The notes beneath the pieces are model-generated. The model was given only the letters and a program-made list of their open reading frames with translations, was not told where the DNA came from and ran no database searches. From contig JARRRI010000011.1 in NCBI GenBank assembly GCA_037380845.1, positions 1 through 60,598 of the forward strand: a DNA stretch of 60,598 nucleotides. The letters are read 5' to 3'. A program made the position numbers and the translations under genes. This document shows positions 1-60,598 of this stretch, one piece after another (position 1 is the first letter of the stretch; every line of letters begins with the position of its first letter). Source of the DNA: Candidatus Sulfobium sp. (GTDB lineage Bacteria; Nitrospirota; Thermodesulfovibrionia; Thermodesulfovibrionales; UBA6898).

Positions 1-50
1 CCGATGATAAATAATAAATTATTAGATGCCCTCATCATTCGAACTTCAAC

Positions 51-79
51 TTGACAGGAACGTCTTCTGTGGCAATAAT
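51..79 (+). promoter_or_regulatory. sigma70-type promoter upstream of riboswitch 1
   Basis: TTGACA-17 nt-AATAAT. Confidence 0.7.
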
Positions 80-94
80 AAGACCGAATAAAGG

Positions 95-191
95 CTCTCT
101 CGACAAAGCCGAACCCTCCGCGAGGAGGGGGCGGAAAGCGGCGGGTCTTCAGTAGAGTTATACGTTCAGGAGACGGCCGAGCTGCCAGAGG
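95..191 (+). ncRNA. GEMM-I (c-di-GMP-I / cGAMP family) riboswitch aptamer 1
   Basis: cgacaaagccgaacc-ctcc GCGA ggag-ggggcggaaagc..gggtct...agacggcc..gctgcc matches GEMM-I architecture: P2 with GNRA loop, GGAAAGC junction, P3; G at the position-20 equivalent (108). Confidence 0.85.
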
Positions 192-221
192 ATGAACTTT
201 GGCGGTTCGGCCTTTTCATTT
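176..221 (+). terminator. intrinsic terminator overlapping aptamer 1 (expression platform)
   Basis: ggccgagctgccagag / ctttggcggttcggcc stem followed by ttttcattt. Confidence 0.75.
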
Positions 222-282
222 GGGGGTGGAAGTCCGCTTTGAATTTACCCCCGGTGCAATGGCGTGAAGACGGAGGACGCGC

Positions 283-1617
283 GGGTCTGGTTCTGATCGG
301 CTTACACTGGAAGACGGTTCAAATGTTGCAGTCATAGGAGGTGGGCCAACAGGTTCCTTCTTCAGTATCTTTGCGCTTAAGATGGCGAAGATGATGGGCA
401 AGGAAATCGCGGTCAGCATATTCGAGCCGAAGGACTTCACTAAAGATGGTCCGGGGGGCTGTAACAGGTGCGGCGGGATAATCTCGGAACTCCTCGTGCA
501 AACACTGGCAGTGGAGGGCGTAAATCTTCCGGATTCCGTAGTCCGGAAGGGCGTCAATTCCTACCGGCTCCATACAGATCATGGTAGTGTTTTTATCGCC
601 ACCCCTTCTCTGGAGAAGACCATAGCCACCGTTTACAGGGGGGGCGGTCCCAGAGGGACAATCGGGGAAGAAAAGGAGAGCTTTGACAAATTTCTTCTTA
701 ATCAGGCGATTCAGGAAGGTGCTGTCCACAAAACCGTCCGCATAGACCGCATAGAATATAGAGACGATAAACCCTTACTGTTCTCGAAAAACCTTGAAGT
801 CATGCCGGCTGATCTCGTGGTGGGCGCTTTCGGTGTAAACAGCAGTTCAGGAAAAATGTTCGAAGACCTCGGCTTCGGCTACAGGGAACCGAGCAATATT
901 AGTGCAGCCATAGCGGAGATCAGCATGAACGAGGATGTCGTAGCAGAGCATTTCGGCAATTCGATCCAGCTTTTTCTCCTTCCAGACAAGGGAATAAAGT
1001 TTGGAGCAATGATACCGAAAGGCCCCTACGTAACCCTATGCATATTGGGGACCGAAATAGGGGCTCAAACCGTTCCTGATTTCATGGAAAAACCTGTAGT
1101 CAAGGGTGTTCTGCCGCATTCTGCCCCATATTCTGTAGCGTGCCGCTGCCTGCCGAAAATGAACGTCGGCGCTCCGAAGATACCATTCGCAGACAGGATC
1201 GTTCTTTGCGGGGATGCGGGTTCCACGAGACTTTTCAAGGACGGTCTGGGTGCAGCCTACATTATGGGGAAAGCAGCCGCGAAGACCGCGGTATTTGAAG
1301 GGGTAGGAGCTCGCGATTTCGAAAAGAATTACATGCCTGTTTACAGGAGCATCGTATTCGACAATTATTTCGGCCGGTTTCTCTATTTTGTTATCGACCG
1401 TTACAGAAAGACAGCGATGCTCACAAAGGCGATGCTGAAGGTCGTCGAAAAGGAGCAGCACGATCCGATGAACGGCAAAATACTGAGTTCCATTCTCTGG
1501 GACATGTTCACGGGAAATGAAAGATATAAGAACGTATTTTTCAAATCAGCTAAGATCAGAATGCACATAGATATGTGGGAGGGGTTGATAAAAAGTCTTG
1601 TCGGAGGGGAAAAATGA
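283..1617 (+). CDS. FAD-dependent oxidoreductase (geranylgeranyl-reductase-like); start uncertain
   Basis: In-frame Rossmann motif VAVIGGGPTG lies upstream of the track's ATG382; CNRCGG motif; GDAG second FAD motif. Confidence 0.75.
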   Translation, partial: GSGSDRLTLEDGSNVAVIGGGPTGSFFSIFALKMAKMMGKEIAVSIFEPKDFTKDGPGGCNRCGGIISELLVQTLAVEGVNLPDSVVRKGVNSYRLHTDHGSVFIATPSLEKTIATVYRGGGPRGTIGEEKESFDKFLLNQAIQEGAVHKTVRIDRIEYRDDKPLLFSKNLEVMPADLVVGAFGVNSSSGKMFEDLGFGYREPSNISAAIAEISMNEDVVAEHFGNSIQLFLLPDKGIKFGAMIPKGPYVTLCILGTEIGAQTVPDFMEKPVVKGVLPHSAPYSVACRCLPKMNVGAPKIPFADRIVLCGDAGSTRLFKDGLGAAYIMGKAAAKTAVFEGVGARDFEKNYMPVYRSIVFDNYFGRFLYFVIDRYRKTAMLTKAMLKVVEKEQHDPMNGKILSSILWDMFTGNERYKNVFFKSAKIRMHIDMWEGLIKSLVGGEK

Positions 1618-2480
1618 AGGAAGGCGAACTGGGAAAGGTCTACCATGACGGAGAGATCATCTTCAGGGAAGGTGAAAAGGGAGAGGTAATGTATGTGGTT
1701 CAGTCCGGCAAGGTGAGGATTACCAGGGAAAGTACATCGGGAGAACTCACCCTCGGCGTTCTCCAAGGCGGCGCAATCTTCGGAGAAATGGCCCTTTTCG
1801 ACAAGTTGCCGCGCTCTGCAACCGCCGTTGCCTCGGGAGATGCCAGGGTCCTTTCGGTTGACAGGAAGAAGCTCTTTCCCACCATCAGTAAGGACCCGAC
1901 TTTGCTCTTTAAGATACTCGAAACGATGAGTCAGAGGATAAGGGGACTTGATGACGAGATCGGAAAATTGAAAAAGCAGCGATCGGACGTGGTAGCGGTC
2001 TGTGCGAATATTGAGCAGATGGGCCACAGGATACTTGAAGGAGCACGCAATATTATAGACGCTGACAGCGGCTCCTTAATGCTTCTTGATGAAAAAGAAG
2101 AGTATCTTTCGGTCAAGGCGGCTTTCGGACCTGAATCGGATACAAAAATCAGGCTGAAGATCGGAGAGGGGATTGCCGGTAAAGTCCTGAAAACCGGGCT
2201 GGCCGAACTGGTAAATAATGCCTCGGACGATCCGCGTTTTCTGCCCGGGGCAAAGAAGGTAACCTCAATGCTCTGCGTCCCGATCGGATGTGAAGGGCGG
2301 AATTTCGGAGTGATCAATATGAGCACTGCGGCCCAAAAATCTTTCAGTGCAAATGATCTGAAATTGCTTTGTACGCTGGCCGTTTACGCGTCCATGGCGA
2401 TCGAAAGCGAGCTGAATTTTTTTAATCTGAAGAATGCTACCGATGATCTTCTGAGACATGCGACTATGTTGGAGGCCTGA
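1614..2480 (+). CDS. cyclic nucleotide-binding domain + GAF domain protein
   Basis: IFREGEKG..FGEMALFDKLPRSATA cNMP cassette; GEGIAGKV..DDPRF..LCVPI GAF signature; ATGA overlap with upstream gene. Confidence 0.88.
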   Translation: MKEGELGKVYHDGEIIFREGEKGEVMYVVQSGKVRITRESTSGELTLGVLQGGAIFGEMALFDKLPRSATAVASGDARVLSVDRKKLFPTISKDPTLLFKILETMSQRIRGLDDEIGKLKKQRSDVVAVCANIEQMGHRILEGARNIIDADSGSLMLLDEKEEYLSVKAAFGPESDTKIRLKIGEGIAGKVLKTGLAELVNNASDDPRFLPGAKKVTSMLCVPIGCEGRNFGVINMSTAAQKSFSANDLKLLCTLAVYASMAIESELNFFNLKNATDDLLRHATMLEA

Positions 2481-2529
2481 TAATAATAAATTCCTTATAT
2501 TCGGTTGGCATCATAATCATAATTAGAGA

Positions 2530-2558
2530 TTGACAAAAAAGTATTCTCGTGATAGATT
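2530..2558 (+). promoter_or_regulatory. sigma70-type promoter upstream of riboswitch 2
   Basis: TTGACA-17 nt-TAGATT. Confidence 0.65.
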
Positions 2559-2560
2559 AC

Positions 2561-2643
2561 AGCTCGATAAAGCTAAACCTTTCGTGAGAAGGGGACAGAA
2601 AGCAACGGATCTTGGGAAAAAGATGGCCGTGCTGCCGAAAGTT
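2561..2643 (+). ncRNA. GEMM-I (c-di-GMP-I / cGAMP family) riboswitch aptamer 2
   Basis: tcgataaagctaaacc-tttc GTGA gaag-gggacagaaagcaacggatctt...aagatggccgtgctgccga; G at the position-20 equivalent (2572). Confidence 0.88.
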
Positions 2644-2674
2644 AAACAACCCGGCAGCACGGCCGTAATTTTTT
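2623..2674 (+). terminator. intrinsic terminator overlapping aptamer 2
   Basis: perfect 13-bp ggccgtgctgccg / cggcagcacggcc stem followed by a T run. Confidence 0.8.
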
Positions 2675-3187
2675 CGGGAGACTGTTACAGGGGGGAAGGA
2701 CAGACTGGTGCTCTGCGGAAGTTCATTGGAGGCTTTCGCTTCTTTTGCCTTCTTCGTCCGCCGGTCATCCGTGAAAGAAATACTTCTGTTCTGTATTGAA
2801 GGACTGGAACTTTTGGATCCAGTGGCATAAAGAAGGTAAAAGCGTATCCGAATAAATCCCGGGGGGGTATTCGATGTTACGAGAAGACGTATTTCCTCAG
2901 CTAATTTATCGCGGCAGTCCCACTGCCCCTTTCTTCTTGTTATTTTCCGAGTTCTTCCCTAACTGTAAGTTTTTTGTTACCTCCGGTGAGGTAAAGTCGA
3001 AATGCGGGCGAGCGTACCCGCTGATCATCGGGGATTCATCGCCTTTGGTTGCGAGAAATAGAACCTTGCAAAGTTCTGTCTTAACAATAGCGAAAGGAGG
3101 GATCAAGTCCGGATGGAGGGGAGTGGCATGAAGAACCATTTTAAGAATTTGATTGCATCTCAAAAAAGAGGAGATAAGGAGGAGATT

Positions 3188-4075
3188 ATGAAAAGAGGAA
3201 AACAAATAGGTCTTTTGTTCATGGCGACGGTTGCCGTAGTCCTGTCCCTGGCAGCGACACAGGCCGGGGCACAATGCACTGCCGAGGAACTAAGTGCTTC
3301 CACTTGTTTTGTAACAGGCGGTTACGAAGTGAGGACTGTCGCACCATTATTTCCGGTTCAGAATCCTGACAGCACCACGACATTCAATTATACCGTGACT
3401 CCTGTGAGTACTTCCAAAAATATAAGCATGATTGATATGCTCGTGCCAATCTGTAGTGTCAATAACGCGATCCAAACGGCCACCGGAGACCCAAATGGGT
3501 GGGGGTCTTATGGAGATCCATATGTCGGGCAGACAAAGGGATCAGGGTCACCAAGCACCGGATTCGGGCTGGGTAACATGCAGTACTTCGTCTTTGAGCA
3601 AAACTTCGACAGCAGCGGCACATTCTATATCCATACAACAAAGGCGGCATCCCAACCTACATCGATGGCACTGAAGATCGGCAATACACTGTATGCCGGT
3701 TCCATCCTGGGGCCAGCCTGCTATGACGCCGGCGTGGGCAGCACAGTCTCTCAGGAGTTCGCGGTAGATCCTTTAGTGCACCCCGGCGTCAAGTTGAAGG
3801 TTGAAAAACAGTCGAATGGCAACATTATCAGTGTCACGGCAACGGACAAAGATGGACAGCCGCTGCCGGTGACGACTCTAAGTCTCAAGGACTATCCGTA
3901 CTGGGTCTGCCTCGATGCGGATTGGCATTATTCGAACGGCATACCAGTCTACGACGGCTGCAATGGTGATCTTTCACCTGTAACCCACATACCCGAAGGT
4001 GCGTTTCTCAAGTTTGGGAATAGTTCCTGGATCAGTTACACCATCGGGGGGACGACCTATGTGATCTGGATCTGA
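3188..4075 (+). CDS. secreted beta-rich hypothetical protein
   Basis: GGAGGAG RBS; signal peptide MKRGKQIGLLFMATVAVVLSLAATQAGA; Ser/Thr/Gly-rich with several Cys. Confidence 0.75.
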   Translation: MKRGKQIGLLFMATVAVVLSLAATQAGAQCTAEELSASTCFVTGGYEVRTVAPLFPVQNPDSTTTFNYTVTPVSTSKNISMIDMLVPICSVNNAIQTATGDPNGWGSYGDPYVGQTKGSGSPSTGFGLGNMQYFVFEQNFDSSGTFYIHTTKAASQPTSMALKIGNTLYAGSILGPACYDAGVGSTVSQEFAVDPLVHPGVKLKVEKQSNGNIISVTATDKDGQPLPVTTLSLKDYPYWVCLDADWHYSNGIPVYDGCNGDLSPVTHIPEGAFLKFGNSSWISYTIGGTTYVIWI

Positions 4076-4104
4076 TTATTCCGCTCAAGACCCGACCGGA
4101 GAAA

Positions 4105-4136
4105 GCCGGGACAGGGCCGAAAACGGTCCTCTCCCG
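4105..4136 (+). terminator. hairpin after secreted-protein gene
   Basis: ccgggacagggccg-aaaa-cggtcctctcccgg; weak U tail. Confidence 0.4.
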
Positions 4137-4170
4137 GACACCTCTTATCTCGATTGATTGGTGAAATTAT

Positions 4171-6468
4171 TTGAGCAATAGAGAAAACAAGAGCGCAATC
4201 GGCGGCAAAAAGTCCAGACTGTTTAAAGCAATAGTACTGGGCCTTCTTATGGGGATAATTGGGTTGGCGGTAAGTCCCCTGCATTCCATGCTTGCCCTTG
4301 AGGAAAATGTTGGTATGGGCCTGTTGTTCAAAATGAGGGGAGCCCGACAGGCTCCGCCCGATGCCGTCGTAGTTAGCATAGACAAAGAATCTTCCGAAAA
4401 ACTCAACCTGCCCGACAATCCCGATAAGTGGCCTCGTTCACTCCATGCCCGCCTGGCTGAAACTCTGGCCAGAAAAGGAGCCGGGGTCATCGCATTCGAC
4501 GTACATTTCATAGAGCCCCGTTCCGCCGGAGACGACGCTTTATTCGCCCAGGCGCTTAGGAAGGCCGGGAACGTCGTTCTTTGTGAGCCGCTCAAAATGA
4601 AGGAAGTTCCGCTTTCCGAGGGGCGCGAGTATGATGATACGGCAAGCCATAATATCGTGAAGGTGGTGCCTCCGATTGAACTCTTTACCCGCGCCGCCGC
4701 AGCGATAGCGCCCTTTACTCTCCCAAGGATACCATTCAAGGTAAGCCAGTACTGGACATTCGAGACAGGGGCGGGAGATTCGCCCACGATGCCGGCAGTG
4801 GCGCTCCAACTTTTCACTGCTCAGGCGTACGGGGACTTCATTCACCTGTTGCAAAAAGCGAGTCCGGAGCGAGCGGGAAAACTGCCTCGTGATATCAAAA
4901 CAGCCCGTGAGACAATCGGCATCAAGGGGCTGATGAAGCAGATAAGGGCGATTTTCGAAAGAGACCCCTTCATTGAAAAGAACATGGCTAAAGAATTGGA
5001 GAGTTCGGAGTACCGGTTCGGTGATCTGAAAAGCCGACGACTGGTCGAATCCCTGATAAGAATGTACGGGGGCGGCAACAGCCGATTCATAGATTTCTAC
5101 GGGCCGCCCGGTACCGTGACTACAGTGCCATACTTCCAGGCGCTCGAAACCGGAGAAAAGAAGGCCGGCGACAAACAGATAGATTTTAAGGGAAAAGCAG
5201 TCTTTGTCGGGCTCTCCGAAGTATTGCTGGCAGAAAGAAAAGACAGCTTTTATACCGTTTTTTCCAGGGCGAACGGCACATTTATCGGCGGGGTGGAGAT
5301 TATGGCCACTGCGTTCCTGAACCTGCTGACAGATACGCCCATGAAGCCCCTTGGCACTCGCTCCTACATCCTTCTCATTTTCCTCTGGGGTACCCTGATA
5401 GGGATAGTCTGCCGGGTATTTCCAGTCGGGTATGCAGCAGTGGCTACGGTTGGCCTGGGCATTCTTTATCTGATTGCTGCGGAGTATCAGTTCAAGACCA
5501 GCAACACCTGGTACCCTGTCGTTATCCCTCTTTTTTTACAGGCCCCGGTCGCTTTTTTTGGGGCCGTAATCTGGGATTATATTGAAACAAACAAGGAACG
5601 CCAGAATATCAAAAAGGCGTTTGAGTACTACCTTCCCAAAGACGTGGTGGGTCAGTTATCGAAAGACATCGCTCATATCAAGACAGGCAGTCAGGTCGTC
5701 CACGGAGTTTGCCTATTTACGGATGTGGCAGAATACACCTCCCTGTGTGAGACTATGGGGCCAAGGGAACTGGGAATATTCATGAATAAATACTACGAAA
5801 CTTTGTTCCGGCCCGTGAAACAGCACGATGGATTTGTTTCAGGCATAATCGGCGACGCCATGCTGGCGTTATGGGTGTCGGCAGGCAGTGAGACCGCCCT
5901 CAGAGGAAAGGCATGTTCGGCGGCGCTTGACATCAACATGGAATTGCAGCGGTTTGATCAGTCGCCCGGTTGTGAAAAGCTCAAGACCCGCATAGGCCTG
6001 CACTGCGGTCAGATTTTCCTGGGCCATGTCGGCGCTCTGGACCACTATGAATATACCCCAATGGGAGATATTGTCAACACTGCATCAAGGATCGAAGGGC
6101 TCAACAAATACCTGGGCACCAGCGTGCTGGTGTCGGAAGAGATTGTCGACAGCCTTCATGGTTTCCTGATCAGGGAGGTTGGAAAGTTCAGATTAAAGGG
6201 AAAGGCCAAACCAATCGTGGCTTATGAACTCATGGGCCTCAGGGAATCAAGTGAAGAAAAACAGAAAATGTCCTGTGATGTCTTTGCGGAGGCGCTGAGG
6301 GCTTTCAGAAGCCATTCGTGGGACGCTGCGAAAGAAAACTTCAGCCGGGTCATCGAAATCCTCGGTGAAGACGGGCCATCTTTGTTTTATCTGGGACTGT
6401 GCGATCGTTACAAGGAGAATCAGCCCGCGGAATCATGGGACAAAATAGTTGAAATGGGGAGCAAGTAG
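4171..6468 (+). CDS. CHASE2-domain class III nucleotidyl (adenylate/guanylate) cyclase
   Basis: CHASE2 motifs (VVVSID, WPR, IAFD, GVEI), TM helices, cyclase motifs FTD, GDA, RIGLHCG, GDIVNTASRIEG, LKGK. Confidence 0.92.
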   Translation: MSNRENKSAIGGKKSRLFKAIVLGLLMGIIGLAVSPLHSMLALEENVGMGLLFKMRGARQAPPDAVVVSIDKESSEKLNLPDNPDKWPRSLHARLAETLARKGAGVIAFDVHFIEPRSAGDDALFAQALRKAGNVVLCEPLKMKEVPLSEGREYDDTASHNIVKVVPPIELFTRAAAAIAPFTLPRIPFKVSQYWTFETGAGDSPTMPAVALQLFTAQAYGDFIHLLQKASPERAGKLPRDIKTARETIGIKGLMKQIRAIFERDPFIEKNMAKELESSEYRFGDLKSRRLVESLIRMYGGGNSRFIDFYGPPGTVTTVPYFQALETGEKKAGDKQIDFKGKAVFVGLSEVLLAERKDSFYTVFSRANGTFIGGVEIMATAFLNLLTDTPMKPLGTRSYILLIFLWGTLIGIVCRVFPVGYAAVATVGLGILYLIAAEYQFKTSNTWYPVVIPLFLQAPVAFFGAVIWDYIETNKERQNIKKAFEYYLPKDVVGQLSKDIAHIKTGSQVVHGVCLFTDVAEYTSLCETMGPRELGIFMNKYYETLFRPVKQHDGFVSGIIGDAMLALWVSAGSETALRGKACSAALDINMELQRFDQSPGCEKLKTRIGLHCGQIFLGHVGALDHYEYTPMGDIVNTASRIEGLNKYLGTSVLVSEEIVDSLHGFLIREVGKFRLKGKAKPIVAYELMGLRESSEEKQKMSCDVFAEALRAFRSHSWDAAKENFSRVIEILGEDGPSLFYLGLCDRYKENQPAESWDKIVEMGSK

Positions 6469-6529
6469 AAGAATTTTAACATAAAAAAAGACAGGGATGA
6501 TGAAAAAATATGGCTAAAAGGAGGGTGTT

Positions 6530-9500
6530 ATGCGAATATCTTTACGTTTCCTGAGCTTTATGGTATGTGCAGTCTTCGGACTGGTTCTGCTGCGGCCAGG
6601 CAATTCTTTGGCGGAAACTTGCGAAAAACCGGTCGCAAAAGTAGTATCTGTGCAAGGGACCGTGCAGGTAAAAAGGGCTGGTGGTACTCAGTGGCAGCAG
6701 GTCAAATTAAACGAATCGTATTGCCCCGGGGACGTGATTCAGGTAGGGGAAAAGAGCCGGGCGGACGTTGCACTGATAAACCAACCCGTTCTTCATCTTG
6801 ATCAGAACAGTGTAATCACCCTCGGAGGAATGAAAGATGAACGGACATCTCTCATATCGCTGATCAAGGGGGCCGCTCACTTCTTCAGCCGTGTCACCCG
6901 GGGGCTTGAGGTGCAGACTGCCTTCGTAAATGCAGGTGTCGAAGGGACAGAGTTTTTCATAAGGGTTAAGGAAGGCAAGACCGTCCTTTCAGTCTTTGAA
7001 GGAAAAGTCCTGGCCTCCAACCCAGCAGGGCGCCTTGCGATCACCAGCGGCCAATCAGCAGTTGCCGAGGAAGGGAAGGCCCCTGTTCCACTTGTTGTGA
7101 TACACCCCAGGGACGCGGTACAGTGGGCGCTTTATTATCCTCCTGTGATCTATTATCGTCCCGATCAATTTCAGGCCGGCCCTGCGGCAAGCTGGGAAGA
7201 GATGGTAAGGAAATCTCTTGAGTTTTACTGGAAAGGCGACCTGAAGGGTGCATTTTCGAGTATCGAGAAAGCCCCCGGCGATATTCGTGATCCGCGCTTT
7301 TTCATCTACCGGGCGGCGCTGCTGCTTACCGTCGGGCGCGTTGACGAGTCCGAGACCGATATCCGGAGGGCGCTCAGCCTGGCCCCAGGGAACAGCGATG
7401 CCTTTGCGCTTCAGTCTATAATTTACGTTGTAAGGAACAAAAAGGAGAAGGCCCTTGACCTGGCGCATAAAGCGGTGGAGGCCGCACCGGATTCCGCGAC
7501 AGCGAGAGTAGCTCTTTCTTATGCTCAGCAGGCCGACTTTGACCTGAAGGGGGCGCTGAAGAGCCTGCAGGATGCCGTAAAACTGGAGCCCGGCAACGCA
7601 CTGGCATGGGCGAGACTGTCTGAGCTGTGGCTTTCATTCGGTGAACTTAAGAAAGCCCAGACTTCAGCACAGAAGGCGGTTGCCCTGAACCCCGACATTT
7701 CGAGGACACAGACTGTTCTGGGCTTCGCGTTTCTGACCGAGATAAAGATCAGGCAATCACAGAAGGCGTTTGAGAGGGCAATCGAGCTGGATCAGGCTGA
7801 CCCGCTCCCCAGACTCGGTCTTGGCCTGTCACAGATCCGTGAAGGGGATCTGAAAGAAGGTGCAAGGGAAATCGAGATTGCAGCAAGTCTCGACCCCGAC
7901 AATTCACTGATCCGTAGTTATCTGGGGAAAACCTATTTTGAGGAGAAAAAAGAGAAATTGTCGTCGGAGGAGTATGGCATAGCCAAGCAACTGGACCCTG
8001 AAGATCCGACCCCTTTCTTCTACGATGCCATCCTGGAGCAGACCACGAACAAACCGGTTGAGGCCTTACACGATGTCCAAAAGGCGATTGAACTGAATGA
8101 CAACCGGGCGGTCTACCGTTCCAAGCTCCTGTTGGATGCTGATCTTGCCGCGCGGAGCGCAAGCCTTGCCCGTATTTATACCGATCTCGGCTTCCAGCAG
8201 CTTGCTCTTGTTGAGGGATGGCAATCAGTCAACACCGACCCGGCCGATTTCTCCGGCCACAGGTTCCTGGCCGACAGTTACACCGCCCTGCCCCGCCACG
8301 AGATAGCACGGGTCAGCGAACTCCTCCAGTCTCAGCTCCTCCAGCCGATTAATATTACTCCCATTCAGCCGCAGCTTGCGGAAAGCAACCTGTTCGTTAT
8401 AAGCGGCGGGGGACCTGCCGAACTCTCTTTTAACGAGTTCAATCCTTTGTTCAACGGGAACCGGCTGGCGCTGCAAATGAACGGAATCGCCGGGTCGCAT
8501 GACACTGTTGGCGAAGAGGCTGTCGCGTCCGGCATTTACAACAATGCTTCTTTCAGCGTCGGCCAGTTTTACTATAAGACGGATGGATATCGGGAAAACG
8601 ATGACGTCAAGGACACAATTGATAACGCATTTTTTCAGTACAGCCTGACGCCCGAGACGAGTATTCAGGCGGAATACAGATACAGAGATACTCAAAAAGG
8701 TGATCCCACACTCAGATTCTTCCAGGATGACTTCCTGCCCAACGAGAGACAGGTAGACAGAACCAACTCGGTTCGCCTGGGTTTCCATCACTCATTCTCT
8801 CCGGGGTCCGAGCTCATCGGCAACTTCATGTATCAGCATGCAGACCGAAGTGTGAACGATATACCTGATCCTGTAACGTTCCCGTCGCTTGCTATAAAAA
8901 ACAGTGAAAAGGCTTATAGCTCGGAACTTCAACATTTGTTCAGTTCCAGATACATCAAGACTATCATCGGAGCAGGATATTTCAAGATCGACTCAAAAGA
9001 CGTAATCAGCACGGAATTACTCATACCAGCGGTGGTGTTAGGTCTTGATCCTTTACTGGGTCTTGTGCCCGTTAAGTCCTCCACCGACAGCCCGAGGGAT
9101 GTCCGTCATTACAATCTCTACTTGTATTCCTACATCGATATTGTTAAAAATGTGACATTCAATGTCGGGGGAAGCGCCGACTTTTTTAAACGACAGCTCC
9201 CAAATGGTGATTTTGACGACAAGAACCAGTTCAATCCAAAATTGGGGATCACCTGGAACCCCGTTCCGGACACCACACTTCGCGCCGCCGTATTCAGGGC
9301 CTTGAAGAGGACGCTTATTACCGACCAGACTCTTGAACCGACTCAGGTGGCCGGCTTCAATCAGTTCTTTGATGATGAAAACGGAACAGAGTCGTGGAAC
9401 TACGGCATAGCCGTCGATCAAAAATTCTCCAGGAGTATTTACGGCGGAGCCGAATATCACCTCAGAAACCTGAAAACTCCCTTTGTAGAAAGTGCCGGAG

Positions 9501-9967
9501 ACGTGATTGAACTGAGGAAAGTCGGCTGGCATGAACACGTCGGCCGTGGATACGTATTCTGGACAGCGTATAAATGGCTGGCGCTGACTGCGGAATATAT
9601 GTATGAGAGACTTGAAAGGGACAAAGACTTCGCTAACGGAGCGAGAAACGTCGAGACTCACGAGGTTCCCCTGGGAGTCAATTTTTTTCATCCCTCCGGA
9701 TTCAGTGCAGGGCTGAAAGCGACTTACATACACCAGCAAGGAAGTTTTGAGCGGCAAGGGAACCTTCGTATCTTTGAAGACGGTGCAGATCAGTTCTGGC
9801 TGTTTGACGCCGCGATCAGTTATCGGCTTCCGAAACGCCTGGGTTTCGTCACCGTAGGGGGGAAGAACCTGTTTGACAGATCATTCCAATTTTTTGATTC
9901 AGACCCCACGAATCCGAAAATACAACCGAGGAGGTTCCTTTTTGCACGGGTAACATTATCATTCTGA
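6530..9967 (+). CDS. FecR-domain / TPR / TonB-dependent-receptor-like outer-membrane protein
   Basis: signal peptide; FecR motif (AGVEGTEF); several TPRs; C-terminal barrel with NPKLG, NLFD and terminal Phe. Confidence 0.88.
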   Translation: MRISLRFLSFMVCAVFGLVLLRPGNSLAETCEKPVAKVVSVQGTVQVKRAGGTQWQQVKLNESYCPGDVIQVGEKSRADVALINQPVLHLDQNSVITLGGMKDERTSLISLIKGAAHFFSRVTRGLEVQTAFVNAGVEGTEFFIRVKEGKTVLSVFEGKVLASNPAGRLAITSGQSAVAEEGKAPVPLVVIHPRDAVQWALYYPPVIYYRPDQFQAGPAASWEEMVRKSLEFYWKGDLKGAFSSIEKAPGDIRDPRFFIYRAALLLTVGRVDESETDIRRALSLAPGNSDAFALQSIIYVVRNKKEKALDLAHKAVEAAPDSATARVALSYAQQADFDLKGALKSLQDAVKLEPGNALAWARLSELWLSFGELKKAQTSAQKAVALNPDISRTQTVLGFAFLTEIKIRQSQKAFERAIELDQADPLPRLGLGLSQIREGDLKEGAREIEIAASLDPDNSLIRSYLGKTYFEEKKEKLSSEEYGIAKQLDPEDPTPFFYDAILEQTTNKPVEALHDVQKAIELNDNRAVYRSKLLLDADLAARSASLARIYTDLGFQQLALVEGWQSVNTDPADFSGHRFLADSYTALPRHEIARVSELLQSQLLQPINITPIQPQLAESNLFVISGGGPAELSFNEFNPLFNGNRLALQMNGIAGSHDTVGEEAVASGIYNNASFSVGQFYYKTDGYRENDDVKDTIDNAFFQYSLTPETSIQAEYRYRDTQKGDPTLRFFQDDFLPNERQVDRTNSVRLGFHHSFSPGSELIGNFMYQHADRSVNDIPDPVTFPSLAIKNSEKAYSSELQHLFSSRYIKTIIGAGYFKIDSKDVISTELLIPAVVLGLDPLLGLVPVKSSTDSPRDVRHYNLYLYSYIDIVKNVTFNVGGSADFFKRQLPNGDFDDKNQFNPKLGITWNPVPDTTLRAAVFRALKRTLITDQTLEPTQVAGFNQFFDDENGTESWNYGIAVDQKFSRSIYGGAEYHLRNLKTPFVESAGDVIELRKVGWHEHVGRGYVFWTAYKWLALTAEYMYERLERDKDFANGARNVETHEVPLGVNFFHPSGFSAGLKATYIHQQGSFERQGNLRIFEDGADQFWLFDAAISYRLPKRLGFVTVGGKNLFDRSFQFFDSDPTNPKIQPRRFLFARVTLSF

Positions 9968-10088
9968 CATAAACAGGGAACCGTTCGGGACAAAATAAAA
10001 TGTCCTGCGGGGACGCTGAGAACAGGATGTTCCCGCTGTCTTTAATCATGCTTATAGGCTATAATAAATCGTCAAAGGGACCGGAAAT

Positions 10089-11582
10089 ATGAGCGACGGC
10101 GTTACCATAAGAATCCTCGGAGATTTTGGGCCTTTTTCGCGGATTGGCAAGAGCATCGGATACCAGGTATCACGGGGAGGGCGTTCCTACCTGATAGATT
10201 GCGGATCACCTCTTTTTCATGAAATCAGCGGACACGAGCTGAAGGCAGTGGACGGTCTCATAATAACCCATTGTCACGATGATCATAAGAGGTGGTTCAC
10301 CGATCTTGCCCTCTTCTATATGTATGCCCGGGATATAAATCAAAAGTTGCACCTCATTACGGCCGAGGAAATCCATAATGAACTCATGAAGTCATGTGGC
10401 CCTGCCCTTGATCGGAGTCTCTCGCCGGACTCCAAGAGAGTAATCGACATACCTCCGGATGAATATGTCCGTTATCGGATACTCGGGCCGCGGGCGAGAT
10501 ACAGGATAGTCTTGAGGGATGAAGGCCGGGGGAAGACAGGACTGTGTGTTGTGGACGGCGCCGGGAACGAGGTCGGACCCGAGAAGGCCAAGGTCGTAGT
10601 CAGTGAGAAGACCGGCAGGCCGAGGATGCTTTTCAAAGATCCCGACTACGGGGAGTGGGTCGAGCCGGAGAGCTTCTATCCCTTTGCTGCAAGTATATTT
10701 TATGAAGAGGACAGGAATGTGTTTCAGGATGAAGGAGGTTTGACATTCGATGCAGTAAAGGCGCCGGTCTGGCACGGGGTCCCCGCCATAGGGTTGAGAA
10801 TCACGACTCCTCACGAAAAGATCCTCTTTACTTCAGACACGGTCCATAGCCAGAACCTGTGGAAGGACCTCTATACGGAAAAGAGAAAACAGCGGTTCGG
10901 CAGCACGTCGCCAAAGGAGTTCGAATCCGCTTCCGTATTACTGGGAGACATTAATGATTACATCGAAAGAGCCTGGAGCGAAGAGCGATACGAAGAAGCG
11001 GTAAAGACGTTTGAGGAGGCCGTCATTATTCATGATGTCGCCATTTGCAACAGCGTTGTTCACACGGATTATGAGAGGCTGGATGAAACCGGCCTGGTGC
11101 GTGAAAAGACAATATTAACTCATAGCCCCGACCGGATAACATCGGAGTGGGTGTTGTGCGATGTCGGGAAGACGATCAGAATCGCGGGAAATGAATTTTA
11201 CGAGGTTGTGGATGAGGATCTCTATCCGATGGATGCGGACCTTTACGTGAAGGAGGTCGGGAAATACTACGTCGGCTACAGGCGGGAAGACGGGCGATAC
11301 AGAGTGTATGAAAAAGACGGGCTCCTCACGGTATCATCCGAAGACAGGAATGATGACGGAGCTACTTTTCTTTACAGAGTCGATCTCTACGAAGATATAT
11401 CAGGCAGATATTTCCCGAGGATAGAAGAAGGCGAGGCCCGGTATTTCAGGCGTCGGGACGGAAAAGTCGAGCGCCTGGAATTTACCGACGAAGGAAGCAG
11501 AGGAAGGGTGGTCGAAGACCAGAGGAGCAAAGTCTCGACAAAATCGTCCGTAGTTTCTCCGGGACGAGAGAACCAGGCTTGA
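10089..11582 (+). CDS. metallo-beta-lactamase-fold hydrolase (RNase Z / cNMP phosphodiesterase-like)
   Basis: LIDCG, THCHDDH (HxHxDH), later H, SDT, H and THS motifs. Confidence 0.75.
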   Translation: MSDGVTIRILGDFGPFSRIGKSIGYQVSRGGRSYLIDCGSPLFHEISGHELKAVDGLIITHCHDDHKRWFTDLALFYMYARDINQKLHLITAEEIHNELMKSCGPALDRSLSPDSKRVIDIPPDEYVRYRILGPRARYRIVLRDEGRGKTGLCVVDGAGNEVGPEKAKVVVSEKTGRPRMLFKDPDYGEWVEPESFYPFAASIFYEEDRNVFQDEGGLTFDAVKAPVWHGVPAIGLRITTPHEKILFTSDTVHSQNLWKDLYTEKRKQRFGSTSPKEFESASVLLGDINDYIERAWSEERYEEAVKTFEEAVIIHDVAICNSVVHTDYERLDETGLVREKTILTHSPDRITSEWVLCDVGKTIRIAGNEFYEVVDEDLYPMDADLYVKEVGKYYVGYRREDGRYRVYEKDGLLTVSSEDRNDDGATFLYRVDLYEDISGRYFPRIEEGEARYFRRRDGKVERLEFTDEGSRGRVVEDQRSKVSTKSSVVSPGRENQA

Positions 11583-11638
11583 TCCCGAAACTTCACTGTT
11601 TCCAGGACAGGACGACCAGAAAAGAATAGGGGTACGGG

Positions 11639-12655
11639 ATGTCAAAGACAGACTCTGTCTTTGGGGAATTGACAGGCTCCGACCTGAACAAAATCAGGGC
11701 GCTGGCAGTCAGAAAAACCTGCAAGAAGGGCGAGCTGATATTTTCCGAAGGCGACACGGCAGATTACGTATATTTCATTGAGACCGGACGCGTTTCCATT
11801 TTTATCCGGAAATTCACTGACCAGGAAGAAATTGCCACGCTCGGGCCGGGTGAGTTCTTTGGCGAGATGGCAATATTTCATAAGGACAAAAGGACAGCTT
11901 CCGTCGCAGCCCTGACCGACACAACCCTCTTAAGCATCGACAGGAATGTTTTTATGAACTTCCTGCAGGCTGATCCCTCAGCGGCCCATAAGATCAACAC
12001 AGTCCTTGCCAGACGGAACGAAGAACTTATCCTCAAGGAAAGCCTGCTCGACATCACCGGCATGAAGGGGAAGAATTTTCACGTGAGCATCAAGGGTGAC
12101 CCGTCGATGCGGGAGACTACTTTTACAAGGGAAAGATATGAAAGCGTAGTCGACAAGATCCTGCCGCTGCTCGGACCCAATCTGGAAGACCTGTTGCTCA
12201 ACCGGTGCGTCTATCAGGTCTTCGTCGCCTTCAACAGCGGAGAGGTCCACACCTCGTCCGTGTTTGAACCGTTCGGCGAGGAAATTCATCAGGCAAACAA
12301 GCTGATTGACAAAGCTTTTATCGAACGTCATTTCCCCCGGGTTGCGTACGAAGAAAAAGTGATGATGGTCAGGCGAATATATCAGGCGATCGCCCGTGAT
12401 CCGGTCTCCGGCAGCCTTCCCGGCCATTTCAGGAAAATTTTCAGCTCCTATTATGAAAACTGGAAGCCTGTCAGGCCGGAAGAACTTTCGAATACCATAT
12501 CAAGACTGACCGCCCTCAGAAGTATCCCCAACTATTATCTTCGCAATTTCACACTAAACGCGACCCGGGATGCCATTCGCATGCAATTCAATTGCGACGG
12601 AACGCACATCGTCAGCGCTGAAGATTATCAGCGTTTTCTAGAAGAAAACCTTTAA
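11639..12655 (+). CDS. cyclic nucleotide-binding protein with unrecognised C-terminal domain
   Basis: IFSEGD..FFGEMAIFHKDKRTASV cassette. Confidence 0.85.
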   Translation: MSKTDSVFGELTGSDLNKIRALAVRKTCKKGELIFSEGDTADYVYFIETGRVSIFIRKFTDQEEIATLGPGEFFGEMAIFHKDKRTASVAALTDTTLLSIDRNVFMNFLQADPSAAHKINTVLARRNEELILKESLLDITGMKGKNFHVSIKGDPSMRETTFTRERYESVVDKILPLLGPNLEDLLLNRCVYQVFVAFNSGEVHTSSVFEPFGEEIHQANKLIDKAFIERHFPRVAYEEKVMMVRRIYQAIARDPVSGSLPGHFRKIFSSYYENWKPVRPEELSNTISRLTALRSIPNYYLRNFTLNATRDAIRMQFNCDGTHIVSAEDYQRFLEENL

Positions 12656-12817
12656 GGGAGGGGCGGCGGTCCCGGTGTGCATCCGTCGCGCAGATGTTAC
12701 AGTGCCTTATCATGGTGGAAGGCCCATGACGGGGCTTGTCGGTCCGCGAACAGGAACGAAGCAGGTCGGAAAGCGGACAAGGTCTTCACGAGAAAACGTC
12801 GCGGTCTCCGCAAAATA

Positions 12818-13780
12818 GTGAAAGATAACTTGTCGGAAAAGATAAAATTGGGAATCAGTTCCTGCCTTTTGGGCCGGAAAGTACGCTACGACGGCGGGCA
12901 CAAACTCGACCATTTCCTGGCGGACACTCTGGGTAAGTTCGTGGAATGGGTGCCGGTGTGCCCGGAAGTCGAAAGCGGACTGCCGGTGCCAAGGGAGGCT
13001 ATGCGGCTGGTGGGAAGCCCCGATGCGCCACGTCTTGTAACAGTTCGCACGGGCGAAGACCACACCGGGCGGGTGGAAAAATGGGCCGGGCGAAGACTTT
13101 CAGAACTGGAAGAAGCCGGTCTCTGCGGGTTCGTCTTTAAGAGCCGCTCACCGAGTTCGGGCCTGCGCGATGTTAAGGTTTATTCGACGGCCGGCGTCCC
13201 GTCAAGGAAGGGGGCCAGCATTTTCGGCAAGGCATTTATGGAGAGGTTTCCGCTCCTGCCGGTCGAGGATGAAGGAAGGCTCAATGACCCCGTCCTCAGG
13301 GAAAATTTTATCGAGAGGGTCTTCGTCTTCAGGAGATGGCGTGGTCTTCTCGAAAAAAGGCTGACGGCCGGCAGCCTGGTAGCCTTCCATTCGGACCACA
13401 AACTTCTCATCCTTTCTCACAGTCCTGCTCACTACCGGTCACTGGGCCCACTGGTAGCACATGCGAAAGATCATCCGCTGAGGGAATTACATTCGGAGTA
13501 TATTAAGATCCTTATGGAGGGCCTGCGGCTCATCTCCACAAGGGCAAAAAACACTAACGTCCTTCACCATATAATGGGGTACTTCAGGAAAAATATCTCA
13601 GCCTCCGAAAAGGCGGAGCTTCTCGAAATCATCGGGAACTATAAAACCGGTCTCCTCCCCCTGATAGTCCCTGTTGTCCTCCTGAACCATTATGTGCGCA
13701 TATACGATGTCCCTTATCTGAAGAGGCAATATTACCTGAACCCTCATCCGCTCGAACTAATGCTGAGAAACCACGTCTAG
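12818..13780 (+). CDS. DUF523/DUF1722 (YbgA-like, 2-thiouracil desulfurase family) protein
   Basis: GISSCLLG..VRYDGGHK, CPEVE, KSRSPSSG, C-terminal YLNPHP.ELMLRNHV. Confidence 0.88.
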   Translation: MKDNLSEKIKLGISSCLLGRKVRYDGGHKLDHFLADTLGKFVEWVPVCPEVESGLPVPREAMRLVGSPDAPRLVTVRTGEDHTGRVEKWAGRRLSELEEAGLCGFVFKSRSPSSGLRDVKVYSTAGVPSRKGASIFGKAFMERFPLLPVEDEGRLNDPVLRENFIERVFVFRRWRGLLEKRLTAGSLVAFHSDHKLLILSHSPAHYRSLGPLVAHAKDHPLRELHSEYIKILMEGLRLISTRAKNTNVLHHIMGYFRKNISASEKAELLEIIGNYKTGLLPLIVPVVLLNHYVRIYDVPYLKRQYYLNPHPLELMLRNHV

Positions 13781-13789
13781 GCCCCGCCT

Positions 13790-13818
13790 TTGACAAACGC
13801 CTTTTTTTAAACTATAGT
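13790..13818 (+). promoter_or_regulatory. sigma70-type promoter of the pentose-phosphate operon
   Basis: TTGACA-17 nt-TATAGT. Confidence 0.7.
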
Positions 13819-13904
13819 GGAAAAAAGATTGACTATTACATATGATTCCGGCTGCATCTTTATCGTATTGAATTTTTAAAGCCTCAACTTCCACTCAGGG
13901 ACTG

Positions 13905-14579
13905 ATGATGAAAATCGTTCCGGCGATACTCGCTGAAAATTATGAAGACTTTGTCCTGAGAATCAGGCAAGCGGAGACCTTTGCGCCGTACGTCCAGATA
14001 GACTGCATGGACGGGATCTTCGTGCCGACGAGGAGTATTCCTCCCGAAACAATCGGAGATCTGAATACCTCCCTCTCTTTCGAGCTCCACCTGATGGTCC
14101 GTAATCCCTCTTCCTTCATGGACAAGGTCGAAAACAGCGGGCTGAAAAGGGTCCTGTTTCATTTCGAGGCCGAGGTGGACCATTCGGGTTTCATGGAGAT
14201 ACTGAAAAATCGCGGGCTAAGCCCGGGGCTTGCAATCAAACCGGAGACTCCGATCGACGACTTCACCCGTCCAGCTTCCGATGCCGACGCCCTTCTCTTT
14301 CTGACGGTCACGCCGGGACAATACGGAAGTTCATTCAGACCGGAGGTGCTGGAAAAAGTGGCGGACGCCAGACGGAGGTTCCCGGACAAGCTTATCGGGG
14401 TGGACGGCGGTGTTTCTCTTGACAACCTAAAGTCTTTCGTCGGTATAGGCGTGGACTATGCCTGTGTGGGCAGCAGGATATTCCTCGACGGAAAACCCGC
14501 TGAGAACTACCGTAGCTTCATGGAAAAGGTGAACGAGCTCGAAAAAAACAGGGACAGTCGTCATGCAAAGTCCGGGTGA
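13905..14579 (+). CDS. rpe: ribulose-phosphate 3-epimerase
   Basis: QIDCMDGIFVP, ELHLMV, VDGGV. Confidence 0.9.
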   Translation: MMKIVPAILAENYEDFVLRIRQAETFAPYVQIDCMDGIFVPTRSIPPETIGDLNTSLSFELHLMVRNPSSFMDKVENSGLKRVLFHFEAEVDHSGFMEILKNRGLSPGLAIKPETPIDDFTRPASDADALLFLTVTPGQYGSSFRPEVLEKVADARRRFPDKLIGVDGGVSLDNLKSFVGIGVDYACVGSRIFLDGKPAENYRSFMEKVNELEKNRDSRHAKSG

Positions 14580-14593
14580 GGAGGCTAAATTTC

Positions 14594-15052
14594 ATGAAAA
14601 TAGCTGTTGGTTCGGACCACGGGGGATACTCTCTGAAAGGCATCATATCAACATATCTAAAGGAGCAGGGACATGAAGTAATTGATGTAGGTGCCTTCAG
14701 CCTGGAGCCTCTGGACGATTACCCCGAATCATCCCGGGCGGTGTCGGACGCACTCCTCACGGGTAAAGCTGAAAGGGGGATATTGATTTGCGGCAGCGGA
14801 GTCGGTGCATCCATCGCCGCCAATAAATTCCCCGGCATCAGGGCCGCCGTCTGCCACGACACATTTTCCGCTCATCAGGGGGTGGAGGACGACGATATGA
14901 ACGTACTGTGTCTTGGCGAGCGGATTGTGGGAAATGAGCTCGCCAAAGAGATCGTGGCTCGCTTTATTTCGGCCGGTTTCTCGCATGCCGAACGTCACGT
15001 GCGCAGGCTGAGCAAGGTAAAGTTAATAGAGAAAGAGTTCATGAAGACGTAG
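14594..15052 (+). CDS. rpiB: ribose 5-phosphate isomerase B
   Basis: GSDHGG, DYP, CGSGVG, ANKFPGIRAA, RHVRR. Confidence 0.95.
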   Translation: MKIAVGSDHGGYSLKGIISTYLKEQGHEVIDVGAFSLEPLDDYPESSRAVSDALLTGKAERGILICGSGVGASIAANKFPGIRAAVCHDTFSAHQGVEDDDMNVLCLGERIVGNELAKEIVARFISAGFSHAERHVRRLSKVKLIEKEFMKT

Positions 15053-15166
15053 ACAGAGTCTGTTTTAAAGCAGCATTTGCCCGGTTTGCCTGCCATTCCG
15101 ATTGTCTGGCGGCAGACAGGAGCGTTGCAGTTGCGGGGTGACATTAACTTTCACGGGAGGTTTTTT

Positions 15167-16714
15167 GTGATCAGGGGAAGAGAACCAATTGACAGCAGAT
15201 TTCTCCAGACATGCGATATACAGGTGGAGGAATTCAACGTCGAGCCTTTTACCATGGTCATTTTCGGCGGCGCAGGGGATCTCGCGAGGAAAAAGCTCCT
15301 GCCGTCCATCATGCATCTGTTCTCTGAAAAGGAGCTTGAGAATGGATTTTCAGTGCTGTCCTTCGGGATGCCCGGGATGGACGACAGTTCATACAGGGAA
15401 CTGGTGAAAGATTCTGTTTTGGAGTTTGACGGGAAACTGCCTGATGAAAAGGACTGGGCGAAGTTCAGCAGTCATTTTTACTATCTGTCGGGGCGTTTCC
15501 AAGATGAAAAAGCATATGAGAGTCTGAAAGAAAAATTATACGACATATCCGTCCCGGCGGGAAAGGGTAAACGCAATATTATCTACTATATGTCGGTCCC
15601 GCCCCAGGTCGTACCTCTCGTCGTGAGCAAGCTCAAAGCCCACGACCTTTGCAGGAATTCCTTCAACACCAAGATCATAGCAGAAAAACCGTTCGGGCAT
15701 GACAGGAAGTCTGCAGCTGAACTGAACAGGGTCCTGATAGACGCCTTTGACGAGAACCAGATTTACCGCATAGACCATTACCTCAGCAAGGAACCGGTCC
15801 AGAACATCCTTTTTTTCCGTTTTTCAAACTTTATTTTTGAGCAAGTCTGGAACTCAAATTATGTGGACAATGTCCAGATCACCGTTGCAGAGGATATCGG
15901 GATTGAAAAGCGCGGGGCCTTTTATGAAGAGACCGGGGTTGTCAGGGATATCGTTCAGAACCACATGCTCCAGATCCTGGGTCTGATCGCCATGGAACCG
16001 CCTGTAGGTTTCAAAGCCGATTTCGTACGGGACGAAAAAACCAAGATCTTCCGTTCTATCTACCCCTTCGACGATGATTATATAGACAGGTTTACCGTCC
16101 GTGGACAGTACGGTCCCGGCAGGATAAAAGGCAAAAGAGTGCGCGGATACAGGGATGAGGAAGATGTCTCTCCTTCCTCAAACCAGATAACTTTTTTTGC
16201 GGCGAAGTTTTACATAGATACTCTCCGGTGGGCGGGCGTGCCCTTTTACGTGCGCACGGGCAAGCGTCTGAGGAAGCGGGTGACGGAGATATGTATCCAG
16301 TTCAGGCAGGTGCCCCTCCGGATAATGGGACGGTCATGTGACGTGATCGACCCCAACACCCTTATTCTGACGGTTCAGCCCGACGAAAGGATTTCCCTTC
16401 GTTTCGATGTCAAGTATCCTTACTCGCCAAATCAGATATATCCCACCAACATGGTCTTCAGCTACGGCGATACTTTCAGAACCGCATTTCACCCGCCTTA
16501 TGAGAGACTGCTTCTGGACTGCATGAGGGGAGATCTGAGTCTATTCGTCAGGCAGGATTCCGTGGAGGCAATGTGGGAGATAGTAGACCCGATTATAAGG
16601 CGCTGGGAGGAGACTGCTCCCCTTGACTTTCCGAACTACGCTGCCGGCAAGTGGGGACCGACAAAAGCCGGTCTCCTTCTGAAAAAAGAAAAAAGGGACT
16701 GGATAACCTCATGA
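15167..16714 (+). CDS. zwf: glucose-6-phosphate dehydrogenase
   Basis: GGAGDLA, EKPFG, RIDHYL, QNHMLQ; GGAGG RBS before GTG15167. Confidence 0.95.
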   Translation: MIRGREPIDSRFLQTCDIQVEEFNVEPFTMVIFGGAGDLARKKLLPSIMHLFSEKELENGFSVLSFGMPGMDDSSYRELVKDSVLEFDGKLPDEKDWAKFSSHFYYLSGRFQDEKAYESLKEKLYDISVPAGKGKRNIIYYMSVPPQVVPLVVSKLKAHDLCRNSFNTKIIAEKPFGHDRKSAAELNRVLIDAFDENQIYRIDHYLSKEPVQNILFFRFSNFIFEQVWNSNYVDNVQITVAEDIGIEKRGAFYEETGVVRDIVQNHMLQILGLIAMEPPVGFKADFVRDEKTKIFRSIYPFDDDYIDRFTVRGQYGPGRIKGKRVRGYRDEEDVSPSSNQITFFAAKFYIDTLRWAGVPFYVRTGKRLRKRVTEICIQFRQVPLRIMGRSCDVIDPNTLILTVQPDERISLRFDVKYPYSPNQIYPTNMVFSYGDTFRTAFHPPYERLLLDCMRGDLSLFVRQDSVEAMWEIVDPIIRRWEETAPLDFPNYAAGKWGPTKAGLLLKKEKRDWITS

Positions 16715-17466
16715 ATACCGGTAACAACCAGACGTCCGTGCACGTATTTCCCGGCGGAGATGAAATGGCTGATTTCATGGTGCAAAAGTGGTGCGAAACA
16801 GCCTCCCTCACTATAAAGCGAAACGGTTTTTTCTGTGCGGCGCTGTCCGGGGGGCATACGCCTGTTGAGTTCTATAATCGCCTCGCGGGGCTTGAGGATA
16901 TTTCCCTGTGGAACAATACCCATATCTTCCTGGCCGACGAACGATGTGTGCCGCCGGACCACGACGACAGTAATTACCGACTCCTTCGAAACACCTTCCT
17001 GGACCGGGTACCCGTTCCTTCGCAAAATATCCATGCCGTTCCGGTTGAGCCGTCAAGTGCCGAAGTTTCCGCCGTACGCTATGAGTTAGTGCTGACCGAT
17101 TTTTTTGGGCTTTCCCGCGGCATGCCTCCGAGATTCGATCTGATCCTGCTGGGAATCGGCGAGGACGGCCATACAGCCTCTCTCTTTCCGGGCAGTGAAG
17201 CAGTGAAAGAAACGGAACACCTTACTGCCTCCGTACCCCTCGATAAGAGGAGACACGATCGCGTCACGCTGACCCTTCCGGTAATAAATAGTGCGCGGAA
17301 TGTGGCGGTACTTTTAAGCGGGGACAATAAGTGCGAAATAGCCGAACGGGTCATCGAAGCAAGGGACGCTTCTCTGCCGGCATCACTTGTGAGACTCCGC
17401 GACGGCAGGCTGATCTTCCTACTGGACAGCAAGGCGGCCTCAAAGTTGTCGATCGGCCGAAAATAG
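16711..17466 (+). CDS. pgl: 6-phosphogluconolactonase
   Basis: LSGGHTP, DERCVP, LGIGEDGHTASLFP. Confidence 0.95.
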   Translation: MNTGNNQTSVHVFPGGDEMADFMVQKWCETASLTIKRNGFFCAALSGGHTPVEFYNRLAGLEDISLWNNTHIFLADERCVPPDHDDSNYRLLRNTFLDRVPVPSQNIHAVPVEPSSAEVSAVRYELVLTDFFGLSRGMPPRFDLILLGIGEDGHTASLFPGSEAVKETEHLTASVPLDKRRHDRVTLTLPVINSARNVAVLLSGDNKCEIAERVIEARDASLPASLVRLRDGRLIFLLDSKAASKLSIGRK

Positions 17467-17507
17467 CCTCTTTCCGTTATCCTACTGACAAAATAATCCA
17501 GTTTCGG

Positions 17508-17548
17508 CTATATAAAGTTTATATAGTCGCTATGTAAAACTTATATAT
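17508..17548. promoter_or_regulatory. tandem palindromic sites (candidate enhancer-binding-protein UAS)
   Basis: ctatataaa-g-tttatatag perfect palindrome plus degenerate copy ctatgtaaaacttatatat, about 70-110 bp upstream of a sigma54 site. Confidence 0.5.
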
Positions 17549-17618
17549 GTTCAGCCTCTCCCGATCCATCCATGCGGACAAAGTCCTTTTAAAACGCAGT
17601 AATATTCTACGCTGAGAG

Positions 17619-17635
17619 TTGGCATCGCCTTTGCT
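17619..17635 (+). promoter_or_regulatory. sigma54 (-24/-12) promoter
   Basis: TTGGCAT-CGCCT-TTGCT. Confidence 0.7.
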
Positions 17636-17760
17636 AAATTTACTGCCGTATTACAGACTTTCAGATGTCTGAATGAGTTTATTTTTGGGCTGGGGCAATA
17701 GCATCAAGAGGGGGGCGGCGTAAGGTTTCGGTATACACACTGAAGTTTTTCGCTGCACGG

Positions 17761-17814
17761 GATCCGGCCGGGTGTGGAGAGGGGATCTAAACACCCGGCC
17801 GGATCTCTTTTTTA
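17761..17814 (+). terminator. strong intrinsic terminator
   Basis: 15-bp gatccggccgggtgt / acacccggccggatc stem followed by tcttttttt. Confidence 0.8.
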
Positions 17815-18173
17815 TCGTGAGAACATGCCTCGAGACTGATTTTTGCCATCAGGTTTGTTTCTGTCAAAACTTCACAACCCGCTTTTTTCAGGTCTGCCCG
17901 ACTTGCCGCTATATGACTTTTTTGATTATTGTTCTCAGACAGATTTGACCTCTTCTGTAAAACAATAAGCGATATCAGTGTATGTCTGGTCTCCCTGCAG
18001 ATCCTCGTGCAAGCGTAATGCTGACTTGACAATCAACCGAATTCCTGATATCAGTTTATGTATGTGTAATTGCATTACTTGGAAGGGCAAGTCGGGCAAG
18101 TCGAGGCGCTTGGCCGGAAAAAAACGATCCGGAAGCAGCACGAACCAGTTCCGGAAGAAAGAAGGAGAAGATA

Positions 18174-19622
18174 ATGGAACTCAACACTCTGTGGCAAAAA
18201 GTCTCACCTGACATCCTTAATTTTCTGCTCCAGCGGGAATTCGTCCGCAAGATGGTCTTAAAGAGGGCCGAAGAGAAACTGTACCACTCTTTCGTAGTGC
18301 AAAATGAAGAAAACCGTCCTCCTCTGGTGCAGGAGGCCCGTTGCCTTATGCTTAAGAACCTTCTCCAGACAGTGAACAAGGCCCTTTCCGACGGCCGTAT
18401 CGCACCCAATGTATTTAAGGCCATCACCGGCAATTTCATAGGCAGGCTCCTGCTCGGGGAAGAAGACCGGGCGGGGCACTTTCTCAACAGCCACGGTATT
18501 TATCCACCTGCATTCCTAACTATAAGCCCTACCAAGAGATGTAATCTTTTCTGCACGGGATGCTATGCATCCAGCTCATCCGGCTCCGCCGAGACCCTGA
18601 ACTACGATGTCCTGAACAGGATCATCAGGGAAAAAAAGGAGCTCTGGGGCTCATACTTCAACGTTATCTCCGGAGGAGAACCTCTTTTGTACCGGGACCG
18701 GGGCAAGGGCCTTCTGGACATCGTCGAGGAAAACCGGGACTGCTACTTCATGATGTACACCAACAGCACGCTGATTACAAAGGACGTGGCCCGCAGGATG
18801 GCGGAGCTGGGCAACATAACCCCGGCCATATCAGTAGAAGGATTCGAAAAGGAGACGGACGCACGCCGGGGCGAGGGGGTATTTGCAAAGATCATGCGGG
18901 CAATGGACAATCTTACGGAGTCCGGGGTCCCATTCGGCGTCAGCGTCACGGCGACCAGATACAACACGGACATCATAATGTCCGATGAGTTTACCGATTT
19001 TTATTTCAATAAGAAAGGGGCGATTTACGGATGGGTCTTCCAGTACATGCCCATCGGAAGGAGCATCACTGTCGACCTGATGATCACACCCGAACAGCGC
19101 CTGGCGCTCTTCCAGAAAGAGGAGCGTATGGTCAGGGAATCGAATATCTTCCTTGTGGACTTCTGGAACGGCGGCCCTTACGCCCTGGGATGCATATCGG
19201 CGGGAAGACCGGGTGGATATTTCTATATCGACTGGAACGGCAACATGGCCCCCTGCGCTTTCTTCCCCTACTATCTGTCGAACATAAACGACATCTACCG
19301 GGAGGGCAAGAACCTCAACGACGTTCTCTTCTCCCCGTACTTCGAATCGATCCGCAAATGGCAGGACGACTACGGTTACCGCCAGCCCCCCGAAAAAGTG
19401 AAGAACCTCATAGTCCCGTGCATCATAAGGGACCACTTCGATAGCGCCCACAATATCGTCAAGACCTTCAACGCCAAACCTCTTGACGAAAACGCGGCGC
19501 AGGCCCTGCAGGACCAGGAGTATCGAAGGAGGATGGCGCAGTACGGTAAGGATGTGGACTCGCTGACCCGTGAAGTCTGGGAAGCCGATTTCATGGGAAA
19601 CAGAAAAGAGAACATCGCATAG
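18174..19622 (+). CDS. radical SAM protein with SPASM/twitch-like C-terminus
   Basis: CNLFCTGC, SGGEP, GCISAG..YIDWNG..PC. Confidence 0.88.
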   Translation: MELNTLWQKVSPDILNFLLQREFVRKMVLKRAEEKLYHSFVVQNEENRPPLVQEARCLMLKNLLQTVNKALSDGRIAPNVFKAITGNFIGRLLLGEEDRAGHFLNSHGIYPPAFLTISPTKRCNLFCTGCYASSSSGSAETLNYDVLNRIIREKKELWGSYFNVISGGEPLLYRDRGKGLLDIVEENRDCYFMMYTNSTLITKDVARRMAELGNITPAISVEGFEKETDARRGEGVFAKIMRAMDNLTESGVPFGVSVTATRYNTDIIMSDEFTDFYFNKKGAIYGWVFQYMPIGRSITVDLMITPEQRLALFQKEERMVRESNIFLVDFWNGGPYALGCISAGRPGGYFYIDWNGNMAPCAFFPYYLSNINDIYREGKNLNDVLFSPYFESIRKWQDDYGYRQPPEKVKNLIVPCIIRDHFDSAHNIVKTFNAKPLDENAAQALQDQEYRRRMAQYGKDVDSLTREVWEADFMGNRKENIA

Positions 19623-19632
19623 GGGCCGGGCC

Positions 19633-21036
19633 ATGAAAATAAGAAAGATCTCTTTCATTGAAGTGAAGTCACCCTGCGCAAACATTTTCAGCAAATTCCC
19701 CATGCCTCGTCTGGGGGCCGTCCTGCTCTCGACGATATTGAAGGAAAACGGTTATGAAGTGAGAGTCTTCATTGAAGACCTGGCGGACCCGGACTGGACC
19801 TTCATCATGAACTCCGATCTGATCTGTATCTCGACCATAACTTCCACAGCTTTCAGGGCCTACGAAATAGGCGATATCATGAAGGCAAAAGGCATGCCTG
19901 TAATAATGGGAGGAGCCCATCCCTCCTTTCTTCCGGATGAGACGCTCGACCATTGCGATTACGTCGTCAGGGGGGAGGGTGATATTACTATCCTGGAATT
20001 GCTTGGCAACCTGGAAAAAGGGAAGCCGGAACTGCCTTCGATAAAGGGCCTGTCATACAAGGACAAGTCAGGCAAGGTCTGCCATACCCCTCAGAGGCCT
20101 CTTCTCGACGACCTCGACAGCCTGCCCGAGCCGGATTTTGCACTGGTCCATAGGTGGAAGCTTTCAAACAACTATCCCATCGCAACATCCCGGGGATGTC
20201 CGTTCAACTGCAACTTCTGCTCGGTCGTCCATATGTTCGGCAGGAAATGCAGGTTCCGCTCGGTCGAGGGTACGGTCGGCAACATCAAGCGCGCTACTTC
20301 GATCACCAGGGCCACAAAATTCTTTGTCGACGATAACTTCGCCGCCGACAAGGCCAGGACGAAAGAGATATTGCGCGGCATGATCGCCGAAGGGATAAAG
20401 ACAAAGTGGTCGGCCCAGGTCAGGACGGACGTGGCCAGGGACGATGAACTGCTGGACCTCATGGCCGAGTCAGGTTGTGTAAACACCTTCATAGGATTTG
20501 AATCGATCAATTCCGACACACTGAAGGCGTACAACAAGAAGCAGGACCTGGACGACATCGTAAAGTGCATCCGCAAGGTAAGGGACCACGGGATAAGGAT
20601 CCACGGGATGTTCGTCCTGGGCGCCGACACGGACAACGTGGAGACGTTCAGAAAGACGGCCGACTTCGCATCGAATAACGGAATCAACACCGTGCAGTTT
20701 ATGGTGCTCACGCCTCTGCCCGGAACGGCGTTCTACAATGAGATGAAAGCCTCCGGGAGGCTCCTGCACAGCGACTGGAGCAAGTATGACATGCTCCACA
20801 TCGTCTTCAGGCCGGAAAATCTGTCCCCGGAAACCTTATATGTGGAACACATGAAGGCCGTCGGGAGGTTTTACTCGTGGAAATACATCTTGAAGAACCT
20901 CTCCAGGTTCGACTTCTTCCATGCAGCCCTGGGCCTTTACGGCAAGAAGGCGGCGAAAGACCTGCTCGCAGAAGCGGAGCGGGGCATTGACGAGTATGTT
21001 GCAGTCCCGGAAGCTCTGGGAAACCGCGCATCCTGA
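19633..21036 (+). CDS. B12-binding radical SAM protein
   Basis: GGAHPS, VVRGEG, TSRGCPFNCNFC, GFES, TPLPGT. Confidence 0.9.
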   Translation: MKIRKISFIEVKSPCANIFSKFPMPRLGAVLLSTILKENGYEVRVFIEDLADPDWTFIMNSDLICISTITSTAFRAYEIGDIMKAKGMPVIMGGAHPSFLPDETLDHCDYVVRGEGDITILELLGNLEKGKPELPSIKGLSYKDKSGKVCHTPQRPLLDDLDSLPEPDFALVHRWKLSNNYPIATSRGCPFNCNFCSVVHMFGRKCRFRSVEGTVGNIKRATSITRATKFFVDDNFAADKARTKEILRGMIAEGIKTKWSAQVRTDVARDDELLDLMAESGCVNTFIGFESINSDTLKAYNKKQDLDDIVKCIRKVRDHGIRIHGMFVLGADTDNVETFRKTADFASNNGINTVQFMVLTPLPGTAFYNEMKASGRLLHSDWSKYDMLHIVFRPENLSPETLYVEHMKAVGRFYSWKYILKNLSRFDFFHAALGLYGKKAAKDLLAEAERGIDEYVAVPEALGNRAS

Positions 21037-21067
21037 TGCCGGCATGGCAAAGCAGGCGAGAATTTCG

Positions 21068-21148
21068 CCACAGAGACACGGAGCCACGGAGGGTCTTAAC
21101 GACGAGCCGGCATTTTAAGACTTTCTCTGTATCTCCGTGTCTCAGTGG
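21068..21148. repeat. palindromic intergenic element between convergent genes
   Basis: ccacagagacacggag ... ctccgtgtctcagtgg (15/16 inverted match). Confidence 0.6.
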
Positions 21149-21178
21149 CCGGGCTTAGTTTTCTGCTGTCGAGCCAAC

Positions 21179-21496
21179 CTATTTAAACGTCTTCAAAATA
21201 TAATCGGCTATTTTCTTTGCGTCCTTGTCGGAGACCATCTGCTTTGTAAACTGTGTCATGCCCGGTCCCGGGTTTCTCATCTTGCCCACGATGTCCTCGG
21301 CGGTCTTCACGCCGTGCTTGTCCCTGTCCTTCTTGTGCAAGGTAAAATCCGGATTGATGATATTGCTGCCGTCGGGGTGGCAGGGCGAGCAATGCTGTTC
21401 AAACAACTCCTCGCCCGAATTTCCGTTCGCTCCCGCTGCCTGCAGGAAACAGAATACGAGAGATACCGACAATGCTGCCATGACAGCCTTCTTCAT
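21179..21496 (-). CDS. monoheme cytochrome c6-like protein
   Basis: signal peptide, CSPCH, GPGM distal Met; GGAGG RBS. Confidence 0.88.
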   Translation of the reverse strand: MKKAVMAALSVSLVFCFLQAAGANGNSGEELFEQHCSPCHPDGSNIINPDFTLHKKDRDKHGVKTAEDIVGKMRNPGPGMTQFTKQMVSDKDAKKIADYILKTFK

Positions 21497-21559
21497 GGTT
21501 AACCTCCTTTTCGACTTTTTTGTACTGATAAGTCCCGTCTGCAAATAAACACTGCTAAC

Positions 21560-21649
21560 GTCATGCCCGGGGTTCTTAGTCGGGCATGGCGGCAGACGGG
21601 TCCACTCCGTCTGAAAACCTGGATTCCCGGTTATTGCCCCGGGAATGAC
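21560..21649. repeat. REP/RPE-like palindromic repeat, copy A
   Basis: gtcatgcccg...tggattcccggttattgccccgggaatgac; core shared with 31478 and 33332. Confidence 0.7.
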
Positions 21650-21722
21650 GAATTCGAAATGCGCATCTTTTTTTGCATTGTTGGAGTAAATTCCGCTACG
21701 CGGCAAATTTCTCCAACCCTGA

Positions 21723-22595
21723 TCAGAATTGAAAAAGCCTGTCGGCGGCCAGGACGATCATTACAAGCACCATTCCCGCATTCATTCCCCTGAATGCGAA
21801 TGAACAACAAGACTTCTTCACCTTCCCGTGAAGAAGTCTTGCGCCATTCCATATGAGCCAGACCGATACCGCCACAAGGGAGACACCCACCGGCAGACTC
21901 TTTGTTACCCCGCAGGCGCCGATGAATATGCAGCTCACCGCCACGGAGCTGATCCAGACAAAGCTTATTCTCGCTATCTGCTCTTTGGCAAATATGGAAG
22001 TAAGAGCAGGCAGGCCGGCCCTCTCATATTCTTCACCATAGTTGAGAAGAAACAACCAGAAATGGGGCACCTGCCACATGAAAAAGAAAAAACAGAGAAA
22101 CAGTAATCCGGGGTCGAAAAGGCCGCCGCCGGCAGCGGTCCAGCCGACGGCAGGCGGAACCGCGCCGACCAGCCCGCCCGGAAACACCGCAAACGCCGTT
22201 CTTTTTTTCAGAGGTGTGTAAACACCGTTGTACCAGACGACCGTAAAGGCACCCAATGAGAGGGCATAAATATTTCCCTCAGCCGCCAGCAACACGCATC
22301 CCGCGACAAGGAGCATAACGGCAAACAGGAGTGCCCTGCGGGACCCTATCCTCCCCGATGGAAGCGGCCTCGACCGGGTACGCGGCATGCGCGCATCGGT
22401 TGCCCTCTCGCTGTGCTGGTTGAGGGCGCTCGCACCGCATGCCAGAACAAAAACCGCCATCATCACACCGGCCAGCCTCCATGCCGGCCCCCGGATAAGG
22501 AGAAAGCCGGCACCGGCGGAACAGGCCGAAAACAGGGAGATCCTCATTCTGCAAAGACCGGCATAGGCCGCGATATTCTTTCCGCCCATATTCAT
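21723..22595 (-). CDS. ctaB: protoheme IX farnesyltransferase (heme O synthase)
   Basis: NQ..ER..DARMPRTRSRPLPSG, YTPLKK, WQVPHF. Confidence 0.92.
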   Translation of the reverse strand: MNMGGKNIAAYAGLCRMRISLFSACSAGAGFLLIRGPAWRLAGVMMAVFVLACGASALNQHSERATDARMPRTRSRPLPSGRIGSRRALLFAVMLLVAGCVLLAAEGNIYALSLGAFTVVWYNGVYTPLKKRTAFAVFPGGLVGAVPPAVGWTAAGGGLFDPGLLFLCFFFFMWQVPHFWLFLLNYGEEYERAGLPALTSIFAKEQIARISFVWISSVAVSCIFIGACGVTKSLPVGVSLVAVSVWLIWNGARLLHGKVKKSCCSFAFRGMNAGMVLVMIVLAADRLFQF

Positions 22596-23500
22596 TTTAA
22601 CGTCTTCATGTAGGCTATAATCTCATGTATTTCCTTGTCCGTAACCGGTAGAGTCGGCATCACCGGCGGGAATCCCTTTACGATATCGGCCTTCGGATGC
22701 TTGATGGATCGTTCGATGTATTCGTCGTCCGCCGTGATCATTCTCTGCTTTCCGTTGGTCACAACGGTGACCTTCCTCCCGTAAAGTCCCTTGAATGTCG
22801 GCCCAACCTTCTTCGTTCCGTCCGTGGTATGACACCCCAGACATCCCTTTGACTGCAGGAGCTGTTTTCCGGCGGCAGCCGGGGTCTTGGCGGCTTTCTC
22901 CTTCGCCTCGTACCATTCTTCAAAATCGCTGTCTTTCATGGCTATCAGTTTGGAGCGCATATGAGAGTGGCCTACTCCGCAGTATTCGGTGCAGAAAATG
23001 TCATATGTGCCGACTTCATCGGCTATGAACCAGAGGTGGGTCGTCATTCCGGGGACGCAGTCCTCCTTTACCCTGAAGGCGGGAACAAAGAAACTGTGGA
23101 TGACGTCTTCCGACGTCATCTCCAGCTTTACCGGCTTTCCTACCGGCACCTTGAGCACGTTGCTTCCCTTCCCGTTTTGATACTTGAAAGACCACTCCCA
23201 CTGCCGGCCGATGACATTGACCGGCATGGCGTCTTTCGGTGGATTGCGTATGTATTCGAAATTCACCCATCCGAAATAAAACATTATTAAGACAAGGATG
23301 GTGGGAACAATGGTCCATGTCACCTCCAGTGGGATGTTGTCTTTCGTTTCGGCTGCGCGCGAATTTCTCTTCTTGTTGTACTTGAAAAGAAAGACCAGCA
23401 TGGCAATCGTGATCGTGACAAGCAGGACAACGCACATCACCGTAACTATAACGAAGGCGCTTTCCACTTTGCCTGAAGTATTGGACGGTCCCAGGAACAT
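22592..23500 (-). CDS. coxB: cytochrome c oxidase subunit II with fused cytochrome c
   Basis: DVIHSF, CTEYCGVGHSHM (CuA), CLGCH. Confidence 0.95.
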   Translation of the reverse strand: MFLGPSNTSGKVESAFVIVTVMCVVLLVTITIAMLVFLFKYNKKRNSRAAETKDNIPLEVTWTIVPTILVLIMFYFGWVNFEYIRNPPKDAMPVNVIGRQWEWSFKYQNGKGSNVLKVPVGKPVKLEMTSEDVIHSFFVPAFRVKEDCVPGMTTHLWFIADEVGTYDIFCTEYCGVGHSHMRSKLIAMKDSDFEEWYEAKEKAAKTPAAAGKQLLQSKGCLGCHTTDGTKKVGPTFKGLYGRKVTVVTNGKQRMITADDEYIERSIKHPKADIVKGFPPVMPTLPVTDKEIHEIIAYMKTLK

Positions 23501-23503
23501 TAG

Positions 23504-23806
23504 TCACCTCGCTCTGAACAAGACGTCCGAAAAAGTAAAAAGAATAATCAGCGTCAGTACCAGGATGGCCATGGAAACCATCAACCTCAAAAATTTCCCC
23601 TCGTACCTGAGGTTCATGAAGAAAACAAGGTTCGTAACGGCCATACACGACGCTATTATGATATTCAGCAACACCGTGATCCCTTTAACAAGGACCTGTG
23701 AGACCGAAATGTTCAGGGCCAGAAGAAACAGCAGGAACAGCCAGGTCATTATGTATGTCCTGTAGCTGACGATTCGGGCCCTCTGTTCTCCTTCGGTGCG
23801 TTCCAT
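23504..23806 (-). CDS. cytochrome c oxidase subunit IV family protein
   Basis: three TM helices, FFMNLRYE; operon position. Confidence 0.8.
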   Translation of the reverse strand: MERTEGEQRARIVSYRTYIMTWLFLLFLLALNISVSQVLVKGITVLLNIIIASCMAVTNLVFFMNLRYEGKFLRLMVSMAILVLTLIILFTFSDVLFRAR

Positions 23807-23812
23807 AATTCC

Positions 23813-24448
23813 CTATGTCACCAGATAAAAAAGAGGGAAGAGATAAATCCAGACCATGTCCACGAAATGCCAGTACAGGCCGGTATTTTCAAGTCTCACC
23901 GGATAGTCCTTGTTGATCTTTCCCGTGACTGTGTAATACATCATGAAAAGTATGACCACAATGCCTACAAAGACGTGAAGTCCGTGCAGCCCGGTCATCA
24001 CGTAATACAGTCCGAAATAGAGGATCTCACCCTTTCCGAGTTTGAGGAGGGCCGGGGATGAAGGATAAAGACCTTTTACGATTTTTTCGCCCCACTCCGA
24101 GCCTTTTATGAACAAAAAAACCACCCCCAGGACAACTGTCAGCGCCTGCAGAATTACGGATAATTTATTGTTGCCCTTCTTCACGGCGGTGATCGCCGCC
24201 GCCATGAACAGGCTGCTGGTCAGCAGGAGGACGGTATTGATCGAGCCCCATACGAGGTTTTCTTCAGAAGCACCGGCATGGAACTCCCCGGGGAACCGGT
24301 AACGATAGACGGAATAAAGCAGGAACATGCCTCCGAAGAACAGGATTTCCGTCAACAGGAAGAACCACATCCCGTACTTGGCGCCGCTGTAGTCCTTTTC
24401 TTCCACCCCGGCCTTGATGACCGGTTTTTCTTCGGCCTGAGGTTTCAT
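23813..24448 (-). CDS. coxC: cytochrome c oxidase subunit III
   Basis: GMWFFLLTE, TGLHGLHV, LYWHFVD. Confidence 0.93.
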   Translation of the reverse strand: MKPQAEEKPVIKAGVEEKDYSGAKYGMWFFLLTEILFFGGMFLLYSVYRYRFPGEFHAGASEENLVWGSINTVLLLTSSLFMAAAITAVKKGNNKLSVILQALTVVLGVVFLFIKGSEWGEKIVKGLYPSSPALLKLGKGEILYFGLYYVMTGLHGLHVFVGIVVILFMMYYTVTGKINKDYPVRLENTGLYWHFVDMVWIYLFPLFYLVT

Positions 24449-25896
24449 TCAGCAACTCCGATTACAGGTATCTCTTCGAAGTTCTCTTTGGGAGGGGGTG
24501 AGGGCACCTTCCATTCGAGGGTCCTCCCTCCCCACGGGTCCGCCGGAGCTTTATCGCCCTTCAGCAGTGCACGGATCAGGTTCCCGAATATGATGATGAG
24601 ACCCAGGGCCAGTATCCACGAGCCAATCGTGGATATCTCGTTTCCGGTGTGAAACCTCGCAGGATAATCGAAATATCTTCGGGGCATGCCCTCGTATCCC
24701 AGAATGAACATTGGGAAATAGAGAGTATTGAAACCGATAAAAAGGATGAACCAGCCCAGCTTTGCCAACCGCTCGTTGTACAACTTCCCGAACATCTTCG
24801 GGAACCAGTAATGGAGTCCGGCAAAAATGGCAAATCCTCCGCCCCCGAACATTACATAGTGGAAGTGTCCGACGATCCAATATGTGCCGTGCAGTTGCAG
24901 GTTGGGAGCCAGCGCGCCCTGGATCAGCCCCGTCAGCCCTCCTATGGAGAAAAGGAAGAGAAAGGACAAGGCGAAAAGCATCGGTGAATCCACCACGATC
25001 GATCCCTTGTACAGCGTCGTCACCCAGTTGAAAATCTTCACGCCCGTCGGAATGGCGACCAGGAATGTAATGAAGGAAAAAATGACTCTCGACGTGTCGC
25101 TCATTCCGCTGGTGAACATATGGTGCCCCCAGACGAAATAGCCCACTATTGCGATGCCCAGGGCGGGATCGCCGCCCTTTGTAGGGTCGAAGAAGCCGAC
25201 GCCGAAGATCCTTCCCAGGATTATGAATACCAGGGTAATGGCAAGGACCGGTGTGGCAAGCATCTGCACCCAGCCGGTGGCATAGAGGGTCCACGCAAAC
25301 AAAGGCATCTTTAACCATGTCATGCCCGGTGCCCTGAGACGGTGGATGGTGGTAACGAAGTTCAGGCCCGTAAGTATGGAGGAAAAACCGAGCACGAAAA
25401 CGCCGAGCACGGCGAGGGCGATATTGGCCTTTACCCGGATACTGTAAGGGGCATAAAACGTCCAGCCCGTATCAGGGGGCGTGCCATGGAGGAATATGGA
25501 AAGAGCGACTATCGATGCCCCGGTGAGATATATCCACCACGTCAGGCGGTTAAGGCGTGGAAAAGCGACATCCCTGGCGCCTATCAGGATGGGCAGGAAA
25601 AAATTTCCGAATGCCACCGGCAAACCCGGTATGATGAACAGGAAGATCATGATGATGCCGTGGATGGTAAATATCTCGTTGTAGGTCTGGGCCCCCATGA
25701 ACTTGCCCGGCGACAACAGGTTCAGCCGTATCAGCAGCCCCATCATCACACCGACCGAGAAAAATGTCAGCAGGGCCGCCAGATACTGGATGCCTATTCT
25801 CTTGTGGTCCGTCGAAAGAAGCCACCCGAGGATTCCGCGGCGCCCGCCGCTCTCGTGGTAAAAGCTGACCCTCTCCGATATGTTTCTTTCTTCCAC
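24445..25896 (-). CDS. coxA: cytochrome c oxidase subunit I carrying an internal in-frame deletion of helix VI (probably non-functional as assembled)
   Basis: TDHKRIG, HG, GWTFY, WGHHM and GHFHY are present; GGDP runs directly into ALGIA with no HPxVY. Confidence 0.9.
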   Translation of the reverse strand: MEERNISERVSFYHESGGRRGILGWLLSTDHKRIGIQYLAALLTFFSVGVMMGLLIRLNLLSPGKFMGAQTYNEIFTIHGIIMIFLFIIPGLPVAFGNFFLPILIGARDVAFPRLNRLTWWIYLTGASIVALSIFLHGTPPDTGWTFYAPYSIRVKANIALAVLGVFVLGFSSILTGLNFVTTIHRLRAPGMTWLKMPLFAWTLYATGWVQMLATPVLAITLVFIILGRIFGVGFFDPTKGGDPALGIAIVGYFVWGHHMFTSGMSDTSRVIFSFITFLVAIPTGVKIFNWVTTLYKGSIVVDSPMLFALSFLFLFSIGGLTGLIQGALAPNLQLHGTYWIVGHFHYVMFGGGGFAIFAGLHYWFPKMFGKLYNERLAKLGWFILFIGFNTLYFPMFILGYEGMPRRYFDYPARFHTGNEISTIGSWILALGLIIIFGNLIRALLKGDKAPADPWGGRTLEWKVPSPPPKENFEEIPVIGVAE

Positions 25897-26718
25897 TTAT
25901 GTCCTCCGTTTCTTTTCATGCCTGCCGGCCGTCACGGCCAGAAAAACAAAGAGCGACCCCAGAATGACAAGCATCGTCAAGCCCGAGACCTGCAGCAGCC
26001 TGAAAAAAGTCACCTCATGGACGGGTTTATAAAGAAGGCAGTAAAGAGGCGCCCTGTTGTCGGCTATTGCAGTCTTTCCCATGGAAGCGTCCATGATGGA
26101 CGTTGTGAAGTCGACCGGTGAGAAGCTCACGGGATAGGCGAGCCCGTATCTGAATTTGGAGACGTTCATGTATCGGGTGATCTTTCCCCCCGGTGATATG
26201 AAGACCAGTACGGCCGGGTGATCAAAGCCCTCAGCCTTCTCTTTCACACCATATCCGACAGCCGTCAGGACTCTGCGTATGTTCTCGCGGTCGCCCGTCA
26301 GGAACTTCCATGAGCCTTCGGGTAAAGACCGTCCGATGGCCTTCACATAATTTACCTTCAACTGTTTCGCAACCGAAGGGGTGTCACGGTCGTCGAAGCT
26401 GAGAGTGATGATTCTGTAATCCTTTCCCGGTTCAAGGGATATTTTCCCGATCACGTCCGTGACTGCGGCAAGCATTTCCGGACAGATGTGGGTGCAGCGA
26501 TAATAAGTAAGAACGAGAACCGCCGGACGGTCCAGAAGGCCTCCGGTCGTAACCGTCCTGCCCGTCTCGTCGCGGAGGGTTATGTCCGGTGGAAGATATC
26601 GGCCTTCCCTGTAATCGAGACCGACCCGGGAAAATACGCCGACCTGACTCGCCCCGGACGGCACGGCGACCAATAATGTACACAGGGTGGCTATTGACAA
26701 GACCAGATTTTTCTTCAC
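25897..26718 (-). CDS. SCO1/SenC family copper chaperone
   Basis: CTHIC (CxxxC), downstream His; GTG26718 with GAGG RBS and signal peptide. Confidence 0.88.
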   Translation of the reverse strand: MKKNLVLSIATLCTLLVAVPSGASQVGVFSRVGLDYREGRYLPPDITLRDETGRTVTTGGLLDRPAVLVLTYYRCTHICPEMLAAVTDVIGKISLEPGKDYRIITLSFDDRDTPSVAKQLKVNYVKAIGRSLPEGSWKFLTGDRENIRRVLTAVGYGVKEKAEGFDHPAVLVFISPGGKITRYMNVSKFRYGLAYPVSFSPVDFTTSIMDASMGKTAIADNRAPLYCLLYKPVHEVTFFRLLQVSGLTMLVILGSLFVFLAVTAGRHEKKRRT

Positions 26719-27095
26719 TTGCACCTCTTCTATATTTTTATCTGATCCGCAGTGGATGACGGTTGTCATTTCCTTCGAGCTACTCTCAGCGAAGTCCTGG
26801 CTACCCTGCGCGGAGACCCGCTTCGAAAACCCCTGTTCCTTATCGACGGGTTGAACCATTCATCCCTGACATACACAGGATAACGTGTGCCGGAAACTAG
26901 GCCATCGTCAAACACTACTAAACCTTATCACAAAAAAGAGGAGTTGAGAAGAGGTAAGAAGACTGAGTCGGGCAGGCTGCGGACCCGCGAGGATGTGAGC
27001 CGGGAGAAGGTTAAACGCGTGCGCCGAAAAAGAAATGAGAGGAGGCGCTATCCCATATCTTTCTCCGGTGCGGGACAGCGCCTTCGAAGGCTCCG

Positions 27096-27662
27096 CTACC
27101 TCATGGGAAAATGCATTCCCCCGGGCATCTGGAATTTCTTGTAGCCGGCAGGGACCTTGAACAGACTGTCAGGCTGATTTCCGAAACTGATATTCCTGTA
27201 TTCCTGCGACCATGAGCCGTCCACGGCCTCGGTCTTTACAGGGAAGTTTATGTCCGTAGCTATCCACTGGTAAATGTGCTGTTCCTTCCCGCCTGATTTA
27301 TAGGTAACGAGATATTTCCCGGCAGGGTGTCCGTCAACCTTTTCCGTGGCGATGAGTTTCCTTTCAATTTCTCCCTGCACCTTATTTTTTACCATCGGCT
27401 CTCTCTTCGGGTTGAAGGGAATCTCCATATACATCTTCTGTTGAGGCATTATGCTCCAGACTACCTTCTTGTCCAGCCGGGTAATGGTCGTCACCTTCTG
27501 CGGAGAAGTCATGTCCATCCTGAAACTGTCGCCCTTGAAATAGACCTTTCCGGTGGTTTTATGTCCCCTGGCAGTCATTACCATATCGGCCGAAAATTCC
27601 AGTGCAGAAGCCGTCCCCGCGAGCAACAGCACGAACAATACAAAGGCAGTAAAACGTTTCAT
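27096..27662 (-). CDS. exported DUF4412-like protein
   Basis: signal peptide, EFSADM, LFKVPAGY. Confidence 0.7.
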   Translation of the reverse strand: MKRFTAFVLFVLLLAGTASALEFSADMVMTARGHKTTGKVYFKGDSFRMDMTSPQKVTTITRLDKKVVWSIMPQQKMYMEIPFNPKREPMVKNKVQGEIERKLIATEKVDGHPAGKYLVTYKSGGKEQHIYQWIATDINFPVKTEAVDGSWSQEYRNISFGNQPDSLFKVPAGYKKFQMPGGMHFPMR

Positions 27663-27800
27663 GGAAAACCCCCCTTTAGGATAAATATACCGGATCGGTT
27701 TTTTAATTCTATGCCGCGCCCCGCCTTTTGTCAATGAAATCCCGGGGCTGCCCTCCCCCTAAAGTCTGAAAGGTCGCTTCCCGTTTTGCTATAGTAAAGA

Positions 27801-28886
27801 ATGGCCAGGGTAATAGTGGGCATGAGCGGCGGTGTGGATTCGAGCGTCACCGCCTGGCTCCTGAGGGAGTGCGGCTTCGACGTCGAGGGGATCAGTTTTG
27901 TCCTCTGGGAGGCCAGGAACAGGCGCAATCCGGCGGCATGCTGCTCTTTGGAGGCCGTCGAGGGGGCATCGGAGACCGCCCGGCATCTGGGAATAGGACA
28001 CCTTTCCCTGGATGTGAGAGAGGAATTTATCGAAAAGGTGATAGACCCCTTCGTTGATCAGTATACCCGGGGTCTGACCCCGAACCCCTGCATCCTTTGT
28101 AACAGACACATAAAATTTCCCTTTCTTCTCCGGGAGGCGGAACGGAGAGGGGCGGAATTTATCGCGACCGGGCACTATGCCCGCGTGCAAAGAAATTCCG
28201 GGGTTGCGTCCGGAGAGGGTTCGGGAAATCTCGATACGAAACTGAAAAAGAGTATCGACGCGGGGAAAGACCAGTCGTATGTTCTGTATGGACTGAGACC
28301 GGAGGAACTCCGGAGGCTCGTGCTCCCTCTGGGCGAATACCGGAAACAGGAGGTAAGAGAAATCGCCCGCGCCATGCGGATGGCTGCTGCGGAGAGACCC
28401 GAAAGCCAGGAGATCTGCTTTATCGAAAACAACAACTACGCAGCATTCATCGAAAACCTGCTTCCTTCAGCCGGTGAACCCGGTCCTGTTTTGGACGCGG
28501 CGGGTCAGGTCGTCGGAACACACAAGGGGATTTACCGGTACACACTGGGGCAGAGAAAGGGGCTGGGGATTGCATCTCTTGAGCCCCGCTACGTAACCAG
28601 GATCGACAGCGAACGAAACTCGATCGTGGTGGGTCAAAAGGAGGAGGCGAGGATAAGAGGAATCCTGGTGCGCGATCTCAACTGGCTGAGTGCTCCGCGT
28701 GACGACCGTTTCAGGGCGACGGTAAAGGTCCGCTCGATGATGAGGGACAGGCCCGCTTCGGTTGAAATCTCAAACGGAGAGGCACGGGTCGCCTTCGATG
28801 AGCCGCAGTGGGCGCCGGCCCCGGGCCAGAGCGCCGTATTTTATGACGGAGACACGGTCATGGGAGGCGGAGTCATCACCCTCTGA
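27801..28886 (+). CDS. mnmA: tRNA 2-thiouridine(34) synthase
   Basis: MSGGVDSS, TPNPC, ATGHYAR, KDQSY, ESQEICF, PGQSAVFY. Confidence 0.97.
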   Translation: MARVIVGMSGGVDSSVTAWLLRECGFDVEGISFVLWEARNRRNPAACCSLEAVEGASETARHLGIGHLSLDVREEFIEKVIDPFVDQYTRGLTPNPCILCNRHIKFPFLLREAERRGAEFIATGHYARVQRNSGVASGEGSGNLDTKLKKSIDAGKDQSYVLYGLRPEELRRLVLPLGEYRKQEVREIARAMRMAAAERPESQEICFIENNNYAAFIENLLPSAGEPGPVLDAAGQVVGTHKGIYRYTLGQRKGLGIASLEPRYVTRIDSERNSIVVGQKEEARIRGILVRDLNWLSAPRDDRFRATVKVRSMMRDRPASVEISNGEARVAFDEPQWAPAPGQSAVFYDGDTVMGGGVITL

Positions 28887-29237
28887 CAGGTGAAGACGGT
28901 AGTGACTGATCTCCTCCTATTGACTGTGATGTGTATCAGGCCGTTTCCGATCCGCTGGATCACTTTATAAGTGGGAAGCCGTGTAAAGTAAAATATGAGT
29001 TGATATGAGGGAAGTAACCGCTCCCCTCAATAGGCAGGCTAATGAGTCAAGGGGTGCGCCGGAAAAATAGAACTGGATCACTATCCCTCCAATTGCTTTT
29101 CCGTCGACTTATTGACGCCGCTCAAAAACAGCGATAGCATATGAGGAGAACTAACCACCGAGGCCCGGAAAAAGAATGAATATCTGCCTGTGCGCTTCTA
29201 GCGTCGCTTTCCATCTTCAGAAAGGGAGGTGCTGTTA

Positions 29238-30044
29238 ATGAGAACCGCAATCGTTCTGGTATTAGTACTGCTTTACCCGTGTGCCGCTCACGCGCAACCT
29301 GCAGACCGGAAGGGTCCGCAAAAACATTACAAGGAGAGTTCTTTTAAGGTAACGGACAATGGACTGTTCGGCGTGGAACTGATTGTAAAAGGAGGTAAGC
29401 TGAAGGTAGGCTCAAACAGTATCGACTTGATCATCCATGACGAGAACGATAAGGACGTAAAGGGAGCGGAACTTACCGTAACGCCATGGATGCCGTCCAT
29501 GGGACACGGCGTCGTCGAGAAACCGGTGATCATGGAACGCGGCGGCGGAGTTTACAGCGTAAACAATATCGATCTTGTCACGGGTGGGCACTGGGAACTC
29601 AAAATCCGGATAAAAAGCGACGGGATGGAAGATAACACGATATTCGATTTCCCCGACATAAAGGGCGGTCATATGCACATGACAACCGGAAGACCGTCAA
29701 ATCTTGATCTGTCCCGGACAAGATTCTCCGCCCATAAGATATTCAAGGTTTCGTTTACGAGCAGGCTCGATCCCGTGGTGATAAACAGATTGCACAGCTG
29801 GGAGTTGAAAGTCGAAACGCCGGATGGGATGCCCGTGAACGGGGCAGTAATCAATATTGGCGGGGGTATGCCCCAACACGGACACGGCCTTCCCACCGAG
29901 CCCGCCGTTACTCAGGAACTCGGGAACGGGAGATATCTCGTCGGGGGGATGAAGTTCAGCATGCCGGGCTGGTGGGTGGTGAGTTTTCACATACAGACGA
30001 AAGATAAAGAGGATACCGTGACCTTTAATCTTCTGCTGGAATAG
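29238..30044 (+). CDS. exported tandem YtkA/FixH-like domain protein
   Basis: signal peptide; two repeats with MPSMGHG / MPQHGHG and GxW motifs. Confidence 0.75.
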   Translation: MRTAIVLVLVLLYPCAAHAQPADRKGPQKHYKESSFKVTDNGLFGVELIVKGGKLKVGSNSIDLIIHDENDKDVKGAELTVTPWMPSMGHGVVEKPVIMERGGGVYSVNNIDLVTGGHWELKIRIKSDGMEDNTIFDFPDIKGGHMHMTTGRPSNLDLSRTRFSAHKIFKVSFTSRLDPVVINRLHSWELKVETPDGMPVNGAVINIGGGMPQHGHGLPTEPAVTQELGNGRYLVGGMKFSMPGWWVVSFHIQTKDKEDTVTFNLLLE

Positions 30045-30046
30045 TA

Positions 30047-31351
30047 ATGGCTTTCTTTCCGCTCTCTCAAATCCGCGCTCACGCCCCGGGAATGCGAGGC
30101 AGGCGGTCAGCCGCTTTTTGTCTCATCTCGATCGCAGCCCTTCTCCCGGTTTTAATTTGCACCTCTGGTAACGCGTGGCCGGCCGATCTGAATGCCTGGA
30201 ATGAGAAAGATATCGGAGTTCTTCGTTCACTCTGGATCGGCTCTTTGCCGCCGCTGCCGAAAGACCCTTCAAACGCTTATTCGGACAACCCAAAGGCAGC
30301 AGAGCTGGGCAGAAGCTTCTTTTTCGATAACCGCTTCAGCGGAAACGCGAAGGTCTCCTGCGCCACCTGCCACCGCCCCGATATGAACTTTACCGACGAT
30401 CTGCCGGTGGCCCACGGCATGGGGAACGGCATGAGAAGAACAATGCCTCTCATCGGCGTTGCCTACAACGCCTGGTTTTTCTGGGACGGCAGGAAAGACA
30501 GCCTCTGGTCCCAGGCGCTGGCACCGATCGAAAATCCGCGTGAGCACGGATTCACCAGGACGCAATGCGTCTCCGTGATCCGCAAATATTATCGTAAGGA
30601 GTACGAGGAAATCTTCGGCCCGATGCCGGAGCTTTCCGAAAAGGATTTGCCGCTCGAGGCAGAACCGTCACCGGAAAACCCGGCCGCACTAAAAAAATGG
30701 CTGTTCCTGCCTCGCGAAAACAGAGATTCGATAAACCGCATTTATGCAAACATGGGAAAGGCGATCGCCGCTTTTGTGAGAACAATTCTTCCAGGGGAAT
30801 CCCGTTTCGACCGCTACGTTGAAGCACTCCTCAAGGGCGACAGAAAAACAATGGAACACACGCTTTCCGCCGACGAAGTGATGGGACTCAGGCTCTTTAT
30901 CGGAAAGGCCCGATGCATCAACTGCCACAACGGCCCTCTCTTCTCCGACGGCGATTTTCAGGTTATCCATGTGCCCGATCCCGCCGGCATGCCCCACGAC
31001 AGAGGCAGGGCGGACGCCATCCCGCAGGTGCTCATGGACGAGTTCAACTGCGCCGGCCCGTACAGCGATGCGCAGCCTGGAGACTGCGGAGAACTTCGTT
31101 TCATGAATACCGACGCCGCCGCATATGTCGGTGCCTTCAAGTCTCCGACGCTGAGGAACGTAGCGGAGAGGCCCCCCTACATGCACGCCGGTCAGTTTGC
31201 CACACTGCGGCGGGTCCTCGAATTCTACCGCGACCTTAAACCGGAACAGCGGACTCCCCAGCTCAACCACGGCGAACTGACCGATCTTGAACTCGATCAG
31301 ATCGGGGCATTCCTTCGCACCCTCAGCGGTCCCGTGAAAATCAGGAAGTAA
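30047..31351 (+). CDS. diheme cytochrome c peroxidase / MauG family protein
   Basis: CATCH, CINCH, FWDGR, FKSPTLRNV, PYMHAG. Confidence 0.9.
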   Translation: MAFFPLSQIRAHAPGMRGRRSAAFCLISIAALLPVLICTSGNAWPADLNAWNEKDIGVLRSLWIGSLPPLPKDPSNAYSDNPKAAELGRSFFFDNRFSGNAKVSCATCHRPDMNFTDDLPVAHGMGNGMRRTMPLIGVAYNAWFFWDGRKDSLWSQALAPIENPREHGFTRTQCVSVIRKYYRKEYEEIFGPMPELSEKDLPLEAEPSPENPAALKKWLFLPRENRDSINRIYANMGKAIAAFVRTILPGESRFDRYVEALLKGDRKTMEHTLSADEVMGLRLFIGKARCINCHNGPLFSDGDFQVIHVPDPAGMPHDRGRADAIPQVLMDEFNCAGPYSDAQPGDCGELRFMNTDAAAYVGAFKSPTLRNVAERPPYMHAGQFATLRRVLEFYRDLKPEQRTPQLNHGELTDLELDQIGAFLRTLSGPVKIRK

Positions 31352-31477
31352 TAAGCTAGAGCTAAATGAACGAGGGGACGTTGTGGCACCCGTTGCGTTC
31401 CAGTGAGGTCGGCAAGGCAAAGAACGTCAGTGGGGTCAGAACGTAAACGAGGTCACCCGGGAGACCTTGTCAAAAAA

Positions 31478-31507
31478 TGGTTTCCCGATTACTACCCCGG
31501 GAATGAC
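31478..31507. repeat. REP/RPE-like repeat, copy B (core)
   Basis: tggtttcccgattactaccccgggaatgac, 28/30 identical to 33332-33361. Confidence 0.75.
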
Positions 31508-31539
31508 GAAGCCGACCAGGACTTTTGCAATGTTAACTT

Positions 31540-32421
31540 CTACCACACCAGGTTAAGGGCGTTTTTTACGGCGAATATCCTGGCCGGGGTCATTCCCAGG
31601 TAGTCGCCGTCTATCTGCACATGCACCCTTCCCCGCACTTCGAGTCCCGAGGACCTCACGTACTCTACGTCGGAATATACCAAGTGGGTGCCTTTCGCTA
31701 TGCCGATAAAGTATCGCAGGATGTCGGTGCGGTTCCTGCCCCTGAAAATGCAGGTGTAAAGAAAAGGGTCCAGTAGGTTCGCATCCGGAGTTATCCTGAA
31801 GTTTCCGCCGTACTTGCTCGATTTACCCACCACCGCCGAATAACACCTGAACTCCCTGTCCTCAGTCCTGATTACGATTTCTCCCGGCGGATACTCAAGC
31901 ATGCTTTTCATCCCGCTCAATATGTAGGCCGTCTTCCCCGAAATCTTCTTGATGGACGTGTTTACGTCGTGGACCGCCTTCCCGTCAAACCCCAGACCCG
32001 CCATTAAACAGAAGTACCTGCCTGCCGCATGTCCGCCCTCCCCCGTCTCGATCTTTCCGAGGGAGACCCTCCTTGGCCGGCCGCCCACCGCCCTTTCAAG
32101 CGACCCCGTTACATTCTCCGGAATCCCCAATTCCTTGGCAAGGACATTGGTCGTCCCCATGGGCAGTATTGCCAGAGGCGTAGCGGAAAAGACCATCCCG
32201 TTCATCACCTCGTTGATCGTCCCGTCGCCGCCGGCGGCTATTATCAGGTCAGGATCCTTCTTCAGGCACTCCCTCGCGAGGTCCTCGGCGTGTCCGCTCT
32301 TTTCCGTCAAAAGCACTTCGGAGGAGAACCCTTTCTCTTCAAGAAACTCCTGCGCCCGCTTTATCTTCCGGGCCGAGGCCCTCAGAGCGGCCGGATTATA
32401 AATCAGGACCGATGATTTCAT
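31540..32421 (-). CDS. diacylglycerol kinase family lipid kinase
   Basis: YNP, GGDGTINE, PMGTTN, QIDGD. Confidence 0.92.
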   Translation of the reverse strand: MKSSVLIYNPAALRASARKIKRAQEFLEEKGFSSEVLLTEKSGHAEDLARECLKKDPDLIIAAGGDGTINEVMNGMVFSATPLAILPMGTTNVLAKELGIPENVTGSLERAVGGRPRRVSLGKIETGEGGHAAGRYFCLMAGLGFDGKAVHDVNTSIKKISGKTAYILSGMKSMLEYPPGEIVIRTEDREFRCYSAVVGKSSKYGGNFRITPDANLLDPFLYTCIFRGRNRTDILRYFIGIAKGTHLVYSDVEYVRSSGLEVRGRVHVQIDGDYLGMTPARIFAVKNALNLVW

Positions 32422-33217
32422 CTATCGAAAGCGTCCCCATTAATTCTCCGGTCTCACTTATAAGGACGGGAAACTTTTCCAGGAATTCCATGGTCTTTTC
32501 CACGTCCGAGCCTTCTTCGACAAAAAATACCCTGCCGCCCTGCCGGCTTCCCCCACTTTTTATACAGGGTATCCTCAGATAGCCAAACCTCCGCGAGGCT
32601 ACGTACCCGGTCGTATAATCCGGGTCGTCGGAGATACAGACTTCCGCTGTTACATTCCGGCATTGCGCCACCTTTGTGGCAAGGATGATTGCCTCTCTCA
32701 CCGTAGTCGTATCGATGCCCTCTTTAACAAGTCTCCTCGACAAACTCCTCTCCGCTTGCCTTGTAATCCCCAGCCTCGATGCACGCACGCCCCTCACCTT
32801 GTCCGGTTCCAGCCTTCCTCCCGATATCGCAGAAACGAGCGACGCCCCGCGCATTGTCCCGGTCCTCAGCACCTTTTCTGCGGTGCGGACAGCCGCACCC
32901 GAAACACCCGCCTCCGCCAGTATGCGCCTTATGATCTTCCTGGCCGCCGGTGGTGCATTGCATTTTACGGTCCTTACCGGGAGGGCCTGGACCATACGGG
33001 GTTTGCGGGAGACTTTTTCGACCGTCACCACTATCGTGTCCGGGAGACCCCTGGGATGATTCAGCGCCCGTGAGACGTAACTTTCGATCGCCCCATGTCT
33101 CTCGACGTCTTCATATATCCCCTCGGCCCCGGAGATGTGTACCTCCCCGCCGCATCGTCCCTTGCCCTTCCGCGACGCCCTCATCCTTATATTAAGCATT
33201 TGCAGCCCCTGTTCCAC
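32396..33217 (-). CDS. bioW: 6-carboxyhexanoate (pimelate)-CoA ligase
   Basis: RMRAS, HISGAE, RGVRAS, SDDPDYTTGY. Confidence 0.9.
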   Translation of the reverse strand: MEQGLQMLNIRMRASRKGKGRCGGEVHISGAEGIYEDVERHGAIESYVSRALNHPRGLPDTIVVTVEKVSRKPRMVQALPVRTVKCNAPPAARKIIRRILAEAGVSGAAVRTAEKVLRTGTMRGASLVSAISGGRLEPDKVRGVRASRLGITRQAERSLSRRLVKEGIDTTTVREAIILATKVAQCRNVTAEVCISDDPDYTTGYVASRRFGYLRIPCIKSGGSRQGGRVFFVEEGSDVEKTMEFLEKFPVLISETGELMGTLSIDEIIGPDL

Positions 33218-33290
33218 AGTCCGCCTACCTCATACAACAATTTTTCCTCCAGCTCACAATCAGGAATATTATTAACGCCATTAATCACAT

Positions 33291-33361
33291 GTCATATCCG
33301 CGAAGGCGGGTATCCAGGTTCCCTTAAAGAATGGATTCCCGATTACTACCTCGGGAATGAC
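33291..33361. repeat. REP/RPE-like repeat, copy C
   Basis: gtcatatccgcgaaggcgggtatcca...tggattcccgattactacctcgggaatgac. Confidence 0.75.
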
Positions 33362-33429
33362 GGTGTACAAGCATTTCCGGTCAATGACTACCAAAACTTA
33401 TATTATGAGACTTTCATTATGCAGTGGCT

Positions 33430-34395
33430 TTATCTCCTGTATCTGAGACCATGACTCTCAATGAGCCTGAGATCGTCCCCGAAATTTCTTCCGGCAGTAG
33501 TAAGGTAATTGCCCGTCAGAAGGCCGTCGGCGCCGGCAGAAAAGATGAAAGAATGGAAGTCGCCGAGGGTCTGCATCCGGCCTCCGCATACCCTTATCTC
33601 CTTGTCGGGAAGGATGAACCGGTAAACGCTTATTATCTTTAATGCCTCAAACGGCTCAAGCGGGTTCACGGACCCCAGCTTGGTTCCCTTAACAGGTATA
33701 AGAAAGTTTATCGGTACGGAGTCCGGCCCGCTCCGGCGCAGGGCAAGAGCCATATCGACCCTGTCCTCCCAACTCTCTCCTATGCCGAAAATCCCACCGG
33801 AACAGAGCGAAAGCCCCGAGGACTTAACGGCGCCAATAGTCGTCACCTTGTCCTGATAGGTGTGGGTCGTGCATATTTCGGGGAAAAACCGCTCGGACGT
33901 CTCAAGGTTGTGGTGATAGCGCTCCAGCCCCGAATCCCTCAGCAGCTCAAGCTCCTCCTCAGACAAAAGGCCGAGAGTTGCACAGGGCAGAAGTCCCAGC
34001 GACCTGACCTTCCCGACCATAGACGCAATTCGCTCCATGTCCCGGCCCGCTACTTTTCTGCCGCTGGTAACAATACAGAAACGCCGGGCGCCGCCCGCGC
34101 GCGCCTCACGCGCCTTTTCGAGAATCACCTCATCTTCCAGCAGGGGAAAGTGATCGATGCTTGCCGAACTCCTCGACGACTGGGCACAGTATGAACAGTC
34201 TTCAGGGCATCCGCCTGATTTGGCGTTTACGATGGCGCAGAGATCGACATACTCCCCCCTGAACCTGCCTCTTATCGCATTGGCGGCAGCGAAGAGATCA
34301 ACGCACTCGGCCATACCGACAGAAGAAATGCTTAATGCCTCATCCCTTGAAATCTCTCCTCCGCCCAGGATCTTTTCTTTAAGAGCGCTAATCAT
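33430..34395 (-). CDS. bioB: biotin synthase
   Basis: CPEDCSYCAQS, YHHNLET, SVPINFL, GNYLTT. Confidence 0.96.
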   Translation of the reverse strand: MISALKEKILGGGEISRDEALSISSVGMAECVDLFAAANAIRGRFRGEYVDLCAIVNAKSGGCPEDCSYCAQSSRSSASIDHFPLLEDEVILEKAREARAGGARRFCIVTSGRKVAGRDMERIASMVGKVRSLGLLPCATLGLLSEEELELLRDSGLERYHHNLETSERFFPEICTTHTYQDKVTTIGAVKSSGLSLCSGGIFGIGESWEDRVDMALALRRSGPDSVPINFLIPVKGTKLGSVNPLEPFEALKIISVYRFILPDKEIRVCGGRMQTLGDFHSFIFSAGADGLLTGNYLTTAGRNFGDDLRLIESHGLRYRR

Positions 34396-34468
34396 CGAAA
34401 TATTTTCACAAGAAGTTCTGCGGAAAGTCAATTTGAAGACAGCCGTTGTCCGGACTTTAAACGCGGGA

Positions 34469-34747
34469 TCAATACCTTACTTCAAATCCCTTTAGATCCC
34501 CTGAATAGTCCTCCCAGGTGACGTCCACATCCCTGACATAGGAACCCGGGGGTCCTTTCTTACACTCCAGAACAGCCTGCTCGATAGGCGTCCTGTCACC
34601 CTCAAAGACCGCCTCCACCCGCCCGTCATAGAGGTTGCGGACCCATCCGTTGAGCGCAAGTTTCATCGCAATACTCCTCGTAAACGCCCTGAAGAAGACC
34701 CCCTGGACCCTTCCTTCGATCAGTAGATGAACCCGCGCCGCGTCCAT
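34469..34747 (-). CDS. acyP: acylphosphatase
   Basis: GRVQGVFFR, GWVRN. Confidence 0.95.
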   Translation of the reverse strand: MDAARVHLLIEGRVQGVFFRAFTRSIAMKLALNGWVRNLYDGRVEAVFEGDRTPIEQAVLECKKGPPGSYVRDVDVTWEDYSGDLKGFEVRY

Positions 34748-34844
34748 AGCGCTATTATATCAAAAGCTTTTCCCTGCTTCAGGGAGATAGTTGTGCAGTG
34801 TTAATCTCAATATTGTTTGAGTGTCTTTGTTTGAGTAGCAACGT

Positions 34845-35669
34845 CTATTTTTGCTCCTTCAGGGCCGGCAGCTTACTGATCGCGCCATACATGTCCTGCA
34901 GGTCACCGGTGACGGTATCAAGGTCGAACTTGTGCCAGTCCAGTTTCGCCGAGTGCAGATATGACTGTGCGTTTCTCAGCGCGGCGGTGACTTCTTTGCC
35001 CGCCTTGTGTTCATAAAGACTTTTCTCTGCATCGAAAAGCGCCTCGCTCACCTTTAGTGAAAGCAGCACCGCTTTTGCCTTCTGAGGTATGTAAGGGAAG
35101 ATGCCCATCCTTTCGTTATGGCACCGCTCGCAGACTGCCGCCACAGTGTCCGGCTGTAAAACTGTTGTGACCATCGACCCATGACATGTTACGCAGTCCG
35201 GGCCCTGCCCGGTTGACTCCAGCCTCCTGAAGTGAAGGCTCTGGGTAAATTTGTAAAACTCGGCTCCATGGCATTTACCACAGGTCGCCGGGACGTTCTT
35301 GTAATAAACGGTACTCTTCGGATTGCTCGACCCGTAGACGCCCACGTGCGCCTCCTTCTCGCTGGTTGCCTGCGGATTTCCGCCATGACATTTGTCGCAC
35401 GTCACGCCGTTTTTCTGATGTATGGAGCCCTTCCAGCTATGGGACTTCACTCCCACAAAGCTCGTGCCCGGCAGACGGGAGTGGCAGTGCACGCATGAAT
35501 TCTCAACTTTTTCCTTGCCGGTGGCATTGGCCGGTCCCGGGAAAAACAAAACGGCACACGAGATGATACAGCATATCGACAATGCGCAAAGCGCAGCTAA
35601 ACGGGTTGACGTGAGCGACCTTGACCTCCTTGCGTTTGCCTTCCGGATTATATGGTCTATTTCAGACAT
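34845..35669 (-). CDS. pentaheme cytochrome c
   Basis: five CxxCH motifs, signal peptide. Confidence 0.88.
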   Translation of the reverse strand: MSEIDHIIRKANARRSRSLTSTRLAALCALSICCIISCAVLFFPGPANATGKEKVENSCVHCHSRLPGTSFVGVKSHSWKGSIHQKNGVTCDKCHGGNPQATSEKEAHVGVYGSSNPKSTVYYKNVPATCGKCHGAEFYKFTQSLHFRRLESTGQGPDCVTCHGSMVTTVLQPDTVAAVCERCHNERMGIFPYIPQKAKAVLLSLKVSEALFDAEKSLYEHKAGKEVTAALRNAQSYLHSAKLDWHKFDLDTVTGDLQDMYGAISKLPALKEQK

Positions 35670-35671
35670 GG

Positions 35672-36916
35672 CTACCTCTCTTTTCCTTTCTTGTTAAACA
35701 GTCTCAGCAGTGCATAGGAAACGGCCCACGCCGCCAGGGTGGCCAGTATGGTATAGACCGTCATTGTCCGGGGCGTTATGTGAAGTACGTCAATGTAGCC
35801 CGCCACGACGGTCATGCACATGAAAACGCCTCCCCCTATTCCGAATGACGTCATGAAGGGACGGCGGAGCGGGTTCGATATATAATGCTGAGGTTCTCCC
35901 GACCTGTCAAAAAATGGTATAAGTGCAAAAACAAGGAACAAAAATGCGGGGAAAATGACACCGCCGATCGTTTCAGGCGTAATCTTCCCTCCGGCAATGG
36001 AAAATGACAGGTCACCCGGAACGAGTTTCAGAAAGCCGTAGACGATCAGAAAATACCAGTCCGGTCTCATAACCGGCGTACCCGGCGACGGCGGCCCGTA
36101 TTTCTCTATGGGATTGAGCGGGATATAGGTTGCGACCAGGGCGATAATGAACAGCAGGAACAGGTAAAAAGACAGGCTGATGACGGTCTGCTCCGGCCAG
36201 ATCGGGACACCTATGAGCCTCTTGCCCCCCCGGGCCTCCTTTCGATACCGGTTCGACGACGGTTCCGTGTGTTTCTGTTTTATGAGAATCACCATGTGAA
36301 GCACGATAAGGCCTATGATAATCGAAGGTATCAGCATGACATGCATGAAGAAGAAGCGCGGGACGGTACCGGCCGACGGGAACTCGCCCGCAAAGAGCAG
36401 TCTGGATATCCAGCCGCCAATCCAGGGAATGGACTTGGAGATGTAATAGGCTATGGAAGTAGCGGTCACTGAAAACTGGCTGTAGGGCAAAAGGTAGCCG
36501 GTAAAAGCCGCAACCATTGCCATTCCCCACAATGCGAGACCTACCAGCCAGTTGATCTCCCTCGGCTTTCGGTATGCCGCCGTAAAATAGATCCTCATGA
36601 GATGGGCGATGATGGCTGCTATCATCACCATGGCCGACCAGTGATGAATGCGGCGGACGATCATGCCCATGGGGAGAAGGTCTATCTTCACGACGCTGGC
36701 GTAGGCGGAGGGGACCTTCGCTCCAAAGAGGGAGACCATTTTCGTTGAGGGCTCATAGAGAAACCCGAGGAAGATGCCTGTTATGACCAGCGTAATAAAG
36801 GAAAACAGCGCGATTTCTCCAAGCAGGAATGTGGGATGAGTCGGGAACGTCTTGGACAGAAACTTGTCCTTGAATTTTCCGAGATCCAGCCTTTCATCAA
36901 GCCACCTGTAAATCAT
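35672..36916 (-). CDS. cytochrome b of a Rieske/cytochrome b complex (subunit IV fused)
   Basis: RRIHHW, AHLMR, KPREINW, FFMHV..LHM, PDWYF. Confidence 0.92.
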   Translation of the reverse strand: MIYRWLDERLDLGKFKDKFLSKTFPTHPTFLLGEIALFSFITLVITGIFLGFLYEPSTKMVSLFGAKVPSAYASVVKIDLLPMGMIVRRIHHWSAMVMIAAIIAHLMRIYFTAAYRKPREINWLVGLALWGMAMVAAFTGYLLPYSQFSVTATSIAYYISKSIPWIGGWISRLLFAGEFPSAGTVPRFFFMHVMLIPSIIIGLIVLHMVILIKQKHTEPSSNRYRKEARGGKRLIGVPIWPEQTVISLSFYLFLLFIIALVATYIPLNPIEKYGPPSPGTPVMRPDWYFLIVYGFLKLVPGDLSFSIAGGKITPETIGGVIFPAFLFLVFALIPFFDRSGEPQHYISNPLRRPFMTSFGIGGGVFMCMTVVAGYIDVLHITPRTMTVYTILATLAAWAVSYALLRLFNKKGKER

Positions 36917-36926
36917 TTGTCCGACC

Positions 36927-37541
36927 TCATACCTGGGGTCCTATGGGACCCGTAAAATTACCCGTAAAGACGAGAGAGCCGTCACCTGTCACCTTGACGC
37001 CGATCTGTGCAAGAGGGATCGGCGCGGGTCCCCCCATGACCTTGGCCCCTTCAGCGGGATCGAATATGCTGTTGTGACAGAAGCATTCCGTATAGGAAGC
37101 ATCGGGAGACTTCTGGTTCCGGACCCACGAAACGGTGCAGCCGAGATGAGTACATATGGCGCTGTAAGCAACAAAGCCGTGGTCCGTAAGGTCGATTTTG
37201 GTAGGCGGCTTATATTCATCTTCCTTCAGTTTTATCAGCTGGACCAGATTGGCCGGGTTGGATGTCTTGCCCGCCGGATAGACAAGCATTGCGTCACCCA
37301 CCTTAAAAGCGGACGCCTTCACAGCGGCCCCCATGGCGTCGCCCTTCGCATGAACGAGCTTGTCGCCCGGACTGATAGTTGATACGTAGCCGCCGCCCTT
37401 TTTCTCCGGGGACAGTACCTTCAGCAGCGAAAATACCGATGCCAGCGCGCCGGCCGCAGAGGCGATAAGTATGCCGAGGGTAAACCTTCTCCGGGTTATG
37501 CCTTTTATTTCTTCCCTGCTGCCGGCATTTCCTTCTACCAT
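36927..37541 (-). CDS. Rieske 2Fe-2S subunit
   Basis: Tat-like TRRRF, CTHLGC, CFCHNS. Confidence 0.92.
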   Translation of the reverse strand: MVEGNAGSREEIKGITRRRFTLGILIASAAGALASVFSLLKVLSPEKKGGGYVSTISPGDKLVHAKGDAMGAAVKASAFKVGDAMLVYPAGKTSNPANLVQLIKLKEDEYKPPTKIDLTDHGFVAYSAICTHLGCTVSWVRNQKSPDASYTECFCHNSIFDPAEGAKVMGGPAPIPLAQIGVKVTGDGSLVFTGNFTGPIGPQV

Positions 37542-37798
37542 AGCAACTCCTCCTCGCGGTCTTCCGATACCTCCCTGAAGGCAATAAAATATCGTGAAAA
37601 CAGAACCACTTCGATGCCCGCGATCAGAAACTCAAAGGCAAGCAGGGTGCCTAGAATGTAATTGTTCCCCTTCCCGGATATCAACAGATAAGCAAAGAGA
37701 ATCCCCATTCCTAGGAGCACAAGGGCAAGGAGGATCACCACCACCATGGCCACCGCCGGATACGAAGGCTTCTTCTCCTGAATGATCTCAAAGCTCAT
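37535..37798 (-). CDS. small two-TM membrane protein
   Basis: two hydrophobic helices; overlaps the Rieske start. Confidence 0.7.
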   Translation of the reverse strand: MSFEIIQEKKPSYPAVAMVVVILLALVLLGMGILFAYLLISGKGNNYILGTLLAFEFLIAGIEVVLFSRYFIAFREVSEDREEELLW

Positions 37799-37902
37799 AC
37801 TGTCTCTCCCTCGCTTGCATTATTAATCGACAATTAATGCAATGCCTCATAAAAAGTAATGTTATCGATCGCGCCTGGCAGACTGTATAAATGCCTCAGT
37901 TT

Positions 37903-37974
37903 GTCATTCCGGCCTGTCCGGAATCTTTCTGACCGCTCACAAGGATTCCCGGCGCGCCATGCTTGCGGCATGAC
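37903..37974. repeat. REP/RPE-like repeat, degenerate copy D
   Basis: gtcattccggcctgtccggaatc...ggattcccgg...gcatgac. Confidence 0.55.
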
Positions 37975-38047
37975 AACTTCAAGCTTTCTCGCTGCCAGAG
38001 TACTAATTGCGCTAAAAGATGGCATGCCTGCTCCAGGCTTCGCCCCA

Positions 38048-38776
38048 TCAGGGTTTCCTCTTCTCCAGTGTGACATACACCAGATATCCCATAATAAAGA
38101 TGACGATCACCACGCCGAATGCTATAAAACCTATCTGAAATGAGCCCAGTTCCTCCGGAAACTCCGGGGCCAGCGGAGGTCTTTTCCCCCTCGCCTTCTC
38201 CTCGGCAAGCCTTATCCTGATCCCGGATAACTCGTTCAGCGTTGATTCCGTCACGTTCATCGGGTCCATACGGTCAAATCCGGTTGTGTCCTTGTGACAG
38301 TTTTCACACACCTTCGGGACCGAAGGTATGACATTGTTGTGGGCGTTGTGACAGGTGACACAGGACGGCCCGCCCCTGTTGCCGAGATAAGCCTTGCCCA
38401 TAATGCTGCCGGCATACCTGTCAACGGAAGCACTGTGGCACTGTCCGCACAGATCAAACATTGCCTTACCCGAAGGTTTGCCTATAAAACCGTGGGATTT
38501 CGACATTGCCCGGGCCTGTATGTCCGCAAATTGTTTGGGGGAAAGCTTGTCTATATCCGCCAGATTGATACTCGCATCTCCCCCGTGGCAAAGGTCGCAG
38601 GTAATGCCGTTCTGCTCGTGGATCGACGTCTTCCATTCCTTGACCGGTTCGGCAAGTTGCCCTCCAAGATATTCGTGACAGGTGATGCAGGCGTTTGGAG
38701 CATCCCGGGCGAGCGCACCAGCCGCGAACATAAGTACCATGAGAGACAGAAACATTGCACAGCCATATGTCTTCAA
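38048..38776 (-). CDS. membrane-anchored pentaheme cytochrome c
   Basis: five CxxCH motifs, N-terminal signal, C-terminal TM helix. Confidence 0.88.
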   Translation of the reverse strand: MKTYGCAMFLSLMVLMFAAGALARDAPNACITCHEYLGGQLAEPVKEWKTSIHEQNGITCDLCHGGDASINLADIDKLSPKQFADIQARAMSKSHGFIGKPSGKAMFDLCGQCHSASVDRYAGSIMGKAYLGNRGGPSCVTCHNAHNNVIPSVPKVCENCHKDTTGFDRMDPMNVTESTLNELSGIRIRLAEEKARGKRPPLAPEFPEELGSFQIGFIAFGVVIVIFIMGYLVYVTLEKRKP

Positions 38777-38985
38777 TGTCGACTCCTCAATTTATGAGAA
38801 TCGCCAGGGCCGGGCCCTGCATTCTTCCCCGTGCCGGGTAATAAAATCATCTCACATTATATTACTGTTGGCAAGACAAGCCGGACGCGTGAGTTACCGG
38901 ATTCGCCGGGGGGCTGCATAAGGCAGGAATCTGACACACATTGAAAAAACAGGGGAAAGTAACCGCAGAACGCGGTATATCGTGA

Positions 38986-39822
38986 CTACTTCATTATCTT
39001 CATGCTGATATCGGTCGCAGTAAACGAATGGGTAAGACATCCCACCGAGATGAGGTCCACCCCGGTTTCGGCAATCCCTCTCACGTTGTCAAGGGTCACA
39101 TTTCCCGAAGCTTCCAGTATCACTTTTCCGTTTGCAGTCTTCACAGCCTTTGCCATGTCAGGCACGGACATGTTGTCCAGCATGACCACGTCGGCGCCCG
39201 CCTCTATGGCCTCCTGGAGCTCCTTCAGGTTTTCGACCTCCACCTCTATCTTCGAAAGATGATGTCCGGCCTTGGCCATCATCACGGCTTCCCGCACGCT
39301 GCCGACCTCTTCTATGTGGTTGTCCTTTACGAGTATCCCGTCATAAAGCCCGTATCTGTGGTTCGATCCGCCGCCCATTCTGACAGCGTATTTTTCCATG
39401 AAACGGTGGCAAGGGGTGGTCTTACGGGTGTCTACAATCTTCGCCCCGGTGCCTCTCACCGCATCGACAAACTGGTTCGTAAGCGTTGCAATGCCCGAAA
39501 GCCTCTGCAGGATGTTCAGACTTGTCCTCTCCCCTGAGAACAGGACCCTCGTTTTACCGGAGACTTCCCCCAGAACATCCCCCTTCAGAACATTGGACCC
39601 TTCATTAAAAAAAGCATTGAAAGATGTGGAGGGATCGAGAAAGTCAAAGACGGCCTTCGCGAAAGGGAAGCCCGCAAGGACGAAATTTCCTTTCGCTATG
39701 TACAGTGCTTTCGAAACTTTTTCTTCAGGAACCAGCAGGAAAGTCGTGATGTCGCAGTAGCCGACGTCTTCTTCCAGCGCCCGTCTTATCAGCTCGCGGA
39801 CCGAAGCGGGGATTACGTTCAT
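38986..39822 (-). CDS. nadC: quinolinate phosphoribosyltransferase
   Basis: DTRKT, HRYGL, KDNH, EVEV, LDNM, EASG. Confidence 0.96.
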   Translation of the reverse strand: MNVIPASVRELIRRALEEDVGYCDITTFLLVPEEKVSKALYIAKGNFVLAGFPFAKAVFDFLDPSTSFNAFFNEGSNVLKGDVLGEVSGKTRVLFSGERTSLNILQRLSGIATLTNQFVDAVRGTGAKIVDTRKTTPCHRFMEKYAVRMGGGSNHRYGLYDGILVKDNHIEEVGSVREAVMMAKAGHHLSKIEVEVENLKELQEAIEAGADVVMLDNMSVPDMAKAVKTANGKVILEASGNVTLDNVRGIAETGVDLISVGCLTHSFTATDISMKIMK

Positions 39823-39827
39823 TCACT

Positions 39828-40313
39828 TCATCTCTTTCTGAAGAGAGAGAGAAAACCCCAGATGCCCCCGGCTACGGCGCTCAGGGCACAGGCGGATCTC
39901 CAGTCAAGGAGGGTGGTAAGATTGCCTTCGACCTTTTTTGCAACCACAAGCAGGGCGGCGCTCTTGTCCGAGTTCACGCTTCCGGCGGCCACCAGTCCCG
40001 CAGCGCTCCTGTTCAGAATTGCTTCGTTTCTCGACAGCGAGAGGGGGGAAAGTGAGAAATTGACGGTGGTACTGTTGCCCAATGTAACTCCGCTTACACT
40101 CTGGTTGAGACTGATATCATTTCCGCGGACTACCACTGCGGCGGACTGGGTGGCTTCCATCCTCTCGCCGTCGATGCTGAGCGCCCCGACCTGCTGCATC
40201 TCTATGTGGCCCCCTTCGACGTTTCTGACGCTGCTCTGGGTGATATTGATAAATTCTCCCTCTATAATGTCGACTTCTTTTTCCTGCAGCTCCTTCTCTT
40301 CCCTTGCTATCAT
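39828..40313 (-). CDS. hypothetical protein (repetitive beta-rich, C-terminal hydrophobic helix)
   Basis: ATGA overlap with valS; about 15-aa periodic Q/R-S motifs. Confidence 0.65.
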   Translation of the reverse strand: MIAREEKELQEKEVDIIEGEFINITQSSVRNVEGGHIEMQQVGALSIDGERMEATQSAAVVVRGNDISLNQSVSGVTLGNSTTVNFSLSPLSLSRNEAILNRSAAGLVAAGSVNSDKSAALLVVAKKVEGNLTTLLDWRSACALSAVAGGIWGFLSLFRKR

Positions 40314-42949
40314 TTTCTACCCCCGGCTTCGTGAAGTTTCCTCATATTTTCCTGTATTCTTTCTTTTCTCCTCAGACACTCCTCGTACTTGTCCTGCTCC
40401 TTAAGTACGACGTTCTTCGGAGCCCTTTTCAGAAAATCCTCGTTCAGGAGCTTCTTGTTCAGGAAGGCTATGGATTGCTCCACCTTGGTTTCTTCCTTCT
40501 TAAGTCTATCAATTTCCATTTCTATGTTCAACAGACCTTCCAGGGGCACATAGACCTCGGTAAAAGTCCTGACCGCGGTAGCGGCGCCTCTCGGCTTTGT
40601 CACATCCGGCCCCACCTCGGCTATTCGCGCTTTCGCAAGCTTTGTGAGATAAGCCAGGTTCCTTCTCAGGATATCGCCGGTCTTTTCAGTCAGTATCTTT
40701 ATATATACCTTGAGTTCAATGGAAGGCGGGAGGTTCAACTCGCCCCGTATCGTCCTTACCCCGGTCACGGCTTCCATGATTACGGCCATTTCGTCCTCGG
40801 CTTCACCATACCTGGGGAGGGACCGGGGATAATCCGCGACAACGATACTTTCTGCCATCTTCCCGCCCGACGCCGCTTTCCTTCCGGCCGTCATGGTCTG
40901 CCGGATCTCTTCCGTAACATAAGGCATGAAGGGGTGAAGCAGTCTCAATGTGTTGTCAAGGACGTAGAGCAGACACCCCTTTACCGCTTCCTTCCCGGCC
41001 GACTCTCCATAGAGGACCGGTTTTGCCATTTCGATATACCAGTCACACAACTCGTGCCATGTGAACTGATACACACTGTTTGCAGCGTCGTTAAACCTGT
41101 AATCGCCAAGCGCAGTGTTTACCTCTTCCGCCGTTGCCGACAGCCTGCTCAATATCCACCTGCTTCCGATATCGAGATTCTCCGGCTCAACGTTCTGAGG
41201 CAGCTCCATGTCCCCGGCGTTTGAAAGTATGAACCTCGATGCGTTCCATAGCTTGTTGACGAAGTGTCTGTACCCTTCCACCCTCTCTTCCGAGAACCTT
41301 ACATCCCTCCCCTGGGCGGCAAAGGCCGCAAGAGTAAACCTGAACGCATCCGTCCCGTATTTCTCCATCATGATAAGCGGGTCGACAACGTTGCCCTTCG
41401 ACTTGGACATCTTCTGGCCGTTCGCATCTCTCACCAGGGCATGGATATAAACGTCCCGGAACGGAACCTCTCCCATGAACTTGATGCCCATCATGACCAT
41501 GCGGGCAACCCAGAAGAAGATAATGTCAAAGCCGGTAACAAGTACCGAGGTAGGATAGTAGGCCTTAAGTTCCTGCGTAACTTCAGGCCACCCCAGGGTG
41601 GAAAAGGGCCAGAGGGCCGAGGAAAACCAGGTATCCAGTACGTCTTCGTCCTGTCTCAGAACGGCGCTGCCGCATTTGCTGCATTTGGAGGGCGTCTCCC
41701 TGGATACGATAACTTCCCCGCAGTCGTTGCAATACCAGGCCGGTATCCTGTGTCCCCACCAGATCTGTCTGGATATGCACCAGTCGTTTATGTTCTCCAT
41801 CCAGGCAAAGTAGGTGTTCTCCCACGAGCCGGGAATTATTCTGATCTTGCCCTCCCTGACCGCCTTGATCGCCTCCCGGGCCAGCGGGCCCACCTTCACG
41901 TACCATTGCAGGGCCGAGAGAGGCTCGATTACCGTTTTGCACCGGTAACACTGGCTTATGGAGAGATCATATTTTTCCTGTTTTAACAGAAATCCTGCGT
42001 CCTTCAAGTCGCGGATTACCGCCTTCCTGCATTCATATCTGTCCATGCCGGCATATCTCTCGCCGGCATCCGCGGTCATCCGGCCGTCGGGACCGATCAC
42101 TGTCACAAATTCAAGCGGCGGTTCCTGCCTCTTGGCGATCGCTTCATCGTTGAAATCATGGGCCGGTGTAACCTTTACCGCACCGGTCCCGAACTCCCGC
42201 TCCACGGCCGTATCCGCCACGATCGGGATTTTTCTGCCTGTCAGCGGCAACGCCACCTTCTTGCCGATAAAACCTTCATAGCGCTCATCGTCGGGATGTA
42301 CGGCAACCGCCGTGTCTCCCAGCATGGTCTCCGGCCTGGTGGTAGCAACCACTACTTCACCCGACCCGTCTTCCAGCGGGTACGTTATATACGTGAGTTT
42401 GCCCTCTGACTCTTCGTGTTCGACCTCGATGTCGGAAAGCGCGGTGTGGCACCGCGGACACCAGTTTATCAGCCTCTTGTCCCTGTAGATGAGCCCCTGC
42501 TCGTAAAGGGTAACGAACACCTCGATAACCGCCCTGGAGAGCCCGCTGTCGAGAGTGAACCGCTCCCTCGACCAGTCGCAGGAAGCCCCGAGCCTCTTCA
42601 GCTGGTGGATGATCCTTCCCCCGTATTCCTCTTTCCATTTCCATACCCTCTCGATAAAGGCTTCCCGCCCCAGCCAGTGTCTGTCGACATCCTCGGAGGC
42701 AAGCTGCCTTTCTACCACGTTCTGGGTGGCGATACCGGCATGGTCCATGCCGGGGACCCACAGCACGTTGTCACCGGCCATCCGTTTCCACCGCACAAGG
42801 ATATCCTGAAGGGTGGTGTTCAGGGCGTGGCCCATATGCAGCGAGCCCGTAACGTTGGGAGGGGGGATCACGATGGAAAAAGGTTCAGCATCCTGATACC
42901 ACTTTTCCTCAACGCCCCTGGGGTTATAACTCTTGTCTAATTCCGTCAT
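40310..42949 (-). CDS. valS: valine-tRNA ligase (short N-terminal in-frame deletion)
   Basis: PPPNVTGSLHMGH, KMSKS, WCISRQ, C-terminal coiled coil. Confidence 0.97.
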   Translation of the reverse strand: MTELDKSYNPRGVEEKWYQDAEPFSIVIPPPNVTGSLHMGHALNTTLQDILVRWKRMAGDNVLWVPGMDHAGIATQNVVERQLASEDVDRHWLGREAFIERVWKWKEEYGGRIIHQLKRLGASCDWSRERFTLDSGLSRAVIEVFVTLYEQGLIYRDKRLINWCPRCHTALSDIEVEHEESEGKLTYITYPLEDGSGEVVVATTRPETMLGDTAVAVHPDDERYEGFIGKKVALPLTGRKIPIVADTAVEREFGTGAVKVTPAHDFNDEAIAKRQEPPLEFVTVIGPDGRMTADAGERYAGMDRYECRKAVIRDLKDAGFLLKQEKYDLSISQCYRCKTVIEPLSALQWYVKVGPLAREAIKAVREGKIRIIPGSWENTYFAWMENINDWCISRQIWWGHRIPAWYCNDCGEVIVSRETPSKCSKCGSAVLRQDEDVLDTWFSSALWPFSTLGWPEVTQELKAYYPTSVLVTGFDIIFFWVARMVMMGIKFMGEVPFRDVYIHALVRDANGQKMSKSKGNVVDPLIMMEKYGTDAFRFTLAAFAAQGRDVRFSEERVEGYRHFVNKLWNASRFILSNAGDMELPQNVEPENLDIGSRWILSRLSATAEEVNTALGDYRFNDAANSVYQFTWHELCDWYIEMAKPVLYGESAGKEAVKGCLLYVLDNTLRLLHPFMPYVTEEIRQTMTAGRKAASGGKMAESIVVADYPRSLPRYGEAEDEMAVIMEAVTGVRTIRGELNLPPSIELKVYIKILTEKTGDILRRNLAYLTKLAKARIAEVGPDVTKPRGAATAVRTFTEVYVPLEGLLNIEMEIDRLKKEETKVEQSIAFLNKKLLNEDFLKRAPKNVVLKEQDKYEECLRRKERIQENMRKLHEAGGRK

Positions 42950-42950
42950 G

Positions 42951-42989
42951 ACAAAGAAAGACGGGGAATGAGCAATGCCATTTCCCCGC
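42951..42989 (-). terminator. terminator-like hairpin immediately upstream of valS
   Basis: gcggggaaatg..cattccccgt followed by ctttcttt on the minus strand. Confidence 0.5.
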
Positions 42990-43011
42990 CGATGTAATCA
43001 ACCGAACCGAA

Positions 43012-43995
43012 TTAATATTCGGATCTTATCTTCTCGATCTCTTTGGAGATCATGGTACCGGCCAGATCCGGAACAGTCTCCCAGATCACCTTTTCAACCT
43101 CTTTGCCTAGGGATGAAACGGATTCCTTCAGCACTTCCTTCATGACTTTGTCACCAAGTTCCGGTGCCGTCTCCCACAGAATCTTCTCCACCGATTCCTT
43201 AACGATGGGTGTAAGTGAAGAAAGGAGGACTTCTCTTATGTCTACGCCGGAAAGCAGAGTGTCCACTTTCCGGTCTACCGCTTTTTCTATCAGTGCCAGC
43301 AACTCCTCCCGCGAGGGCATGGCGACTTCCGGAACCTCAACACCCGCCGGTACTCCGGCAGGCGGGGGCGCCTCAAACGCATGTATCGCGGCCGCTTCCG
43401 GCTCCTCCTCCGGCATCTCAAATGCATCTTCCACGCCGGTCTGTTCCTGTTCCTCTGCCGTCAAGGCCTCCTCGGCCAGTTCCGCGGTATCTTCGGGTAT
43501 ATCCTCCATGGCCCAGAGGTCTTCCTCCGCACCCGTCAGTTCGACCGCTTCAGCCCCGGTCTCTTCCGTGACTTCAACGGCTTCGCCGGCCTCCGCAAAG
43601 ATCGCCTCTTCAGCCCCCTCCGCGGACGCCAGGGTGAGGACCGCGTTCAGCTTGCTTATCAGTTCCTGGGATTCGAAGGGTTTTATGATCGAATCATCCG
43701 CCCCCACTTTTTCGGCGAGTTCATCGTCTATGGGCTCGAAGGCACCCGCAAGAAGGATGACCGGGATACGGCTGGTGGCCGGGTCCTGTTTGATTTTTTC
43801 GCAAAGCTGGTACCCGTTCATCTGCGGCATGTCTACGTCTGCGAGTACTATGTCAGGCCCGAAGGTCTCAACCGCCTTAAGCGCGTCCTCACCGTTATTC
43901 GCGGATTTTATCTCAAAATCCTCCTCCGCCAGAACCAGCTCGACTACTTTCTGTATCGTAATACTGTCATCTGCGAGCAACAGCTTGTGGGCCAT
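43012..43995 (-). CDS. RomR-like response regulator
   Basis: receiver domain (LLLADDS, ADVDMP, KPF), acidic/Pro linker, C-terminal EKxxWExxPxLA motif; adjacent to valS. Confidence 0.8.
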   Translation of the reverse strand: MAHKLLLADDSITIQKVVELVLAEEDFEIKSANNGEDALKAVETFGPDIVLADVDMPQMNGYQLCEKIKQDPATSRIPVILLAGAFEPIDDELAEKVGADDSIIKPFESQELISKLNAVLTLASAEGAEEAIFAEAGEAVEVTEETGAEAVELTGAEEDLWAMEDIPEDTAELAEEALTAEEQEQTGVEDAFEMPEEEPEAAAIHAFEAPPPAGVPAGVEVPEVAMPSREELLALIEKAVDRKVDTLLSGVDIREVLLSSLTPIVKESVEKILWETAPELGDKVMKEVLKESVSSLGKEVEKVIWETVPDLAGTMISKEIEKIRSEY

Positions 43996-44107
43996 GTTCA
44001 CCTCGTTTCGGTAAATTGACAAATTTTATGTTTTAACCCCCGAAAAAGTCAAGACATTTGTCCCCGGTTGCCACGTGCCGAACCACGGTTCAGCAGGAAG
44101 AAACGCC

Positions 44108-44311
44108 TCAACCACCTCCGCTGAAGCCGCCCGACGGAATAGAAGCAGAACCGCCTCCGGACCCGGTTGCGCAGCAGAATGCAGAGATCACCTTCTTTAC
44201 CTGCCCCGAAGAGCATTTCGGGCAGTGAGTGTCCTTCTCCGAGACGTTTATACCCTGCAGAAGTGAAAATCTCTCTCCGCAGTCTTTGCAGATATATTCA
44301 TAGATCGGCAT
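44108..44311 (-). CDS. FmdB-family zinc ribbon protein
   Basis: MPIYEYICKDC...CPKC. Confidence 0.88.
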   Translation of the reverse strand: MPIYEYICKDCGERFSLLQGINVSEKDTHCPKCSSGQVKKVISAFCCATGSGGGSASIPSGGFSGGG

Positions 44312-44400
44312 AGTACCTCCAAGTTTCGATTGTTATTGGTTATTTTATATTCCGGAGGGGTTTTAGTCAATAAAACCAAAGCGCAGTATTGCCAAAATGT

Positions 44401-44510
44401 TCCCCTCCCCTGATGGCAGGAGCGAAGGGGAGTATATCAACGGCTGCAGAAGACCCTTGCTCCCACCCCTGTCCGACGGACAGGCAGGCTCCGCCGTCAA
44501 GGGGAGGGGA
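44401..44510. repeat. MITE-like palindromic element
   Basis: terminal inverted repeats tcccctcccctgatgg / ccgtcaaggggagggga with nested cctgtccg-a-cggacagg. Confidence 0.55.
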
Positions 44511-44583
44511 TACGGCTAAACAACCGTTCCTTCCGAACTCCGGGTACGTTTTACATCCATACCCGTTTTGATATAATGCAGGT

Positions 44584-45603
44584 ATGAAAGAGGCGATGGT
44601 GTACGAAAAGCTGGACGGCTCCGACGTAAGGTGTCACCTGTGCGGTCATAACTGTCTTATTCATGAAGGTCAAAGAGGCATATGCGCTGTGCGCGAGAAT
44701 AAAGACGGAACACTTTACAGCCTGGTTTACGGCAGAGTTATTTCGATGAACGTGGACCCTATCGAGAAGAAACCTCTGTTCCATTTCCTGCCCGGCTCGA
44801 CTTCCCTTTCGATAGCCACTGTCGGGTGCAATTTCCGGTGCAAACATTGTCAGAACTACGATATATCCCAGTACCCGCGAGAGCGCAAGTTTCCGATCCC
44901 GGGCAAGGACGTGACTGCCCAAGATGTGGTCAACGCGGCGATTCAGAACAACTGCAGGAGCATTTCATATACATATACAGAACCCACGATCTTTTTTGAA
45001 CTGGCTTACGATTGCGCCAGGCTGGCTCAAGAAAAAGGCATCAGGAACGTCTTTGTCAGCAACGGTTATACCGGCCCCGAGGCGACACGGCTTATAGCGC
45101 CCTATCTCAGCGCCAACAACATCGACCTCAAGGGAAGCGACAAGTTCTACAGGGAAATCTGCGGGGCCAGGCTCGAACCCGTTAAACAAACCATAAAGCT
45201 CATGAAATCCCTCGGCGTGTGGGTAGAGGTTACGACTCTCATCATCCCGGACCTCAACGACTCGGAGAGGGACCTGACGGACATAGCAGAGTTTATTTAT
45301 TCCGTGGACCCCGCCATCCCATGGCACGTAAGCCAGTTCTACCCGACCTACAAACTCATGGACAAACCCAGGACGCCGGTGGAAAAACTGCGACAGGCCG
45401 TGGAAATAGGAAAAAAGACCGGCCTCAAGTATGTATACGAAGGCAATGTGCCGGGTGAAGGTGGCGAAAACACCTATTGTCCGGCATGTAATACTGTTCT
45501 TATCGAACGGTTCGGCTACCGGATCATCAAGAACACTATGGAAGGGAACGCCTGTGGCAATTGCGGCGCCCCATTGGACGGGATCTGGCAGACCGGAAAG
45601 TGA
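44584..45603 (+). CDS. amrS: AmmeMemoRadiSam system radical SAM enzyme
   Basis: DPIEKKPLFHF, GCNFRCKHCQN, YTYTEP, YEGNV. Confidence 0.92.
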   Translation: MKEAMVYEKLDGSDVRCHLCGHNCLIHEGQRGICAVRENKDGTLYSLVYGRVISMNVDPIEKKPLFHFLPGSTSLSIATVGCNFRCKHCQNYDISQYPRERKFPIPGKDVTAQDVVNAAIQNNCRSISYTYTEPTIFFELAYDCARLAQEKGIRNVFVSNGYTGPEATRLIAPYLSANNIDLKGSDKFYREICGARLEPVKQTIKLMKSLGVWVEVTTLIIPDLNDSERDLTDIAEFIYSVDPAIPWHVSQFYPTYKLMDKPRTPVEKLRQAVEIGKKTGLKYVYEGNVPGEGGENTYCPACNTVLIERFGYRIIKNTMEGNACGNCGAPLDGIWQTGK

Positions 45604-45675
45604 ATGGGCTCCGGTTTAAAATAGTCCGCGGCGCCATTCACGGCTCACGAATCACTGTCCAGGGCCTTACCGCAA

Positions 45676-46137
45676 TCAGTCGAACTTCAGGACCATCAGG
45701 ACCGCGTCCTCCGTGGGCAACTTGTAGTAGTCTTTCCTCAACCCGAAAAGTCTGAAATTGAACTTCTCGTACATCTTCCTGGCGGCCTCGTTGGAAAACC
45801 TGACTTCGAGGAAGATAAACCTGCACCCTTCCTCCCTGAGGTTTCCGATCATGTCTCCGATGAGAGCGGATGCGATCCCCAGTCGCCTGAATTCCGGAAG
45901 TACCGCCATGGTGAGGATATGTCCTTCGTCCACGACCCGGCTCGCGCATATGTATCCGGCTATCTTCCCTTCTTTCCTGACAACCCTTGAAATGGAGCCT
46001 GGTCTTTTTACTTCATTATAGAAAGACGTCTCGGACCAGGGCATGGTAAAAGACAGCCGCTCGATCGCGGCGACTTCGGCTAAGTCATCCGTGTTCATGT
46101 CCGCGATGGAGATATCCTTCAGCGGTTCTTCCGCCAT
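45676..46137 (-). CDS. rimI: ribosomal protein alanine N-acetyltransferase
   Basis: PWS, LEVRFSN, RKDYY, EDA. Confidence 0.92.
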   Translation of the reverse strand: MAEEPLKDISIADMNTDDLAEVAAIERLSFTMPWSETSFYNEVKRPGSISRVVRKEGKIAGYICASRVVDEGHILTMAVLPEFRRLGIASALIGDMIGNLREEGCRFIFLEVRFSNEAARKMYEKFNFRLFGLRKDYYKLPTEDAVLMVLKFD

Positions 46138-46811
46138 TTCACTTCGGCTTCCGATTTTCTGATATAAAGGGGGGCCGTTTCGGCAACGCTGACAAACTCT
46201 CCCCTGGCCGCTTTTGCAAGCCCCATCATCGCAACGTTTGCCGGAGAAGGGACCATCCCGACGAGGGGAGCCATGACTGCCCTCTCCTTCATGACACTCC
46301 TGATCACGTCCCGGTACAATAAAGCCCCTTCCCCGGCGAACAGGGTGGTACCCCGGAGTCTCTTCAGCAGTTCCTCCGGGTTGATCGAAGTATCTTCAAT
46401 GTCCTGGCGGAACCCGTTCCTTTCCCATCGGAAGACGGCCGCATAAACCTCCCCCTTCCTTGCATCGAGCATAAGGCAGACGGGATATTCACAGCAGGGG
46501 AAGTTCCATGCAAACGCCCCGAGTGTAGGAACGGCCGTAACCGGCTTGCCCGTTGAATAAGCCAGACCCTTTACCGTGCTCAGGCCGATCCTCAGGCCGG
46601 TAAAGGAGCCGGGGCCAATGGCCACCGAAAAAGAGTCGATGTCTTCCAGAGTCAGTTCGGACTGGACAAGCGCATGGTCGATGACCGTCATCAGCCTCTC
46701 GGAATGCGTAGTCTTGACATTCAGGCGTAATTCCACTATCAGCCCGGTTTCTTCGTCTGTAATCGCCACCCCGCCGAGCATCGTCGATGTTTCCACTGCC
46801 AGCACTTTCAT
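46119..46811 (-). CDS. tsaB: tRNA threonylcarbamoyladenosine biosynthesis protein
   Basis: HSERL, GPGSFTGLRIG, DARKGEVY, PLYIR. Confidence 0.95.
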   Translation of the reverse strand: MKVLAVETSTMLGGVAITDEETGLIVELRLNVKTTHSERLMTVIDHALVQSELTLEDIDSFSVAIGPGSFTGLRIGLSTVKGLAYSTGKPVTAVPTLGAFAWNFPCCEYPVCLMLDARKGEVYAAVFRWERNGFRQDIEDTSINPEELLKRLRGTTLFAGEGALLYRDVIRSVMKERAVMAPLVGMVPSPANVAMMGLAKAARGEFVSVAETAPLYIRKSEAEVKWRKNR

Positions 46812-47107
46812 GAGGGTTATTATATCCTAACCCGGCAGAGCCGGAAGCAGGACATTTTCACCGCAGAAAGGCAGAGCTCTTCGGAAAGGGCGGAAAGGGC
46901 GGCGAAAAATGTCTTGTAGCAACGCCTTACAGCCCCATGAAACAGCCTGCCGGCCATTTCCCGGAAGCCACAGAACGTTTTGAAACAGCGTAAGGGACAT
47001 CGAAAAAGTCATGTAATGACGACATGAATCGTTTACCGTTATTTCTAATGTTTACGCCATGCCATTGATTCCTACGGGGAATAACGTTGAAAAAAAGCCT
47101 CCTTCTC

Positions 47108-48328
47108 TCAAGTTTCAGGCCTCTTGTCCTCTTTCCTGCCGTATCTCCTCGCAAAAAGGGCCGCGGCAGAGACGCAGATCACACCCCCCACAGTCACCGC
47201 ATGAGTAGTGCCTATCCTGTCGGCTACAACGCCCATTATTGCGTTGCCTATAGGTACCGTTCCGAGGAATACGAAAGAGTATACGCTCATCACCCTGCCC
47301 CTCAGCTCATCGGGGACGTTCATCTGGATAAAGCTGTTGGCAAGTGCCAGGTAGCTTACCATCCCCCAGCCGCCCAGCATTATTATCACTAGAGAAACCC
47401 AGAATATCCGTGTAACGGAAAAGGCCAGCAGGGCGGAGGAGAAACATAGTACGGCCAGCGACATCATTCCCAGCGTATTACGTATTTTCGTCCTCGCGGC
47501 GATGCCCACCGCGGCTACAAGCGCCCCGATCCCGGAGGCGCCCATGAGGAAGCCGTAACCCGTTGCACCCCTGTGGAAAACCTTTCCGGCGAAGACCGGC
47601 AACAGACTGATGTAAGGTAGTCCGACCAGGCTGAAAACGCCTACCAGGCTTATGACCGTCACTATCTCCCTGTTGCCCTTCACAAAGCCGATGCCTTTTA
47701 TGAAATCCTTCATCATGCCTTCCGACTTCACCCTGATTTCGCCCTTTGTTTTCATCTTTGAAAGGGCCAGAATCACCGCCCCGAAGCTGACGGCATTCAG
47801 GAAAAAACAGGCCGGGAGGCCCAGCCTGGCTATAACGAAGCCCGCTATCATGGGCCCGATGATCCTTGCCCCGTTGAAAGCTGCCGAATTCAGGGCTATC
47901 GCGTTGACGACCTGTCCGCGTCCCACCATCTCCACCAGGAATGACTGCCGGGTAGGGATGTCCACAGCATTTATCGAGCCGAGTACCGCGGCCAGAAGAG
48001 CAACCTGCCAGACGGCGATCACCTTGAGGCTTGTGAGTATCCCCAGCATGAGAGCCGGGAAAACGGAAAACGCCTGCGTATACAGCAGCAGGTTTCGCTT
48101 TGGAAATCTGTCGGCAAGCACGCCGGCCGGAAGGGTGAACAGCAGTATCGGCAGGGAAGCGGCAGCCGCGACCATACCCAGATAGAAGGGTGACTTCGTG
48201 AGACTGTAAACGAGCCACCCCTGGGCCACCGACTGCATCCAGGTCCCCGAAATGGAGATTATCTGCCCGAACCAGAAGAGCCTGAAGTCCCTGTAATATA
48301 AAGCTGAGAATCTGCGAGAACCGGCCAT
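47108..48328 (-). CDS. MFS transporter
   Basis: about 12 TM helices, GVLADRFPKR, ELRGRVMS. Confidence 0.92.
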   Translation of the reverse strand: MAGSRRFSALYYRDFRLFWFGQIISISGTWMQSVAQGWLVYSLTKSPFYLGMVAAAASLPILLFTLPAGVLADRFPKRNLLLYTQAFSVFPALMLGILTSLKVIAVWQVALLAAVLGSINAVDIPTRQSFLVEMVGRGQVVNAIALNSAAFNGARIIGPMIAGFVIARLGLPACFFLNAVSFGAVILALSKMKTKGEIRVKSEGMMKDFIKGIGFVKGNREIVTVISLVGVFSLVGLPYISLLPVFAGKVFHRGATGYGFLMGASGIGALVAAVGIAARTKIRNTLGMMSLAVLCFSSALLAFSVTRIFWVSLVIIMLGGWGMVSYLALANSFIQMNVPDELRGRVMSVYSFVFLGTVPIGNAIMGVVADRIGTTHAVTVGGVICVSAAALFARRYGRKEDKRPET

Positions 48329-48421
48329 CGTCTATTGTAACCCCTAATGCGTTTCACCGGCATAGTGAATTGAAATACCCGGCAGGCATGATATAAACTC
48401 TATCTTATTACTATCGGACAA

Positions 48422-49327
48422 ATGTTAAATTCCAATATATTCAGGACAGCGGGCTGGTGTGCCGCTTTCTTTTTGCTTGTTGCATTTTCCGTTATACAGC
48501 CAGCACCGGCCGAAGGGTCGGCCGGCAGGTTGATGGTGGTAGCTAGCATAGCACCCCTTGCAGATTTTGCCAGGGAGGTGGGAAAAGGCAAGGTGCAGGT
48601 CCTGCTCCTTCTGCCGCCCGGTGCCAGCCCGCATACTTATGAGCCCGTGCCCAGAACGGTAAGGGAGATATCGAAGGCAAAGATATTCATAAAGGTGGGC
48701 GCGGGCCTTGAGTTCTGGGCCGACAGGCTGATGGCGGCAGCCGCAAAGGGAATCACCACCGTCATCTGTTCTGAAGGGATTCCGCTTCTCGGGCGCCGGG
48801 CCCCTGACGGCGCCATTTCGGACGTCAACCCCCATATCTGGCTCGATCCGGTCATATGCGTGAAGATCGTCAGGAAAATAGCTGCGGCCTTAGCATCGGC
48901 AGATCCTGCGAATTCCTCTTTCTACCGGAATAATGCGGTGAGCTACATCTCCAGACTCTACGCCCTGGACCGGGAAATCGCTGAAACAGTGAAGACCTTC
49001 CGGACCAGGGAGTATGTCACATTCCATCCCGCATGGGACTATTTTTCGAAGAGATACGGGCTGAGTGTGGCCGGGGTGATAGAAGAAGCTCCCGGAAAAG
49101 AGCCCACGCCCAGACATGTCCAGCGAATCCTGGACGAGGTCAAAAGGATGAGGACAAAAGTAATCTTTGCGGAACCCCAGTTCAGCGCAAGGATGGCCGA
49201 CGCCATCGCAGAGGAGGCGGGCGCCCGGGTGCTGATGCTCGATCCCGCAGGAGGTGAGAAAGGCAGGGAGACTTACATCGATCTGATGAAATACAATCTC
49301 TCGATGATGGAAAAGGCGATGAGATGA
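48422..49327 (+). CDS. znuA: Zn/Mn ABC transporter substrate-binding protein
   Basis: SPHTYEP, NPHIWLDP, FHPAW. Confidence 0.85.
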   Translation: MLNSNIFRTAGWCAAFFLLVAFSVIQPAPAEGSAGRLMVVASIAPLADFAREVGKGKVQVLLLLPPGASPHTYEPVPRTVREISKAKIFIKVGAGLEFWADRLMAAAAKGITTVICSEGIPLLGRRAPDGAISDVNPHIWLDPVICVKIVRKIAAALASADPANSSFYRNNAVSYISRLYALDREIAETVKTFRTREYVTFHPAWDYFSKRYGLSVAGVIEEAPGKEPTPRHVQRILDEVKRMRTKVIFAEPQFSARMADAIAEEAGARVLMLDPAGGEKGRETYIDLMKYNLSMMEKAMR

Positions 49328-50103
49328 GCAGCGCCCTGGAAGTGGAAGGTTTGACGGTTGCGGTTAAGGGGAAAAAAGTCCTCAGGGACATCAACTTCAC
49401 GCTGGAAGAAGGGATCTTCCTCGGCATAGTCGGTCCAAACGGCGGCGGGAAGACCACACTGATCCGGACAATCCTGGGTCTCCTGAAACCCGCTTCCGGG
49501 AGCGTGAGAGTATTCGGACAACGGCCGGGATCGACGCTTGCGCAAAGCGGAATTTTGGGTTACCTTCCCCAGCACCAGAACATAGACCCCAACTTCCCGG
49601 CAACGGCGCTCGATATTGTCCTAATGGGGAGATACAGGGCAGCCGGATTCCTGAAGTGGCCGGGGAAGAAGGACAGGGAGAAGGCACTGCAATGTCTTAC
49701 GATCATGGGTGCCGAAGAACTCCGGAACAGGCAGTACAGTCAGATGTCGGGCGGACAGCAGCAGAGGGTTTCCATTGCGCGGGCCCTCGCAGCCGACCCG
49801 AGAATGCTCGTTCTGGACGAACCGAGCACCGGCATAGACGTAGTCGGGCAGGAAGACTTCTATCACCTGCTCAAGGGCCTTCAGAAAAAGATGAACCTGA
49901 CCATCCTGATGGTCTCCCACGATATAGGCAGTGTCACATCATATGTGGACGAGATTTCCTGCCTGAACATCAGCCTTCACTACCACGGCAATCCCCTCGG
50001 GGCCCTCGACGAAAAGGTCATGACCTCCCTTTACGGCAAAAGCGTGGATCTGCTGGTCCACTCCGATGTCTGCGACAAATGCGAGAGGCTCAGACAACAT
50101 TGA
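49324..50103 (+). CDS. znuC: metal ABC transporter ATPase
   Basis: GPNGGGKTT, MSGGQQQR, LDEP, SHD. Confidence 0.88.
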   Translation: MSSALEVEGLTVAVKGKKVLRDINFTLEEGIFLGIVGPNGGGKTTLIRTILGLLKPASGSVRVFGQRPGSTLAQSGILGYLPQHQNIDPNFPATALDIVLMGRYRAAGFLKWPGKKDREKALQCLTIMGAEELRNRQYSQMSGGQQQRVSIARALAADPRMLVLDEPSTGIDVVGQEDFYHLLKGLQKKMNLTILMVSHDIGSVTSYVDEISCLNISLHYHGNPLGALDEKVMTSLYGKSVDLLVHSDVCDKCERLRQH

Positions 50104-50900
50104 TCGAGGTCCTCAGCTCACCTTTCATGCAGAAAGCCTTTCTGGCCGGACTCCTCGTAAGTCTGCTGACCGGTATTATCTCGACCTTCATCGTCCTGCG
50201 GAAAATGTCTTTTGTCGGCGCGGGCATTTCCCATGCCGCCTTCGGCGGCGTTGCCATCGGTTTTTTCACCGGAGCCGACCCGCTGATCGCCGCAATCATA
50301 TATTCCGTCATTATTGCTCTCGGCATCGAGGCCACCGGCAGGAGAGGAGGAATATCGGAAGACGTCTCGATAGGGATATTCTATTCCGTGTCCATGGCAC
50401 TGGGGATAGCGCTTGTGAGCCTTTCAAAGACATACAATGTCGACCTTTTCGGTTATCTCTTCGGGAACATACTCGCCATTACGGACGCGGATATCGTGCT
50501 GACCATGGCAGTTTCGGTCCCGGTTACAGCCCTGATGCTGATATTCCTGAAGGAATACTTTCTTATCACCTACGACGAAGAACTGGCAAAGGTAAGCGGC
50601 ATCCGAGTCAGAGCGATGAACATCCTGTTTCTCGTCGCCCTTGCCGTCTCCATAGTAATATCAATCCGCATCGTAGGGATAATCCTGGTAGCCGCCCTGC
50701 TGGTCATCCCCGGAGCCACCGCCCGGCTGTTTGCCAAAGGCCTGCTTTCGATGATTTTCTTTTCGTGTGCCGCAGGCGCATTCTCCGTAATAGCGGGCCT
50801 CTTCGTTTCATACCGGTACGACGTTGCGCCCGGGGCCTGCATAGTCCTCACGGCGGCTACGATCTTCTTCGTCCCGCTCTCTTTGAAAAAATGGGCATAG
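50100..50900 (+). CDS. znuB: metal ABC transporter permease
   Basis: ISHAAFGG, YLFGNIL; TTG start overlapping the znuC stop. Confidence 0.88.
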   Translation: MIEVLSSPFMQKAFLAGLLVSLLTGIISTFIVLRKMSFVGAGISHAAFGGVAIGFFTGADPLIAAIIYSVIIALGIEATGRRGGISEDVSIGIFYSVSMALGIALVSLSKTYNVDLFGYLFGNILAITDADIVLTMAVSVPVTALMLIFLKEYFLITYDEELAKVSGIRVRAMNILFLVALAVSIVISIRIVGIILVAALLVIPGATARLFAKGLLSMIFFSCAAGAFSVIAGLFVSYRYDVAPGACIVLTAATIFFVPLSLKKWA

Positions 50901-50949
50901 TTGATCAATAATGAATAAAGGAGACGTCTGATACGTTAAAGGAGAGAGT

Positions 50950-51357
50950 ATGACCGACAGGATAAGACCGACCGTCAGTTTCGCCATCATCTGTGATGAC
51001 GTACGTCAGGAAATGGGCGGGAAGATCAGTCTCATGGGACTGTTCGAAAACATTTATGCGACGAAATTCCCGGCCATCCACCCCAGGCTCGCTGTCGTCA
51101 CTGAATGGACCGAAGGGAAAGGCGAATTCCAGGTAAGAATGAAGCTCATAGCGCCCGACCGGAACACGGTGCTACGCGAAACCTTGTCCAAGATGAAGCT
51201 TAACGACGTCAATTTCAGGCACCGGGACGTTTCTCTTCACCTGAATATCGAATTCAAGGAACCCGGCACCTACTGGATAGAAAACCGGGTCGACGACGAG
51301 CTGGTATATTCGATGCCTCTCAAGGTGGTCCAGGTAAAAGAGCAGTCGACCCATTAG
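50950..51357 (+). CDS. conserved hypothetical protein
   Basis: CDDVRQE.GGK.SL.G, PGTY; GGAGAG RBS. Confidence 0.7.
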   Translation: MTDRIRPTVSFAIICDDVRQEMGGKISLMGLFENIYATKFPAIHPRLAVVTEWTEGKGEFQVRMKLIAPDRNTVLRETLSKMKLNDVNFRHRDVSLHLNIEFKEPGTYWIENRVDDELVYSMPLKVVQVKEQSTH

Positions 51358-51377
51358 GCAGTGCAAGGGAGAAGCTC

Positions 51378-51746
51378 ATGGAGATATTTCTCAAGATAGC
51401 GGAGCAGAGAATCAGGGAGGCCCTCGAAAAAGGTGAGTTCGATAATCTCCGGGGCAAGGGCCAGCCGATCCGGTTTGAGGACGAAACCTGGATACCCGAA
51501 GACCTCCGTCCGGCCTACCGGGTGCTGAAGAACTCGGGATGCATCCCGCCCGAGCTTGAACTCAGGAGAGAAGTTTTGTCACTTCGCGACCTGATCGACA
51601 CCATAGATGAAGATACCGAGCGGATCAGGAAGATCAGGGAGCTGAACTTCAAACTGCTGAAACTGAACGAGTTGCGAAAGAAGCCCCTCTGCCTGGATAA
51701 ATTTCCCGAATACGAGGAAAAAATTTACCGGAAGGCGACGGGATAG
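51378..51746 (+). CDS. DUF1992 (DnaJ-family-associated) protein
   Basis: AEQRIREA..GEFDNL.GKG.P, LKNSG.IPPE. Confidence 0.85.
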   Translation: MEIFLKIAEQRIREALEKGEFDNLRGKGQPIRFEDETWIPEDLRPAYRVLKNSGCIPPELELRREVLSLRDLIDTIDEDTERIRKIRELNFKLLKLNELRKKPLCLDKFPEYEEKIYRKATG

Positions 51747-51761
51747 TCCGCCGATAATTGA

Positions 51762-51851
51762 TGGCGGAGAGGCAGGGATTCGAACCCTGGGTGGAGTTGC
51801 CCCCACAACGATTTTCGAGACCGTCCCATTCAACCGCTCTGGCACCTCTCC
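51762..51851 (-). tRNA. tRNA-Ser(CGA)
   Basis: GGAGAGG acceptor stem, anticodon loop CT-CGA-AA, long variable arm, GGTTCGAATCC, encoded CCA. Confidence 0.96.
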
Positions 51852-51952
51852 GAACCCTGCTATTATAATTCAGCCTCTCGTCACTTAACAACCTAACACC
51901 GTGAAAAAATACCTCAACGACTCCCTGACGGGATTACTCCCGCATTCAGACG

Positions 51953-52198
51953 TCACGGCCTCCTCAGTTGCCGGATCAGGAAGAGACAGACAAATATGAC
52001 CAGGAGCAACGGAAGGGCTACAAGGGTGACCTTTATCAGTTCGACAAGCGCAGCATCAGCGGCCTCCGAAACGGAAAAGTGGGCCGGATAAAACGACTTC
52101 AGGTAATGGATTTCCCAAACCGAATGGAGGGAAACGGAAGAAACGGCTATCAGACAGGCAAATACAACGGCTGAAAGCACCAGATAGACCGGTTTCAT
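51953..52198 (-). CDS. small two-TM hypothetical protein
   Basis: ATGA overlap with upstream gene; two hydrophobic helices. Confidence 0.55.
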   Translation of the reverse strand: MKPVYLVLSAVVFACLIAVSSVSLHSVWEIHYLKSFYPAHFSVSEAADAALVELIKVTLVALPLLLVIFVCLFLIRQLRRP

Positions 52199-53073
52199 TT
52201 CTCTCTGAGATACTTTCTGAACCATGTCAGGCAGCGGTTCCATGCGTCTCTCGCCGCCCCAGGCCGGTAGCTTGGACGATAGTCCGCAAAAAAAGCATGA
52301 GGTGCACCGGGATAAAGAACGAACTCGGCCGTCTTGCCGGCCTTCCTCAGAGCTAGCTCCATCTCCCTGGCATCATCCGCCGGAATGCCCAGGTCCTCTG
52401 CCCCGTACAGACCGAGCACGGGACAGGTGATTGCTTCCGCGACATCGAGAGGCCCCTGCGTACGCACGCCGGGCTTCTTCTCGGGCTTGATCTGGCCATA
52501 CCAGGCCACTGCAGCCTTCGTCTCCCGGTTATGGGCGGCATAAAGCAGAGTGTACAATCCGCCCCGACAAAAACCGGTGACCCCCATACGGTCGGGCAGC
52601 GCAGAGGGATGCCCCGCGGCATACCGTGCCAGGGCATCAAGGTCGGCCATTACCCTGGAGTCGGGTATGGAATCCGTCACCCGGCGAACGGACGCTATGT
52701 CGGAAAGATGCAATACGCCCCCTTCCCTGGCGTACGGCTCAAAGGTAAAGGACAGGAAACCCTCCCTGGCAAAACGTCGTGTGACGTCCCTGATGTGCTC
52801 ATGCATCCCGAATATCTCCGGAATGACCAGCAGCACCGGGTACTTCCCCCCACCTGACTGTCTCGCCTCGTAAACCGGAACCGAAAAGTCTCCGGACTCC
52901 ACCGTGACGTCGGAGACGGCGAGCCCCTCAACCGGTGTACTGACTATTTCGCCTGACACGGAACTCGAAGCAGCGGCATATCCGGCGAGACCCGTTCCGC
53001 CGGCGCTTGTCCAGCGGCGATGCTGACTCTCGGTCATACCTTCATATGCATTCGCCAGCCAGTCTCTGACCAT
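52195..53073 (-). CDS. dienelactone hydrolase family protein
   Basis: EIFG, GFCRGG nucleophile elbow, HAF; GGAGG RBS. Confidence 0.92.
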   Translation of the reverse strand: MVRDWLANAYEGMTESQHRRWTSAGGTGLAGYAAASSSVSGEIVSTPVEGLAVSDVTVESGDFSVPVYEARQSGGGKYPVLLVIPEIFGMHEHIRDVTRRFAREGFLSFTFEPYAREGGVLHLSDIASVRRVTDSIPDSRVMADLDALARYAAGHPSALPDRMGVTGFCRGGLYTLLYAAHNRETKAAVAWYGQIKPEKKPGVRTQGPLDVAEAITCPVLGLYGAEDLGIPADDAREMELALRKAGKTAEFVLYPGAPHAFFADYRPSYRPGAARDAWNRCLTWFRKYLREK

Positions 53074-53330
53074 TGAGCCTCCCTTTACAGTCTTTTTCAG
53101 GAAGGAACATCGCTCCTTCATCCAAATTATAACCAGCAAAGCGGGACCACGCAAATAACCGAATTGCCTCACTGAAAAACGATACGAAAGTGAATCGTTG
53201 CCTCAAATAAGAAATCGATACGAAAAATCTTTGAAAATGTCTTCTGTAGGCAGTGCAACACGATAAGGCGGCCAATTCCCGACAGAGGCCCGGTCTGCAT
53301 ACAACAGGCACTAAAAATGCGACGCGGAGT

Positions 53331-54023
53331 TCATTGCCCGACTTTCTCTTTCAGGCGTCTCAGAAGGTCCTCGTAAGACCCTCTGCCGATAATCTCGCGA
53401 AACTGGGTCCTGTAGTTGTTTATAAGACTCACACCTTCCACAACAACATCGTAAACGAGCCACTCCCCTCCTTTCCTGATCAGCCGGTAATCCACCGATA
53501 CCTGGGCGCCCGCAGTCGTCATTATATTTGTCCTGACCGTAGCATAAGGCTCATCAATGCGTTCGTCCACATAGAAAACCTTGTCGTGTGCCTGCTCTTT
53601 GATTTCCTTTTGGTAGCGCCTTACCTTGCTGCTGTAAACATCCTCGACAAGCTTCGAGAAGAGAGAAACGAACTCTTTCCTCCGCTTCGGCGATAACTTT
53701 CTCCACTGGCCTGCAAGGACGCGTTTCGACATCTCTGCGAAATCAAAGCGTTGTTCTGCAATCTCTCTCAACTTTTCGATCTTCTGCTCCGGACCGAGAC
53801 TGTTGTCATTGAAAACGGTCCGCGCTTCTTCGACAGTTCTTTTTATCAAATCCATGGGACCCTGAGCCGTCGCATCGGCCGGACGGCAGGTAGGCAAAAG
53901 AAGAAACGCGAACAGCGCAAGAGTCGTAAGCGAAACGGCGGCCTTCCTGCAAATGACCGATGTCGAACACGGCATGACACCTTCCTTAATTGCCCTGACT
54001 CTCACGATTGAACTCTCATTCAT
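53331..54023 (-). CDS. MlaC/Ttg2D-family ABC substrate-binding protein
   Basis: FDFAEMS, VDYRL, YDVVVEGVSLINNYRTQF. Confidence 0.9.
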   Translation of the reverse strand: MNESSIVRVRAIKEGVMPCSTSVICRKAAVSLTTLALFAFLLLPTCRPADATAQGPMDLIKRTVEEARTVFNDNSLGPEQKIEKLREIAEQRFDFAEMSKRVLAGQWRKLSPKRRKEFVSLFSKLVEDVYSSKVRRYQKEIKEQAHDKVFYVDERIDEPYATVRTNIMTTAGAQVSVDYRLIRKGGEWLVYDVVVEGVSLINNYRTQFREIIGRGSYEDLLRRLKEKVGQ

Positions 54024-54193
54024 CCTTAAAACTTTCCCCTGCCTTTTGCAGAGGACGTCAAGTTACCTGAAGAAGGGACTCCATAAAAAAAGTTTAGCAG
54101 TATAACCTCGCAGGTTCCACAACCAGGCGGAATACCGGCGGCGAAAGTTATTTGGATTTTCAGGGAGAAAACGGCTGTAAAGTAATATACAAT

Positions 54194-54667
54194 ATGGACA
54201 TGACAAAGCTGAGCGCCGGTCTGCTTCTCTACCGTTTCGGGGAAAAGGGCGAAATCGAGGTCCTTCTCGTCCACCCCGGGGGACCTTTCTGGGCAAAAAA
54301 GGACCTGGGAGCATGGTCCATCCCCAAAGGTCTTATTTCATCGGGTGAAGACCCTCTTGAGGCGGCAAAGCGCGAGTTCGGGGAAGAAACAGGCCTGTCC
54401 GTGTCAGGGCGTTTTGTAAAACTTGCTCCGGTCAAAGTTCACACCAAGATTATAGAGGCCTGGGCGGTCGAAGGCGACTGCGATCCGGAGAACATCAGGA
54501 GCAATACTTTTATGACGGAATGGCCCCCGAAATCAGGCAAACAGCAGGAATTTCCGGAGGTAGACCGCGCGGCATGGTTCGGACTTGAAAAAGCCGGAGT
54601 AAAAATCAACAGGGGACAGGCCCCCCTGCTGGAAGAGCTCCGGCACCTCTTAAAAAAGAAAGCGTGA
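54194..54667 (+). CDS. NUDIX hydrolase
   Basis: HPGGP, AAKREFGEETG Nudix box, FPEVDRA. Confidence 0.92.
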   Translation: MDMTKLSAGLLLYRFGEKGEIEVLLVHPGGPFWAKKDLGAWSIPKGLISSGEDPLEAAKREFGEETGLSVSGRFVKLAPVKVHTKIIEAWAVEGDCDPENIRSNTFMTEWPPKSGKQQEFPEVDRAAWFGLEKAGVKINRGQAPLLEELRHLLKKKA

Positions 54668-54676
54668 CAGCCGGAC

Positions 54677-55267
54677 TCAGACCATCTCGCTCTTCAGTCT
54701 TTCTACTCCTCCGGCAAACATCTCCACGTACCTTTTTTCATTATCCTCGAGAAACTGCGCCAGCCTCTCCTGCACCGCCTCGTCAACCGACAGGGACGGC
54801 TGAAGAACGGTTCTTCCGTCGGCCGTCCTTACAGGTCGCATCCTCATCTGCGGGTTTTGTTCTACTGCAGCCCTCATTTCCCGAGCGGCCTGTTCCTGTA
54901 TCTGCCGGTATTCCCGGCACACCTTTTCGAGCATATTCGATGCGTTTTCCACGGCGGCCGCATTTTTGTTCTCCTTCAGCGCCTCTATCGCCAGAATCCC
55001 TTCTCTCCTCAACTGGAATTCCTCCTTCAGGATGCCCAGCCTCAGCGAGTCGGCCATGCTCCTTTGCGCCTCCGAGAGCAGGGACGGCCTGGAGCCCTTC
55101 AATTTTTCCCACAGATCGTCCCTCTTGAGTTCTCCCTTGTAAAAAGCGGCGAGCACCGACCTTATCTTTTCCCGGTCCCTGATTCGCTCCTTTTCCTCGG
55201 GCGTGAGCGCTTCTACAGCCTCGATCTTTTCCATGGCTTTCTCAAAGGCACTTTTTACGTTTCCCAT
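54677..55267 (-). CDS. hypothetical helical protein
   Basis: KSAFEKAMEK N-terminus; long ORF with RBS. Confidence 0.7.
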   Translation of the reverse strand: MGNVKSAFEKAMEKIEAVEALTPEEKERIRDREKIRSVLAAFYKGELKRDDLWEKLKGSRPSLLSEAQRSMADSLRLGILKEEFQLRREGILAIEALKENKNAAAVENASNMLEKVCREYRQIQEQAAREMRAAVEQNPQMRMRPVRTADGRTVLQPSLSVDEAVQERLAQFLEDNEKRYVEMFAGGVERLKSEMV

Positions 55268-55442
55268 GCAGTTCACTCCTTCGCAACTTTCTTTTTATTA
55301 CTGCCTACTATTTTAACCCGATTCAGGTACTTGTTGACATCCGGCGCGGAGGCGGCAGACTGTCGGGGATTTAGGACAAAAAAAGGACGCTGTCCCGGAT
55401 GCTTATGCACCCAACGCAACATCCTTTCCCCTGGTTAATATT

Positions 55443-56129
55443 TTACCTTCTGGATAGACTGAGCATCCTCGTGGTACCGGCAGCTCCTGTTACGAAGGCG
55501 GACACGCTTACGATAAGCATGCCGACCAGGGTCAGGGTTACAGGCAGAAGTCCCGAAAGGGCAATGACGCCGAGGGCTATTCCGCCAAGACCAAGCATGA
55601 GCTCACCGCCTACGGAAGCAACCATCGCCTCATGGGCTATCCTCTTAAACCGCTCACTTTCTTCGCTCGTTTCGGTTTCAAGCGAATTAAGACGTGCCGT
55701 CAGACCACTGCTCAACATGAGTGTCACGCCGAATACAAGCAAGGCAACAGAAAGCAGTACCATCGGATATACGCCTACGAGAGAGAGGATTCCGAGAACC
55801 ACTCCTGTGGCGCCTCCCAGATACTCCGAGGTTAAACCCGCACTGAACTCAGTCTTCTCCAGACGGTCCTTACTGGTTTCGGCAAGGAGCTTCGAAAACC
55901 GGCTGCTGATCGCCATTCCTTCGATCAGGAAGGCTGACCCTATAGCTATCGCCGCTATAGGCAGCATATACCCGGCGTAAATGCCGGATAGGCCTATAAG
56001 TGTCAGCACTAGCGCGATCCCGCTTAGAAAACTTTCTGCCAGGGATCCGCTTAGAACCGTCTTACGTACGCTGGCATCAACCAGTCCCTGTTGCCCCGCC
56101 TCACGTACCGCCTGAAGCGTGCTTTTCAT
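55443..56129 (-). CDS. membrane protein with three internal hairpin repeats
   Basis: six TM helices; AGGAGG RBS. Confidence 0.75.
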   Translation of the reverse strand: MKSTLQAVREAGQQGLVDASVRKTVLSGSLAESFLSGIALVLTLIGLSGIYAGYMLPIAAIAIGSAFLIEGMAISSRFSKLLAETSKDRLEKTEFSAGLTSEYLGGATGVVLGILSLVGVYPMVLLSVALLVFGVTLMLSSGLTARLNSLETETSEESERFKRIAHEAMVASVGGELMLGLGGIALGVIALSGLLPVTLTLVGMLIVSVSAFVTGAAGTTRMLSLSRR

Positions 56130-56445
56130 CTCGACTAACCTCCTTTCTTAATTAAATTTTTGTTGATATTGGGCTAACTCCCTGTGGAGTCGCTCTCCCT
56201 TTACCTTCCAACTTTAGGATATTACGCGATAATAAAGTGCGCAACTGTTTAATGATGCGGTTTAAGCGGCTACATACTCCTTGTCAAACGAAAAAGGAGT
56301 AAAACTACCTTCTTTCTCCGTTTCTTTTCCATATAGTGCCTAAAACTCCCGGGATCTATGGGACTAAACCCTCTGTCGCAAAGGTTTTGCAATACGCGGC
56401 AAAGATATGCTAAATTGGCAGAATAAAGATTTATCGGGGGCCCCT

Positions 56446-56781
56446 ATGGAAAGAGACAGACTGCTTCATGACCTTATCGTCGGCCGCCTCACGGACAAAT
56501 TTTCCGGAGGATACAAGGAAATCAAGATAAACTCTGCCGGAAGCCCCGATTTAGTCCTCGGCAACCACGGACTGACCCTGGCAGTTGTAGAAGTCGAGAC
56601 CGAAAAATCCATCACCGATGAAAAGGCTCAAGAATGGAAGGAAATGACAAAGTCCGGTACCAAGCTCATTCTCATGGTGCCCAGGAGTGCAAGGGTCAGG
56701 GTAATGGAGATCCTTTGGAAACTCGGCATAGCCGACAGGGTCGGGCTGGGCAGCTACGAAATAGTGATAAACATGCCCTGA
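56446..56781 (+). CDS. hypothetical protein, PD-(D/E)xK-like fold possible
   Basis: PDLV...VEVET motif. Confidence 0.6.
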   Translation: MERDRLLHDLIVGRLTDKFSGGYKEIKINSAGSPDLVLGNHGLTLAVVEVETEKSITDEKAQEWKEMTKSGTKLILMVPRSARVRVMEILWKLGIADRVGLGSYEIVINMP

Positions 56782-56928
56782 AATATCTGGTCCCGCCGGG
56801 GACCATGTCGCAGGTCTGTCTACTCACACTTCAGACAAACTTCCGTTTTCCGGATGTGTCGGATAAAATATCATTAGAAAAGAAGGCTCGATAATTGGGC
56901 CTGCAAAAAACAGACCTCAGACTATATC

Positions 56929-57771
56929 ATGATTGAGCCGGCAAGACTGAAGAACAGATTCATAGCACGTATTCTGGGGAAATTCCCCTTCCTGGAAAAA
57001 ATATTCACTTCTCTGTACTACCCTGAAGAATCGGAAGGGGTGCCGTGGACTCCGGTGAAAAAACCTTTGAAGGAGAGCAAAATAGCGATTGTCACCACAG
57101 CGGGTGTTCATCACCGGGACCAGACCCCTTTTGACATGACCGACCCCGACGGCGACCCGTCGTACCGTATTCTCGACGTCAGGAAACCTATCGGGGACTT
57201 CGTCATCACACACGACTACTACGACCACACCGATGCCGACCGGGACCTCAATATCGTTTTCCCCGTTGACAGACTACGGGAGTTTGAAGAGGCTTCCATA
57301 ATCGGCCGCCTGGCAGACACACATTACGGGTTCATGGGACATGTCGCGGGGCGGCATATCGATACCCTCGTCAGGAAGAAGGCTCCGGAGGTCGCGGGGA
57401 TGCTGAAGTCGGACGGCGTGGACGCGGTGCTTCTGACGCCGGCCTGAGGGATCTGCAATCAGACCGTAGGTCTGATACAGCGGGTGATCGAGAGGGCGGG
57501 CATACCTACTGCAGGCATAACGATCGTGAGGAAGTATACCGAGAAGATAAAGCCGCCGAGGTCCGTTTTCCTGCGCTGGCCTTTCGGTCATCCCCTGGGA
57601 GAACCCTTCATGATTGAGCAGCAGAGGGCCGTGCTGACCGAGGTCTTCAAGGCCCTTTATTCAGTCACCATGCCGGGGGATATCATCGATTCCGGCTTCG
57701 GGTGGAGGCGGGAGAAATACGACCGCTACAGCATCTCCGGAGTGAAGGAAGAACTTGACCTTCAGCCCTGA
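56929..57771 (+). CDS. selenoprotein, glycine/sarcosine/betaine/D-proline reductase component B family (PrdB/GrdB-like); Sec at UGA 57445
   Basis: two in-frame ORFs joined by TGA give LTPA-U-GIC; family motifs TTAGV, D.N.VFP, GIPT, PPR, GHPLG; SECIS-like hairpin. Confidence 0.9.
57459..57477 (+). promoter_or_regulatory. bacterial SECIS-like hairpin
   Basis: atcagacc-gta-ggtctgat starts 11 nt after the UGA, with G in the apical loop. Confidence 0.7.
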
Positions 57772-57957
57772 AGGCGGACTTCACTACCTGGGAATTCTCT
57801 TAACCCTGCCGGCTTCAGGACCGGCTTATGGGGGCAAGACCAACAAGAGAACGCGGGCTCCTGCCATAACGCCTTTGGAGGTCTTCAGGACAACCCTCTT
57901 TTCCTTTCGCTTCACGTGACAGCTGATAGGTGATATGGTGTATGGAGGAGGTGAATC

Positions 57958-58188
57958 ATGTTCTGGGGCTATTACGGATGGGGGATGGGATTTGGATGGA
58001 TTATGGCAATCGCCGTATGGGTGCTCGTTATATTGGGCATCATTATGCTCATAAAGTCTGTCGCCGGAAGCGGCACCCACGACGGAGGGGAAGAGTCGGC
58101 GCTTGATATACTCAGGAAGAGGTACGCCCGGGGAGAAATTAACGAAGAAGAGTTCCGGAAAATAAAGGACGACATCACAAAGAGCTGA
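57958..58188 (+). CDS. SHOCT-domain small membrane protein
   Basis: ALDILRKRYARGEINEEEF; GGAGG RBS. Confidence 0.88.
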   Translation: MFWGYYGWGMGFGWIMAIAVWVLVILGIIMLIKSVAGSGTHDGGEESALDILRKRYARGEINEEEFRKIKDDITKS

Positions 58189-58201
58189 AACATACAGTGT
58201 C

Positions 58202-58864
58202 CTACATCTTATGACATGCAAGACACAGTCTGCTCCCGCGGTTGGACATTACCAGTCTCTCCCCTTCACTGGCATAGGGGTTGTGACACGAGATACAGGT
58301 GACTTTGCCGTTCACGAACACGATTCTTCTGTCCGTCACATAGTTATAATCCTTGCTCGGAATATAAAGGACGTCGACCTTATGGTCCTTCGAACCCCCT
58401 ATAGAGGTGGCCACTGCACCGTCATGACAGGTCAGACAGTTGTGTGCCAGCGTCTCGACCTCCGGGGAAGATTCCAGATGTGCCACGCCCAGCAGGCAGC
58501 CCATACCCTGTGTACAATCGTGGCAAACGCGGCAAAGTTCCGGGGAAGGCTTCCTGAGCACACATTTCCCGCTTATGCAGTCGTGGCAGGTAATACAGAT
58601 CATATTCCCGGAAGTATCCAGCGGCAGGGACAGTGACATGGACATTGGTTTGTTCAGGCTGTGAGTAGGAAGCGCCTGGGGATGACACTGGAGACATTGT
58701 TCCACGCTCCTGTAAGGTGAGTGGTCCTGAGACCCGCGAGCGTTGCCTGCTAGGAGAAGAAGAAAAGCTGAGGCGGCCAGGGTAAAGAGAAACCGCCCAG
58801 CTTTTCCGTCGAAAAAAGCGGCCCGGGAAAAAAAGGAGCAGCCGGAAAAGGAAAGGAATGCTTT
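58202..58864 (-). CDS. hexaheme cytochrome c (start unresolved, possible frameshift)
   Basis: six CxxCH motifs; in-frame signal peptide upstream of GTG58705 but no start codon before stop 58865-58867. Confidence 0.75.
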   Translation of the reverse strand, partial: KAFLSFSGCSFFSRAAFFDGKAGRFLFTLAASAFLLLLAGNARGSQDHSPYRSVEQCLQCHPQALPTHSLNKPMSMSLSLPLDTSGNMICITCHDCISGKCVLRKPSPELCRVCHDCTQGMGCLLGVAHLESSPEVETLAHNCLTCHDGAVATSIGGSKDHKVDVLYIPSKDYNYVTDRRIVFVNGKVTCISCHNPYASEGERLVMSNRGSRLCLACHKM

Positions 58865-59142
58865 TCACGTTCAGAACTATTCGGCTTCATTTCAGCATCC
58901 CCACATTGAAACGATCCTCTTTCAGTATCCCCCTGAATTATCCCTCATCTTCAAACTACCTCCGAAAAACCTCCTTGTTAAGATCTTCTTCGAGCCCCGC
59001 AAGCGTCCGGCATACGGCGAAGACAGGGCAGTTGTATGGAATCGGAAGACCTTATAGGCGTGCAAAGGTATCGCTTGCGTGGTAGCATTAAGTGTAGAAT
59101 TAAATTGCGGCTTTGTGCGGGCCATGGAGGATTATACGACCG

Positions 59143-59595
59143 ATGCATAGAGCAGAAACTACGCTCTGGACCTGGTGTCTGCCCGATGTAACCAGGGCCG
59201 TAAACATGAGGGAGTGGAAAGAACACGGCGGCAAGTGGATTATTTTTGACAGGCGCGACAGGCTCATTGACCTGGCTGAAAAACTCGGTCCCTTCATAGA
59301 TTCGGGGGCCGTAGAAAGTGCAAAGTACTGGAATGAAGACCCCGGCGCCATCTGCGTATACTCCCTGGACAGCGAACGGGCGGACGTATGGAAAATCCTG
59401 AAGAAACTGGGGGCGGGAAACAGGAAGGTCTGGGAGTATGACTATGCCATGGGAAAGAACCTCGCCAGGCCCCTCCATTTCGCCTATTCATGGTGTTCCA
59501 AGTTCAGCACGATCCTGCAGAGTTACGGCGTAACGGGAACCCTGCGGCTGATACGGGAAATCCTGGTTCCCCGGGAAGAAGAAGACGGAAAGTGA
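59143..59595 (+). CDS. hypothetical protein, DUF1917-like
   Basis: GKWIIF...AK...ICVYS pattern. Confidence 0.55.
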   Translation: MHRAETTLWTWCLPDVTRAVNMREWKEHGGKWIIFDRRDRLIDLAEKLGPFIDSGAVESAKYWNEDPGAICVYSLDSERADVWKILKKLGAGNRKVWEYDYAMGKNLARPLHFAYSWCSKFSTILQSYGVTGTLRLIREILVPREEEDGK

Positions 59596-59700
59596 AGAAG
59601 GCGGGAAGACTGTGTGAGAGTCCGCCGGTGCCTGATATAATGTTTTTACTGCGCCGGACATCACACGTTGTGAGAACAGGGACCTGCTGGAGGTGGCTTC

Positions 59701-60177
59701 ATGTCGCGTGCTGCCAACAACATGCTCGACACAGGCAATTTTTTCCCGGAAATGACATTTGAAACCACCGGGGGCGTCACCGTAAAGTTACCCCATGATT
59801 TCGGGGTCAAATGGAATATACTCCTCTTTTACAGAGGCCACTGGTGAATATTTTGCCGTCAGCAGTTGCTGGATTTCCAGAAGCATATGGCCGATTTTGA
59901 AAAAAGGGACATACAGGTCATTGCAGCCTCGGCCGATCCCTGGGAGCACGCCCTCCAGACGGTCGAGCGGTACAGGCTCACGTTCAGTGTCGGATATGGC
60001 CTGGACCCTTGCAGGGTCTCGGCCCTCACCGGCGCTTTTTACAGTGAGAGGGACAATTACCTTCATGCGACGGGCTTTATCATTGGTCCCGAGGGGGAAA
60101 TAGAAAGCGCCGTTTACAGCACACGGTCGATAGGCAGGCTTGTAGCGAAAGACTGCATCGAATTCATAGGCAGCTGA
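59701..60177 (+). CDS. selenocysteine-containing peroxiredoxin-like (AhpC/TSA) protein; Sec at UGA 59845
   Basis: GGAGG RBS and ATG59701; reads LLFYRGHW-U-IFCRQQL in frame with ORF 59866-60177; thioredoxin-fold UxxC. Confidence 0.88.
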
Positions 60178-60426
60178 AAGGCTGGGATCGGGTTGTTCAG
60201 CTTCCCTCCTTAAGAATGCGCACCGTCATGTCTGCAAGTACCTTTATCTTGACATTCTTTAGCCGTATGGTAGCCTTTATTCAGAAAGACAGCGTCGCCG
60301 TCGTTGTCGAAAGAAAAGATGCGCTTAACAGGAAGGCCGTTCCCGGCGCTGCGACACCAGAGCGGTGTCATGTCGCACGTTCCCCGGAAATGTCGGTTAA
60401 GCGGCATTGTTCATCGAGGAGGACCG

Positions 60427-60598
60427 ATGATCGAAGAAGAAAAAGTAAAGGCCGTGCTGGAAGAAATCAGGCCGTACCTGAAGGCCGATGGAGGAGACGC
60501 GGAACTGGTGGAGGTAACTAAAGACAACGTTGTGAAGGTCAGGCTTGTCGGTGCCTGCGGCCATTGCCCCATGTCGACGATGACGCTGAAAATGGGGA
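60427..60598 (+). CDS. NifU/NfuA C-terminal-domain protein (partial, runs off window)
   Basis: IRPYLKADGGD..VRLVGACGHCPMSTMTLK; GAGGAGG RBS. Confidence 0.92.
   Translation, partial: MIEEEKVKAVLEEIRPYLKADGGDAELVEVTKDNVVKVRLVGACGHCPMSTMTLKMG

Follow-up and report, generated by a model that had tools for sequence, protein, structure and literature searches.

A cyclic-nucleotide gene cluster in Candidatus Sulfobium with a flavoprotein as its probable output

The window, a 60,598-nt stretch of DNA from Candidatus Sulfobium sp., a marsh bacterium, opens with a cluster of co-oriented genes (Table 1). An earlier note had described seven such genes together with two GEMM-I riboswitches; both are real, as domain annotation of the window recovered all seven genes with the domains stated there, Rfam scores supported the riboswitches, and one contig from an independent run covered window positions 1–13789 unbroken. 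An eighth co-oriented gene (DUF523+DUF1722) extends the cluster to 13780, and also adjoins it in loci L064 and L105. The flanking genes are of pentose-phosphate and respiratory function, and GC is as in the rest of the contig. The seven families had been taken to form a self-contained island, a view that did not survive the neighbourhood survey: they occurred together in 1/80 MBL-centred loci, the second cNMP receptor was present in 5/301 genomes of the class, and the complete set was found only at the window locus and in one congener. Six of the seven families recur, with order kept, in another family. This is a modular cluster rather than a fixed island.

Table 1. Features of the cluster, in window coordinates.
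Feature	Position	Strand	Remarks
Sigma-70-like promoter, unit 1, TTGACA-17-AATAAT	51..79	+	11/12 matches; consensus match only
GEMM-I riboswitch 1 and intrinsic terminator (175–212 plus U tract)	98..219	+	Predicted ON switch
GGR/FixC-fold flavoprotein, four conserved Cys (CxxC + CxC), clade-specific docking helix	283..1617	+	
Headless cNMP domain (intact FGEMAL...RSAT cassette) and GAF	1614..2480	+	PF00027+GAF; predicted regulatory subunit
Sigma-70-like promoter, unit 2, TTGACA-17-TAGATT, extended -10	2530..2558	+	10/12 matches
GEMM-I riboswitch 2 and competing terminator (2625–2664 plus U tract)	2562..2674	+	Predicted ON switch
Secreted, Cys-containing, fast-diverging protein	3188..4075	+	No Pfam or Atlas family
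CHASE2 membrane class III nucleotide cyclase (CHASE2+PF00211)	4171..6468	+	Catalytic D, D, N, R intact; Lys replaced by Gly
NsrA-like outer-membrane protein: signal peptide, FecR, TPR, TonB-receptor-type barrel	6530..9967	+	
MBL-fold hydrolase, HxHxDH (HCHDDH)	10089..11582	+	Closest solved relatives Apyc1, YhfI
Second cNMP receptor, complete domain with N-terminal helix (FGEMAI...RTAS) and conserved 210-aa domain	11639..12655	+	Accessory member
DUF523+DUF1722 (YbgA-like) gene, eighth co-oriented	12677..13780	+	True start probably near 12830

The flavoprotein gene begins, in the window, with GGG at 283–285, which is no start codon; independent runs carried T at 284 in 4/4 cases, giving GTG behind a Shine-Dalgarno-like GGAGG, and the gene is intact in the population. 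Its predicted structure (pLDDT 95.8) has a PHBH-type FAD fold, matching 3oz2 (Z 31.5, rmsd 3.1, 362 residues aligned), 7koe (Z 31.1) and 3atq (Z 29.1), in a search that did not separate reductases from halogenases or monooxygenases (Z 31.5 to 28, 15–17% identity). The protein carries GxGxxG and CGG motifs and matched the geranylgeranyl reductase model TIGR02032 at 39.5 bits, under the cut-off of 158.8. Judged from the fold, its substrate is most likely hydrophobic and membrane-linked (a lipid, isoprenoid or quinone) and would be either reduced or oxidised. Within the wider family (630 representatives at E≤1e-10), tandem forms and fusions to NDH-2 or DUF7530 occur that have no cNMP domain, and the four cysteines are nearly invariant throughout.

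A cNMP domain lay ≤500 nt downstream of the enzyme in 54/59 testable metagenome loci (48/52 clusters at 90% identity), counting in the fusions of the two, of which there were 12 (9 clusters); in 41 class genomes it followed or was fused to the enzyme at 39/42 loci. An adjacent cNMP domain was absent from 5/59 and 3/42 loci, respectively, two of the latter being partial matches. Pfam-confirmed fusions were found in 10/150 distant representatives, and the fused or split state switches at least ten times on the tree. Turnover and synthesis genes were also close by: a cyclase was found within 10 kb of the enzyme in 17/42 genome loci, an MBL-fold phosphodiesterase in 19/42 and either in 27/42, where an estimated 1–2% or so would be expected by chance; within the DNA covered, 15/42 had neither. 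All 41 enzyme-bearing genomes encoded a class III cyclase, compared with 207/301 overall, in a count matched by eye in which related genomes are not independent.

The start of the window's cNMP-GAF gene overlaps the flavoprotein stop, and its cNMP domain lacks the N-terminal helix. This truncation recurs, with ≤15 codons between enzyme stop and first strand in 45/55 separate partner genes, and the phosphate cassette was matched in 66/72 partners. Co-folding of enzyme and partner scored 0.73 (best of three controls, 0.01); the mark used for such scores is reached by 116/157 solved complexes versus 2/215 mismatched pairs, in a calibration unlike this job, which had its own alignment and ligands riding along. 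Runs agreed in ≥88% of contacts, partner pLDDT was ≥85, and the model puts a clade-conserved enzyme helix (residues 62–71) into the site vacated by the partner's N-terminal helix. The partner's contact residues 28, 55, 80, 97 and 100 align, offset-free, with I28, I55, A80, V97 and L100 of Bd1971, the site at which, according to the available text of PMC6717892, a linker helix replaces the N3A motif and through which cAMP binding is relayed. The placement in the model could be recall from solved cNMP domains such as Bd1971. In the enzyme sequences themselves, Q65, A68 and E70 of the helix are present in 97, 87 and 90% of 71 partnered sequences versus 22, 22 and 31% of 88 representatives without context.

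The upstream half of the cluster's circuit, a receptor–cyclase pair with a phosphodiesterase, is of a known kind, and the new part is the flavoprotein with its cNMP partner. Receptor and cyclase were adjacent in 23/26 barrel regions, two of the three exceptions being contig edges. Since most of these regions lacked the enzyme, and a barrel lay ≤10 kb from the enzyme in only 11/42 loci, the FecR-TPR-barrel protein is not the enzyme's only input. Relatives of the secreted protein adjoin the cyclase/barrel pair in L064, L096, L100 and L188, and it is weakly similar to the Cys mini-proteins commonly encoded after the barrel (8.5 bits, reached by 0/200 shuffles). The pairing of receptor and cyclase, mostly without the enzyme, would fit a case in which only the NsrA/CyaK-like pair and the phosphodiesterase function, with flavoprotein and cNMP partner co-located and co-regulated, the enzyme under no allosteric control and the cNMP-GAF protein acting elsewhere or as a buffer; a cyclase/phosphodiesterase/FecR/TPR cluster is likewise given without such an enzyme in the available text of PMC9239204. 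Repeated enzyme–cNMP fusion, loss of the partner helix, the clade-specific conserved surface helix and co-folding all speak against this, and it is considered unlikely.

The cyclase is the sole class III cyclase and sole PF00211 protein of the genome (PF00211 score above cut-off), so any cNMP signalling in the cell should run via the cluster. It belongs to a branch of 1007 proteins matched at E≤1e-30, among whose 120 closest members the two metal-binding aspartates and the transition-state Asn and Arg are invariant, and the ATP-specifying position, aligned to the Lys of solved adenylyl cyclases and of CyaK, is Gly in 114, Asp in 5 and Ser in 1, but never Lys. Without that Lys, the window protein was rejected as a canonical adenylyl cyclase; which base its putative 3′,5′-cNMP product carries is uncertain for the same reason, and the branch, in which the closest 120 all lack it, makes a clean test case for product identity. 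A cyclase without the canonical Lys is only presumptively active, as would suit a partner that is a structural or redox-sensing subunit, with the signal reversed (flavin or Cys redox setting nucleotide binding) or with a ligand that is not this cyclase's product. The near-invariance of the four cysteines across the family and the occurrence of NDH-2 fusions point the same way, but the phosphate cassette is intact in most partners, different cyclase and phosphodiesterase families recur beside the enzyme, and the catalytic residues are kept throughout the cyclases compared, which leaves this alternative distinctly improbable.

For the 210-aa domain of the second cNMP receptor no known family was found, and its linkage to the cluster holds only within the window's genus. 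Where the end point of a bacterial cNMP pathway is known, the pathway mostly acts through a Crp-type regulator, and few directly regulated enzymes are known. Among the five cNMP-domain proteins of the genome, only the two cluster receptors have a complete GE...R phosphate cassette when inspected by eye, and domain annotation found an HTH on neither; the two Crp/Fnr-type HTH proteins, also by eye, both lack the cassette Arg, and one the Glu too. A Clr-type, Crp-family output was rejected at sequence level on these grounds. The broader idea of a transcriptional output via a Crp/Fnr protein from outside the cluster, on the pattern of Sinorhizobium Clr, has in its favour the existence of those two proteins and of Crp genes in 9/80 other MBL/cyclase loci, but the degenerate cassettes make it very improbable.

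The MBL hydrolase is likely a 3′,5′-cNMP phosphodiesterase. Its best PDB matches (7t28, 6kns and 7u2r) are remote (E ~1e-5), PF23023 (Apyc1) matched at 17.1 bits against a cut-off of 50, and H61, H63, D65, H66, H229, D250 and H345 are invariant in 38/38 sequences; neighbours of the family in 80 loci included a cyclase in 37, CHASE2 in 35 and FecR in 27. Apyc1 and YhfI are class II (MBL-fold) cNMP phosphodiesterases, and the HxHxDH motif and downstream His/Asp described for them in the available text of PMC9117128 are kept, although the window protein has roughly double their length and carries a large insertion as well as a C-terminal extension. A Pycsar-like anti-phage system, in which the atypical cyclase would make cCMP or cUMP, the cNMP-domain proteins would kill and the hydrolase would reset, is scarcely credible: PADLOC matches to PycC and PycTIR models, the non-canonical base-specifying residue and the Apyc1-like hydrolase recall it, but those matches cover only shared cyclase and cNMP domains, domain annotation found no TIR or transmembrane effector domain in the cluster, the cyclase is a CHASE2 receptor type with an outer-membrane partner, and the flanks are the pentose-phosphate and respiratory genes described above, with GC matching the contig.

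The two aptamers (98–190 and 2562–2640; RF01051, 51.7 and 62.9 bits, cut-off 35) are each preceded by a near-consensus sigma-70 promoter and each overlap a terminator hairpin (−32.5 and −30.6 kcal/mol), that of riboswitch 1 capturing the 3′ strand of its aptamer. Key bases, mapped by eye, are G20/A47/C92 in both. The best Rfam label, c-di-GMP-I-GGC (RF03167), was rejected, as it needs G47 and both have A47 in the Rfam alignment; so was the GEMM-Ib (cGAMP) class, which needs A20. Position 20 separates c-di-GMP (G20) from cGAMP (A20) types (PMC6140456), and G20 thus suggests the c-di-GMP type for both, with cGAMP binding conceivable, given bispecific members of the family and the one Hypr-type GGDEF gene that the genome encodes. 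The genome's regulon comprises 15 GEMM-I riboswitches, 13 of them, including both cluster copies, with G20 by eye. Riboswitch 2 is also present in congener locus L064. In the 38 other enzyme loci that had 600 nt of sequence ahead of the gene, this stretch contained no such riboswitch, and the riboswitches are a lineage-level addition outside the conserved core. In other genomes (L107, L195), riboswitches linked to cyclic mononucleotide signalling were seen in separate placements.

Taken as a whole, the proposed circuit is moderately probable. The outer-membrane FecR-TPR-barrel protein would, by analogy with NsrA, detect a protein ligand from outside the cell, for which the variable secreted protein of the cluster is a possible candidate, and pass the signal through the periplasm to the CHASE2 cyclase. 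The cyclase would make a 3′,5′-cNMP; homology and neighbourhood suggest that the MBL hydrolase removes it. The nucleotide would bind the headless domain, whose lost N-terminal helix the flavoprotein helix is predicted to replace. This helix follows a CNRCGG loop which, by analogy with GGR, would lie at the flavin site, and ligand binding would therefore switch the enzyme. In this lineage, high c-di-GMP would turn both units on through the two terminator-type riboswitches, so the circuit would be made in the sessile state. On balance, the locus appears to bring together reusable modules that make up the whole cNMP circuit of the genome, with allosteric flavoenzyme control as the main conserved output. 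Of the earlier note's reading, a cNMP circuit is borne out by the sole cyclase and both complete-cassette receptors lying in the cluster, receptors without a Crp HTH by annotation, and an enzymatic output by adjacency, fusion and predicted interface. Riboswitch gating stands as two aptamers with terminators, but not as a defining feature, given the other genomic copies and enzyme loci without one. The claim of an undescribed combination is not supported in full for the core, similar clusters being noted in the available text of PMC9239204, and holds for the output: no published description was found of a cNMP signal ending on such a flavin enzyme docked to a nucleotide-sensing partner.

The fullest version is doubtful: an undescribed class of cNMP-switched flavoenzymes (a headless cNMP domain completed in trans by the helix of a four-cysteine GGR-fold enzyme, acting on the flavin site), jointly with an NsrA-like receptor that senses kin or surfaces through a secreted ligand which is polymorphic and encoded by the cell itself, a non-cAMP cyclase branch and riboswitch-on control by c-di-GMP. 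The locus does point to a widespread flavoenzyme clade with a dedicated cNMP subunit and a concrete predicted interface, natural single-chain enzyme–cNMP fusions are directly expressible and assayable, and through the riboswitches a cyclic dinucleotide would act directly on the transcription of a cyclic mononucleotide pathway.

Among known systems, the NsrA–CyaK (CyaD1/D2)–Clr relay of Sinorhizobium meliloti (function described in the available text of PMC7529298 and PMC13001267) bears out the earlier comparison: it has an adjacent CHASE2 class III cyclase and a FecR-TPR-barrel of ~1150–1190 aa, the window barrel protein is 20–22% identical over full length to the gene beside cyaK on pSymB, and the window cyclase is 26% identical to CyaK over 432 aa. 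CyaK, however, keeps the ATP-specifying Lys (DKY; SGI/SGV in the window branch), and the window cluster, which lacks a Clr-type receptor, also encodes a phosphodiesterase, a variable secreted protein and an output enzyme, and carries riboswitches. Mo et al. 2022 (PMC9239204) noted CHASE2 cyclase, phosphodiesterase, FecR outer-membrane and TPR clusters, the same four functional parts; in the available text the phosphodiesterase family is unstated and no effector enzyme or riboswitch is named, and in the window a single polypeptide combines FecR, TPR and barrel. Bd1971, a cAMP-activated EAL phosphodiesterase of Bdellovibrio, likewise has an N3A-less cNMP domain whose hydrophobic site takes an output-side helix and controls an enzyme, but its helix is an intraprotein linker and its output c-di-GMP hydrolysis (PMC6717892, available text), whereas the prediction here draws the helix from the flavoprotein, a separate chain. 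The geranylgeranyl reductase/FixC/flavin halogenase superfamily shares the PHBH fold, GxGxxG and CGG, but not the four-Cys motif or the cNMP partner, at 15–17% identity. Other cNMP-regulated enzymes (Pat acetyltransferase; cNMP-thioredoxin-reductase-like fusions) have other catalytic folds. Geobacter GEMM-I/GEMM-Ib regulons resemble that of the window's genome in many terminator-type copies (17 in G. sulfurreducens; PMC6456294) and, on the side of this genome, the single Hypr-type GGDEF gene, but most copies here have G20, the mark of the c-di-GMP type, and not the A20 of the cGAMP type.

The part of the locus worth testing is a cNMP-coupled flavoenzyme with a predicted helix-complementation interface. 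ORF and family scans, with Rfam, bore out the parts list of an earlier note: seven co-oriented genes with the domains it named, now joined by an eighth, and two GEMM-I riboswitches (see table). The genome, which named relatives assign to Nitrospirota, Thermodesulfovibrionales, is 3.18 Mb and 100% complete, and the window opens its contig C11. Four public runs (three studies) have contigs that cover the locus, one spanning it entirely. At position 284 all four runs have T, giving a GTG start that is absent from the window; the flavoprotein gene is therefore intact in the population, and its reading as a pseudogene was rejected because independent assemblies carry that start. GC content of the cluster was not anomalous, so ‘island’ describes gene content only.

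Features of the window and of related contigs and loci
Sequence	Positions	Feature
Window	98..219	Riboswitch 1 (GEMM-I)
Window	283..1617	Flavoprotein (enzyme), GGR/FixC fold
Window	1614..2480	cNMP-GAF partner
Window	2562..2674	Riboswitch 2 (GEMM-I)
Window	2675-3187	500-nt leader between riboswitch 2 and secreted gene
Window	2715-2739	Second terminator-like hairpin, within leader
Window	3188..4075	Secreted protein
Window	4171..6468	CHASE2 class III cyclase
Window	6530..9967	FecR-TPR-barrel receptor
Window	10089..11582	MBL-fold hydrolase
Window	11639..12655	Second receptor (cNMP + 210-aa domain)
Window	12677..13780	DUF523+DUF1722 (eighth gene)
Window	21179-38776	Caa3-type cytochrome c oxidase operon, MauG/MbnH-like di-heme protein, Rieske/cytochrome b/multiheme complex
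C48	first ~300 bases (minus)	Overlaps first ~195 bases of window, 95% identity
C30	7149-8543 (minus)	GAF-GGDEF protein with Hypr serine
L098	8319-10904	GAF-cyclase-Apyc1-like fusion, joining synthase and degrader in a single chain; immediately follows flavoprotein and stand-alone cNMP gene
L170	6750-8873	Fused/duplicated flavoprotein family member

The contig overlapping the window, C48, is probably its upstream neighbour; its differing letters at 70, 84, 111, 164, 166 and 193 are those of the public runs. The last gene of C48 codes for an NAD(P)-binding (YbjT-like) protein; in nine of the metagenome loci listed, DUF2867 genes similar to it lie next to the flavoprotein. The lineage carrying the respiratory genes downstream is a probable sulfate-reducer. 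Judged by predicted domains, the cluster houses all of the cell's cNMP machinery. It contains the sole PF00211 cyclase of the genome and two of its five cNMP-domain proteins; by eye, the other three are without the cassette arginine, two of them being Crp/Fnr types.

The earlier proposal that cNMP output is enzymatic is well supported, as a prediction from sequence and modelling, by linkage, fusions, helix loss and a predicted interface. Metagenome linkage was scored in the best 80 of at least 496 enzyme loci, 21 of the 80 being dropped where the enzyme 3′ end or 500 nt downstream was absent: a cNMP domain followed the enzyme gene in 54/59 testable loci (12 fused), or 48/52 (9 fused) at 90% clusters. 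The same arrangement was seen in 39/42 genome loci, counted after removal of one duplicate, and fusions occurred in 10/150 distant representatives; loci L137, L153 and L154 are examples with a natural fusion. Partnered sequences grouped in a single clade (100 tips, support 0.80), with at least 10 switches between the fused and the split state, and the phosphate cassette was kept in 66/72 partners. Cyclases whose several architectures are unrelated to one another recurred beside the enzyme, as did PDEs of three types (27/42 genome loci); a cyclase was present in all 41 enzyme-bearing genomes of the class, compared with 207/301, kin among these genomes not being independent. Counting against the proposal, some enzyme loci had no partner, cyclase or PDE, and most barrel loci had no enzyme.

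The flavoprotein matched no Pfam family. Its model (pLDDT 95.8) was closest in fold to geranylgeranyl reductases and FixC, with halogenases close behind, at 15–17% identity; a narrow alignment found no solved relative, and a wider one gave only remote halogenase/FixC matches. Four cysteines are conserved across the whole family, which includes members without cNMP domains. Fused or duplicated members (P0312, P0330, P0342, P0354; P0320, P0326, P0348, P0355, P0369; and one at locus L170) comprise fusions to NDH-2-like domains, to DUF7530 or to cNMP plus PilZ, and tandem duplicates; they are possible hints that the substrate is a quinone or lies in the membrane, and that c-di-GMP acts as an input at the protein level.

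Partner proteins start some seven residues ahead of their first strand, and in 45/55 the gap after the enzyme stop is too short for the N-terminal helix that is present in most control cNMP domains. When enzyme and partner were co-folded in the presence of FAD and cAMP, the score was 0.73 (best control 0.01), with contact agreement of at least 88% and partner pLDDT of at least 85; the mark was reached by 116/157 solved pairs and 2/215 mismatched pairs. In the predicted interface, enzyme helix 62–71 fills partner surface 28/55/80/97/100. These partner positions align without offset to the residues receiving the linker helix of Bd1971, where that helix replaces the N3A motif and the residues relay cAMP binding to the enzyme (PMC6717892, in excerpt). 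The likeness supports the mechanism, yet the co-folding model may recall the pocket; conservation of helix residues Q65/A68/E70 (87–97% in partnered sequences versus 22–31% in representatives without context) is evidence independent of that model. Neither a cNMP-regulated GGR-like flavoprotein nor such an interface was found described in the open-access literature searched.

The riboswitches proved less central than the earlier note, which had them gate the island, supposed. Both aptamers score above Rfam cut-offs, and each is preceded by a near-consensus promoter and overlaps a strong terminator made from its own 3′ strand, so ligand binding is predicted to allow read-through. By eye, both have G20/A47/C92, a c-di-GMP signature (PMC6140456, in excerpt); GGC-variant and cGAMP-type labels were rejected, as the key bases do not fit. 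Input by cGAMP is possible, though less likely, since the genome encodes one GGDEF protein with the Hypr serine (rule from an excerpt of PMC6456294); this protein, with a GacA-like serine signature, is a candidate cGAMP synthase in Nitrospirota. The genome total is 15 copies (14 over cut-off; 13 with G20, two with A20, on contigs C17 and C83), one of which is probably a duplicate, given the overlap of C48 and the window; one A20 copy (C17 or C83) precedes what is probably a gene for a multiheme cytochrome. None of the 38 other enzyme loci that offered 600 nt of upstream sequence had a riboswitch there, and a role as a conserved core feature was rejected. Among the best 80 metagenome loci listed, two showed a same-strand riboswitch upstream (immediately before in L107, one gene away in L117), and placements elsewhere are scattered: before the enzyme in L107, the cyclase in L195 and the secreted gene in L064. 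The leader after riboswitch 2 had no Rfam match and varies in independent assemblies at about a dozen positions, with two small insertions.

A fixed seven-gene system did not survive the neighbourhood search. Within the best 80 of 151 MBL-centred loci all seven genes occurred together once, in the congener locus L064, and the island as a conserved unit was rejected; co-occurrence is modular. MBL neighbours in the same 80 included a cyclase (37/80), a CHASE2 domain (35/80) and FecR (27/80), the cyclases being mostly of a different, Lys-containing lineage in which FecR and TPR/barrel are encoded by separate genes. Locus L100, from another family, has six of the seven in the same order, and L096 has the same set as L100 but with a class II PDE replacing the MBL. 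The MBL keeps its full metal site, and its nearest structures, Apyc1 and YhfI, are cNMP phosphodiesterases (PMC9117128, in excerpt); Pycsar defence was rated low. A TATAAT upstream suggests that the MBL gene may have its own promoter.

The second receptor was found in 5/301 class genomes and linked to the cluster only in the window's genus. Its 210-aa C-terminal domain had no Pfam, Atlas or PDB sequence match, and fold searches with the whole model were filled by matches to the cNMP domain; the 210-aa domain has 1093 homologues in several phyla, with a conserved QFNCDGTH motif. Proteins with this domain also occur at L107, where the gene is divergent from a riboswitch-led flavoprotein gene, and at L214–L216.

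The barrel gene occurred in 32/301 class genomes, and the CHASE2 cyclase lay directly upstream in 23 of the 26 regions examined, which leave out a single barrel genome whose matches were all weak and partial. By eye, 24/31 barrels are followed by a small protein with an NP-C-W..W..C hairpin at its end. In place of such a protein the window encodes, 5′ of the cyclase, a secreted one that is longer and variable; it resembles this family weakly and had no usable Atlas match. Mini-proteins directly 3′ of the barrel (L189–L213, L102, L105) are of 60–130 aa with an NP-C-W...W..C end, sometimes two in tandem, mostly without signal peptide and with no Pfam family. In the cyclase, both Asp and the Asn/Arg pair are kept in 120/120 close homologues, and the ATP-specifying Lys (PMC4215837), its position checked by alignment to solved cyclases and CyaK, in 0/120 (Gly 114, Asp 5, Ser 1), so the product base is uncertain.

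The receptor aligned over its full length, at 20–22%, to the cyaK neighbour on pSymB of S. meliloti, home of the NsrA/CyaK relay (PMC7529298 and PMC13001267, in excerpt); with the cyclase adjoining the barrel, this upholds the earlier comparison with CyaK-NsrA. The combination as a whole had been thought undescribed, which held in part. A CHASE2 cyclase/PDE/FecR/TPR cluster was already noted in PMC9239204 (in excerpt), and the sensing core, judged by its sequence, is a variant of the known relay; flavoenzyme output, in contrast, was not found described, and the cNMP-coupled flavoenzyme with its modelled helix-complementation interface is the new part of the locus.

Follow-up and report, generated by a model that had tools for sequence, protein, structure and literature searches.

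The CHASE2 receptor cyclase of Candidatus Sulfobium sp. carries Gly558 at the position that specifies the substrate of class III cyclases, and this Gly is conserved among its close homologues. Overall, we favor (with a probability of roughly 0.5) an intact receptor cyclase that is predicted to be active, yields cAMP as its main cellular product and discriminates weakly against GTP. The window analysed is the whole stretch from position 1 to position 60,598 of the forward strand of contig JARRRI010000011.1 (GCA_037380845.1). The gene and the parts of its product that are used below are as follows:

4171..6468, + strand: gene P0001, a CHASE2 receptor / class III nucleotidyl cyclase of 765 aa (open reading frame, Pfam, AlphaFold2 and Foldseek)
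4288..5403, + strand: CHASE2 sensor domain, residues 40-411 (Pfam PF05226, 88.5 bits)
5713..6228, + strand: class III cyclase catalytic domain, residues 515-686 (Pfam, phmmer and Foldseek)
5722..5724, + strand: Asp518, the first metal-binding Asp (F-T-D), codon read directly
5842..5844, + strand: Gly558, codon GGC, at the position of the substrate-specifying Lys (adenylyl cyclases) or Glu (guanylyl cyclases), by alignment to bPAC and OaPAC
5854..5856, + strand: Asp562, the second metal-binding Asp (G-D-A), codon GAC, read directly
6055..6057, + strand: Thr629, codon ACC, the second base determinant, Thr as in class IIIb cyclases, by alignment to bPAC and OaPAC
6061..6063, + strand: Met631, a pocket-side residue that changes with the Gly-Thr state and is Val/Ile in Asp/Asn-Arg forms, by clade contrast
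6076..6090, + strand: Asn636...Arg640, the transition-state pair (N-T-A-S-R), codons read directly
6202..6204, + strand: Lys678 of a K-G-K motif, Lys in the translation, position computed from the reading frame
6238..6465, + strand: conserved C-terminal tail of three helices, residues 690-765 (AlphaFold2 and homologue alignment)

Guanylate_cyc (PF00211) matched residues 515-686 with 63.4 bits (Pfam cut-off 21.9), and the AlphaFold2 model of the 765-aa protein had a mean pLDDT of 85.9. The model places one N-terminal helix (residues 7-34) before CHASE2 and three helices (396-416, 419-444 and 451-484) after it; because of this flanking arrangement, we infer that CHASE2 is periplasmic. The best PDB fold matches found by Foldseek were class III cyclases (OaPAC, bPAC, CyaB, CyaC and Cya2), with E values of 1e-10 to 1e-12 and TMt up to 0.82. 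The tail was modelled as helices 696-713, 717-731 and 735-749; in homologues, D734 is invariant and W717, G735, Y740, C744, W756 and K765 are nearly so. At E ≤ 1, Pfam returned no family for the tail apart from a match at chance level. P0001 is the sole PF00211 match in a 100%-complete genome, where no class I cyclase was found. The same genome has five cNMP-binding ORFs, two of them within the cyclase locus. Among relatives the cyclase is patchy: 13 of 41 genomes have a match at E ≤ 1e-50, and about 8 have true orthologues.

We compared the catalytic residues with a close-homologue set (n = 121), which consists of the query and its best 120 matches among 90% clusters, 61-100% identical over the cyclase part. 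The codons of F516-T517-D518 are TTT ACG GAT (5716-5724), and those of N636 and R640 are AAC (6076-6078) and AGG (6088-6090). The two metal-binding positions are each Asp in all 121 close homologues and in 150 of the 151 family representatives listed. Asn636 and Arg640 are each kept in 121/121, as is Lys678, presumably a phosphate contact by analogy with class III cyclases, and the phosphate-binding Arg, R607, is kept in 120/121. The sequence-only reading had described the metal-binding Asps and the N-x-x-x-R motif as intact, and so we find them.

It had also read the K-x-x-G-D motif as G-I-I-G-D with the second determinant Thr of Y-E-Y-T retained. Both readings agree with phmmer alignments to the solved photoactivated adenylyl cyclases. 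Gly558 pairs with the Lys of bPAC and OaPAC ('dgfvsgiigdamla' versus 'ggevtkfigdcvma'), and Thr629 pairs with their Thr ('yeytpmgdivntasr' versus 'mdhtllgdavnvaar' and 'rdytilgdavnvaar'). Of the canonical adenylyl cyclase residues, the first-position Lys is thus absent (Gly558) and the second-position Asp/Thr is present (Thr629); the first-position Glu of canonical guanylyl cyclases is likewise replaced by Gly558. When conservation was checked in the close homologues, where Lys would have spoken for a private change, 117 of the 121 had Gly at 558, 116 had Thr at 629 and 115 had the Gly-Thr pair. Since Gly558 is conserved, this is a cyclase without the canonical base-selecting residue. Given the intact catalytic machinery and a Gly that is conserved across the whole branch, the Gly558 enzyme is probably an active cyclase. 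The earlier proposal of an active cyclase with non-canonical specificity therefore stands as regards the machinery and the conserved Gly, while non-canonical specificity is not established.

The sequence-only reading overlooked the family to which the cyclase belongs, a large CHASE2 family of the NsrA/CyaK type in which the residue pair varies: most members have Asp-Arg, and Gly is one of the states. The family comprises more than 150 clusters at 50% identity, from Nitrospirota, Desulfobacterota, Rokubacteria, Gammaproteobacteria and others. In a set of 151 cluster representatives (the homologues listed being 150 of about 5,200 at E below 1e-30), position 558 was D in 109, N in 22, Q in 5, E in 5, G in 4 and K in 2 of those listed, so that 141 of the 151 have an acidic or amide residue; position 629 was Arg in 113. 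The 74 typed genome sequences gave the pairs D-R (33), N-R (13), D-T (6), G-T (4), N-G (4), Q-R (4) and D-G (3), with seven others occurring once each. The usual pair of the orthologous family is Asp/Asn-Arg, and Lys is almost never used. Most members are automatically annotated as 'adenylate cyclase', an annotation that is without evidence. In a word-based search of open-access papers, no CHASE2 cyclase was described as having Gly, or the pair Asp-Arg, at these two sites.

We also built a tree of 333 sequences with columns 558 and 629 masked. It contains a clade of 117 tips, 111 of them with Gly (support 0.885), nested among N-R and D-R groups; Gly-Thr is, in this tree, a derived subclade within the Asn-Arg and Asp-Arg forms. 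A small residue at 558 accompanies a non-Arg residue at 629 in 117/119 tips, which are related and do not count as independent events. Fitch parsimony gave 39 changes at 558 and 29 at 629, versus 0-9 at catalytic positions. Such frequent change could also mean that the two positions are of low importance, a point against the favored reading. Positions 545, 558, 629 and 631 are the only ones in the cyclase domain that separate 112 Gly-Thr/Ser from 166 Asp/Asn/Gln/Glu-Arg sequences; no new basic residue, as a substitute for the missing Lys, was among the four.

The cyclase gene is flanked by genes for two cNMP-binding proteins, and its neighbours in the locus are the following:

382..1617, + strand: 411-aa protein without a Pfam family, accompanying the cNMP-GAF gene
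1575..2480, + strand: cNMP-binding + GAF protein, 301 aa, phosphate-binding cassette FGEMALFDKLPRSAT, candidate receptor of the product
6530..9967, + strand: FecR + TPR + TonB-receptor-like beta-barrel protein, 1145 aa, NsrA-like partner (Pfam and BLASTP)
10089..11582, + strand: metallo-beta-lactamase-fold hydrolase, 497 aa, HCHDDH motif (motif and fold)
11639..12655, + strand: second cNMP-binding protein, 338 aa, cassette FGEMAIFHKDKRTAS, C-terminal part without a known family

The 1145-aa partner, whose gene starts 62 bp downstream of the cyclase gene, matched the Pfam families FecR, TPR and TonB_dep_Rec_b-barrel. In BLASTP it aligned with the FecR protein encoded upstream of Sinorhizobium meliloti cyaK, which we take to be NsrA, with E values of 1e-17 and 1e-15. 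A homologue of the FecR-barrel gene lies directly downstream of the cyclase in 60 of 70 related loci. The locus has the features of an NsrA/CyaK-type module, namely CHASE2 on the cyclase and an adjoining NsrA-homologous FecR beta-barrel protein. A complex prediction with alignment inputs for CHASE2 residues 38-395 and FecR residues 28-250 returned 'no answer' (score 0.00).

The 411-aa protein has orthologues in G001 (84%), G005 (71%), L008 and L009, and a protein atlas suggests that it is FAD/NAD(P) oxidoreductase-like. Orthologues of the cNMP-GAF protein stand beside the cyclase in the same four loci. The block oxidoreductase-like / cNMP-GAF / cyclase / FecR-barrel is kept in G001 and G005, both of which are Gly-Thr, and also in the Asn-Arg loci L008 and L009. 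The 338-aa receptor has an orthologue in G001 that is 83% identical. The 497-aa metallo-beta-lactamase-fold protein may be a phosphodiesterase; its gene is conserved in G001 only and was not seen in 79 genome-contig loci. Among ORFs of at least 30 aa between 2400 and 4200, no clear candidate for a small Cys-rich protein stood out, the one exception being a secreted, Cys-containing protein of 320 aa. The 411-aa and 320-aa proteins and the C-terminal region of the 338-aa receptor gave no Pfam match at E ≤ 1. Neither receptor beside the cyclase has a helix-turn-helix Pfam match, and in this they are unlike Crp-type regulators. The cassette is R-T-A in the 338-aa receptor, a type that occurs in cGMP-dependent kinase, and R-S-A in the 301-aa receptor. 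Deducing the cyclase product from such neighbouring cassettes was rejected: among the 19 loci in which a cassette could be recognised, R-S-A was present in 17 (R-C-A and R-T-A occurred once each), whatever the cyclase pair.

One of the closest known counterparts is the NsrA - CyaK (CyaD1, CyaD2) - Clr system of S. meliloti, in which a CHASE2 cyclase also adjoins a FecR outer-membrane barrel of ~1150-1200 aa. CyaK is 27% identical to the Sulfobium cyclase over 422 residues (E 1e-28), and the FecR partners align over almost their whole length. The S. meliloti CHASE2 cyclases raise cAMP via NsrA, and cyclic-nucleotide receptors belong to that pathway as well (PMC13001267, in extract); the Sulfobium receptors, however, are those without a helix-turn-helix Pfam match. 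CyaK differs in having the canonical Lys ('DKYIGD') with Ser at the second position, where the Sulfobium cyclase has Gly-Thr, and in lacking a counterpart of the conserved 75-aa tail; the FecR gene lies upstream of cyaK but downstream of the Sulfobium cyclase. A Campylobacterota cluster of CHASE2 cyclase, phosphodiesterase, FecR outer-membrane protein and TPR protein, described as probably forming a single pathway, is similar, except that FecR and TPR are there on separate proteins (PMC9239204, in extract).

Synechocystis Cya2 (PDB 2W01) shares CHASE2, membrane helices, the class III domain and a C-terminal extension, which is functionally needed in Cya2 (PMC5995499, in extract). It matched by sequence (E 1.1e-12) and by fold (TMt 0.79), and its first specificity position is likewise not Lys. 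Cya2, however, has Glu there, in an E-G pair (PMC4215837, in extract), and because Gly replaces this Glu, the Sulfobium cyclase is without the guanine-binding carboxylate. The best sequence and fold matches were class IIIb Lys-Thr adenylyl cyclases (bPAC, OaPAC, Pseudomonas aeruginosa CyaB and Spirulina CyaC). They have Thr as second determinant and the same metal and transition-state residues, but they carry Lys (alignments for bPAC and OaPAC) where the Sulfobium enzyme has Gly, and they have other sensor domains. Natural class III enzymes without Lys exist: the mycobacterial Rv1900c (Asn-Asp) and Rv0386 (Gln-Asn) are mainly adenylyl cyclases with guanylyl side activity. They belong to other families and architectures and retain a polar side chain at the first position, where the Sulfobium cyclase has none.

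In adenylyl cyclases, Lys contacts N1 and Asp/Thr contacts N6, whereas the contact made by Glu is what mainly determines base choice in guanylyl cyclases (PMC7384201, in extract). With Gly558, neither the Lys-N1 contact to adenine nor the Glu-N1/N2 contact to guanine is possible, and base choice must therefore rest on Thr629, on backbone or water contacts and on the shape of the pocket. The retained Thr and the lost acidic or amide side chain are no less compatible with ATP use, or with a loose choice of purine, than with cGMP; we take cAMP to be the probable main product, made with a loose choice of purine. We propose that the protein would be an inner-membrane receptor, made up of periplasmic CHASE2, four membrane helices, a class III homodimer domain and the conserved helical tail, and that it would act as the output end of a trans-envelope module of the NsrA/CyaK type. 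An outside signal may reach CHASE2 through the FecR-TPR-barrel protein of the outer membrane that is encoded downstream; the cyclase would then produce a 3',5'-cyclic purine nucleotide, to be read by the cNMP-binding proteins encoded beside it. Gly558 would represent a state that was derived and selected at the first base-reading position, normally Asp/Asn paired with Arg; in the Candidatus Sulfobium clade the pair appears to have turned Gly-Thr, with Met631 changing too.

The alternative that fares best is a guanylyl or dual cyclase with a cGMP signal, which we consider possible but unlikely. Here, the Asp/Asn/Gln/Glu-Arg pocket of the family would read guanine, and the Gly-Thr clade would keep GTP by means of Thr629, Met631 and water. 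The ancestral Asp/Asn/Gln/Glu of the family share the polarity of the guanylyl cyclase Glu; this may therefore be a lineage of cGMP producers, and with this ancestry the Gly-Thr clade could still prefer GTP, which argues against cAMP. The acidic or amide first position in 141 of the 151 representatives listed has the polarity of this Glu, the main determinant for guanine (PMC7384201, in extract), and guanylyl cyclases tolerate Cys, Ser, Thr, His, Ala and Gly at the second position (PMC4215837, in extract). The CHASE2-linked Cya2 is itself a guanylyl cyclase, converted into an adenylyl cyclase by E488K alone (PMC5995499, in extract), and one neighbouring receptor has the R-T-A cassette. On the other hand, guanine N1/N2 finds no acceptor in Gly, and the enzyme thereby lacks the one contact regarded as decisive for guanylyl cyclases; by both sequence and fold, the nearest matches are adenylyl cyclases of the Lys-Thr type, and most adjacent cNMP-binding proteins have the generic R-S-A cassette.

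A broader proposal, which we hold only tentatively and think doubtful, is that the NsrA-type CHASE2 family is a series of base-pocket switches (Asp-Arg, Asn-Arg, Gln-Arg, Asp-Thr, Asn-Gly, Gly-Thr and others) whose lineages differ in their cyclic nucleotide. The Asp-Arg majority would then be an unrecognised, widespread bacterial guanylyl cyclase, and the Gly-Thr product would not be plain cAMP but cGMP, both purine cNMPs as distinct signals for the R-S-A and R-T-A receptors, or a pyrimidine cNMP.

Engineered and model cyclases usually become less active when the Lys is lost or replaced, and the domain might accordingly be a weak or inactive cyclase that serves mainly as a scaffold or regulatory module. 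This is improbable: the residues for metal, transition state and phosphate show little or no variation in hundreds of homologues, the cyclase part is 61-68% identical in many of the best 120 matches, and this is the only class III cyclase of a genome that keeps five cNMP-binding ORFs. Still less probable is a cyclic pyrimidine (cCMP or cUMP) or another unusual product, an option raised by the sequence-only reading for which no positive support was found. Both canonical purine-reading side chains are absent, and the coordinated change at 558, 629 and 631 might suit a different base in a side-chain-free pocket; a smaller base in a larger pocket, however, is no obvious fit, and the 40 solved-structure matches listed contain only adenylyl, guanylyl and generic nucleotide cyclases. 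Unlike a Pycsar-type pyrimidine cyclase, which is cytosolic and is encoded together with an effector that cNMP activates, the Sulfobium protein is a membrane receptor, and its neighbours are a receptor partner, ordinary cNMP-binding proteins and metabolic genes, a signalling context and not a defence operon. Finally, we rejected the idea that this is an adenylyl cyclase of the Lys type in which the Gly arose by private mutation or through an error of sequencing or assembly, since Gly is a conserved trait of the close homologues (117/121), all four Gly codons (GGC, GGG, GGA and GGT) are in use among six Gly-type genes read at the DNA level in six independent assemblies, and Lys occurs at 558 in 0 of 74 typed genome loci.

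Substrate choice in class III cyclases is normally deduced from a single residue, Lys or Glu. The sole enzyme of this class in the genome has neither, and it belongs to a large, unstudied and nearly Lys-free family. The cyclase, in its conserved pairing with the FecR-barrel protein of the outer membrane and with the adjacent receptors, offers a complete, testable signalling path. The Gly-Thr form raises the question of how base selection works without the canonical contact; together, the Gly-Thr and Asp-Arg members raise the question of whether cGMP signalling is far commoner in environmental bacteria than assumed.

The base-reading site lies in a protein in which Pfam recognizes a CHASE2 sensor (residues 40-411) and, at residues 515-686, a class III cyclase domain (PF00211) that scores 63.4 bits where the cut-off is 21.9. 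From the N-terminus, an AlphaFold2 model built from a 50-sequence alignment (mean pLDDT 85.9) has a single helix, CHASE2, three long helices spanning 396-484, the cyclase fold and, last, a tail of three helices. Its top PDB fold matches were the class III cyclases OaPAC, bPAC, CyaB and CyaC and the guanylyl cyclase Cya2. The gene and the residues read from the DNA are as follows.

Cyclase gene and its catalytic and base-reading residues
4171..6468, + strand: CHASE2 receptor and class III cyclase, 765 aa (ORF)
5716-5724, + strand: F-T-D motif
5842-5844, + strand: Gly558 (GGC)
5854-5856, + strand: Asp562
6055-6057, + strand: Thr629 (ACC)
6076-6078, + strand: Asn636
6088-6090, + strand: Arg640

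The sequence-only reading had placed Gly at the position of the substrate-specifying Lys, with the second determinant Thr kept and the metal and transition-state residues intact; codons and phmmer alignments bear out each point. The stretch 'vsgiigd' aligned with 'vtkfigd' of solved photoactivated adenylyl cyclases, with Gly558 exactly on Lys, and 'yeytpmgd' aligned with 'mdhtllgd' and 'rdytilgd' of photoactivated adenylyl cyclases, with Thr629 on Thr. The catalytic set is intact and strongly conserved, and we consider an inactive enzyme improbable.

Gly558 is not private to the window. We compared the query with its 120 best clusters at 90% identity, which match it at 61-100% identity over residues 490-765. 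Of these 121 sequences, 117 have Gly at position 558, three have Asp and one has Ser; none has Lys. The pairs at 558 and 629 were Gly-Thr (115), Gly-Ser (2), Asp-Arg (3) and Ser-Thr (1). Six Gly-type genes readable as DNA use GGC, GGG, GGA and GGT; since all four Gly codons occur, conservation acts on the amino acid. Together, these two results rule out a private change.

To describe the wider family, we scanned 1.84 billion cluster representatives; 5,201 of them scored below E 1e-30. Among the query and the best 150 of these 5,201 (all E ≤ 4e-153, 36-57% identical over matched stretches), the first position was Asp in 109, Asn in 22, Gln in 5, Glu in 5, Gly in 4, Lys in 2 and others in 4, and the second was Arg in 113, Thr in 16, Ala in 8, Ser in 4 and other states in 10. 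The 74 typed genome sequences (73 species-representative loci and the window) carried Asp-Arg (33), Asn-Arg (13), Asp-Thr (6), Gly-Thr (4), Asn-Gly (4), Gln-Arg (4), Asp-Gly (3) and seven further pairs once each; Lys at the first position was found in none of the 74. Loss of Lys thus extends to the orthologous family as a whole, in which Asp/Asn-Arg is the norm. Other cyclases from the same family or order (L091-L094 in genomes G006, G033, G021 and G018; open frames of 695-772 aa, domain identity ∼30%) have canonical Lys-Thr; the lineage therefore varies from genome to genome between Lys-Thr, Asn/Asp-Arg and Gly-Thr cyclases. One orthologous Asp-Arg cyclase (L088/L095, G028:C18:53339-55575) is covered by two open frames that overlap, one matching residues 12-314 and the other 308-763, probably because of a frameshift or a split gene.

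We then placed 333 sequences on a tree with the two determinant columns masked and S. meliloti CyaK as outgroup; proteins below 600 aa and locus ORFs below 330 aa were excluded. The window cyclase fell in a clade of 117 tips, 111 of them with Gly (support 0.885), whose successive sisters were Asn-Arg, then Asn-Arg/Gly-Arg, then Asp-Arg/Asp-Thr. Parsimony required six switches between Gly and another residue. Three sequences with Gly (homologues P0123 and P0148 and locus L014) lay outside the main clade. Of 119 tips with a small residue (Gly, Ala or Ser) at 558, 117 had a residue other than Arg at 629, a pattern rather than a test since the tips are related. Position 558 changed 39 times and position 629 changed 29 times, against a median of 75.5 for the 184 domain columns and 0-9 for catalytic residues; both are therefore under constraint inside a clade yet switch from one clade to another. 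Only positions 545, 558, 629 and 631 separated the 112 Gly-Thr/Ser from the 166 acid-or-amide/Arg sequences, position 631 being Met in the former and Val or Ile in the latter. Gly-Thr-x-Met also occurs in genome G001 of the same genus and genome G005 of the same family, with domain identities of 97% and 70%. A word search of the open literature gave no description of the family-wide Lys absence or of a Gly-Thr-x-Met subclade; subscription papers or supplements could contain one.

Thr at the second position is a hallmark of class IIIb adenylyl cyclases, ATP is the nucleotide more abundant in cells, and the natural Lys-less cyclases Rv1900c and Rv0386 are still mainly adenylyl cyclases. Published structures of adenylyl cyclases have adenine contacted by Lys at N1 and by Asp/Thr at N6; guanylyl cyclases depend chiefly on a Glu contact to N1/N2, their second residue perhaps serving only to shape the site (PMC7384201). 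For Cya2, the single change E488K reportedly flips the substrate (PMC5995499). Gly558 can make neither the Lys-type nor the Glu-type contact. Because Thr is kept, the ancestral acidic or amide side chain is lost and ATP is abundant, we think it most likely, at a probability of roughly one half, that the enzyme mainly produces cAMP and discriminates loosely between purines. The earlier proposal of an active cyclase with non-canonical specificity is partly supported: the catalytic set is intact and the Gly proves conserved, but the main product would probably be the ordinary one. Production of cGMP, or of both cAMP and cGMP, is the next candidate, though a clearly weaker one: the majority states at the first position resemble guanylyl-cyclase polarity, and one neighboring receptor has an R-T-A cassette. 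Positions 558 and 629 are also fairly changeable and so may be less important than assumed, which likewise counts against the cAMP reading. A cyclic pyrimidine is very improbable.

The conserved neighbors of the cyclase are predicted to sense and read a cyclic nucleotide.

Genes around the cyclase
382-1617, + strand: 411-aa protein, no Pfam match; FAD/NAD(P) oxidoreductase-like clusters in the protein atlas (score 0.99, a lead only)
1575..2480, + strand: cNMP-binding and GAF protein, cassette ...PRSAT (Pfam/cassette reading)
3113-4075, + strand: predicted secreted 320-aa protein, several Cys, no Pfam family; 96 bp upstream of the cyclase
Start 62 bp downstream of the cyclase gene: 1145-aa protein with FecR, TPR and TonB-receptor-like barrel (Pfam)
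10089-11582, + strand: 497-aa metallo-beta-lactamase-fold protein, HCHDDH motif, between the FecR-barrel and second cNMP-binding genes
11639..12655, + strand: second cNMP-binding protein, 338 aa, cassette ...KRTAS (R-T-A; cassette reading)

The genome (3.18 Mb, 100% complete) has no other PF00211 match and no class I cyclase, one CYTH protein and five cNMP-binding ORFs, two of them at this locus. Of the 70 related loci whose downstream sequence runs to 500 bp or more, 60 have a FecR-barrel homologue directly after the cyclase on the same strand and 5 have it elsewhere in the locus; in the other 5, none was found. The FecR-barrel protein has a nearly invariant Cys31 (6620-6622) after the predicted signal peptide and a highly conserved 'PRDAVQWALYYPP' motif after the FecR domain (residues 193-205). 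The block of oxidoreductase-like, cNMP-GAF, cyclase and FecR-barrel genes is kept in G001 and G005 and, rearranged, adjoins Asn-Arg cyclases at loci L008 and L009. The 411-aa protein may be the regulated effector, as it always adjoins the cNMP-GAF gene in these four. In G005, locus L097 has a second cNMP-GAF copy (55% identical; 17224-18084) and a further cyclase-domain match (27%; 19365-19898), ∼6-8 kb downstream of the Gly-Thr cyclase. A cNMP-binding ORF with a recognizable cassette was present at 19 of 79 loci, often as a divergent 216-266 aa ORF just upstream; from size alone, we guess these to be Crp-type regulators. The 220-aa C-terminal part of the second cNMP-binding protein matches no known family. 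The metallo-beta-lactamase-fold protein, which may be a cyclic-nucleotide phosphodiesterase, is kept in G001 (residues 79-131 absent from the match) and was seen at none of the 79 loci. The 320-aa protein had no tblastn homologue in the 79 loci, G001 or G005, which suggests a lineage-specific insertion separating the cNMP-GAF gene from the cyclase. The downstream genes at 12677-16714 (+ strand; one protein combining DUF1722 with 2-thiouracil desulfurase, ribulose-phosphate 3-epimerase, RpiB-type isomerase, glucose-6-phosphate dehydrogenase) are ordinary metabolic genes and probably have no connection with the module.

The FecR-barrel protein aligns nearly full length with the FecR-domain protein adjoining cyaK on S. 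meliloti pSymB, which we take to be NsrA. CyaK has canonical Lys ('DKYIGD') and Ser at the second position, whereas the window cyclase has Gly and Thr. NsrA is reported to transmit a signal from the plant to CyaD1, CyaD2 and CyaK, CHASE2 cyclases that raise cAMP (PMC13001267), and a similar gene cluster is described from Campylobacterota (PMC9239204). The FecR-barrel protein would signal to the periplasmic CHASE2 domain, the cyclase would dimerize as other bacterial class III cyclases do, and the cNMP-binding proteins encoded alongside would read the product. The locus belongs to the NsrA/CyaK type of module, which was already known, and its enzyme to the class III cyclases; what is new is the base pocket, in a family without Lys that holds a conserved Gly-Thr-x-Met subclade.
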